The translations under genes and the position numbers were made by a program. A DNA stretch of 38,336 nt from contig OMQX01000005.1 of assembly GCA_900313335.1 (NCBI GenBank), forward strand, positions 1-38,336. The letters run 5' to 3'. Source of the stretch: an uncultured Prevotellaceae bacterium (GTDB lineage: Bacteria > Bacteroidota > Bacteroidia > Bacteroidales > Bacteroidaceae). Below, in pieces: positions 1-38,336 of this stretch. Position 1 is the stretch's first letter. Each line of letters starts with the position of its first letter. The notes beneath the pieces were generated by a model. The model had not been told where the DNA came from and did no database searches. It was given only the letters and a program-made list of their open reading frames with translations.

Positions 1-986
1 ACGCGATACAGGGTCAGGTATTCGTGTACGTTGTTGTAGCCCTGGCTGCGCAGGCACTGGAGCATGAGCTGGCGGTTGATGCCTGTCTCCTCGCACAGGC
101 GGTCACGGTTGAACGTGTAGTCGCACCATGCTGCGCGGTGGTTCTGCATCCAGTGCTGTATGCGGTGATAGCAACGGAGATTGCGCTCGTTAAAATCTTC
201 TTCCCTTCTGGTTTCGGCATCGTTTTGCGCGTTTTCATCGGTATCTTCATCCAGCATATAGCTGTCATCGTCTATGTGGGGAAGGGGCAGGGTGCGTGCC
301 ATATTGTCCAGGGTCTGGAAGACGAGGTACATATTCAGTGCCGAGAATACCCCTACGTACCAGCACAGGCCCTGGGCGCTGTAGTTGAAGCAGACATAGA
401 TATAGAGTACGGAACTGAGGCCCAGCAATGTGCAATAGCCCACCAGGTATGTGGGTATTATGGTCTTGTATGCCATGCGGTGGGGCAGACGGAATATGTT
501 GATGACATAGTAGACTCCCATGCCGAGGGCTATGATACGCATTATCAGGTCGGGAGAGAGTATGTTGTCGGCAAGCTCGGAGAACGAGTATACCTTGGTA
601 AGGCTGCCGAAGGGATAGAATGCGACGAGGGATACGACGCCCAGGATGATGATGGGTGAGGCATAGCCCCACATGCGCCCCCATTGGAGGAAACCGGGCA
701 TGGTGATGCCGAAGGTATAGATACTCTGCATGTAGCTGCCGACGACGAACATGAGCAGCATGCCGGGATGCAGGAGGCCGGGATGACCGTTTGCCACACT
801 TGCGCTGAAAGGCGTAATGATGAGCAGGATCATTGTAAAAAGGCCCATAATCCATGCCAGGCTGAGATATTGCACCTTGTATCTGGCGTAAATGGCCACT
901 ACTGCCGTGGCTACGGCGTGTGCCATAGTACAGCAGGCAAATGTAAGCATTACTATGAAATTCTGGGTCTCCACGGTCTGTATCAT
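1..986 (-). CDS. Polytopic membrane protein (about 7 hydrophobic helices) with a C-terminal AraC/XylS-type helix-turn-helix. The 3' end runs off the left edge of the window.
   Basis: The supplied ORF track lacks this gene because the frame has no stop inside the window. Hand translation of the minus strand from the ATG at 986..984 stays open down to nt 3 (about 328 codons): MIQTVETQNFIVMLTFACCTMAHAVATAVVAIYARYKVQYLSLAWIMGLFTMILLIITPF... Hydrophobic runs of 20-25 aa continue to about aa 225. An acidic linker follows (DDDSYMLDEDTDENAQNDAETRREED), then ...YTFNRDRLCEETGINRQLMLQCLRSQGYNNVHEYLTLYRV, which reads like an AraC-family HTH. The gene starts 13 nt after the stop of the 1219-aa gene on the same strand. 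Confidence 0.6.
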   Translation of the reverse strand, partial: MIQTVETQNFIVMLTFACCTMAHAVATAVVAIYARYKVQYLSLAWIMGLFTMILLIITPFSASVANGHPGLLHPGMLLMFVVGSYMQSIYTFGITMPGFLQWGRMWGYASPIIILGVVSLVAFYPFGSLTKVYSFSELADNILSPDLIMRIIALGMGVYYVINIFRLPHRMAYKTIIPTYLVGYCTLLGLSSVLYIYVCFNYSAQGLCWYVGVFSALNMYLVFQTLDNMARTLPLPHIDDDSYMLDEDTDENAQNDAETRREEDFNERNLRCYHRIQHWMQNHRAAWCDYTFNRDRLCEETGINRQLMLQCLRSQGYNNVHEYLTLYR

Positions 987-999
987 GTTTCTTGGGTAA

Positions 1000-3900
1000 T
1001 TAATTTCCTGCCATGATGGCCAGTATCGTGGTCACGTCACCGATCTCTATCTCGCCGTTTTTATTTGCATCGGCTGCCTTTGTATCGTAGAAACCGGTAT
1101 CGTCGGGTGTGGCCATCAGGGTCAGTACGGATGTAATGTCTCCGATTTCCACCTCGCCATTGCCGTTGGCGTCACCTACGAGGTAGGCATCCTTGTCTGT
1201 GCCTACAACGACCTTGATGGTCTGACCAAGTGATTCCTGCATGTCGATGTCCAATTCGCAATAGAGGCGTCCGGCATATATCTTGCCAACGTTCAGGTCG
1301 ACGGGGATGTCGCCGAGCCACGGACCAAACCATTCGTCGGTGGAGATGCCTTCCTTGTCGCCTGCGGCAATGGTTACGGTCTTCTTTATCTTGAAGGTGG
1401 TGACACCGTCCTCGTTGATCATTGTGATGCCCGACAGTACGATTGTGCCTATAGGCATGGCCTCGCCATCGATGATGAGCTGGAAGTTGGGCAGTTCGAA
1501 ATCGAATGTGCCGTCGCCGTTTTCACGGGTATATACGGTGGATTCCTCGGGCTCGGAGGCTTCCTGATTGATTGTTACGGCTATCATCTCGGTAAACTCG
1601 GTGCTGACGGCCGAGGCGTCCTTGAAGCTTATGACGTAGGTGTTGTCCAGATTGTAACCGCTGGTGACGATGGTCAGGACATTGGCCTTGCGGTTGAATG
1701 ACAGCTGGGTCTTCTGTGTGTCCTGGTTGGTGGAATAGGTCAGGAGGCTGGCATTGTAGTATTTGTCAACGGTGCTTGCGTTGAGGATGTCCTCGCCGTC
1801 GAACATCAATGTAGTGAGTCCCGGTGCCGGCTTGTGGTACTGGATGGTGTATTGTATGGGGGCATAGCCGTAGTTGATGCCTTCCTCCTGGCTGAGTGTA
1901 ACGTGCATCTGCCACTGTACGGAGTCGAACTTGCATTCGTATACGCCATATCCTGCAGTCTCGACTGCAGGTATAATCTCTTCCTTCCAGAAGACGTCGG
2001 ACATGTCGATGGTGTTGGAAGAAGAGGGTGTATATGTCTTGTCGTCATAGGTATAGCTGAGCATCTTCATCTCGGGTGCTGGCTTGGCAAGGAGCTGGAT
2101 ATTGCTGATTGAAATCCACTGGTGGATGATTCCCTCGCACGAACCGCCTATCTCGACAGTGACATTGTCATTGGGGTTCATTACGTCGAATGCCAAATAG
2201 CGGTATTCCCATCCGCGTCCGACGTTGTTGTTGGCATAAGTGCCGTCGGAACGGAAATTGACGTTGCCGTTCACGTCGACGCCGCGACCTGTATCACCCT
2301 TGGATGGGAAGGATACGCTCTGGTCACCTACCTTGATGTATGACTGGGCATACTGGCTGGCGCGTGCGGTGGCCTTGACCATGTAGTGGCCGGCAGGGAG
2401 CTTGACAGTCTGACGGGCACTTGATGTCCATGGGCTGGATGATTCCCAGTAGTTGACAGGCGAGGCTGACTGCTCGTAGTACGGAGTCATGGTGCCGTCC
2501 CAGTGGTGTCCGCCGGTTGTATTCTTGGACATGTTGGTATTCCAGTATGTGGAGTTGGTCAGGTCGGTTGAACCGAGCAAAGACGTGCGGTCTTCGGTAA
2601 AGCCTTTGTCCACGAAGTTGAACTGGGCTGCGCGTACGGTAGCGAGGAGGTCGCTGAGGACTGTCTTGTTGGTGGCGTTCTTGTTCATAACCTGGCGATA
2701 CGAGGTGATGTCCATACCCATCTGCTGGGCACGTGTCAGCTCGTCGTACAGCTCGATGCGGAGATTGCGGCAGTCAACGGCATTGCAGTCAAAGAACTGC
2801 CATTTTGCAAGGTCGTTGCGTGCATCACCAGAGCCATATGGGTCCAGTTTGTTGGCTCCGTCTGCACCACTTGCTGCATTTTCGCTCCAGAACAGGAATG
2901 CCTGATACGAACGATCTACAAACCATGCTCTCCAAGTTGCCGTCTTGGAAATGATATATCCGTCAACTGACTGCTGGATATCCAGCTCTGTAGCAGAGGT
3001 GCTGTTTACACTGTAGGACACACTGGTCGGTGCCGTAACGACGATATTGTAATTAATGGTAATGTTGAAATACCTGCCGTTGGTGCTCTGTATGTAGTTA
3101 TTGTCGGTTACGGTCCATTTTGTGATGTCAACGCCTTTGCCGCTGGAAAGGGTATTGTTGTCCAGTACATACATGTCGTGGTATTTGTTCCGGATGTAGT
3201 ACTGCTTGTTCTTCTCCATCTTGACGGGCTCGATGACCTCATCACGGGGATCGGGCATTTGGCCGAGTCCGAACTGGTATGTATATACGCGGTTGAAGAT
3301 GTCGTAACCGTCTGCTGCCTGGGCAGTAACGGTCAGCAGGAGCGTGCCCTCGTCAAACGAGCGCACGAGGGTGGCGTCCTCGTTGCCAATGAGGACAAAA
3401 TCTGACTCGCTATACAGGTCGGTCGTGCTGAAGGCATCGACGTTGACGGACTCGCCATTCCATGTTGCTGACACGATAGCGGGGGCTGGCACGTGGAACT
3501 GTATGATACGTGTAATCTTGTTATCGAACATGTCTGTCATTACAACGGTAAGCTGACAGGTCTTGATATCGAATGATTCGGTATGTGAGCGGACGTCATC
3601 GTTGAACGTAAGTTGCATGCGTTCCTTATTATATATAACGTCTTGGGAATTGGTGAGCAGATCGACTCCGTCCTGAGTGGCACTGGTGATATCGGCATTG
3701 GGCTTGGTGAACGGTATCGTGTATGAATGGAAATTGCTTGCGTCCTCGCTGAAATTCTCACCGCGGACGGTAACCGTCAATGCGTATGCGTTGTAGTCGA
3801 AGCTGTATGACCATGTTGCTGCGCGGCCGGTCATCTTGACGTCGGTAAGCTTGTCGGGGTCAAAGAGGCAGTCCATCTTTGTCCTGCCCAGTATGTCCTG

Positions 3901-4647
3901 GCCGTCATAGGTAATACTCTTTGCCTCGCTGTAGTACAGCATCTCGAGGTCGTCAACATAGAGGTGGTCTGACTCGGCTCCGTCGCCTGCGATTGCACTG
4001 GTGCTTATATTTACCAGGACATAATAGGGATCACGGGACGAATCCTTGACGTCAAAGGGGACGGTATATTGGGTCCAGGTGCTGTTGCTGGGGGTGGACT
4101 TGATGCTGCTGGCTACAACGGTTGCTGTGATGTTGTTGGCCTGGGGGTCCTGGAAATAGCCCTTGGTAGTGAGGGTGATGCTGACCTTGCCGTCGTTCTT
4201 GCCGTTGAACTTGACCCAATAGCGTGCTGCATCGGGGTGACCGGAGAAGCGCATTGACTGGTCGGTACGGCTCTCGTTGATGTAGTTGTAGTTTCCGCTT
4301 GCATCGGTGGCGGTTGTAGAACCCATGTTGACGCAGCCTGTGGTAAGGTTGCCCTGGGCGATGATACCGAACATTACATTACGTGCCTTGATCTCGGCGC
4401 TGTAATGTCCCTTGGTACCTGGGCGTGTATCGGTGCTCTTCCATAGCTGTACTGCGCCTGCCATTCCCTTCAGGGAACCTGTTCCGTCCAGGAAGGAGCT
4501 CCAAAGCAGGGGTTCCTCGCCGGTCTTGCCGCTGTATGAGACTTCTTCCCACTGCTCGAAATCGGAGTTGCCCAACTGATACTGGGCGTTAGCCGATATT
4601 GCAACGGCTGCCATCAGGAAGGTATATAAAAATCTTTTCATCTTCAT
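1000..4647 (-). CDS. Secreted multidomain surface protein: N-terminal PCMD-like module, Ig-like repeats, ricin-like and CBM-like insert, calycin-like beta-barrel, C-terminal type I dockerin
   Basis: The track ORF is 1000..4659, but its first codon is TTG. The ATG codons at 4647 and 4641 give MKMKRFLYTFLMAAVAISANA|QYQ, a typical signal peptide. The N-terminal module NSDFEQWEEV...GNLTTGCVNMG...NYNYINE...FSGHPDA is paralogous to that of the neighbouring 969-aa protein. The module DFELPNFQLIIDGEAMPIGTIVL...WFGPWLGDIPVDL matches the calycin-like module of that protein. The tail carries two EF-hand-like dockerin repeats. Confidence 0.85.
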   Translation of the reverse strand: MKMKRFLYTFLMAAVAISANAQYQLGNSDFEQWEEVSYSGKTGEEPLLWSSFLDGTGSLKGMAGAVQLWKSTDTRPGTKGHYSAEIKARNVMFGIIAQGNLTTGCVNMGSTTATDASGNYNYINESRTDQSMRFSGHPDAARYWVKFNGKNDGKVSITLTTKGYFQDPQANNITATVVASSIKSTPSNSTWTQYTVPFDVKDSSRDPYYVLVNISTSAIAGDGAESDHLYVDDLEMLYYSEAKSITYDGQDILGRTKMDCLFDPDKLTDVKMTGRAATWSYSFDYNAYALTVTVRGENFSEDASNFHSYTIPFTKPNADITSATQDGVDLLTNSQDVIYNKERMQLTFNDDVRSHTESFDIKTCQLTVVMTDMFDNKITRIIQFHVPAPAIVSATWNGESVNVDAFSTTDLYSESDFVLIGNEDATLVRSFDEGTLLLTVTAQAADGYDIFNRVYTYQFGLGQMPDPRDEVIEPVKMEKNKQYYIRNKYHDMYVLDNNTLSSGKGVDITKWTVTDNNYIQSTNGRYFNITINYNIVVTAPTSVSYSVNSTSATELDIQQSVDGYIISKTATWRAWFVDRSYQAFLFWSENAASGADGANKLDPYGSGDARNDLAKWQFFDCNAVDCRNLRIELYDELTRAQQMGMDITSYRQVMNKNATNKTVLSDLLATVRAAQFNFVDKGFTEDRTSLLGSTDLTNSTYWNTNMSKNTTGGHHWDGTMTPYYEQSASPVNYWESSSPWTSSARQTVKLPAGHYMVKATARASQYAQSYIKVGDQSVSFPSKGDTGRGVDVNGNVNFRSDGTYANNNVGRGWEYRYLAFDVMNPNDNVTVEIGGSCEGIIHQWISISNIQLLAKPAPEMKMLSYTYDDKTYTPSSSNTIDMSDVFWKEEIIPAVETAGYGVYECKFDSVQWQMHVTLSQEEGINYGYAPIQYTIQYHKPAPGLTTLMFDGEDILNASTVDKYYNASLLTYSTNQDTQKTQLSFNRKANVLTIVTSGYNLDNTYVISFKDASAVSTEFTEMIAVTINQEASEPEESTVYTRENGDGTFDFELPNFQLIIDGEAMPIGTIVLSGITMINEDGVTTFKIKKTVTIAAGDKEGISTDEWFGPWLGDIPVDLNVGKIYAGRLYCELDIDMQESLGQTIKVVVGTDKDAYLVGDANGNGEVEIGDITSVLTLMATPDDTGFYDTKAADANKNGEIEIGDVTTILAIMAGN
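1003..1173 (-). other. Type I dockerin module (two Ca-binding loop plus helix repeats) at the C-terminus of the 1219-aa protein
   Basis: The two repeats are DANGNGEVEIGDITSVLTLM and DANKNGEIEIGDVTTILAIM, with the first Asp residues 34 residues apart. Each has the D-x-N-x-N/D-G-x-x-x-x-x-D 12-residue loop followed by a hydrophobic helix. This is the canonical dockerin duplicated-segment pattern. Confidence 0.75.
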
Positions 4648-4700
4648 CTCGTAGTTCAATCTATTATCCTAAATATAATACCTGTTTCTATCAAATGTCA

Positions 4701-7610
4701 TCAGAGTTTCAGCACGAGGCGGCCGTTTACGACGTGTATGCCCTTGGCTGACGGGTTGACGCGCTGGCCCTGAAGGTTGTAGCAGGAGCCGACGGTTGTA
4801 TTGGACGATGGTCTTGCTGTCACGAAATCGGTAACCCCGGTAAAGTCCTCGCCGTCCAGATTATCAAAGTATGCCTTGTTGCCTACCTGCACGTCGATAT
4901 CCTGACCACCGGCATGCAGTTTGATAGTTACGAACAGCTGCTCGTTGTTGATCTTGCCTGCTGTGGGCAAGGGGAGTGTTCCCAGCAGGGGACCCATCCA
5001 CATTGCATCGGCGGGGTCTGTGCCTGCGGCAATGTCAAGATTGCCGTTGTATTCGAATGTGGAATAGTGCTGACCTGTGTCTGTAAGACCTACATTCTCG
5101 ATCAATATATTGCCGACGTACATGGGATCTGAATCTCCGGACTTGAGAATAAAGTTATAGAGTGCCAGGTCTATAGTATTGTCGTCATGGAAGGTGATCT
5201 GCACCTCGCTGTCCATAGGGCCGTTCATCTTGCCGTCTACGCCGACGTAAAGGTCCTCGCTGTATGTCTTTGTTCCTGATGTGGGCATCATCCATGCGGG
5301 TTTGGCAAGCTTCCAGATGCTGTACGGTACCTGTACCTTGTACTTTGGATCTGTGTATGTGCCTGACATCTTGACCTCGTCGTCGGTAGCATCCCATGTA
5401 ATGGCATAGGTGCGGTTGATTTCTTCGTCGGCAACGCTTTCGTCGGAAGAATGCTTGATTACTACGTAGCACAGGTTAACGTATGTCGCATCATAGGGGA
5501 TTACCTCGGGATTGTAGGTTACGGAACCGGGCTTGATCCAATAGTCGATCTTTGCGGCCGGCTTTGCGGGCTTGAGGATGTAATACTGGACCTCTACCTT
5601 GTATTCGGAATCGTAGTATGTTCCTGTTATGGATTTCTCTTCGTTGGTCTGGAACCAGTCGAGGGTGGTTGAACGTGGTATCTCGACGTCCTCGACATCT
5701 GCCTTGGAGGAGTGCTTGAGTATCACATAGGACATCTGGACGGATGTTGCATCGTATGTGAGGGTGGATGGATTGAATGTAACGGAGTTGGGCTTGAGCT
5801 TGTATGTAATTATCGGTTCTGCATCCTTGCCCAGCTCGTTGCCTACCTCGACCTGAACCATCTGACCCATTGTGGACATGAGGTTGATGAAGATCTGGAC
5901 GTGAAGCTCCTGGTCGTTCATCTCGCCAGTCATCTGCATGGGGATAACGCCCAAATAGGGGCCCATCCAGAACTTTTCGGGGTCGCTGCCCTCGGGGATT
6001 GTTATATTTCCGGTGAACGAGAACTTGCCGGCTGCTATGGTACGGTCCCATTCCTGTGAAATATTCTGGACTTTGATATTGCCGACAGGTATCTCGTCGC
6101 CGTTGCTGATGAGTATAAAGTCGTTCAGGGCAAAGTCTATGACACCGTCCTGGCCGTATTTTACATTAACCACACATGGCTGTGGGTCGCCCTTTTGGCC
6201 GTTGATGGTGACGGTGACATTGTCCTCGTATGTCGATACTGTTCCTGCAGAGGGCCATTCGTGTACGGGTTCGGGCTCCTCATCCTTCTCGTAAGTGGCC
6301 ATATAGGTGGCATTGGATGTTACAATCTCGACAATAGCGGGTGTCCACCCCATGAAGGTATAGCCTTCGCGTACGGGGTTTTCGGGAACGATTATCCTGT
6401 CACCTTCCTTGATCTGTGTAGTGAAGATGGTCTCTCCGTTGTAATTGAGGAATGTAACGGTGTAGTAGACGTCCTCTGGGATTATCTCCTCGTAGGTGGC
6501 AGTATATGTGGCGTCTGCCTGTGCGGGTGAGACAATATCGGGGTCCCAGCCTGTAAAGGTGTATCCCTCGCGGGCAGGTGCATTGGGGGCGACAACGGGG
6601 TCTCCTTCCTTTATGGTCTTGGTGACTATGGTCTGGCCGTCATAGGTCAGGAACGTGACGGTGTAGTATACCGTGGGTTTCCTGAACTGGTATGTGTATG
6701 TGTGCTCAGAGCTGTTGTCCTGTGCAGTAACCTTGACGGTCAGCACGTATGTAGCGGGGTTGTACTGGTGTGTGATGGTTGCGCCTGCGCCATTGGATTT
6801 CAAGCCGGAAAGGAGGCTTTCGTCGTACTCGGCATCAACAGAGATCTTCCCCAGGATGCTCTTTCCGTTATACATGATTTCCGACAGTTCGCTGTTGTAT
6901 ACCAGGGAGATATCGTCGATGTACATATAGTCGTCCTTGCTACCCTTGCCGGGGATGTTGGTCGTCGTAAACGATACGAGTGCATAGGCGGGATTGTCGT
7001 TGCCGACATAGTTGAACGGTATGGTGTATTCGGTCCATTGGTCGTTGCTGTCTGCAAACTGTGCGGCACTGCCGACCATCTGGCCGGTGATGTCGTCGCC
7101 TGTGGCAATGGGGAACTGGAAACGGCCGGCGCTGTGCAGATATGCTGCAATCTGTCCTTTGTTTACGCCGTGGAAGCGTACCCAGACCTTCATTGCGTCG
7201 GGACGTCCGGTAAACTGCATGGCCTGACCGCTGGTGATATTGGTGTAATTGTAGTTGACGGCGGTGTTGCCCTGATTGAGATGGCCCATCTCGACACAGC
7301 CGGTCGTCAGATTACCTGCCAGGTTCAGGGTCAGATAGTTCTTGCCCTTGACGAGGACACTGGTTGTACCTGCAGAGCCAGTGCGTGCCTCGCCCTTCTC
7401 CAAGGGTGCTGCGTACTTTACGGCATTGGCCTTGACCGCACCTGTACCTGTCAGATACGAGTGCCATGCAATGGGTGCTATTTGTGTCTTATCGTTATAT
7501 GTGACATCCTCCCACTGTTCGAAATCTGAATTCTGGAACTGGAAGATGCCCTGAGCGCCGGCTGTGGCAACCAGCATACCTGCAACAAACAATGTAAATA
7601 ATTTCTTCAT
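4701..7610 (-). CDS. Secreted multidomain surface protein: PCMD-like N-terminal module, 2 Listeria-Bacteroides (Flg_new-like) repeats, 2 calycin-like beta-barrels, 2 extra ~85-aa repeats, T9SS C-terminal sorting domain
   Basis: 969-aa ORF with signal peptide MKKLFTLFVAGMLVATAGAQG. The module NSDFEQWEDV...GNLTTGCVEMG...NYNYTN...FTGRPDA is paralogous to the 1219-aa protein. The sequence YYTVTF(L)xYxGxTI...EGYTFxGW occurs twice. The sequence DFALNDFILISNGDEIPVGNI...FWMGPYLGVIP and its variant DLALYNFILKSGDSDPMYVGNI...MWMGPLLGTLP are the two calycin-like modules. The tail ...CYNLQGQRVNPSAKGIHVVNGRLVLKL resembles a T9SS type A C-terminal domain. Confidence 0.88.
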   Translation of the reverse strand: MKKLFTLFVAGMLVATAGAQGIFQFQNSDFEQWEDVTYNDKTQIAPIAWHSYLTGTGAVKANAVKYAAPLEKGEARTGSAGTTSVLVKGKNYLTLNLAGNLTTGCVEMGHLNQGNTAVNYNYTNITSGQAMQFTGRPDAMKVWVRFHGVNKGQIAAYLHSAGRFQFPIATGDDITGQMVGSAAQFADSNDQWTEYTIPFNYVGNDNPAYALVSFTTTNIPGKGSKDDYMYIDDISLVYNSELSEIMYNGKSILGKISVDAEYDESLLSGLKSNGAGATITHQYNPATYVLTVKVTAQDNSSEHTYTYQFRKPTVYYTVTFLTYDGQTIVTKTIKEGDPVVAPNAPAREGYTFTGWDPDIVSPAQADATYTATYEEIIPEDVYYTVTFLNYNGETIFTTQIKEGDRIIVPENPVREGYTFMGWTPAIVEIVTSNATYMATYEKDEEPEPVHEWPSAGTVSTYEDNVTVTINGQKGDPQPCVVNVKYGQDGVIDFALNDFILISNGDEIPVGNIKVQNISQEWDRTIAAGKFSFTGNITIPEGSDPEKFWMGPYLGVIPMQMTGEMNDQELHVQIFINLMSTMGQMVQVEVGNELGKDAEPIITYKLKPNSVTFNPSTLTYDATSVQMSYVILKHSSKADVEDVEIPRSTTLDWFQTNEEKSITGTYYDSEYKVEVQYYILKPAKPAAKIDYWIKPGSVTYNPEVIPYDATYVNLCYVVIKHSSDESVADEEINRTYAITWDATDDEVKMSGTYTDPKYKVQVPYSIWKLAKPAWMMPTSGTKTYSEDLYVGVDGKMNGPMDSEVQITFHDDNTIDLALYNFILKSGDSDPMYVGNILIENVGLTDTGQHYSTFEYNGNLDIAAGTDPADAMWMGPLLGTLPLPTAGKINNEQLFVTIKLHAGGQDIDVQVGNKAYFDNLDGEDFTGVTDFVTARPSSNTTVGSCYNLQGQRVNPSAKGIHVVNGRLVLKL
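4704..4838 (-). other. Putative T9SS C-terminal sorting domain (short, type A-like)
   Basis: The last ~45 aa are FTGVTDFVTARPSSNTTVGSCYNLQGQRVNPSAKGIHVVNGRLVLKL. The pattern Y-x-L-x-G-x-R-V ... KG-I-x-(I/V)-V-N-G-x-x-V-x-K at the extreme C-terminus is characteristic of Bacteroidota Por-secretion tails. Confidence 0.6.
5295..5813 (-). repeat. Two tandem ~85-aa repeats of unknown fold between the two calycin-like modules of the 969-aa gene
   Basis: The copies are ITYKLKPNSVTFNPSTLTYDATSVQMSYVILKHSSKADVEDVEI...ITGTYYDSEYKVEVQYYILKPAKPA and IDYWIKPGSVTYNPEVIPYDATYVNLCYVVIKHSSDESVADEEI...MSGTYTDPKYKVQVPYSIWKLAKPA. Confidence 0.7.
6288..6671 (-). repeat. Two tandem ~62-aa Listeria-Bacteroides-type repeats inside the 969-aa gene
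   Basis: The copies are VYYTVTFLTYDGQTIVTKTIKEGDPVVAPNAPAREGYTFTGWDPDIV...ATYTATYE and VYYTVTFLNYNGETIFTTQIKEGDRIIVPENPVREGYTFMGWTPAIV...ATYMATYE. They are roughly 60 percent identical by eye. Confidence 0.7.
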
Positions 7611-7665
7611 CTGAAATCCGATCTGTCTTTTTACCTTATTTTTTTCCTATAATTCCCTACATGTA

Positions 7666-8514
7666 TCAGAAGCAATATGCTCCGCCTATTGTTCCAAATA
7701 TTGGGAACATCTTGAAACGTACTGTGTCATAATCGCCGGGGAAGATGCTGGTGAAGCCCCAGTCAAGCTTACCGAATGCTCCGATGTGCTTGGTTATCTT
7801 CCAGTCGAAAAGGAGCTCGACACCTGCAGTGCAGAAGACCATATCCTTGCCCAGGCTGGTTGTGGCTTCCTTCTCGGGACCGAATATGTTCTTGTCCTGA
7901 GTAGGGCCGGAACCGTCACCGTGGTCAACGCGGAGATATGCGTCCTCGGCACGCTCTGCCTCGGGGAATCCGTGTACCTTGGCATCGAAATTCTTGGACA
8001 GGAACATCTGCAAATAAGGACCCATGCTCACGTGCCAGCGAGGGCTCATGCGCAGGGTTGCCATTACGGGTATTGTCAATGTCCAGTTGTTGATGCTGGT
8101 CTCGTTGATACCGGTAAACCATCCTTTCTGTTCCTCGCCATCAAGCACTATCTTGGTATAATAGTTCTTTACTTCGGCTCTGGTCGAGAAGCCCTGGTTG
8201 GCGAGTGTGACGCCTATCTTCAGGCCCCAACGGCGGTTGAACATCTTGTAGCCCTCGACACCGACGCTGATACCTCCCTGGGGGCTGAATTTCTGAATCT
8301 GCCGGATTTCACGGGGAATGGGAAGCGGGGAATAACCTCCGATGCTGTATCCCATCTTAAGTTGGAAACCGAAGCCTGTACGGCTGGTAGGTCCCCAGCG
8401 TTCCCATTTGTCTGCAACGGGAATTGGTGTGTCAACATCGGTTTCCTGAGCCCATACCGGCATGGTAGCCAAGCATACAACGGCTACCGCAATATATTTG
8501 ATTATCCTGTTCAT
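7666..8514 (-). CDS. Small outer-membrane beta-barrel protein (OMP_b-brl_2 / porin-family-like)
   Basis: The track ORF is 7666..8517, but its first codon is TTG. The ATG at 8514..8512 overlaps the upstream TGA by 1 nt (TGATG). The signal peptide is MNRIIKYIAVAVVCLATMPVWA|QE. Alternating amphipathic strands are visible (FGFQLKMGYSIGG, WGLKIGVTLA, WTLTIPVMATLRMSPRWHVSMGPYLQMFL, AGVELLFDWKI, FGKLDWGF). The C-terminus is aromatic (...GGAYCF). Confidence 0.8.
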   Translation of the reverse strand: MNRIIKYIAVAVVCLATMPVWAQETDVDTPIPVADKWERWGPTSRTGFGFQLKMGYSIGGYSPLPIPREIRQIQKFSPQGGISVGVEGYKMFNRRWGLKIGVTLANQGFSTRAEVKNYYTKIVLDGEEQKGWFTGINETSINNWTLTIPVMATLRMSPRWHVSMGPYLQMFLSKNFDAKVHGFPEAERAEDAYLRVDHGDGSGPTQDKNIFGPEKEATTSLGKDMVFCTAGVELLFDWKITKHIGAFGKLDWGFTSIFPGDYDTVRFKMFPIFGTIGGAYCF

Positions 8515-11500
8515 CAATCCTCGTAAAAAATGGTTATACTTTCGATGTATAGTTTGGAACCTTCGGCTCCTTCCATATTATGTCCATTCCAGCTGCTGGT
8601 GGCTCCGATGACCATGCTGTAGCCTCCGTCTGCCAATGCTGCGGCATCGACATTGTATGTCTCTATCTTGAACTCGAGATCGGTCCATGTGGTGCCTACC
8701 TGCTTGCTTGAGCCGTGGAGTCTGACATAACCTGCGATATTGCCATGGGTAAACAGATCGGTGGCAGAGAGTACGAACTGGCCTCCCATATTACGATAGA
8801 ACACGCAGTATATGTCTGGAGAATCGGTCTCGCCTGCAGTGTAGGTATTGCCCTTGTAGTATTTCTCGCCTGGAATATACTTGGCACGGACCTTCATCTT
8901 TGTTGGTTTGTGCTTGAAGGGTGCTCCGTAGTGTGCCAGTGACTGGAAATATGACAGACCTCCACTCATAGCCTGCTGGAGGGAGTATGAATCCATGGTT
9001 CCGTTGAACAGCATGCCGGGAACAGTACGCATCTTCAGCATGGATGCGTATGTACTGTTGTTGGCTGCGGTCTCGAGCAGCAACACGCTGGTACCGTCTT
9101 TCCTGGCAGGACACTCGGATGCTGATGCTCCGGTACGGAGGACCTTGAACATGGGGTTGGTGGTCACCCATGAAGAAGCGAGGTTTGCATCGGTCCATGT
9201 GTAATATCCGCTGGATGTGTTTCCATTCTCGAAGCTGAATACGTAGCGGGGTTCCTGACCGATATCTGCCCTTACCTTGTATGTAAGTGTATTCTTGCCG
9301 AAACGGCTCTTGACAGTAAATGTATGGAACTCGCCATCCGAAAGATTTACCTTCTGGCCGGATGTAAAGACCTCCTCGTTCTCGTCATAGATTGTCGAGA
9401 ACTTGGTTGCGTGGATGGTGAGGGGTACTGCGGTAACATCGGCATTCCACCTGACTGGGAATACGACTTCGTTCGCCTCGTTTGCGGTCTGGACGCTGTC
9501 GGTTGCCTGCTTGAATATCTCAAGCGGATTGTTTACGACAATGCTGAATGACGATACGGTGAATTCGGCCTGTTCGGCATACTTGACCTTGACCTTGTAT
9601 GTATTTGTCTGGGTACCGTCCTGGCTGAAGACCTTGAACTGATGGAACTGTCCGTCGGAAAGGTCTACATTGCTTCCGGAAACGAAACTGTTGCCACCTG
9701 CATCCTGGACAGTTGCCCACTTGCTGACGTTCAGGGTCAAAGGTACTGCGGTGACAACGGCATCCCATCTTACGGGGAATATGATTTCGTTGGACGCTGA
9801 CGGGGTCTGTACGCTGTCACCGACATTGTTGAATATTGTCAGCGGCGATGCTATCTTGATACATGCGGAAAGGATTGTCGGAACGGGCTGATCCTCGAAC
9901 TTGGCTCGTACGGTATATATGATTTCCAGTTTGCCCTCGGCATCACGGGCCTTGAGCTTCAATACCTTGTCCTTGGAAAGGTCTACCTTGGTTCCGGAAA
10001 CGAATACCTTGCCAGCCTCGTCATAGACAGTATAGCCCTGACCCGGATGAAGGGTCAATGGTACGGATGTCATGTCGGCATCCCATTTTACAGGGAATAC
10101 TATCTCGGTCGTACCCTCTTCCATATACTGGATGCTGTCACCTTCCTCGGGGAACAAGGCCAGGGGATCGTCGACAATAATACTTGCGGATGCTATGGGG
10201 AGCGTGGTATCGCCCTCATCCTCGGGGTCCTCGAATACGACCTTGACATTGTCCATATAGAGCTTGGAATCCAGGGCTCCTTCGAAATATCCGCCGCGCC
10301 AGCTGCTGGTAGAGCCTATCACAATGCTATAGCCGCGGTTTCTGAGAAGGATGGGGTCTATCACGTTCTCATGTCCCGTCTGGAAGAAATCATAATTGAC
10401 AGGTATCGAGACATGCTGCCATTCGTTCGTAATACCATGTATGGGGCTGTTGGTAAGAACCGGCTCCGGAATATGGCGCTGTTCCTCCTCGTTCCAGACC
10501 ATATTATAGTTGTGTTTCAGGCGCGCAACACCCTTTATATGCTTGTTGGTGAGGACATCATCGCCGTCAAGGACCACTGCATTACCATTCTCGTCAGCAT
10601 TACGATATATTATGCAATACAGATCGGGTTCGTCCACGACGCCTGTAATCTCGTTCTCGTTTGAATCCTGAAACTTGGGGCCGGGCTCGTATCTCAGGTC
10701 TGCCTCGATACGTATCGGCTTGTGCGGACAGGGAACTCCCATACGCGTTGCCTTGCGGGCATCGTTCAATGCCTTGCTGGAATCGAACAGGCCATTGAAC
10801 ATACTGCCTGCTGCCAGGGGGATATGTACCATCTGTCCGAAGGAACCTGTACTGCGTGTATGTAGCTCGACACAATCGCTACCGTCCATTCCGCCGTTGA
10901 AGACAGGTATTGTCGGATACTCGTCGGGCTGTGCACTGCCTCGGCTCAATATGAATCCGGGGTTGCCGTTCTTCCAGACAGGATCACCTGCACGGAACAG
11001 GTTCTTCGTGATAACAGGGTCTGTTTCGGTCCAAACATAATAGCCGGGGTTAGTGGATGTCTTGCCCTGGATTGTATAGTTTCCATTGAACGTAATCAGC
11101 ATCTCGGTCAACACCGTATATGCCGGCTGATGTTCCATGGAGACCTCGTAAGTCTTGCTCCATTCGCCGCTTTCACAACGGATGACGAATTTCTGCACCC
11201 GCTCGTTGGTGAAATTTACGAGACGGCCATTCTCGAACGGCACCTCTTCACCGTCGATGACAATAAATGCAGTAGAACCCTTGGAGGTCTTGATGTAAAC
11301 AGGATAGCTTCCCAAGGCAGCATTATGCTTTACCGAAAAGACATGCTTAGTCTCTATGGGAAGAAAACGGTACGTTGCATATGATTCTTGGTCGAATATA
11401 TCCAACGGGTTTTCAAGTTGTACGGAAATCTCTTCGATGTCACATTCTATCTCCAGCGGCGCCTCTGCTATACAGGAAACCAGGAGAACAGTTGAGGACA

Positions 11501-11540
11501 ACGCCAGGAGCAATGATAATATCAGCAACTTTATCTTCAT
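8514..11540 (-). CDS. Large lipoprotein with two PCMD-like domains flanking three tandem Ig-like repeats
   Basis: 1008-aa ORF with lipobox MKIKLLILSLLLALSSTVLLVS|C. Two copies of a long module lie at about aa 140-437 and 765-1008. Copy 1 reads W.NGNPGF...YPT...AGSMFNGLFD...PDLYCIIYRN...GSTSSWRGGYFEGALDSKLYMD. Copy 2 reads ...PGMLFNGTMD...PDIYCVFYRN...GATSSWNGHNMEGAEGSKLYIE. This resembles the Pfam PCMD family. Confidence 0.85.
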   Translation of the reverse strand: MKIKLLILSLLLALSSTVLLVSCIAEAPLEIECDIEEISVQLENPLDIFDQESYATYRFLPIETKHVFSVKHNAALGSYPVYIKTSKGSTAFIVIDGEEVPFENGRLVNFTNERVQKFVIRCESGEWSKTYEVSMEHQPAYTVLTEMLITFNGNYTIQGKTSTNPGYYVWTETDPVITKNLFRAGDPVWKNGNPGFILSRGSAQPDEYPTIPVFNGGMDGSDCVELHTRSTGSFGQMVHIPLAAGSMFNGLFDSSKALNDARKATRMGVPCPHKPIRIEADLRYEPGPKFQDSNENEITGVVDEPDLYCIIYRNADENGNAVVLDGDDVLTNKHIKGVARLKHNYNMVWNEEEQRHIPEPVLTNSPIHGITNEWQHVSIPVNYDFFQTGHENVIDPILLRNRGYSIVIGSTSSWRGGYFEGALDSKLYMDNVKVVFEDPEDEGDTTLPIASASIIVDDPLALFPEEGDSIQYMEEGTTEIVFPVKWDADMTSVPLTLHPGQGYTVYDEAGKVFVSGTKVDLSKDKVLKLKARDAEGKLEIIYTVRAKFEDQPVPTILSACIKIASPLTIFNNVGDSVQTPSASNEIIFPVRWDAVVTAVPLTLNVSKWATVQDAGGNSFVSGSNVDLSDGQFHQFKVFSQDGTQTNTYKVKVKYAEQAEFTVSSFSIVVNNPLEIFKQATDSVQTANEANEVVFPVRWNADVTAVPLTIHATKFSTIYDENEEVFTSGQKVNLSDGEFHTFTVKSRFGKNTLTYKVRADIGQEPRYVFSFENGNTSSGYYTWTDANLASSWVTTNPMFKVLRTGASASECPARKDGTSVLLLETAANNSTYASMLKMRTVPGMLFNGTMDSYSLQQAMSGGLSYFQSLAHYGAPFKHKPTKMKVRAKYIPGEKYYKGNTYTAGETDSPDIYCVFYRNMGGQFVLSATDLFTHGNIAGYVRLHGSSKQVGTTWTDLEFKIETYNVDAAALADGGYSMVIGATSSWNGHNMEGAEGSKLYIESITIFYED
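9249..10202 (-). repeat. Three tandem ~105-aa repeats (Ig-like, unknown family) inside the lipoprotein gene
   Basis: R1 is ...IIVDDPLALFPEEGDSIQYMEEGTTEIVFPVKWDADMTSVPLTLHPG...VFVSGTKVDLS...IYTVRAKF. R2 is ...IKIASPLTIFNNVGDSVQTPSASNEIIFPVRWDAVVTAVPLTLNVS...SFVSGSNVDLSDGQFHQFKV...TYKVKVKY. R3 is ...IVVNNPLEIFKQATDSVQTANEANEVVFPVRWNADVTAVPLTIHAT...VFTSGQKVNLSDGEFHTFTV...TYKVRADI. A more diverged related segment lies at about aa 25-135. Confidence 0.75.
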
Positions 11541-11590
11541 ATTTAGCCTTTTGTTTCTACGTTATTTTAGCTGATTTCTTAATTTGGGGG

Positions 11591-11598
11591 CAAAATTA
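11591..11598 (-). promoter_or_regulatory. Bacteroidota -7 box (TAATTTTG) for the surface-protein operon
   Basis: The minus strand reads GTGTAATTTTGCCCCC, which matches TAnnTTTG. It lies about 50 nt upstream of the lipoprotein ATG at 11540. None of the three internal gaps of the operon contains a match. Confidence 0.55.
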
Positions 11599-11625
11599 CA
11601 CTTTTTCCTTCGCGTGTGCACATAG

Positions 11626-11647
11626 AAAAGGATAAAATAATCCTTTT
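11626..11647 (-). terminator. Weak AT-rich hairpin downstream of the PPIase gene
   Basis: AAAAGGAT-(6 nt)-ATCCTTTT forms an 8-bp perfect stem about 30 nt after the PPIase stop. There is no clean U-tract beyond the stem itself. Confidence 0.3.
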
Positions 11648-11676
11648 TACCATAATAACGCCAAAAAGGGGTGGTT

Positions 11677-12411
11677 TCAACGGGAACGGCCAGTTTTGCC
11701 GTATTGTTCGACAGAAGCCTTGACAATGCGCACATCCTGTATTGGACGGTCATTGGAATCGGTCTTTTCCTGCTGTATCCTGTCAACAACATCAAGCCCG
11801 TCTATCACCTCGCCGAACACGGTATATTCTCCGTCCAGATGGGGTGTTCCGCCTATCATCTGATAGTCGTCCGTCATGAAATGATTGTATTCATAGCCTT
11901 TTTCTTCCCAGGAAGATCGCACCTTGTTGAGAGAGGCTGGTCCCATCTTCCTGCCCCAGACGATATAGAACTGACAGCCGCTGCTGCGGCGTTCGGGATT
12001 GACATCATCGCCTTCACGGGCAGCAGCTACCATGCCACGCTTGTGATACAGGTCCGGCAGGCAGAATTCGGGCGGCAAGGTATAGCCTAGGTCACCGTCG
12101 CCCAAAAGGACTCCCGACGGAGCTGTCCGGCTGGATGGGTCACCGCCCTGAATCATAAAATCCTTGATAACGCGATGGAACAAGGTCGCATCATAAAACC
12201 CCTGGGACACAAGTTTCAGGAAATTGTCCCTATGAACGGGGGTCTCGTCCATAAGTGCTATGCGGATCGTGCCCATAGTTGTTTCGAGACGGACAACGCT
12301 CCTACGCTCCTTGCGCCTGGCATCGACTGATGAACATACCAGAAACACTGCCGTCAGGACAAGAGCGAACCTTAAACAAAAACCGGGTAGGAATCTTTTG
12401 GTGATAAACAT
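11677..12411 (-). CDS. Cyclophilin-type peptidyl-prolyl cis-trans isomerase, secreted or periplasmic
   Basis: 244-aa ORF with an N-terminal hydrophobic signal. The motifs FHRVIKDFMIQGGDP, SSGCQFYIV and YTVFGEVIDGLDVVDRI are typical of cyclophilin PPIases. Confidence 0.9.
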   Translation of the reverse strand: MFITKRFLPGFCLRFALVLTAVFLVCSSVDARRKERRSVVRLETTMGTIRIALMDETPVHRDNFLKLVSQGFYDATLFHRVIKDFMIQGGDPSSRTAPSGVLLGDGDLGYTLPPEFCLPDLYHKRGMVAAAREGDDVNPERRSSGCQFYIVWGRKMGPASLNKVRSSWEEKGYEYNHFMTDDYQMIGGTPHLDGEYTVFGEVIDGLDVVDRIQQEKTDSNDRPIQDVRIVKASVEQYGKTGRSR

Positions 12412-12441
12412 GGAATTTGATTAATTATTTTTAATCCACGA

Positions 12442-12449
12442 CAAAGATA
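12442..12449 (-). promoter_or_regulatory. -7 box (TATCTTTG) for the PPIase gene
   Basis: The plus strand reads CAAAGATA, which is TATCTTTG on the minus strand. It lies 30 nt upstream of the ATG at 12411. Confidence 0.55.
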
Positions 12450-12651
12450 CGGAAAAATTCCCCACCGACAAATTTTAATTGCCGGATTTTTCCCATTTGG
12501 TACTTAATTTCAGTAAATTACATCAAATATATCCATTTTATCAATACTTAGAACTAATATCACTACTTGTCACTGCGAGGGTGAAAATAAATAGTTCTAG
12601 GTTCAATGAAAAATAATTCAAAAAGTTGGTGGGGAATTGTGGAGAAAATTG

Positions 12652-12659
12652 TATATTTG
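12652..12659 (+). promoter_or_regulatory. -7 box (TATATTTG) of the dcw/mraZ promoter
   Basis: TATATTTG lies 30 nt upstream of the mraZ ATG at 12690. It falls inside the N-terminal extension of track ORF 12606..13142, which argues for the shorter start. Confidence 0.6.
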
Positions 12660-12689
12660 CGACAAAATTCGATTATAAGGAACACGCAC

Positions 12690-13142
12690 ATGAGATTTAC
12701 AGGCAACATTGATGCAAAAATGGACGAGAAGGGACGTGTCTTCCTTCCTGCCGTTTTCCGCAAAGTGATGCAGCGTGAGGGCGTAGAGAGACTGATCCTT
12801 CGTCGTGACGTATTCCAGAAATGTCTGGTCTTATATCCCGAGAACGTTTGGAATGCCCAGGTAGATGCCATCACACAGCGTACAAACATGTTTGACAGCT
12901 CCGGACGTGCTGCGCTGCGCGGGTTTGTAGCCGGAGCGGAAAGTGTCAGCATGGACAGCAACGGGCGTATACTGATACCACAGAGATATGCAGAAATTGC
13001 AAGCCTAGACTACGAGGTTCGCTTCATTGGTGTTGACGACACGATTGAAATATGGAACCGCCAGACAGCAATTGACATGCTTTCACGTACTGACGAACTG
13101 GCTCATAATTTGGAGAACCTGATGAACCCTGCGGCTGAATAG
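12690..13142 (+). CDS. mraZ: Transcriptional regulator MraZ
   Basis: MRFTGNIDAKMDEKGRVFLPAVFRK... and a second SpoVT/AbrB-like half (MDSNGRILIPQRYAEIASL) give about 150 aa. It is the first gene of the dcw cluster. The start was trimmed from 12606 to the conserved MraZ N-terminus. Confidence 0.93.
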   Translation: MRFTGNIDAKMDEKGRVFLPAVFRKVMQREGVERLILRRDVFQKCLVLYPENVWNAQVDAITQRTNMFDSSGRAALRGFVAGAESVSMDSNGRILIPQRYAEIASLDYEVRFIGVDDTIEIWNRQTAIDMLSRTDELAHNLENLMNPAAE

Positions 13143-13161
13143 CGAGAACACCCACGAAGAG

Positions 13162-14079
13162 ATGGACTGCCCGACCTACCATATTCCGGTTATGCTTGAC
13201 GAGTGCATGGAAGGCTTGAACATAAAGCCGGACGGCATTTATCTGGACCTGACATACGGAGGAGGGGGACATAGCAAGGAAATCCTGAAGCGACTGGGAG
13301 AGAAAGGTCATCTGTATGGTTTTGATCAGGACAATGATGCGAGGGATGGTGCAATAGTGGATGAGCGGTTCACATTCATACACAGCAACTTCCGCTTTGT
13401 CGGCAACTGGATGCAGTACTATAATATTGACGGTGTTGACGGCATACTGGCTGATCTGGGCGTAAGCAGCCATCATCTGGATGACGGGGAAAGGGGATTC
13501 TCGTTCAGGTACGATGCTGCCCTGGACATGAGGATGAACAGGAAGAGTTCCCTCACGGCACACAACATAGTAATGGAATATCCCGAAGAACGGCTTGCAG
13601 ATATCCTGTATCTGTATGGAGAACTGAAGCAGAGCCGGAGAATTTCCGCCGAGATAGTCAGGCGCAGGGGCAAAGGAGATATCAGGACAACCGGACAGTT
13701 GTCGGACATAGTTTCGCCGCTGTTAGGCAGGGAACGTGAAAAGAAGGATCTGGCACGTGTGTTCCAGGCGCTGAGGATAGAAGTCAACGGAGAGATGAAA
13801 GCCTTGGGGGAGATGCTGGAAGCGGCGACATCCATTTTAAACAAGAGGGGGAGGCTGGTAATAATGACCTACCACAGCTTGGAAGACAGGATAGTAAAGA
13901 ACTACATACGGGGGACAGGACAAGACAAGGACGATAACAGTGTAGAATCGCTGATTTACGGAAACCATGCATCAATACTAAAAGACATAGGCAAAGGAGC
14001 TATTATACCTTCGGAAGAAGAAATAAATATTAACCCACGCAGCCGTTCGGCTAAACTTCGCATAGCAGAGAAAAGATGA
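13162..14079 (+). CDS. rsmH: 16S rRNA (cytosine1402-N4)-methyltransferase RsmH
   Basis: YHIPVMLDECMEGLNIKPDGIYLDLTYGGGGHS, DGILADLGVSSHQLD-like (here HHLD), and SLEDRIVKN match RsmH. The gene sits directly after mraZ. Confidence 0.95.
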   Translation: MDCPTYHIPVMLDECMEGLNIKPDGIYLDLTYGGGGHSKEILKRLGEKGHLYGFDQDNDARDGAIVDERFTFIHSNFRFVGNWMQYYNIDGVDGILADLGVSSHHLDDGERGFSFRYDAALDMRMNRKSSLTAHNIVMEYPEERLADILYLYGELKQSRRISAEIVRRRGKGDIRTTGQLSDIVSPLLGREREKKDLARVFQALRIEVNGEMKALGEMLEAATSILNKRGRLVIMTYHSLEDRIVKNYIRGTGQDKDDNSVESLIYGNHASILKDIGKGAIIPSEEEININPRSRSAKLRIAEKR

Positions 14080-14486
14080 AAGAAACAGATACAGAGCCCA
14101 TAAAGGTCGAGAAGAAGGTCGTAAAACGGAGAATAAGGCGGGTTGAGACTGACAACGAACTGGCATTACGCCAATTAAGGGATGCCTGGAAGCAGATAAG
14201 CATCGACGGACAGTGGTTCAAACGCCAGATATGGTTGTTCGTGGTTATCGTAATAGGCATCATAGTCTACATATCCAACCGATATGCCGCACAACAGGAA
14301 ATCATCGAGGAGCAGTTATTGCGCGAGGAACTGCAGGACTGGAAATTCAGAAGCCTGACAAGAAACAGTGAACTGACATTCCGGACAAGACAGAGTCAGA
14401 TAGAACTGCAGCTGAAAGCATTCGGAGACAGTTCCATTCAAGTAAGCAACAAAGCTCCGTACCATATAATAACCACAAACAAATAA
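14076..14486 (+). CDS. ftsL: FtsL-like cell division protein (Bacteroidota type)
   Basis: 136 aa with a basic N-terminus, a single TM helix (IWLFVVIVIGIIVYI) and a coiled-coil-like tail. It overlaps the rsmH stop in an ATGA junction and occupies the position between rsmH and ftsI. Confidence 0.8.
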   Translation: MKETDTEPIKVEKKVVKRRIRRVETDNELALRQLRDAWKQISIDGQWFKRQIWLFVVIVIGIIVYISNRYAAQQEIIEEQLLREELQDWKFRSLTRNSELTFRTRQSQIELQLKAFGDSSIQVSNKAPYHIITTNK

Positions 14487-14494
14487 TACACGAC

Positions 14495-16249
14495 ATGAAA
14501 GCTGACAAAAACAATACTATAGGGCGTTTCCGCATTATAGTCATCCTGATGGCTTTGGTGGGTGTGTATATCCTGAGCACAGCCTTGTACACCATGGTCA
14601 GCAAGCGTGAGTACTGGACAGAAGTGAGCAAGATGTTCGTAAAGGAGAATGTTCCAATACAGGCAACCCGTGGCAACATATACGACTGCAACGGTAAACT
14701 GATGGCGGGTTCCGTTCCCGAATATCGACTGTATATGGATTACGTTGTAATCGACAAGAACGAAAAGGCGCGTGTCAAGGCTCAGGCATACCGCGATTCG
14801 GTGTTTGAACATCAACTGGACAGCATTTGCGACGGACTTGCCAGGATATTCCCTGACAAGACATCCGAATGGTTCCGCACACGCCTGGAGGAAGGCAAGC
14901 GCAGGGGAAGCCATGCATGGAGGATATATCCGCGCCATGCAACATATATCCAGTACAAGGAGTGCAAGAAACTGCCGCTGCTGAGGGATGCCTCGTTCAA
15001 GGGCGGATTCTATGCTGACGAGACCTTGCAGCGCAAACATCCATACGGATCACTGGCATGCCGTACGCTGGGCGACCTGTGGCGTGACTCGGACGCTGCA
15101 AAGAACGGCATTGAGCTGAGCTATGACAGCATCCTAAGAGGAAAGAACGGCCTGAGCCACCGCATGAAGGTCAGGAACCACCGTGTAAGCATCATTGACC
15201 GTGAGCCGGTACAGGGACACGACCTGATGACGACAATAGACGTGGATATACAGGACTTTGCCGAAAAGGCTATGGTTGCAAAACTGAAGGAACCTCTGGT
15301 AAACGGTGAGATCGGCATTGCCATCGTGATGGAATGTGCTACGGGCGACATAAAGGCAATCGTAAACATGCACCGTGCCGAGGATGGTGAATACTACGAG
15401 ATGAAGAACAGCGCGGTCAGCGACCTGATGGAACCGGGATCTACATTCAAGACGGCCAGTATAATGGTTGCCCTGGATGACGGCAAGATAACACTGGACA
15501 ATACTGTTGACTGTAATCACGGACAGTTCCAGATGCATGGCCGTGTGATGAAAGACCACAACTGGCATCGTGGCGGATATGGTACCCTGACAGTATCACA
15601 GATACTGGAGCAGAGTAGTAATATCGGTGTCAGCCGCATCATCGACAATGCTTATCATGACAATCCAAAGGCTTACGTGGACGGATTGCTGAGAATAGGA
15701 GTAGGCATACCTTTGAACCTTCCATTTGCCGGTAAGGGAGAACCTATCATCCCACGTCCAGACAGCCAGATAAGATATTGGAGCAAAACCGACCTGCCGT
15801 GGATGAGCATAGGATATGTTACGATGCTGCCACCTATCAGTACTCTGACATTCTACAATGCTATTGCCAACAATGGCACAATGGTGCGCCCCAGATTCGT
15901 AAAAGCCGAGCTGGTAAACGGACAGGTGGTTCGCGAATTCCCGACCGAGGTCATTAAACAGCAGATCTGCAAACCGTCGACACTGAAGGACATACAGTTC
16001 TGCCTGCACAATGTAGTAAAGCTCGGCTTAGGTCATAAGGCGGGTAACGGCAGCAAGCTGTTTGAGGTTAGCGGAAAAACTGGAACGGCGCAGTTCTCCG
16101 AGAACGGAAGCTATGCATCGCACAAATACATGGTCAGCTTCTGTGGCTTCTACCCAAGCGAAGCTCCACGCTACAGTTGTATCGTATGTATCGTGAAGCG
16201 TGGCCTGCCTGCTTCGGGTGGCGGACAGTGCGGACCTGTCGGCCCGTGA
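14495..16249 (+). CDS. ftsI: Penicillin-binding protein FtsI (PBP dimerisation plus transpeptidase domains). The frame ends prematurely before the PASTA domain.
   Basis: 584 aa with an N-terminal TM anchor. The transpeptidase motifs STFK (EPGSTFKTASIM), SSN (EQSSNIGVS) and KTG (SGKTGTAQ) are all present. The ORF stops at ...GLPASGGGQCGPVGP*, and the expected C-terminal domain continues in another frame (next feature). Confidence 0.9.
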   Translation: MKADKNNTIGRFRIIVILMALVGVYILSTALYTMVSKREYWTEVSKMFVKENVPIQATRGNIYDCNGKLMAGSVPEYRLYMDYVVIDKNEKARVKAQAYRDSVFEHQLDSICDGLARIFPDKTSEWFRTRLEEGKRRGSHAWRIYPRHATYIQYKECKKLPLLRDASFKGGFYADETLQRKHPYGSLACRTLGDLWRDSDAAKNGIELSYDSILRGKNGLSHRMKVRNHRVSIIDREPVQGHDLMTTIDVDIQDFAEKAMVAKLKEPLVNGEIGIAIVMECATGDIKAIVNMHRAEDGEYYEMKNSAVSDLMEPGSTFKTASIMVALDDGKITLDNTVDCNHGQFQMHGRVMKDHNWHRGGYGTLTVSQILEQSSNIGVSRIIDNAYHDNPKAYVDGLLRIGVGIPLNLPFAGKGEPIIPRPDSQIRYWSKTDLPWMSIGYVTMLPPISTLTFYNAIANNGTMVRPRFVKAELVNGQVVREFPTEVIKQQICKPSTLKDIQFCLHNVVKLGLGHKAGNGSKLFEVSGKTGTAQFSENGSYASHKYMVSFCGFYPSEAPRYSCIVCIVKRGLPASGGGQCGPVGP

Positions 16250-16499
16250 TGCAAAGGAGGCAGCAGACAGCCTTTCTGTTTATACACCGACGAAGAAGGT
16301 TGCCCGCTCCAAGGCGGATTCGACAGACAACAAACATGTTCCGAATGTTATCGGAATGGGAGCACGAAATGCTGTTTACGAGATGAAGAAGAGGGGGCTG
16401 AAAGTAAAACTACAAGGAACGGGAGCCGTAAAGGAACAAAGCATTCCTGCGGGAACTGAAATAACAAAACCTGCAACCGTAAACCTGATTCTGGAATAA
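16200..16499 (+). pseudogene. ftsI: Detached C-terminal PASTA-domain segment of ftsI in a different reading frame (frame break or sequencing indel)
   Basis: The ORF 16200..16499 starts with GTG and overlaps the ftsI stop by 50 nt. It encodes ...HVPNVIGMGARNAVYEMKKRGLKVKLQGTGAVKEQSIPAGTEITKPATVNLILE, a PASTA-like fold signature. A stand-alone gene is implausible because there is no ATG, no spacing, and it ends 31 nt before murE. Confidence 0.6.
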
Positions 16500-16530
16500 G
16501 ACGTAAACTATTATACTATATATAAGGTAT

Positions 16531-17985
16531 ATGAAACTGACTCAAATCATAGAGCATTGCAAGCCAAAGGACATTATCGGCAATGCATGCATTGAAATAG
16601 CGAAACTGGAGATTGATTCGCGCAAGGTAGAGAAGGGTACGGCCTTCATTGCCATGCGCGGAACTCAGGTCGACGGGCACGACTATATTGCCAGGGCTAT
16701 TGAACTTGGCGCAAGCGCAGTTGTCTGCGAGAAATTACCTGAAACGCTGTCGGAAAATGTCACATATGTCCAGTATGATAATACCGAGGATGCCGTAGGG
16801 CCCTTGGCAACTGAGTTTTATGGCAATCCGACCAGGAGGATGAAGCTGATAGGCGTTACCGGAACCAACGGCAAGACGACAATTGCCACTACATTGTACA
16901 ATATTGTAAGGCACATGGGCTTAAAGGCTGGTCTCTGCAGCACTGTCTGCAACTATATTGACGGTAAGCCCTACCCCACCGAATGCACAACGCCTGACCC
17001 GATCACGTTGAATCACCTGTTGGGAGATATGGCAGATGCCGGTTGCGAATATGCATTCATGGAGGTAAGCAGCCATGCTGTAGCACAGAAACGAATTGGA
17101 GGCCTGACCTTTACCGGCGGTCTGTTCACGAACCTGACACGCGATCATCTGGATTATCACAAGACATTCGAGAACTACCGTGATGCCAAGAAAGGATTCT
17201 TCGACATGCTTCCCAAGGAGGCATTTGCGATTACGAATGCAGATGACCGCAATGGCATGGTTATGACACAGAATACCAAGGCGACCGTAAAGACATACTC
17301 AATACGCGGTATTGCTGATTTCCGTGCAAAGGTGCTGGAAGAAAGTTTCGAGGGTATGAATCTGCTTTTCGACAACACCGAGGTATTTGTCCAATTCGTC
17401 GGCCGGTTCAATGTCCAGAACCTGCTTGCCGTATATGGTGCACTGCGCATGATGGGCATAGGCCAGCAGGAGGCTCTAATTGAGCTGAGCGCCATGAAAC
17501 CAGTGAACGGACGCTTTGAGACAATACGCTCTGGCAATGGCGTGACCGCCATAGTAGACTATGCACATACTCCGGATGCTATTGCAAACGTTCTGACGAC
17601 TATCAACGAGGTATTACAGGGCAAGGGCGAATGCTGGACCATATGCGGTGCAGGTGGCAACCGTGACAAGGGCAAGCGGCCGCTGATGGCTCAGGAGGCT
17701 GTCAAGCAGAGCGACCATGTGATCATAACAAGTGACAATCCTCGTTTCGAGGATCCGCAGGATATAATAAATGACATGCTTGCAGGCCTTACACCGGAAG
17801 ACATGAAGAAAACGATAAGTATCACAGACCGTCGCGAGGCAATACGCACAGCATGTATGATGGCGCATCCAGGTGACGTTATCCTTGTTGCCGGAAAGGG
17901 ACATGAGGACTATCAGATCATCCAGGGGGTGAAGCATCATTTTGACGATCATGAGATTATATACGAAGCATTTGGCCTCGAATAA
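16531..17985 (+). CDS. murE: UDP-N-acetylmuramoyl-L-alanyl-D-glutamate--2,6-diaminopimelate ligase
   Basis: 484 aa with the P-loop [10 protein letters not shown], then [11 protein letters not shown], then DNPR near the C-terminus. Canonical dcw position. Confidence 0.95.
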
Positions 17986-18015
17986 TATACATAACATCAA
18001 ATATACTATTACAGA

Positions 18016-19281
18016 ATGCTATATTATCTATTCAGATTTTTAGAAAGCTACGGCATAAGCGGTTCCGGAATGTGGCATTACATCTCGTTCCGAGGAATAC
18101 TGACACTGGTGCTGAGCCTGCTGATATCCATGTGGTTCGGCCAGTACTTCATCAAATGGATGAAGCAGCATAATATAAACGAGACACAGCGCGATGCAAG
18201 TATTGACCCATACGGCGTTCAGAAGAAGAACGTTCCCACCATGGGCGGTATTATCATAATTGTTGCCACCATCGTGCCGTGTCTGCTGCTTGGCCGACTA
18301 CGCAATATATACATGCTGCTGATGCTTGCCACGACATTGTGGCTAGGATTTATAGGCTTCATGGATGACTACATAAAGATGAAAGTGCATAAGGACGGTC
18401 TCCGCCCTATATACAAGCTGGCAGGGCAGGCTGTCCTGGGACTGATAATAGGACTTGTCCTGTGGCAGAGCCCTGATGCTGTTATCCGTGAAAACATCAC
18501 AACAGTAAAACAAGGAGCGACCGAGGTTGTAATACACAAGAGCGAGCCGGTTAAAAGCACTATAACGACGATTCCCTTTGTTAAAAACAACAACCTGAGC
18601 TACAGCAACCTGTTCTCGTTCCTGGGACAATACAGGACGGCTGCCGGATGGATATTCTTCGTATTCGTAGTGACATTCGTCGTAATGGCAGTCAGCAACG
18701 GCAGCAATCTTAACGATGGAATGGACGGTATGTGTGCCGGAAATTCGGCGATAATGTGTGCGGCACTGGCAATACTTGCGTATGTGTCGAGCCATATCAC
18801 GTTGGCCAGCTATCTGAATATCATGTTTATTCCCGGATCGGAGGAGTTGGTTATCTTCCTGTTGGCTTTCATGGGTGCGCTTATAGGATTTCTGTGGTAT
18901 AATGCATATCCGGCACAGGTGTTCATGGGTGATACAGGTTCTCTGGCCATCGGAGGTATAATTGCTGTAACGGCAATCATCATTCACAAGGAGCTGCTTA
19001 TTCCTGTCATCTGTTTCGTCTTCCTCATCGAGAGCATAAGTGTGCTCCTGCAGACAAATGTTGCGAAGATGGGTAATAAACACGGGGAAAAATGGCGTGT
19101 TATAAAGCGTGCTCCCATACATGACACATTCAGGGTTAAGCCCGAGGACCTGGCAAAGGACCTGAAGATATTCCTTAACTGGCCAAACGGATGCTGGCTG
19201 GAAAGCAAGGTGACGGTACGATTCTGGATTGTTACGATAATCATGGCAGCATTGGCAATTGTAACATTGAAGATAAGATAA
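18016..19281 (+). CDS. mraY: Phospho-N-acetylmuramoyl-pentapeptide transferase
   Basis: 421-aa polytopic membrane protein with the motifs PTMGG, NLNDGMDGM-like (SNGSNLNDGMDGM) and FMGDTGSLAIGG. Confidence 0.95.
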   Translation: MLYYLFRFLESYGISGSGMWHYISFRGILTLVLSLLISMWFGQYFIKWMKQHNINETQRDASIDPYGVQKKNVPTMGGIIIIVATIVPCLLLGRLRNIYMLLMLATTLWLGFIGFMDDYIKMKVHKDGLRPIYKLAGQAVLGLIIGLVLWQSPDAVIRENITTVKQGATEVVIHKSEPVKSTITTIPFVKNNNLSYSNLFSFLGQYRTAAGWIFFVFVVTFVVMAVSNGSNLNDGMDGMCAGNSAIMCAALAILAYVSSHITLASYLNIMFIPGSEELVIFLLAFMGALIGFLWYNAYPAQVFMGDTGSLAIGGIIAVTAIIIHKELLIPVICFVFLIESISVLLQTNVAKMGNKHGEKWRVIKRAPIHDTFRVKPEDLAKDLKIFLNWPNGCWLESKVTVRFWIVTIIMAALAIVTLKIR

Positions 19282-19310
19282 TAACGACAATACATTATTA
19301 TATATAATAT

Positions 19311-20642
19311 ATGAGGATAGTAATTCTTGGCGCGGCAGAAAGCGGAGTAGGCGCTGCGGTACTGGCTCTTAAGAAAGGATTCCAGGTGTTTGTCAGCGAT
19401 ATGGGGAATATCAAGGCGAACTACAAGGAGATACTGGATAAATATGGCATCAGATGGGAGGAGAACAAGCATACTGAGGATGAAATACTGTGTGCTGACG
19501 AAATAATAAAAAGCCCTGGTATACCTGACACTGCTCCAATGGTTGTGAAGGCTATTGATGCAGGCATACCTGTCATCAGCGAAATTGAGTTTGCCGGACG
19601 TTACACCAATGCCAAGATGATATGTATTACCGGCAGTAATGGTAAGACTACGACAACAAGCCTGATATACCATATCCTCAAGAATGCAGGATATAACGTA
19701 GGTCTGGCTGGTAACATAGGCCGTTCGCTGGCCTTGCAGATTGCGGAAGGTTGCGACTATACGCACTATGTGATTGAACTGAGCAGCTTCCAGCTGGACA
19801 ATATGTACGAATTCCGTGCAAACATTGCGGTTCTTCTTAATATCACTCCTGATCATCTGGACAGATATGACAACAAGATGCAGAACTATACGGATTCCAA
19901 AATGCGCATTATCCAGAACCAGACGGAGGAAGACGTATTCATCTATTGGGCAGATGACCCGATAGTCAAGGAAGAGATAAAGAAATACAACATAAAGTCA
20001 AGACTGTGTCCGTTCTCTATATTGAGCAAGAAAGGAATGTCTGGTTACATCAGCGATGGAACATATACTATAGAGCAGCCTGAGCTGTTCAGCATGCCGC
20101 AACAGTCGCTGTCCCTGCACGGCAAGCACAACATGTATAATTCCCTCGCTGCCGGAATAGCCGCCCGCTTTGCTGGTGTAAATGAGGACGACCTGCAAAA
20201 GAGCCTTGCCGATTTCGAGGGTGTAGAGCATCGCCTGGAGAAGGTGGCTAATGTCAATGGCGTACACTATATCAACGACTCGAAAGCAACCAATGTTGAT
20301 GCATGCTGGTATGCATTGGAGAGCATGGAAACGCCTACAATACTGATTATCGGCGGTAAGGACAAGGGTAATGACTACGAAGCCATCCGGGAATTGGTAC
20401 AGCAAAAGTGTGCAGGCATCGTATACCTGGGTGCCGACAATACAAAACTGCACAATTTCTTTGACAAACTGGGAATTCCGACTGCAGATACACATAGTAT
20501 GAAAGATTGTGTGGCCGAATGTGTGAAAATGGCAAAACCCGGATATACCGTACTGCTGAGTCCGTGCTGTGCAAGCTTTGACCTGTTCAAGAACATGGAG
20601 GACCGCGGCGAGCAGTTCAAGACATTGGTAAGGTCCCTCTGA
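19311..20642 (+). CDS. murD: UDP-N-acetylmuramoylalanine--D-glutamate ligase
   Basis: 443 aa with a Rossmann N-terminus ILGAAESGVGAA, the P-loop ITGSNGKTTT, NITPDHLDRY and DSKATN. Confidence 0.95.
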   Translation: MRIVILGAAESGVGAAVLALKKGFQVFVSDMGNIKANYKEILDKYGIRWEENKHTEDEILCADEIIKSPGIPDTAPMVVKAIDAGIPVISEIEFAGRYTNAKMICITGSNGKTTTTSLIYHILKNAGYNVGLAGNIGRSLALQIAEGCDYTHYVIELSSFQLDNMYEFRANIAVLLNITPDHLDRYDNKMQNYTDSKMRIIQNQTEEDVFIYWADDPIVKEEIKKYNIKSRLCPFSILSKKGMSGYISDGTYTIEQPELFSMPQQSLSLHGKHNMYNSLAAGIAARFAGVNEDDLQKSLADFEGVEHRLEKVANVNGVHYINDSKATNVDACWYALESMETPTILIIGGKDKGNDYEAIRELVQQKCAGIVYLGADNTKLHNFFDKLGIPTADTHSMKDCVAECVKMAKPGYTVLLSPCCASFDLFKNMEDRGEQFKTLVRSL

Positions 20643-20677
20643 GCAAAGGGCGCTAACATAAAGATGATGACAAGAAA

Positions 20678-21916
20678 ATGGTAAACTGGAGTAAAGAAAA
20701 CTTTAAGGAAAAGGGCCTTATGCAAGGTGACATGGCCTTGTGGATGATATTCCTGGGGTTGTGCATGATTTCTATTGTAGAGGTCTATAGCGCATCCAGC
20801 AACATGACATATTCCAACGGTGCATATTGGGAACCGGTAATGAAACATGGCAGTATTGTTGCCTTCGGCATATGTATTGCATGGGTACTGCATATACTGC
20901 CCTGCAAGTTATACAAGCTGATAGGTCTTGTTCTGGTACTGGCCTCCTTTGCCCTGTTGATTATAGCATATTTTGTAGGACAGAAGAACGGTGCAGCACG
21001 ATGGATTCCTCTTGGTCCGCTGACTTTCCAGCCCAGCGAGGTTGCCAAGTTGGGTCTGATAATGTTCTCGGCCTTCGTCTTCAGCACATTCCGCACAAAG
21101 GACGGAGTAAGTACATTCGGTATCAGGCTGGCGGCTGTTGTGATTCTTCTGATTCTTGCACTTATAGCTCCGGAAAACCTGAGTACTGCAGGCATCATAT
21201 TCATAGTGTTGTACCTGATAGGATTCTATGCCCAGATTCCCATGCGATGGCTGCTGTCCATAGGCGGCGTACTTGCCGGTGGTGCCATACTTGCATTCGT
21301 GGCAGTGTACTCAATTCCCGATGCGGTATTTGAGAAATGGCATCAGGACAACGTCCCCGTTCTGCACAGGGCACAGACATGGGCGAACCGCATAAAGAAA
21401 GGCAGTGACATTCCCGATGACCCGCACGATTTCAATATTACAGAAGACATTCAGGTAACACATGCGAAAATTGCTGTCGGTACCTGCGGTATTTTTGGCA
21501 AAGGACCGGGAAACTCGGTCGAAAGGGATTATCTGCCACATGCCGATAATGACTTTATATATGCCATTATAATAGAAGAGGGCGGAATCATTGCCGGCGG
21601 TTTCGTAATGCTCCTGTATCTTTTACTGCTATACCGCTCCATGGTGATTGCAAGAAGGTGCAAAGCATTGTTCCCGGCATATCTAATTATGGGACTGGCA
21701 CTGATGATGGTAATACAGGCGATGGTCAACATGGCTGTAGACGTTGGTGCCATGCCGGTAACGGGACAGCCTCTGCCGCTTATAAGCCGAGGCGGTACCA
21801 GTACCATAGTGAACTGTGCGTATATGGGAATCATGTTGAGCGTAAGCCGTTCGGCAAGAAAGATAGACGAGGACAACGAAACAGCTACAGTTGAGGAGAA
21901 ACCAACGGAATCATGA
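20678..21916 (+). CDS. ftsW: SEDS-family peptidoglycan glycosyltransferase FtsW
   Basis: 412-aa multi-TM protein with FQPSEVAKL, DFIYAIIIEEGG and GQPLPLISRGGTS. The start could instead be the internal Met at 20720. Confidence 0.92.
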   Translation: MVNWSKENFKEKGLMQGDMALWMIFLGLCMISIVEVYSASSNMTYSNGAYWEPVMKHGSIVAFGICIAWVLHILPCKLYKLIGLVLVLASFALLIIAYFVGQKNGAARWIPLGPLTFQPSEVAKLGLIMFSAFVFSTFRTKDGVSTFGIRLAAVVILLILALIAPENLSTAGIIFIVLYLIGFYAQIPMRWLLSIGGVLAGGAILAFVAVYSIPDAVFEKWHQDNVPVLHRAQTWANRIKKGSDIPDDPHDFNITEDIQVTHAKIAVGTCGIFGKGPGNSVERDYLPHADNDFIYAIIIEEGGIIAGGFVMLLYLLLLYRSMVIARRCKALFPAYLIMGLALMMVIQAMVNMAVDVGAMPVTGQPLPLISRGGTSTIVNCAYMGIMLSVSRSARKIDEDNETATVEEKPTES

Positions 21917-23028
21917 AGGAAACAAGAGTTATCATAAGCGGTGGCGGTACCGGTGGACATATTTTCCCCGCAGTAAGCATAGCCAATGCCATTAAGGAGA
22001 TTCGTCCTGATGCCAAAATCCTGTTTGTTGGCGCGGAAGGGCGGATGGAAATGCAGCGTGTTCCTGCTGCCGGCTACGATATAAAGGGTCTTCCCGTACG
22101 TGGTCTGATACGTCCATTGTGGAGCCTCAAGAATGTGGGTGTGCTGCTGGATTACCTGAAGAGCAAGAGAATGGTACGTAACACCATCAGGGAGTTCAAA
22201 CCTCAGGTAGCAGTAGGCGTGGGAGGTTACGCAAGTGCAGCAACGCTTAATGCTGCTTATGAAATGGGGATTCCGTGCCTGATTCAGGAGCAGAACAGCT
22301 TTGCCGGACTTACAAACAAGACCTTGGCAAAGAAAGCCCGAAAGATATGTGTTGCATACGAAGGTATGGAACGGTTCTTCCCTAAGGAGAACATAATGCT
22401 CACGGGCAATCCTGTACGCCAGGAGTTGTGTAGCGACATAACACATGAAGAAGCGGCAAAGGCTTTCGGGCTCAATCCCGGAAAACCGACAATACTTATG
22501 ATTGGTGGCAGCCTGGGAGCAAGGACCTTGAATAACAGCGTACTTTCGGCCCTGAAGACTATAGGGGAGTCCAACGTGCAGTTTATATGGCAGACCGGAG
22601 GATACTACAAGGACACCATCAAAAAGGAATTGGAGATAAAAGGTAAGCCGGAGAACCTCTTTGTCTATGACTTTATTAAAAATATGGACAAGGCATACCG
22701 GATTGCCGATCTGGTCATCAGCCGCGCTGGAGCAAGCAGCATCAGCGAGCTATGCCTGTTAGGCAAGCCCAGTATCCTGGTGCCGAGCCCCAACGTATCC
22801 GAAGACCATCAGACACACAATGCAATGGCATTGGTCAATCGTGATGCCGCAATCATCGTGCGTGATGCAGAGGCTGAAGAAAAACTGATACCTATGGCAT
22901 TACAGACCGTTGCAGACAAGCGGAGGCTGGATATACTGGGAACAAATGCTAGAAAAATGGCACTTCTGGACTCTGCACGAATAATAGCTGAGGAGGTCCT
23001 GAAACTGGCTGACGAGACACAAAGGTAA
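21913..23028 (+). CDS. murG: UDP-N-acetylglucosamine--N-acetylmuramyl-(pentapeptide) pyrophosphoryl-undecaprenol GlcNAc transferase
   Basis: 371 aa with SGGGTGGHIFPA at the N-terminus and ISRAGASSISEL. It overlaps the ftsW stop in an ATGA junction. Confidence 0.95.
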   Translation: MKETRVIISGGGTGGHIFPAVSIANAIKEIRPDAKILFVGAEGRMEMQRVPAAGYDIKGLPVRGLIRPLWSLKNVGVLLDYLKSKRMVRNTIREFKPQVAVGVGGYASAATLNAAYEMGIPCLIQEQNSFAGLTNKTLAKKARKICVAYEGMERFFPKENIMLTGNPVRQELCSDITHEEAAKAFGLNPGKPTILMIGGSLGARTLNNSVLSALKTIGESNVQFIWQTGGYYKDTIKKELEIKGKPENLFVYDFIKNMDKAYRIADLVISRAGASSISELCLLGKPSILVPSPNVSEDHQTHNAMALVNRDAAIIVRDAEAEEKLIPMALQTVADKRRLDILGTNARKMALLDSARIIAEEVLKLADETQR

Positions 23029-23040
23029 ACACATAAAACC

Positions 23041-24408
23041 ATGGATTATAAGATGAAAGCAGTATATTTTGTAGGTATCGGAGGCATTGGAATGAGCGCA
23101 ATTGCCCGCTATTTCCTAAACACTGGCCTGACCGTAGGCGGATATGACAAAACACCAAGTCCGTTGACGAATGCCTTGGAAAAGGAAGGTGCACTGATAC
23201 ATTACGAGGATAATGTCAGCCTAATTCCCCAGGCTTGCAAGGACAACAAGGAATGTCTGGTCATATACACTCCTGCCATTCCAGCCACGCATACCGAGAT
23301 GAAGTTCTTCCGTGACAACGGTTTCGACATCCAGAAACGTGCCCAGGTCCTGGGAACATTGACACGATCACTGAAAGGATTGTGCGTAGCCGGCACACAC
23401 GGCAAGACGACGACATCGTCCATGGCAGCCCACCTGCTACATCAAAGCCACGTGGACTGCAATGCCTTCCTTGGCGGCATTACCAAGAATTACGGTACGA
23501 ACTACATCCTGTCCAAACAGAGTCCGTTTGTAGTCATAGAGGCAGATGAATTCGACAGGTCATTCCACTGGCTGACTCCATGGGCAACCGTAATCACATC
23601 TACTGATGCAGACCACCTGGATATATACGGGACAGAAGAGGCTTATCTGGAATCGTTTAGCAAATACACCAGCCTTATTCTCCCTAACGGCTATCTGATC
23701 CTGCACACGGGATTGAAGATGAAGCCTGACACACAGAAAGGTGTAACGACATATACATACAGCATTGACAAGGGCGACTTTCATGCCGAGAATGTAAAGA
23801 TTGGAAACGGCCGTATCACATTCGATTTCGTTTCTCCACTGGGAAACATCCGGGATATCGAGCTTGGAGTACCCGTAAAAGTCAACATTGACAACGGCAT
23901 CGGTGCCATGGCACTTGCACAGATTGCCGGTGCTACGGAAGAAGAGATCCGCCGCGGCATGCTGAGTTTTGGCGGTGTTGACCGCCGGTTTGATTTCCGT
24001 ATCAGACGCGATGACATGGTATATCTCTCGGATTACGCCCATCATCCAGAAGAGATCAGGCAGAGTCTGGCAAGCATCAAGCAATTGTATGAAGGACGCC
24101 ACATACGCGTCATCTTCCAGCCACACCTGTATACACGGACACGCGATTTCTATATGGACTTTGCCAATGCCCTGTCGCAATTGGATGATGTTGTCATAGC
24201 AGATATATATCCTGCCCGCGAAGAACCTATACCCGGAGTAACCTCCGACCTGATATACGATAATCTGGCGAAGAACGTTAACAAGCAGAAATGTTCCAAG
24301 GACGAAATCCTGGATATTGTACGCAAGAAAGACTTTGATGTACTGGTAACATTAGGTGCCGGCGACATTGAGGACCTCTCGGGAGAGATTGCCAAAATAT
24401 TGGAATAA
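23041..24408 (+). CDS. murC: UDP-N-acetylmuramate--L-alanine ligase
   Basis: 455 aa with FVGIGGIGMSAIA, VAGTHGKTTTSSM, and DYAHHPEEI. Confidence 0.95.
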   Translation: MDYKMKAVYFVGIGGIGMSAIARYFLNTGLTVGGYDKTPSPLTNALEKEGALIHYEDNVSLIPQACKDNKECLVIYTPAIPATHTEMKFFRDNGFDIQKRAQVLGTLTRSLKGLCVAGTHGKTTTSSMAAHLLHQSHVDCNAFLGGITKNYGTNYILSKQSPFVVIEADEFDRSFHWLTPWATVITSTDADHLDIYGTEEAYLESFSKYTSLILPNGYLILHTGLKMKPDTQKGVTTYTYSIDKGDFHAENVKIGNGRITFDFVSPLGNIRDIELGVPVKVNIDNGIGAMALAQIAGATEEEIRRGMLSFGGVDRRFDFRIRRDDMVYLSDYAHHPEEIRQSLASIKQLYEGRHIRVIFQPHLYTRTRDFYMDFANALSQLDDVVIADIYPAREEPIPGVTSDLIYDNLAKNVNKQKCSKDEILDIVRKKDFDVLVTLGAGDIEDLSGEIAKILE

Positions 24409-24433
24409 CTTTTAAGAGAAACAGACGGCTTAT

Positions 24434-25162
24434 ATGAAAACTGCCTTAAAAATCATTTTACTGACAGGCGTAATAGGATACCTTGTCTTTACTGTTGCAA
24501 CATTGTCCAAGAAGAACGAGGACTATGTCTGCTGCGGCGTAGACGTCGTCATCAGCAATACGTCAGAGAAAGCATTGTTCAATAAAGAATTCGTGTCCGA
24601 TATCCTGGCAAACAAAAAGATTTCACCTCAGGGGCAGACCATTTCCAAGATAAACATTAACAGGATCGAACAGATTATAGGCGAGAATGCATATATCGAT
24701 TCTGTTCAATGCTATTTCACTCCCAAGCACAATCTGTGCATCCGGGTGATTTCGCGTAAGCCCGTAATGCACGTCATTACGGATGACACCGAGTACTATA
24801 TGGACGCTAACGGCAATGTAATGCCTCCCGGCAATTTCAATCTGGACCTGTGCCTTATGACAGGTAACATCAGCGAGAAGCTGGCAAAGGACAAACTGCT
24901 GCCCCTGGCATCCTTCCTGGACAGCAACGAGCCGTGGAAAAACGAAATCCAGCAGGTAAACGTTATAGACGAGCAGCATATAGAACTGATACCTATGACA
25001 GGAGATCACCGCATTCGTATCGGTAATAGTGACAATATTAAGGAAAAGATGGACAAGCTGCTTCTTTTCCGGGAGGAGGGACTGGACAAGGTAGGATGGA
25101 ACAAATACGCTTATATTGACCTGAGCTATAACGGACAGGTTGTATGTACCAAGAAAAATTAA
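24434..25162 (+). CDS. ftsQ: Cell division protein FtsQ
   Basis: 242 aa with one N-terminal TM helix and a POTRA-like region. It sits between murC and ftsA. Confidence 0.8.
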   Translation: MKTALKIILLTGVIGYLVFTVATLSKKNEDYVCCGVDVVISNTSEKALFNKEFVSDILANKKISPQGQTISKININRIEQIIGENAYIDSVQCYFTPKHNLCIRVISRKPVMHVITDDTEYYMDANGNVMPPGNFNLDLCLMTGNISEKLAKDKLLPLASFLDSNEPWKNEIQQVNVIDEQHIELIPMTGDHRIRIGNSDNIKEKMDKLLLFREEGLDKVGWNKYAYIDLSYNGQVVCTKKN

Positions 25163-25177
25163 ACTAAAAACAATAAT

Positions 25178-26506
25178 ATGGCAGACAAAGACATTATCGT
25201 AGCATTGGAACTGGCAACAACTGCCGTTCGCGCCATTGCGGGACAGCGCATGGCAGATGGGACAATGCAAATCAAGGCAATTGTCGAGGAGAATGCATCC
25301 AACTGCATTCGCAAGGGCATAGTAGACAACATAGACAAGACAACCCAGGCTATATCAAGGGTGCTTGGACAGGTTTCACTCCAGCTTGGTCAAAGCGTAC
25401 GTCGTGTCTATGTAGGCTTGGGCGGACAGTCACTGCATACCGTAGTAAACAAAATCCAGCGTCCGCTTACCGAGAAAACGCAGGTTACAAATGACATGAT
25501 TGACCAGATGATGGACACGAACCTGGGCGTAGTATACACAAACTCGGAGATACTGGAGGTCGTGCCACAGGAATATCAGGTAGGAACCAGGACCGAGGCA
25601 GAAGTCGTAGGCATGCAGGTAGAACAGCTCGAAGCACGGTTCCTGAACGTCATTGCACGTAATTCCCTCCAGGAGAACATCGAGAAATGTGTCCGTTCTG
25701 CAGGATACGAGATTGCCGAGCTGCTGATTGCTCCGCTGACACTTGCAGACACACTGCTTAATGCCGCAGAGAAACGCTCCGGCTGTGCACTCGTCGACCT
25801 CGGAGCAGACACCACTACCGTAAGCATATATACCAAAAACATTCTCAGGAAGCTGTGCGTGATACCCCTGGGCGGCAACAATGTCACGGCAGACATCGCC
25901 AACTGCCTGTCTGTAGAAAACGATGAAGCCGAGGCATTGAAACTGCGTCATGGATATGCCTGGAAGCAATTTGCCAGCGACGAAGAGACCAAGACAATAT
26001 CCATTTCTCATGACAGGAGTGTAAACGAAGAGGCCCTGTCGGATATAATCCAGGCAAGATACGAGGAAATCCTGATGAATGTATGGAGCCAGCTGAAGAG
26101 CGACAGCGACAAACTTGTTTCCGGTATCGTATTCACGGGAGGAGCCTCGCAGATACGCGCCTTGCAGAATGCATTCCAGAAATTCTCGCATACAAACAAA
26201 ACCATACATATCGCCAAGCTTCCGTCCGAGATAAGCACAGCCCCGGGTATTCAGATTGCTGACAACGGCAGGATGAATACACTTGTTGCGCTTCTGCTGC
26301 ATGGTGACCAGAATTGCGTCAACCGTGACAAGGCCGAAGAGACTGCGACAAAGGAGCCGTTACCCAAGGCAGAGCCAGAACCGGTGTCAACGCCGAAACA
26401 GAAACAGACGCCAGCACAGACGGAAACACCTGTTACCGAAGAACCCAGACCACACAAGAAGAACTGGTGGGAGAAGATACAAGAGGCACTAAACCAGGAA
26501 GATTAA
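25178..26506 (+). CDS. ftsA: Cell division protein FtsA
   Basis: 442-aa actin-like ATPase (VALELATTAVRAIAG, VDLGADTTTVSIY, VFTGGASQI). It has a Pro/Glu/Thr-rich linker and a C-terminal amphipathic helix (KKNWWEKIQEALN). Confidence 0.93.
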   Translation: MADKDIIVALELATTAVRAIAGQRMADGTMQIKAIVEENASNCIRKGIVDNIDKTTQAISRVLGQVSLQLGQSVRRVYVGLGGQSLHTVVNKIQRPLTEKTQVTNDMIDQMMDTNLGVVYTNSEILEVVPQEYQVGTRTEAEVVGMQVEQLEARFLNVIARNSLQENIEKCVRSAGYEIAELLIAPLTLADTLLNAAEKRSGCALVDLGADTTTVSIYTKNILRKLCVIPLGGNNVTADIANCLSVENDEAEALKLRHGYAWKQFASDEETKTISISHDRSVNEEALSDIIQARYEEILMNVWSQLKSDSDKLVSGIVFTGGASQIRALQNAFQKFSHTNKTIHIAKLPSEISTAPGIQIADNGRMNTLVALLLHGDQNCVNRDKAEETATKEPLPKAEPEPVSTPKQKQTPAQTETPVTEEPRPHKKNWWEKIQEALNQED

Positions 26507-26526
26507 CACCCTAACACATTAAGATT

Positions 26527-27780
26527 ATGGATTTTCAGCAAGATATGGATTTTGACATGGGTCTGCCATTGGTAAACCTGCCAAAGACTAACAATTGTAT
26601 AATAAAGGTTATCGGTGTCGGTGGTGGTGGCGGTAACGCAGTTAATCACATGTATCGCGAAGGTATCCACGATGTATCCTACGTCGTGTGCAATACCGAC
26701 AAGAAAGCTCTGGACGACAGTGCCGTGCCCAACCATCTGCAGTTAGGAAGCGACGGCCTTGGTGCAGGTAACCGTCCCGAAAAGGCACGGGCAGCAGCCT
26801 GCGAAAGCCTGGATGCCATCAAGGAGATGCTTAACGACGGCACACGAATGGTATTCATCACTGCCGGAATGGGTGGCGGTACCGGTACCGGTGCTGCGCC
26901 TATCATTGCACAATGTGCAAAGGAAGCAGGTATCCTGACCGTAGGTATCGTAACCATACCATTCAAGTTCGAAGGAATAAAGAAGATAAAGCAGGCCCTG
27001 GACGGCGTCGAGGAAATATCGAAGCACGTAGACGCGCTGCTTGTCATCAACAACGAACGTCTGCGTGAGATTTACCCCGAATTGACCGTCATAAATGCAT
27101 TTGCACGTGCCGACGATACCCTGTCCACTGCAGCCAAGAGCATAGCCGAAATCATTACCATGCACGGTATTATCAATCTGGACTTCCAGGACGTTACCAC
27201 AGTGCTGAAGGACGGAGGCGTTGCCATTATGAGTACAGGATTCGGCGAAGGCGAGAACCGTGTCACCAAGGCTATTGCCGAGGCACTTAACTCCCCCCTG
27301 CTTAACCACAATGACATCTTCAACTCCAAGAAGGTACTGCTCAATATCAACTTCTGCGCCGACAAGGATCACGAGTCCCTGATGATGGAGGAGATGAACG
27401 AGGTACACGAGTTCATGGCCAAGTTCCGCCTGGACGTTGAAACAAAGTGGGGCCTTGCAACCGACTCAACCTTGGGAAGCAAGGTCAAGATCACCCTGCT
27501 TGCTACAGGTTTCGGTCTGCAGAGCATAAACGGCATAGGCGGACAAACCAAGGACAAGGACCTGACCGATGAAGAAGCCGAGAAGGAAGAACGTCAGCAG
27601 GGACTCATTGCCAAATACTATAACGGAGAAAACGCCCCCGTCAGGAGCCACAAGCACAACATCTTTATTTTCAACGCCGAAAATATTGATGATGACGAAA
27701 TCATCTCACGCGTAGATACTATTCCTACCTGCCGCAGGAGCAAGGAGGACCTGAAGCATATATGCGGTGAAGCAATATAA
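26527..27780 (+). CDS. ftsZ: Cell division GTPase FtsZ
   Basis: 417 aa with VIGVGGGGGNAVNHM, the tubulin signature GGGTGTGAAP, NLDFQDV, and a long Bacteroidota-type C-terminal extension. Confidence 0.97.
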   Translation: MDFQQDMDFDMGLPLVNLPKTNNCIIKVIGVGGGGGNAVNHMYREGIHDVSYVVCNTDKKALDDSAVPNHLQLGSDGLGAGNRPEKARAAACESLDAIKEMLNDGTRMVFITAGMGGGTGTGAAPIIAQCAKEAGILTVGIVTIPFKFEGIKKIKQALDGVEEISKHVDALLVINNERLREIYPELTVINAFARADDTLSTAAKSIAEIITMHGIINLDFQDVTTVLKDGGVAIMSTGFGEGENRVTKAIAEALNSPLLNHNDIFNSKKVLLNINFCADKDHESLMMEEMNEVHEFMAKFRLDVETKWGLATDSTLGSKVKITLLATGFGLQSINGIGGQTKDKDLTDEEAEKEERQQGLIAKYYNGENAPVRSHKHNIFIFNAENIDDDEIISRVDTIPTCRRSKEDLKHICGEAI

Positions 27781-27799
27781 AACCGACGGAGGTCCGGAC

Positions 27800-28528
27800 T
27801 CAGGCCTCTGAAAACACCTCGCGAAGCACATCCATGCTTTGCAAGGGATGAAAACCTGGCACATGCAGGCGGTAATACATTATGATTATCTCCAGTATGC
27901 GCCAGCGCTGTTCCCTGGTGACAGCCAATTCATGCATCTGGCCGTAGTCGGTTCCCAGAAGAACCGGCAGGAAAGCCGTCTCCTCCTTGTTAAGCATATA
28001 CTTGTGCAACGGAGGCAACTCGACACACTCTCCGCTCTGCATATCAAAGAACACGCCTTCGCGATACCCCTCTATGTTGGGCATAATGCCCAGGAACATA
28101 GTCAGCTTAAGCGGAAGGAGCAAATGAAAGTTTGCAATGCCTTCTGCATTCCGGTCAAACCATTCCAAGGACTGTTCCAGGAAACCGAACAATCGGGCAT
28201 TCACCCCCTCGGAACGTATCGCATTATAAAGGAACTCGGCAAGGAACATCGCAACAGAAGCCTTCACAGGATTATACGGGATGCTTGTCCACGGATGATA
28301 CGAAGATATATTCCTGATGCTCTGCAAATCCCGTGTTTCCCTGTAATCCAGCTCTATCTCAACAAGTGAGAGTCTCTGCAGCAATGACAGCAGGGCACCG
28401 CGCCTCTTGGTATTCGGAATCCGGACAAGGGACGATATATTACCATATCTCTCGGTAAAAAAAGACACGACAACACTATTATCGCTGTACTTGATACAGT
28501 TCAGAACTATAGCCCTCGTCGTTTCCAC
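27800..28528 (-). CDS. recO: DNA repair protein RecO
   Basis: 242 aa. The N-terminal OB-fold-like segment TRAIVLNCIKYSDNSVVVSFFTERYG and the overall length fit RecO. The gene is convergent with ftsZ, with a 19-nt gap. Confidence 0.85.
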   Translation of the reverse strand: METTRAIVLNCIKYSDNSVVVSFFTERYGNISSLVRIPNTKRRGALLSLLQRLSLVEIELDYRETRDLQSIRNISSYHPWTSIPYNPVKASVAMFLAEFLYNAIRSEGVNARLFGFLEQSLEWFDRNAEGIANFHLLLPLKLTMFLGIMPNIEGYREGVFFDMQSGECVELPPLHKYMLNKEETAFLPVLLGTDYGQMHELAVTREQRWRILEIIIMYYRLHVPGFHPLQSMDVLREVFSEA

Positions 28529-28629
28529 TTTATATATCCCTGTCGCCTAATACTAATGCGAATTTACGCTTTTATGACAATTCGGGCACTCGCGCCATAT
28601 TATTTTGCGCTGCAGATTGTATTTTTTTA

Positions 28630-28637
28630 CAAAAATA
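28630..28637 (-). promoter_or_regulatory. Possible -7 box (TATTTTTG) for recO, back to back with the tRNA promoter
   Basis: The plus strand reads CAAAAATA, which is TATTTTTG on the minus strand. It lies about 100 nt upstream of the recO ATG, so the leader would be long. Confidence 0.35.
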
Positions 28638-28638
28638 T

Positions 28639-28669
28639 TTTGTCAATTCATATAATCACTGTACCTTTG
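28639..28669 (+). promoter_or_regulatory. Bacteroidota sigma-A promoter: TTTG (-33), 19 nt, TACCTTTG (-7)
   Basis: TTTG at 28639..28642 and TACCTTTG at 28662..28669, with consensus spacing. The promoter lies about 56 nt upstream of tRNA-Glu. Confidence 0.65.
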
Positions 28670-28725
28670 CAACCGCAAATTCGGGCATATGCCCTTGTGA
28701 GCACTGGCAAAAAAGCCGAAGGTAA

Positions 28726-28797
28726 GGTCCCTTCGTCTATCGGTTAGGACAAGAGATTTTCATTCTCTAAAGAGGGGTTCGATTCCCCTAGGGACTA
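28726..28797 (+). tRNA. tRNA-Glu (anticodon UUC)
   Basis: Hand-folded cloverleaf of 72 nt. The acceptor stem is GGTCCCT/AGGGACT (G1-U72 wobble). The D stem is GTCT/GGAC with loop ATCGGTTA. The anticodon stem is AGAGA/TCTCT with loop TTTTCAT (anticodon TTC). The T arm is AGGGG-TTCGATT-CCCCT and the discriminator is A. No CCA is encoded. It closely resembles bacterial tRNA-Glu. Confidence 0.92.
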
Positions 28798-28874
28798 CGA
28801 AACTGGAGAGAGGTGCGAGGTCATTTAGCCATACCACATCAGACTCCGACTAACAAATTAAACAAAACAGACAA

Positions 28875-29129
28875 ATGGCAAATCACAAATCATCCCTGAA
28901 GAGAATTCGTCAGGAGCAGAAGAAGAGACTGCACAACAGATATTACGCAAAGACAATGCGTAATGCAGTTCGCAAGTTGCGTGCTACTACCGACAAGGCA
29001 GTTGCAACAGAAATGTACCCACTCGTTCAGAAGGCCCTTGATAAGCTTGCTAAGATTAACGTTATCCACAAGAACAAGGCTGCTAACCTGAAGAGCAAGT
29101 TGGCCAAGCACATCAACAAGCTGGGTTAA
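28875..29129 (+). CDS. rpsT: 30S ribosomal protein S20
   Basis: 84 aa: [36 protein letters not shown]... This is the typical basic bS20 sequence. Confidence 0.95.
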
Positions 29130-29158
29130 TTTCCGCTTCTTATTGGCGACAGAATACA

Positions 29159-29188
29159 GCAATCATCCCCCGGGATGGTTGCTTTTTT
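29159..29188 (+). terminator. Rho-independent terminator after rpsT
   Basis: The stem is GCAATCATCC-(CCCG)-GGATGGTTGC (10 bp, one G-U) followed by TTTTTT. Confidence 0.8.
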
Positions 29189-29262
29189 GTCGTATCACGA
29201 CCAACTGTCAGGGCTAAGTCAATTTAATTATAATGCTATTGCATTATTTCCATTTTTTTTTA

Positions 29263-29270
29263 TATCTTTG
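29263..29270 (+). promoter_or_regulatory. -7 box (TATCTTTG) for gyrB
   Basis: TATCTTTG lies 26 nt upstream of the gyrB ATG and is preceded by a T10 tract. Confidence 0.6.
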
Positions 29271-29278
29271 TTGCGTAA

Positions 29279-31273
<1,995 letters not shown>

Positions 31274-31305
31274 ACTCAAACACAGCAATACAAGCAAGAA
31301 AAACA

Positions 31306-31340
31306 TTCCCGGATGTTCGAGACTATCGAGTATCCGGGAA
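31306..31340. terminator. Bidirectional hairpin between convergent gyrB and the DUF2851 gene
   Basis: TTCCCGGAT-(17 nt)-ATCCGGGAA forms a perfect 9-bp stem. On the plus strand it is followed by TTACTTTTG. It abuts the DUF2851 stop codon. Confidence 0.5.
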
Positions 31341-32477
31341 TTACTTTTGTGACAAGTATTCAAACCCAAAACGACATTCCAGACATCGGAAATGATCACA
31401 ATATACACGTTTTAACTGGATTAGCGCCTGCGAATCAGCAGCAGTTGACACCTCCAATCCACATGCCCTCCATTGTCTTAGGATATAATTATCCTCACCA
31501 CGCAATTCCGTCAAGATGCATAGAGAGCGATTCCTGTACTCCTCAAGACCATAGACAAAACCATACGAAAAAATCAGAGGACATGCCGCATTGATAACCA
31601 ACAAACGGCTCACATCCCTACTGAATCCCGCCACGAGAAAAATTTCAGTCAACTGGACAGCATCCTCGCAACTCAGAATTTCATCCACACCACACTGGCG
31701 ATTGAAAAATACTGAAGCCAACTGTCTTATTCTGACCTCAGGATAATTTTTAGGCCTGATACGCATATATCTCCAAGCATATCTGTCAACACCATCGTCA
31801 AGCGCCGCACTGTCCAGGAACACCTTTTCCAGAAGCTGATATGACATCCCTCCCAGTTTACTGTACAACTCGTCATAAGGCAGATGTATTGCCCACCGTT
31901 CCATCGGATCACCATTCAGCCCAAAGCCCAATGTCCTCGCCATCATGACAAACGCCGTATGACCCCAATTATCCCCCGTCTGCCTCAATACCGAGGCAAT
32001 GCGTCTGTTTCTGTCCATCAAACGTTCGACCAGCAACGAATCCAGCCACGAATTAACCCTTACCGAAGCTATACTGCCGACAAATCTGTGACACCGTGGA
32101 TAATCATTAGACTTTATCAATTCCCTAAACCTATTGCCCAAACCCTCAGGTATAGTTATCTCCAACTGCCACACAGCCATGCCATTCTGCATATACACAT
32201 CCACATCAGCCTTCTCAACAACATGCAGGATTGTAGTGTTATAAACCGGATCCGTATTATGCCCATGCCTGTTCCAGTCACTCGACCTGGTATGCAACTC
32301 AACATTACCAACCCAAACAACACCATCTATCAGAATCTTGGCATTCAGGAAATCCGGTCCCTGATTCACGTTATGCTCACCGCAATAAAGGATATCGACG
32401 CACAGTCCACCTGTCGTCTTCAGACCATCCATATTAAACATGCGATGTTGCCAAACGTAATGCAAAAGACTCTCCAT
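31341..32477 (-). CDS. DUF2851 family protein (function unknown)
   Basis: MESLLHYVWQHRMF... is the characteristic DUF2851 N-terminus, followed by NQGPDFLNAKILIDG..W.GNVELH.RSSDW..HGH. The track ORF starts 9 codons earlier (32504). That extension overlaps the pnp terminator hairpin, so it was trimmed. Confidence 0.8.
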   Translation of the reverse strand: MESLLHYVWQHRMFNMDGLKTTGGLCVDILYCGEHNVNQGPDFLNAKILIDGVVWVGNVELHTRSSDWNRHGHNTDPVYNTTILHVVEKADVDVYMQNGMAVWQLEITIPEGLGNRFRELIKSNDYPRCHRFVGSIASVRVNSWLDSLLVERLMDRNRRIASVLRQTGDNWGHTAFVMMARTLGFGLNGDPMERWAIHLPYDELYSKLGGMSYQLLEKVFLDSAALDDGVDRYAWRYMRIRPKNYPEVRIRQLASVFFNRQCGVDEILSCEDAVQLTEIFLVAGFSRDVSRLLVINAACPLIFSYGFVYGLEEYRNRSLCILTELRGEDNYILRQWRACGLEVSTAADSQALIQLKRVYCDHFRCLECRFGFEYLSQK

Positions 32478-32507
32478 AAGCACAAAGATAAAAAGAAAAG
32501 TCAAATA

Positions 32508-32540
32508 AAAGAGCTACCTGGCAAGACCAGATAGCTCTTT
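32508..32540 (-). terminator. Rho-independent terminator after pnp
   Basis: The minus strand reads AAAGAGCTA-TCTGG-TCTTG-CCAGG-TAGCTCTTT followed by TATTT. The outer stem is 9 bp and there is an inner CTGG/CCAG pairing. Confidence 0.65.
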
Positions 32541-32561
32541 TTGATTATTTCACGTATTCCC

Positions 32562-34820
32562 TTAGGAATTCTCCTCCACGTTGTCAGCAACGGGTGATTC
32601 AGGACGGGGACGACGCTCGCCACGCTCAGGACGAGGACGGCGCTCACCACGCTCAGGACGGGGACGACGCTCACGCTCTACGTAACCCTCCGGCTTTTCT
32701 ATCAGGACACGACGGCTCAGTTTGAACTTGCCAGTCTTAGGATCAATAGCCAGCAGCTTCACCTGCAGCTTGTCACCCTCCTTGATACCAGCCTCCTCTA
32801 CAGTCTCAAGACGCTTCCAGTCAATCTCGCTGATATGCAGCAGACCATCCCTGCCAGGCATGAACTCTACGAAGCAGCCATAAGGCATTATGCTACGTAC
32901 AACGCCCTCATACACGTCACCTACCTCGGGAACAGCCACGATAGCCTTGATCTTGCTCATTGCAGCATCAATAACATCCTTGCTGCTGCCGGAAACCTGA
33001 ATCTTGCCTACACCATCAACCTCGTCGATTGTGATAGTAGCACCTGTCTCCTCCTGCATACCCTGGATGATCTTGCCGCCAGGACCTATTACAGCACCGA
33101 TAAACTCCTTCGGAATTATCATCTGCTCTATACGTGGTACATGCGGTTTCAGTTCAGGACGCGGAGCATCCAGAGTCTTCAGCATCTCAGCCAGAATATG
33201 CTCACGGCCAGCCTTTGCCTGCATCAGAGCCTTCTCCAGGATCTCGTACGACAAACCATCGCACTTGATATCCATCTGTGTAGCCGTCAGACCCTTGGGA
33301 GTACCAGTAGTCTTGAAGTCCATATCACCCAAGTGATCCTCATCACCCAGGATATCGCTCAATACAGCATACTTATCCTCGCCCGGGTTCTTGATCAGAC
33401 CCATTGCAATACCGCTCACAGGAGCTGTAAGAGGCACACCGGCATCCATCAGGGACAGACACCCTGCACATACCGTAGCCATTGACGAAGAACCGTTAGA
33501 CTCCAGGATATCACTTACCACACGTATTGTGTAAGGGAAATCTGCAGGAATCTGACCCTTCAGACCACGCCATGCCAGATGACCATGACCTATCTCACGA
33601 CGGCCTACACCGCGCTGAGCCTTGGCCTCGCCTGTAGAGAACGGAGGGAAATTGTAATGCAGCAGGAAACGCATATAGCTCTTGTCCAGCACATTGTCCA
33701 CCATCTTCTCGTCCAGTTTGGTACCCAGTGTTGTAGTAGACAGGGACTGAGTCTCACCACGGGTAAAGATAGCACTTCCATGAGGCATTGGCAGAGGACT
33801 TACCTCGCACCAGATGGGACGTATCTCGTCCGTCTTACGACCATCAAGGCGAGTACCCTCGTCCAGGATACAACGGCGCATAGCATCCTTCTCCACATCA
33901 TGATAGTAACGGTCTACCAGAGCATTCTTCTCTGCCAGCTCGTCATCACTCAACTCGCTGTGAGCCTCGGCATACTGCAGCTTGAAATCCTCGCGTATAG
34001 CCTCGAAAGCCTCGAAACGCGCATGCTTCTCCAGAGCCTGCTTCGTAACGTCGTAAGCCTTCTGGTAGCAAGCAGCCTTTACAGCCTCGCGCAACTCCTC
34101 GTCATTAACCTCATGACAGTATTCGCGCTTTACATCAGTACCCAGCTCCCTGGCCAGCTCCTTCTGCAGCTGACACATAGGCTTGATGGCAGCATGAGCA
34201 CACTTCAGAGCCTCCAGCAGATCACTCTCCTGAACCTCCTTCATCTCACCCTCTACCATCATGATATTCTCCTCGGTAGCACCGACCATCAAGTCCATAT
34301 CCGCCTGCTCCAGCTGAGCATAGGTCGGGTTGATTACGAACTCGCCGTTTACACGAGCGACACGAACCTCACTGATAGGACCCTCGAATGGAATATCGCT
34401 ACAGCTCAGCGCAGCACTTGCAGCAAAACCGGCAAGAGCATCCGGCATGTCAACGCCATCGGCACTGAACAGAATAACATTCACATAAACCTCGGCATGA
34501 TAGTTGCTTGGGAACAGTGGACGCAGTGCACGGTCCACCAGACGGCACGTAAGGATTTCCTCGTCATTTGCCTTACCCTCACGCTTTGTGAAACCGCCCG
34601 GGAAACGTCCGGCAGCACTGTACTTTTCACGGTATTCAACCTGCAGAGGCATAAAATCTGTGCCAGGAACAGCATCCTTGGCAGCACAAACAGTGGCCAG
34701 GAGCACAGTGTTGTTCATACGCAACACAACGGAACCATCGGCTTGTTTGGCCAACTTTCCGGTCTCTATGCTAATGGTACGTCCATCAGGCAGAGACACA
34801 GTCTTTGTAATTACATTCAT
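32562..34820 (-). CDS. pnp: Polyribonucleotide nucleotidyltransferase (PNPase) with an Arg/Pro/Glu-rich repeated C-terminal tail
   Basis: 752 aa with two RNase PH domains ([29 protein letters not shown]), KH (IGPGGKIIQ) and S1 ([20 protein letters not shown]). The tail is [27 protein letters not shown]. Confidence 0.97.
32599..32678 (-). repeat. About 3 copies of a 27-nt in-frame tandem repeat encoding (E)RRPRPERG in the pnp tail
   Basis: The plus-strand units are TCAGGACGGGGACGACGCTCGCCACGC, TCAGGACGAGGACGGCGCTCACCACGC, and TCAGGACGGGGACGACGCTCACGCTC (partial). Confidence 0.85.
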
Positions 34821-34857
34821 CTTGTTTTGTATATAAAAAAATATGCTAATTCGGGTG

Positions 34858-34865
34858 CAAAGATA
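34858..34865 (-). promoter_or_regulatory. -7 box (TATCTTTG) for pnp
   Basis: The plus strand reads CAAAGATA. It lies about 37 nt upstream of the pnp ATG at 34820. Confidence 0.6.
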
Positions 34866-34981
34866 CTACTTTATTAGAATATGTACGCACGAGACACACA
34901 ATAATTATGCAAAAACTATTGATTTCACACGTTTTAATAATATTTTTCATATTTCACTTTTCACATTTCAGCGAAATGTCA

Positions 34982-34989
34982 TACCTTTG
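34982..34989 (+). promoter_or_regulatory. -7 box (TACCTTTG) for greA, implying a leader of about 115 nt
   Basis: This is the only TAnnTTTG match on the plus strand in the 289-nt pnp-greA intergenic region. Confidence 0.5.
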
Positions 34990-35109
34990 TACTGCAAATC
35001 GATATTAAGGGCATAATGTCAAGGGTTCTGGCCATTCTCGGCTGGGATTCTTTTCTTTTGCTCACTTTTAATACGTCTAAAACAAAACTACAAATCTACA
35101 ATTACGAAA

Positions 35110-35574
35110 ATGGCATACATGTCACAACAGGGCTATGACGAGCTCATAGCAAAGCTCCAATATCTGGAGAGTGTCGAGCGTCCTGCAGCCAGTGCAGCCA
35201 TCGCAGAGGCACGCGACAAGGGAGACCTCAGCGAGAATGCTGAATACGATGCCGCCAAGGAATGGCAAGGCAAGCTCGAAACCAAGATAGCAATGCTCAA
35301 GCAGACAATCCTGGACGCAAAGATCCTGGACACCAGCCGCATGGACACCAGCACCGTACAGATACTGGCAACAATCGGCCTCAAGAACACACGCACAGGC
35401 ATGGAGATGAAATACACCATCGTCAGCGCCACCGAGTCGGACTACCGCGCCGGCAAGATCAGCGTCGAGACCCCCATCGCACAAGGCCTTATCGGAAAGA
35501 AGGTCGGCGACAAGGCCACCATACACGTTCCCCAGGGCGATATCGAACTGGAGATTATGAGTATCACCTATTAA
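35110..35574 (+). CDS. greA: Transcription elongation factor GreA
   Basis: 154 aa with an N-terminal coiled coil containing DLSENAEYDAAKE and a C-terminal FKBP-like domain ending ...PIAQGLIGKKVGD. Confidence 0.95.
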   Translation: MAYMSQQGYDELIAKLQYLESVERPAASAAIAEARDKGDLSENAEYDAAKEWQGKLETKIAMLKQTILDAKILDTSRMDTSTVQILATIGLKNTRTGMEMKYTIVSATESDYRAGKISVETPIAQGLIGKKVGDKATIHVPQGDIELEIMSITY

Positions 35575-35595
35575 CAATCACCAAACAATACCGCA

Positions 35596-35985
35596 ATGAC
35601 AATTTTCAGTAAAATAGTAGCAGGCGAGATCCCCAGCTACAAGATTGCCGAGGACGAATACCACTACGCCTTCCTCGACATCAGTCCCCTGCAGAAAGGC
35701 CACACACTCGTAATACCCAAGCGCGAGGTTGACTACATCTTCGACCTCACCGACGAGGAAATCGCCAGACTGCAGGTATTTGCCAAGAAAGTCGCTGTTG
35801 CCATCAGGAAAGCCATTCCATGCGTCAAGGTCGGCCAGTGCGTCCTGGGCCTCGAAGTCCCACATGCACACATTCACCTTGTACCCATGCAGAGCGAAAA
35901 GGACATGCGCTTCACCAACCCCCACCTTCAGCTCACCCCCGAGGAGTTCCAGCAGATTGCAGCCTCGATTCGCGAGCAATTCTGA
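35596..35985 (+). CDS. HIT-family (HinT-like) nucleotide hydrolase
   Basis: 129 aa with MTIFSKIVAGEIPSYKI and the histidine triad HAHIHLVP. Confidence 0.92.
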   Translation: MTIFSKIVAGEIPSYKIAEDEYHYAFLDISPLQKGHTLVIPKREVDYIFDLTDEEIARLQVFAKKVAVAIRKAIPCVKVGQCVLGLEVPHAHIHLVPMQSEKDMRFTNPHLQLTPEEFQQIAASIREQF

Positions 35986-37000
35986 TCGCGTCCTCCTTCG
36001 GACATATCATCAGCACATCGCCTTCCTCCAGGACAACAAAATCATGAATCCCCTTCATGATCAGCCTACGTCCCCGGGGAAGGCGTATTACGTTTCCGCT
36101 ACAATCCATCACACGCGCCGCCGTCTCCACCATCACATTCCCGTCGGCATCATGCACAGACTCCTCGCCGATAGAATCCCACGTACCTATATCAGCCCAG
36201 TCAAAGCCACACTCCATCACAAAACTCTCCAACCTCTCCAGGACACCCATGTCCAGGCTCAGGTTCGGCAACATCTTGAAAAACTCAGGCACCAGCTTCG
36301 GATCATCACTCTCGGCATCAGCCATCATCCGCGGTATCGCAAACTGATACTCTGGAATCATCCTGTACAGACTATCCACAAAACACACAGGACGGAACAC
36401 ATGCAAGCCCGTATTCCACAGGAAAGTCCCCTCGGCAAAGAACATCTCCGCAAACTCCCTAGCCGGCTTCTCCGTAAAAGTCTTTATCCTGAATATCCCG
36501 TTTTCACTCATTTCATCGCCAGTCTGGATATAACCATACCCAGTATCAGGACGCGTCGGACGTATACCCAGCACCAGCACATCATCACGGTCGGACACAA
36601 ACTCCAGAGCCCGTAGCACATTCTCACCATACGTCCCCTCATCCCGTATCATCTGGTCCGCAGGCGAAATCAGCAGACACGCCTCCGGATCACGCTTGCC
36701 AATCACCACACTCCCCCAAGCCACGGCAGCAAGAGTACCACGGCGCAAAGGCTCCTCCAGGATATGCGCATCATCCACCTTCGGCAACTGCTCGTACACC
36801 AACGGCAGATACCTCACGTTCGTACTAACATATATATTATCAGCAGGGAAAATCCTCGACACACGGTCATAAGTCTGCTGCAACAAGGTACGCCCGCTCC
36901 CGAACAAGTCCAGGAACTGCTTCGGCCTCGTACCGCGGCTCACCGGCCACAAACGGCTTCCCACCCCGCCCGCCAATATCAGGCAATAATTATGATTCAT
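35933..37000 (-). CDS. Mannose-1-phosphate guanylyltransferase-like nucleotidyltransferase
   Basis: MNHNYCLILAGGVGSRLWPVSR..PKQFL is the NTP-transferase G-rich loop and gives about 355 aa. The track ORF extends to 37186, but that extension crosses the -7 box at 37026..37033 and has no homologous look, so the start was set at the ATG at 37000. The 3' end overlaps the HIT gene by 53 nt (convergent). Confidence 0.85.
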   Translation of the reverse strand: MNHNYCLILAGGVGSRLWPVSRGTRPKQFLDLFGSGRTLLQQTYDRVSRIFPADNIYVSTNVRYLPLVYEQLPKVDDAHILEEPLRRGTLAAVAWGSVVIGKRDPEACLLISPADQMIRDEGTYGENVLRALEFVSDRDDVLVLGIRPTRPDTGYGYIQTGDEMSENGIFRIKTFTEKPAREFAEMFFAEGTFLWNTGLHVFRPVCFVDSLYRMIPEYQFAIPRMMADAESDDPKLVPEFFKMLPNLSLDMGVLERLESFVMECGFDWADIGTWDSIGEESVHDADGNVMVETAARVMDCSGNVIRLPRGRRLIMKGIHDFVVLEEGDVLMICPKEDAIRIARESRLQSAGTPRG

Positions 37001-37025
37001 AGCCAATCTTTCAAATTCTACTACA

Positions 37026-37033
37026 CAAATATA
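37026..37033 (-). promoter_or_regulatory. -7 box (TATATTTG) for the guanylyltransferase gene
   Basis: The plus strand reads CAAATATA. It lies about 25 nt upstream of the ATG at 37000. Confidence 0.55.
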
Positions 37034-37155
37034 GAAAAAATATACATTCTCCCCACTTGCTTTAAGTTTTTTTGTAATTTTGATGTTTAACATCGAAGTT
37101 ACTCCGTCTCGGCAAAAAAAAGAATAAATTCTTTTGTTCTGCTCTCGACTTTTCG

Positions 37156-37163
37156 TAACTTTG
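37156..37163 (+). promoter_or_regulatory. -7 box (TAACTTTG) for the BASS transporter gene
   Basis: TAACTTTG lies 32 nt upstream of the ATG at 37196. Confidence 0.55.
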
Positions 37164-37195
37164 CACATGCAAACATTACTCGCCATTATTCACCG

Positions 37196-38215
37196 ATGAT
37201 CAAGATACTGCAAACCATCAGCCACTGGCTCGCAACATACACATCACCCTTCATCATAGCCATTGCCATACTCGCCTTCTTCGTCCCCGAATCCTTCGCA
37301 TGGGTTCAGCAGGGACAGCGGGCAAGCGTAATCCTCGGCCTCATCATGCTCACCATGGGATGCACCCTCGGCACCGAGGACTTCGTCATCCTCCTGCAAA
37401 GGCCCCTCGACATACTCATCGGCACCATCGCCCAATACACCATCATGCCCCTCGTGGCATGGACGCTCAGCCAGGCATTCCACCTCGACCCCTACCTCGC
37501 AATAGGCATCATCCTCGTAGGCTCATGCCCCGGCGGCGTCAGCAGCAACATAATGAGCTTCCTCTGCCACGGCGACGTAGCCTTCTCCGTCGGCATGACC
37601 ACCGTCAGCACCCTCCTGGCACCCTTCGTAACACCCCTGCTCGTACTATGGCTCGCCGGAGCAGAGATCAACGTCGACGCATGGGGCATGTTCCAGAACA
37701 TCCTCATTGTCACCATACTCCCCATCACAGCCGGCATACTGCTCAACTACACATGCTCCCGAACCGAGAAGATGAGCACATGGAACCAGCAAACCCTGCG
37801 TCCCCTGCTCCCAGGCGCCAGCGTTATATGCCTCGCCCTCATCGTAGGCGGCGTAATCTATACCGTCTCACCCCAGCTGCATGAAAACGGCCTCAACCTC
37901 ATACTCATCACCCTTGCCGTAGTAACATGCCACAACGGCCTCGGCTACCTGCTCGGCTACTGCGTAGGCAAGATCTTCCGCTTCAACACCGCCAAGAAAC
38001 GCACCATCAGCATCGAGGTCGGCATGCAGAATGCAGGAATGGCAACCGTCCTTTCCCGCAATTTCTTTGCCACACCCGCCATGATAGCAGCAAACCCCGC
38101 CGCTGCACTCGCCGTCTTCCCATGCGCCATCAGCTGCGCCTACCACAGCATCTCAGGCACACTCATGGCAGGAGCCTTCCTCCTATCCGACAAAAAGAAA
38201 AAAGAAACAATCTAA
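37196..38215 (+). CDS. Bile acid:sodium symporter (BASS/SBF) family transporter
   Basis: 339-aa polytopic membrane protein with GSCPGGVSSNIMSFL..GDVAFSV and IEVGMQNAGMATVL, which are typical SBF-family motifs. Confidence 0.88.
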   Translation: MIKILQTISHWLATYTSPFIIAIAILAFFVPESFAWVQQGQRASVILGLIMLTMGCTLGTEDFVILLQRPLDILIGTIAQYTIMPLVAWTLSQAFHLDPYLAIGIILVGSCPGGVSSNIMSFLCHGDVAFSVGMTTVSTLLAPFVTPLLVLWLAGAEINVDAWGMFQNILIVTILPITAGILLNYTCSRTEKMSTWNQQTLRPLLPGASVICLALIVGGVIYTVSPQLHENGLNLILITLAVVTCHNGLGYLLGYCVGKIFRFNTAKKRTISIEVGMQNAGMATVLSRNFFATPAMIAANPAAALAVFPCAISCAYHSISGTLMAGAFLLSDKKKKETI

Positions 38216-38228
38216 AAACACTACAGAT

Positions 38229-38336
38229 ATGATCAAACAAATCCTTTCCACAGTCCTGCTGCTCACATTGGCACTCAGTGCAAATGCCCAGCAAACCTTC
38301 CAGATCCAAGGCACACAGTCAAAAGACGTTACAACA
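38229..38336 (+). CDS. 5' end of a secreted protein (signal peptide only); runs off the right edge of the window
   Basis: The ATG at 38229 gives MIKQILSTVLLLTLALSANA|QQTFQIQGTQSKDVTT. The frame is open to the window end. It is absent from the ORF track because it is edge-truncated. Confidence 0.5.
   Translation, partial: MIKQILSTVLLLTLALSANAQQTFQIQGTQSKDVTT

Follow-up and report, generated by a model that had tools for sequence, protein, structure and literature searches.

A conserved Prevotella-type cassette of a PCMD lipoprotein, a small outer-membrane barrel and modular secreted proteins

Introduction

What kind of surface system is encoded by five tightly packed genes on the minus strand of a contig from an uncultured Prevotellaceae bacterium? 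The DNA is a 38,336-nt stretch of OMQX01000005.1 (GCA_900313335.1), here called the window, and the genes analysed lie in 1..11598. The original prediction read them as one operon for an outer-surface assembly with its own beta-barrel and membrane sensor-regulator. All five open reading frames were verified at the coordinates given (Table 1), and the intergenic gaps of -1, 55, 53 and 13 nt were the same when re-measured. Gene 4 is 1215 aa when counted from its ATG and 1219 aa if started at an upstream TTG.

The three module types that were said to recur across the large proteins do so far beyond chance, as verified with Pfam, our own HMMs and alignment. Of the families proposed for them, PCMD and Calycin_like score well above the Pfam thresholds and Dockerin_1 barely above; the barrel is a PF13568 member. 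As had also been claimed, Pfam and inspection of the locus reveal no SusC/SusD pair, glycoside hydrolase or fimbrial gene. A polysaccharide utilisation locus is defined by a SusC-like TonB-dependent transporter and a SusD-like gene, and these are absent from 1..12411 and from the homologous loci.

Table 1. Features of the analysed region, from the 5' end of the minus strand
Feature	Residues	Window positions	Strand	Basis
Candidate Bacteroidota -7 promoter box TAATTTTG		11591..11598	-	pattern search and sequence
Gene 1, lipoprotein (1008 aa)		8514..11540	-	Pfam, phmmer against PDB, own HMMs, repeat alignment
Gene 1 signal peptide with lipobox LVSC (Cys23)	N-terminus		-	
Gene 1 Ig-like domain	24-124		-	
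Gene 1 PCMD-1	125-438	10227..11168	-	own HMM
Gene 1 three Ig-like repeats of ~106 aa	447-764	9249..10202	-	repeat alignment
Gene 1 PCMD-2	748-1008	8517..9299	-	own HMM
Gene 2, predicted small outer-membrane beta-barrel (282 aa from ATG)		7666..8514	-	PF13568, AlphaFold2, Foldseek
Gene 3, secreted protein with signal peptide (969 aa)		4701..7610	-	Pfam, own HMMs, repeat alignment
Gene 3 PCMD-like N-module	19-242	6885..7556	-	hhalign
Gene 3 Ig-like region, then two Flg_new/InlB B-repeats	about 315-445		-	
Gene 3 calycin-like 1	458-592	5835..6239	-	Pfam/own HMM
Gene 3 two repeats of ~86 aa	601-772		-	repeat alignment
Gene 3 calycin-like 2	780-911	4878..5273	-	Pfam/own HMM
Gene 3 short T9SS-like C-terminal tail	921-968	4707..4850	-	tail alignment
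Gene 4, secreted protein with signal peptide (1215 aa)		1000..4647	-	Pfam, own HMMs
Gene 4 PCMD-like N-module	21-242	3922..4587	-	own HMM
Gene 4 Ig-like modules, between N-module and middle region			-	
Gene 4 middle region (about 550 aa)	466-1012	1612..3252	-	
Gene 4 calycin-like domain	1015-1151	1195..1605	-	Pfam
Gene 4 dockerin	1150-1215	1003..1200	-	Pfam
Gene 5, 3' end cut by window edge		1..986	-	full length taken from locus L002

The PCMD lipoprotein and its barrel

Gene 1 is a member of the PCMD family (PF13201; 284.5 bits, E=1e-84, cut-off 28, in two stretches) and has the NCBI name 'PCMD domain-containing protein'. Its PDB relatives 3HBZ, 4HET, 3S30 and 4JRL are found by phmmer at E of about 1e-34 to 1e-28 and with a profile at E=1e-60 to 1e-71. 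In its layout, the protein doubles the usual ~390-aa Ig+PCMD lipoprotein in tandem. Most PCMD family members have acidic residues at +4/+5 after the lipobox, and such residues fit the Bacteroidota lipoprotein surface-export signal. Like gene 1, the BT2081-type PCMD lipoproteins of Bacteroides have the Ig-like N-domain, the PCMD jelly-roll and the lipoprotein-type signal, but gene 1 is doubled (Ig-PCMD-Ig-Ig-Ig-PCMD). The BT2081 structure consists of an Ig domain and a jelly-roll with a conserved carbohydrate-type pocket, and carbohydrate binding or hydrolysis by PCMD is a proposal made from this structure (PMC2954218). BT2081 and several paralogues sit in SusC-type polysaccharide loci (PMC2954218), whereas the PCMD subfamily of the cassette described here has a small barrel as its partner in every case and lies outside such loci. 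Neither the BT2081-type proteins nor gene 1 have a known activity.

The ATG of gene 2 and the stop codon of gene 1 overlap by 1 nt. Gene 2 belongs to OMP_b-brl_2 (PF13568; 62.8 bits, E=5.5e-17, cut-off 27). The top Foldseek PDB matches of its AlphaFold2 model (pLDDT 78) are the 8-stranded barrels of the OmpA TM domain, OprG/OmpW, Ail and OmpX, and the model places the protein in the small-barrel fold class. Its subfamily is distinct, with about 400 clusters at 50% identity (E<=1e-10).

The secreted modular proteins

Genes 3 and 4 encode secreted proteins with a common N-module (38% identity over 332 aa). The module falls below the gathering score of PF13201 (gene 3, 22.4 bits with a cut-off of 28; gene 4, no match). 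When the gene 3 module is compared with PCMD by hhalign, the two align at 92% probability (E=5.6e-7, 188 columns), and by this profile comparison the N-module appears to be a remote PCMD relative. Both proteins contain Calycin_like domains (PF13944, cut-off 30), with 101.4 bits in two stretches for gene 3 (E=5e-29) and 67 bits in one domain for gene 4 (E=2.6e-18). The calycin profile matches PDB 3RWX at E=6e-6. F43 and G55 alone are invariant in the calycin alignment, in which no conserved His, Cys or Tyr ligand residues are seen. A structure model of the calycin domain and tail has a pLDDT of 36. The middle region of gene 4 has neither a Pfam nor a PDB match.

The end of gene 3 had been assigned as a T9SS anchoring tail. 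This assignment is supported at the level of the family, but both TIGR04183 and Pfam miss the gene 3 tail itself, which matches neither TIGR04183 nor PF18962 even at E<=10. Among homologous tails, 9 of 28 match TIGR04183 weakly (E<=1, best E=4e-4) and no other family recurs; the tail of a 212-aa Paraprevotella clara protein scores 15.6 bits against a cut-off of 23. Alignments of 17 and 28 tails share the pattern ..YDLxGRRV....KGIYIVNGKKV.. at the extreme C-terminus, with conserved final strands. Two PDB entries, 4KCA (E=2e-8) and 7JVI (E=5e-7), match the tail profile at their extreme C-termini, and the matches of the profile to gingipain CTDs are non-significant (E=0.3-1). Like T9SS type-A cargo (gingipains; P. 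clara 00502/00509), the tailed proteins have a Sec signal and a tail ending of the G-I-Y-I-V-N-G-K-K-V-x-K type. They differ from it in that the tail is only about 45-50 aa and under the TIGR04183 cut-off, and in that the PCMD-like and calycin-like passengers have no known activity. The tail pattern suggests that these proteins are exported by the T9SS and anchored to a surface glycan.

The P. clara homologue of genes 3 and 4 is PROKKA_00890, whose primers map exactly within the P. clara cassette gene L065:11400-13385. In published proteomics, this protein is 3.5-fold up in the culture supernatant with tunicamycin (P=2e-8). The homologue is thus released once O-glycan synthesis is blocked, and in this assay it behaves like type-A cargo. 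The authors of the P. clara study regard tunicamycin-released proteins as candidate T9SS, glycan-anchored surface proteins, and a mutant of 00890 was unaffected in trypsin degradation.

Gene 4 ends differently. Its Dockerin_1 call (PF00404) is marginal because it scores 23.2 bits against a cut-off of 22.9; dockerin-ended proteins in related cassettes score 27.7, 30.2 and 39.5 bits. At its extreme C-terminus the protein has, in the dockerin, a calcium-loop segment in duplicate (DANGNGEVEIGD ... DANKNGEIEIGD), with two loops of the form D-x-N-x-N-G-x-x-x-x-x-D. Orthologues of gene 4 (79% and 53% identity) carry a T9SS-like tail where the dockerin sits here; the two endings are swapped between orthologues. 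The clostridial cellulosome likewise uses a duplicated calcium-loop segment at the C-terminus, in its dockerin-cohesin pairs, but the cassette has no visible cohesin, scaffoldin or attached enzyme, and its dockerin is interchangeable with a T9SS-like tail. Pfam reports no cohesin domain for any gene of the region. Since the cassette organism is Gram-negative, the dockerin protein must cross an outer membrane. It is a speculative and rather improbable reading that the cassette forms a distinct, undescribed outer-membrane surface complex of T9SS-bearing Bacteroidales, in which one and the same passenger can have a dockerin in place of its T9SS tail. If true, the cassette would include an unrecognised receptor for a dockerin-based tether on the surface of a Gram-negative cell; alternatively, dockerin-ended proteins would leave the cell riding on a T9SS-tailed partner.

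The conserved unit

The five-gene order had been expected to recur in related genomes. Gene order is indeed conserved in related genomes, but by comparison with about 160 related loci the conserved unit is not the five genes. Its constant core is the PCMD lipoprotein gene with the barrel gene directly downstream, often overlapping. Under a strict gap rule, 52 of 58 assessable metagenome loci have the PCMD gene immediately before the barrel gene, and inspection by eye shows this arrangement for the remaining loci; the two genes are -4 to 60 nt apart, with overlap in 13 pairs. Downstream of the core there are usually genes for one to three secreted proteins of calycin-like and PCMD-like modules, whose ending is a short T9SS-like tail and, in fewer cases, a dockerin. 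A minimal three-gene form is found in Segatella, where it lies between rpsA and gdhA; the triad also occurs in an unrelated context at locus L090, and P. clara has a version of the cassette. Positions 1000..11598 of the window are an enlarged copy of this conserved Prevotella-type cassette, which occurs within GTDB Bacteroidaceae in rumen lineages, Paraprevotella and Segatella.

The barrel could be a cargo-specific T9SS helper of the PorP/SprF or PorT-like type, on which the adjacent T9SS proteins would depend for export or anchoring. Type-B T9SS cargo has a cognate PorP/SprF-like barrel, as in SprB/SprF of Flavobacterium, and here too a small outer-membrane barrel gene lies beside genes for large T9SS-secreted surface proteins. 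Gene 2 is a PF13568 member named 'PorT family protein' by NCBI, and a calycin or N-module protein is encoded directly downstream of the barrel in 37 of 61 loci. However, the name stems from the broad Pfam family, and no NCBIfam model matches gene 2. The cassette barrel is PF13568 and not PorP/SprF, its invariant partner is the PCMD lipoprotein and not cargo, and the tails resemble type-A, not type-B, sorting domains. The core pair has no adjacent calycin or N-module gene in the other 24 of 61 loci, which also counts against this role. Overall, a T9SS-helper function of the barrel is quite unlikely.

Gene 5 was predicted to be the operon's own sensor-regulator, a 7-TM AraC-like protein that senses a surface or envelope signal and controls genes 1-4. 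Its full-length product (382 aa) is a multi-pass membrane protein: it has five to seven hydrophobic segments and carries a putative AraC-like HTH at the C-terminus. Many homologues at 45-58% identity have PF12833 (HTH_18) on record; gene 5 itself matches profile positions 1-77 of 80 with 22.2 bits, under the cut-off of 33.6, which weakens the regulator reading. The 13-nt gap, with no terminator between genes 4 and 5, is in keeping with a shared operon. So are 16 of 80 species-level gene 5 loci, where the cassette lies upstream and co-directional, and the 46 of 80 with some surface-protein gene within 1.5 kb. Against this, gene 5 directly follows a PPIase gene in 11 of the 80, with the cassette absent, and in 6 the cassette is convergent on the other strand, including P. 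clara and Paraprevotella xylaniphila. No barrel cassette is in view at 47 of the 80, and the Segatella and L090 cassettes, in unrelated contexts, are without gene 5. Found with, without or convergent to the cassette, gene 5 is therefore no dedicated part of it. The five-gene unit and its own regulator are not borne out: gene 5 is a syntenic neighbour, not an obligate component, and control of the cassette as its dedicated regulator is improbable. This conserved neighbour may or may not regulate the cassette.

The 5' base of the candidate promoter box TAATTTTG precedes the start codon of gene 1 by 58 nt. The box had been taken for the sole TAnnTTTG box on its strand, which is wrong: the minus strand of 1..11598 has four (938, 9738, 11032 and 11591), and the whole window has 25 against 17 expected, with no enrichment. 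All four internal gaps do lack an exact box, as had been noted, and the gap preceding gene 4 holds a one-mismatch version, GACATTTG. In relatives, the box precedes 49 of 71 PCMD genes, mostly 28-55 nt upstream of the start, and is found in 9 of 92 internal gaps. These statistics make the proposed single promoter upstream of gene 1 plausible. The box at 11591..11598 may act as this promoter, which probably serves all the cassette genes in one transcript.

Proposed role

Our best guess, which we hold with as much doubt as belief, is that the cassette builds a surface layer that binds glycans or particles. The PCMD lipoprotein would stand on the cell surface with an Ig-like stalk and a jelly-roll with a carbohydrate-type pocket, and the translational coupling of its gene to that of the OmpA/OmpW-like barrel suggests a 1:1 outer-membrane unit. 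The downstream genes would add secreted proteins made of remote PCMD-like jelly-rolls and calycin-like barrels. Those with a type-A-like tail, the majority, would leave the cell through the type IX system and become attached to surface lipopolysaccharide, and the gene 4 product would be held non-covalently through its dockerin ending. The whole would amount to a variable and abundant binding layer, with glycans or plant and food particles as the likeliest targets; import is probably not the cassette's role. In 24 of 61 loci no calycin protein is adjacent, so the core pair may fall outside the layer model. Also against this model are the failure of the T9SS HMMs to recognise the gene 3 tail and the dockerin ending of gene 4, whose product would have to cross the outer membrane with no T9SS tail and has no cohesin partner among the genes of the region.

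The usual ligands of calycin folds are small hydrophobic molecules and not glycans, which counts against a glycan layer. The calycin-like (lipocalin-type) domains could instead capture a lipid, quinone, porphyrin or bile compound and pass it to an OmpW/OprG-like barrel for uptake, with the PCMD lipoprotein as a cap. OprG and OmpW are small-molecule hydrophobic channels and are among the best fold matches of the barrel, and the lipoprotein-barrel coupling resembles SusD/SusC lid-and-barrel logic. A calycin-like gene is also drawn beside heme-uptake genes in some Porphyromonas species, according to a figure legend in PMC12106395. However, the TM-scores of the gene 2 model to OmpW/OprG are low (0.34-0.49), with OmpA, Ail and OmpX equally good, and the calycin alignment lacks the ligand residues named above. 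Up to five tandem calycin domains, along with Ig, Flg_new and jelly-roll modules, give the relatives the look of an adhesin and not a shuttle, and no inner-membrane transporter is linked to the cassette. Hydrophobic-ligand uptake is thus unlikely, and a binding layer remains the preferred reading.

SusC/SusD loci likewise couple a surface lipoprotein gene to a barrel gene, with more surface binding proteins nearby. The OmpA/OmpW-like cassette barrel, however, has about 260 aa and is no 22-strand TonB-dependent transporter, and the cassette has no SusD fold, hydrolase or hybrid sensor. Calycin-like surface proteins of Bacteroides fragilis are targets of the BSAP-4 toxin, and their domain is described as surface exposed (review PMC7872030). 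These proteins and 3RWX have the PF13944 domain in common with genes 3 and 4; the cassette proteins carry it in repeats and joined to other modules. To our knowledge, Bacteroides has no T9SS, so the anchoring of its calycin-like proteins must differ.

Significance

The cassette is an undescribed conserved unit whose component families were already known. We know of no function for any of the three protein families, and the literature yielded no paper treating them as a unit. It is carried by bacteria that are abundant in gut and rumen, among them Paraprevotella, the Segatella copri complex and many uncultured rumen lineages. In culture, at least one member is a major and apparently surface-anchored protein. 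The cassette is a concrete target for surface biology, such as fibre or mucus adhesion and phage or toxin receptor roles. P. clara is a genetically tractable model in which a mutant of one cassette member exists, and the exchange of a dockerin for a T9SS tail is a clean natural experiment on surface attachment in Bacteroidota.

Gene arrangement and candidate promoter

The five minus-strand open reading frames were borne out at their predicted positions, as were the intergenic distances of -1, 55, 53 and 13 nt.

Coordinates of the cassette genes and other window features
Feature	Position	Strand	Length	Remarks
Gene 1	8514..11540	minus	1008 aa	PCMD lipoprotein
Gene 2	7666..8514	minus	282 aa	small barrel; counted from ATG, which overlaps the gene 1 stop by 1 nt
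Gene 3	4701..7610	minus	969 aa	secreted
Gene 4	1000..4647	minus	1215 aa	secreted; counted from ATG, 1219 aa with upstream TTG start
Dockerin of gene 4	1003..1200
Gene 5	1..986	minus		AraC-like membrane protein; truncated by window edge
ftsI / PBP3	14495..16249		584 aa

The original prediction held that the minus strand carries a single TAnnTTTG box. Four are present in 1..11598 (938, 9738, 11032 and 11591), and the motif is not enriched window-wide (25 seen vs 17 expected). The internal gaps have no exact box, as had been stated, and a one-mismatch version, GACATTTG, is present in the gap preceding gene 4. An intrinsic terminator scan found no terminator-like hairpin in any internal gap; such scans, like those for sigma-70 promoters, are not informative in a Bacteroidota genome. 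Among non-redundant loci, a box lies ≤150 nt upstream of 49 of the 71 PCMD genes, mostly 28-55 nt before the start codon, compared with only 9 of 92 internal gaps. These counts support one main candidate promoter ahead of the lipoprotein gene; the window's own box starts 58 nt upstream of gene 1. Transcription read-through from the cassette into gene 5 is possible.

The remaining window content is housekeeping and includes dcw genes, recO, gyrB, pnp and greA. At ~16240-16241, within ftsI, 38 nt are absent relative to L002, an otherwise 99.9% identical contig. The penicillin-binding protein ORF therefore ends at 584 aa, not 680, and its final 85 residues run on in a different frame. This difference is either a true frameshift or an assembly error.

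Conservation of the lipoprotein-barrel pair

Loci were collected in a genome scan anchored on gene 5 (80 species-level loci) and a metagenome scan anchored on the barrel (80 loci), and both sets were annotated with HMMs made from the window's own modules. Of 58 assessable loci, 52 have, under a strict rule, a PCMD lipoprotein gene directly upstream of the barrel gene and in the same orientation; by eye, the others have one too. Spacing between the two genes ranges from -4 to 60 nt, with overlap in 13 pairs. Directly 3' of the barrel, a calycin or N-module protein gene is found in 37/61 loci. These downstream secreted proteins vary from ~200 aa, with a signal peptide, a single calycin domain and a tail, up to 1582 aa, the largest having five calycin domains. 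Unrelated contexts hold the triad too. In the related locus L090 it adjoins chromate transporter and GH77 genes, and in Segatella it lies between rpsA and gdhA as a PCMD protein of 390 aa, a barrel of 250 aa and a calycin protein of 202 aa. By the barrel-anchored counts and these contexts, what is conserved as a unit is the lipoprotein-barrel pair, to which calycin-type secreted proteins are usually added, and not the five genes first proposed.

Identical or near-identical copies of the window locus are found on rumen metagenome contigs. There, one flank is a cyclophilin-type PPIase gene adjoining the dcw cell-division cluster (mraZ to ftsZ), and the other is an acetyltransferase/dGTPase/dUTPase block. 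One species-representative genome, L010 (CACXHH010000251.1), holds a 100% identical copy of the gene 4 end and gene 5 under the label 'uncultured Clostridiales bacterium RUG11260'. Since all relatives are Bacteroidaceae or Prevotellaceae, this label or bin looks wrong. In some related loci an extra ~380-aa membrane protein is encoded between the calycin proteins (L105:10276-11442, L038:13620-14789, L092, L093 and L103). The L105 protein, the sole copy scanned, combines a periplasmic Lnb_N domain with a 5TMH_Lnb match that is weak and under threshold; the window has no gene for a ~380-aa membrane protein of this Lnb_N type.

Gene 5 and its neighborhood

At full length (382 aa), the gene 5 product has several hydrophobic stretches and, at its C-terminus, an AraC-type HTH that covers the whole Pfam profile at a sub-threshold score. 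PF12833 is recorded for many homologues. Among the 80 gene 5 loci, the cassette is upstream and co-directional in 16 and convergent on the opposite strand in 6, including Paraprevotella clara YIT 11840 and P. xylaniphila YIT 11841. Gene 5 directly follows the PPIase gene without a cassette in 11, is adjacent to another tailed or dockerin surface-protein gene in 24, and has nothing ≤1.5 kb away in 23. By this distribution, gene 5 is a conserved neighbor at a site where surface-protein genes come and go, and not an obligatory member of the cassette. The originally proposed operon of five genes, regulator included, would suit the 16 co-directional loci; given the 11 loci without a cassette and the 6 convergent ones, it is improbable. 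A regulatory link from gene 5 to the cassette is possible.

A tailed, dockerin or PCMD-type gene lies ≤1.5 kb away in 46/80 gene 5 loci. Proteins of ~2300 aa that match our own dockerin HMM are encoded downstream of the gene 5 homologue on the opposite strand, convergent to it, in four loci (L044, L060, L073 and L087). Beyond the window's left edge, downstream of gene 5, L002:22108-22470 encodes a conserved ~120-aa protein with a signal peptide. It ends in ..NWLNGLPRGSYFINNRTITIN, resembling the final strands of the T9SS-like tail, and proteins of this type recur beside gene 5 homologues in many loci.

Domain composition of the cassette proteins

The family assignments first proposed were mostly confirmed by Pfam: two PCMD copies in gene 1 (E=1e-84), two Calycin_like copies in gene 3 (E=5e-29) and one in gene 4 (E=3e-18), and a Dockerin_1 in gene 4 that is barely over threshold (23.2 vs 22.9 bits). 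Flg_new repeats were also found in gene 3. Self-BLAST was negative for internal repeats, which were demonstrated by alignment instead. Gene 1 consists of a lipobox (LVSC), an Ig-like domain, PCMD, three Ig-like repeats and a second PCMD, and so doubles the common Ig+PCMD lipoprotein of ~390 aa. Its homology to four solved structures (3HBZ, 4HET, 3S30 and 4JRL) is clear.

The N-modules that open genes 3 and 4 share 38% identity across 332 aa and fall under the Pfam PCMD threshold. Profile-profile comparison with PCMD (92% probability, E=5.6e-7) indicates that the N-module is a remote PCMD relative. In the PDB, the calycin profile finds 3RWX, which carries the deposition name hypothetical bacterial outer membrane protein. 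The central stretch of gene 4 (residues 466-1012, ~550 residues) had no significant match in Pfam, in an alignment-wide Pfam scan, or in the PDB by sequence or profile. The structure model of gene 3 calycin domain 2 plus tail was unusable (pLDDT 36) because the usable alignment is nearly all Segatella sequences.

Gene 2 matches OMP_b-brl_2 (E=5.5e-17). AlphaFold2 models it (pLDDT 78) as a small barrel in which the hairpins are long and a loop carries a conserved insertion. Foldseek's top matches are 8-stranded barrels (the OmpA transmembrane domain, OprG, Ail, OmpX and OmpW) at modest TM-scores. The subfamily is discrete, with 407 clusters (50% identity, E≤1e-10) among 1.84 billion representatives; homologues were gathered by scanning for patterns and by searching exhaustively with a profile, a word-index search having given only 12 matches. 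The barrel is too small for passage of proteins or polysaccharides, and an anchoring partner or small-molecule channel are realistic roles. Though it is encoded beside tailed secreted proteins, a barrel acting as a cargo-specific T9SS helper is unlikely.

Anchoring signals and the C-terminal swap

In the PCMD lipoprotein family, the lipobox Cys is followed by I-x-(D/A)-E-P-x-N-x-E-C-D, and 28 of 45 distinct N-termini have two acidic residues within +2..+5. Acidic residues in this location fit the Bacteroidota surface-export signal. The gene 1 lipoprotein of the window has a single acidic residue in that stretch (CIAEA).

T9SS anchoring had been proposed for gene 3. Its tail has no TIGR04183 or Pfam match but can be aligned with homologous tails (..YDLxGRRV....KGIYIVNGKKV..), 9/28 of which match TIGR04183 weakly, with no other family recurrent. 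Against the PDB, the tail profile is significant at the extreme C-termini of 4KCA (E=2e-8) and 7JVI (E=5e-7), and non-significant against gingipain CTDs (E=0.3-1). From these alignments, we read the tail as a putative short, divergent type-A sorting domain. The PDB match sites are chain A residues 639-682 of 4KCA, an endo-arabinanase, and chain A residues 799-842 of 7JVI, a beta-helix protein; this short tail type is therefore also present on proteins outside the cassette.

The dockerin is carried by window gene 4 and by the related loci L011 and L012. Gene 4's own score is marginal; dockerin-ended proteins of related cassettes are clear matches at 27.7, 30.2 and 39.5 bits. Orthologues at 86-90% identity retain the dockerin, and in those at 79% and 53% identity a T9SS-like tail replaces it (L013:6405-9992, L017:6334-9912 and L018:6338-9925). 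The tail-ended orthologues are collinear through the calycin domain end (..GQTI[KR]VVVG) and then diverge. Minimal proteins of both kinds, calycin + tail and calycin + dockerin, are known. The dockerin and T9SS-like tail are interchangeable on one passenger, as a clean C-terminal module swap. According to one paper, no cohesins or dockerins were identified in Bacteroidetes-affiliated genomes (PMC5831590).

A cassette protein in Paraprevotella clara

Li et al. (2022) chose their candidates for T9SS-secreted surface proteins with O-glycan anchoring from the proteins that tunicamycin releases into P. clara supernatant (PMC9477747). The published PROKKA_00890 primers match exactly inside L065:11400-13385 (P. 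clara YIT 11840), which encodes the 661-aa N-module, calycin + tail protein of that cassette, 29-32% identical to its homologues in the window, genes 3 and 4. With tunicamycin, its supernatant peak area rose 3.5-fold, from 0.60-0.61 to 2.10-2.14; of the entries listed, none has a smaller P value (P=2e-8) (PMC9477747). One member of the cassette is thus abundant, and it needs surface glycan synthesis to be retained at the cell.

Trypsin degradation by P. clara was lost only in 00502 and 00509 mutants, and an existing PROKKA_00890 insertion mutant kept it (PMC9477747). Identity of the cassette with the trypsin locus 00502-00509 was rejected: an Omp28-related protein is encoded there, and the published primers for the trypsin locus do not match the cassette. 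Nor does the 03048-03053 cluster map to the cassette.

Proposed function

Almost nothing functional was found in the literature on PCMD, PF13201 and PF13944, and no paper was found on the cassette, lipoprotein-barrel coupling or the dockerin/T9SS-tail swap. The families are all in Pfam and NCBI names genes 1-4 'PCMD domain-containing', 'PorT family', 'InlB B-repeat-containing' and 'hypothetical', so no new fold or principle is involved. The cassette belongs among Bacteroidota surface-protein loci, a known kind.

The cassette may be an abundant variable coat without a specific ligand that is exploited as a receptor; the described targets of the BSAP-4 toxin are surface-exposed proteins with calycin-like domains (PMC7872030). 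A capture and uptake system for a hydrophobic ligand, which could use the barrel as its channel, is unlikely. The carbohydrate-type pocket described for PCMD (PMC2954218), the adhesin-like modular growth of the secreted proteins and the rumen and gut habitat favor a binding layer, a reading that we hold, taken whole, at about an even chance. The lipoprotein and barrel would form an outer-membrane base. Tailed proteins would be exported by the T9SS and then fixed to lipopolysaccharide, and the dockerin-ended protein would be held non-covalently. The assembled whole would be a variable layer that binds glycans or particles.
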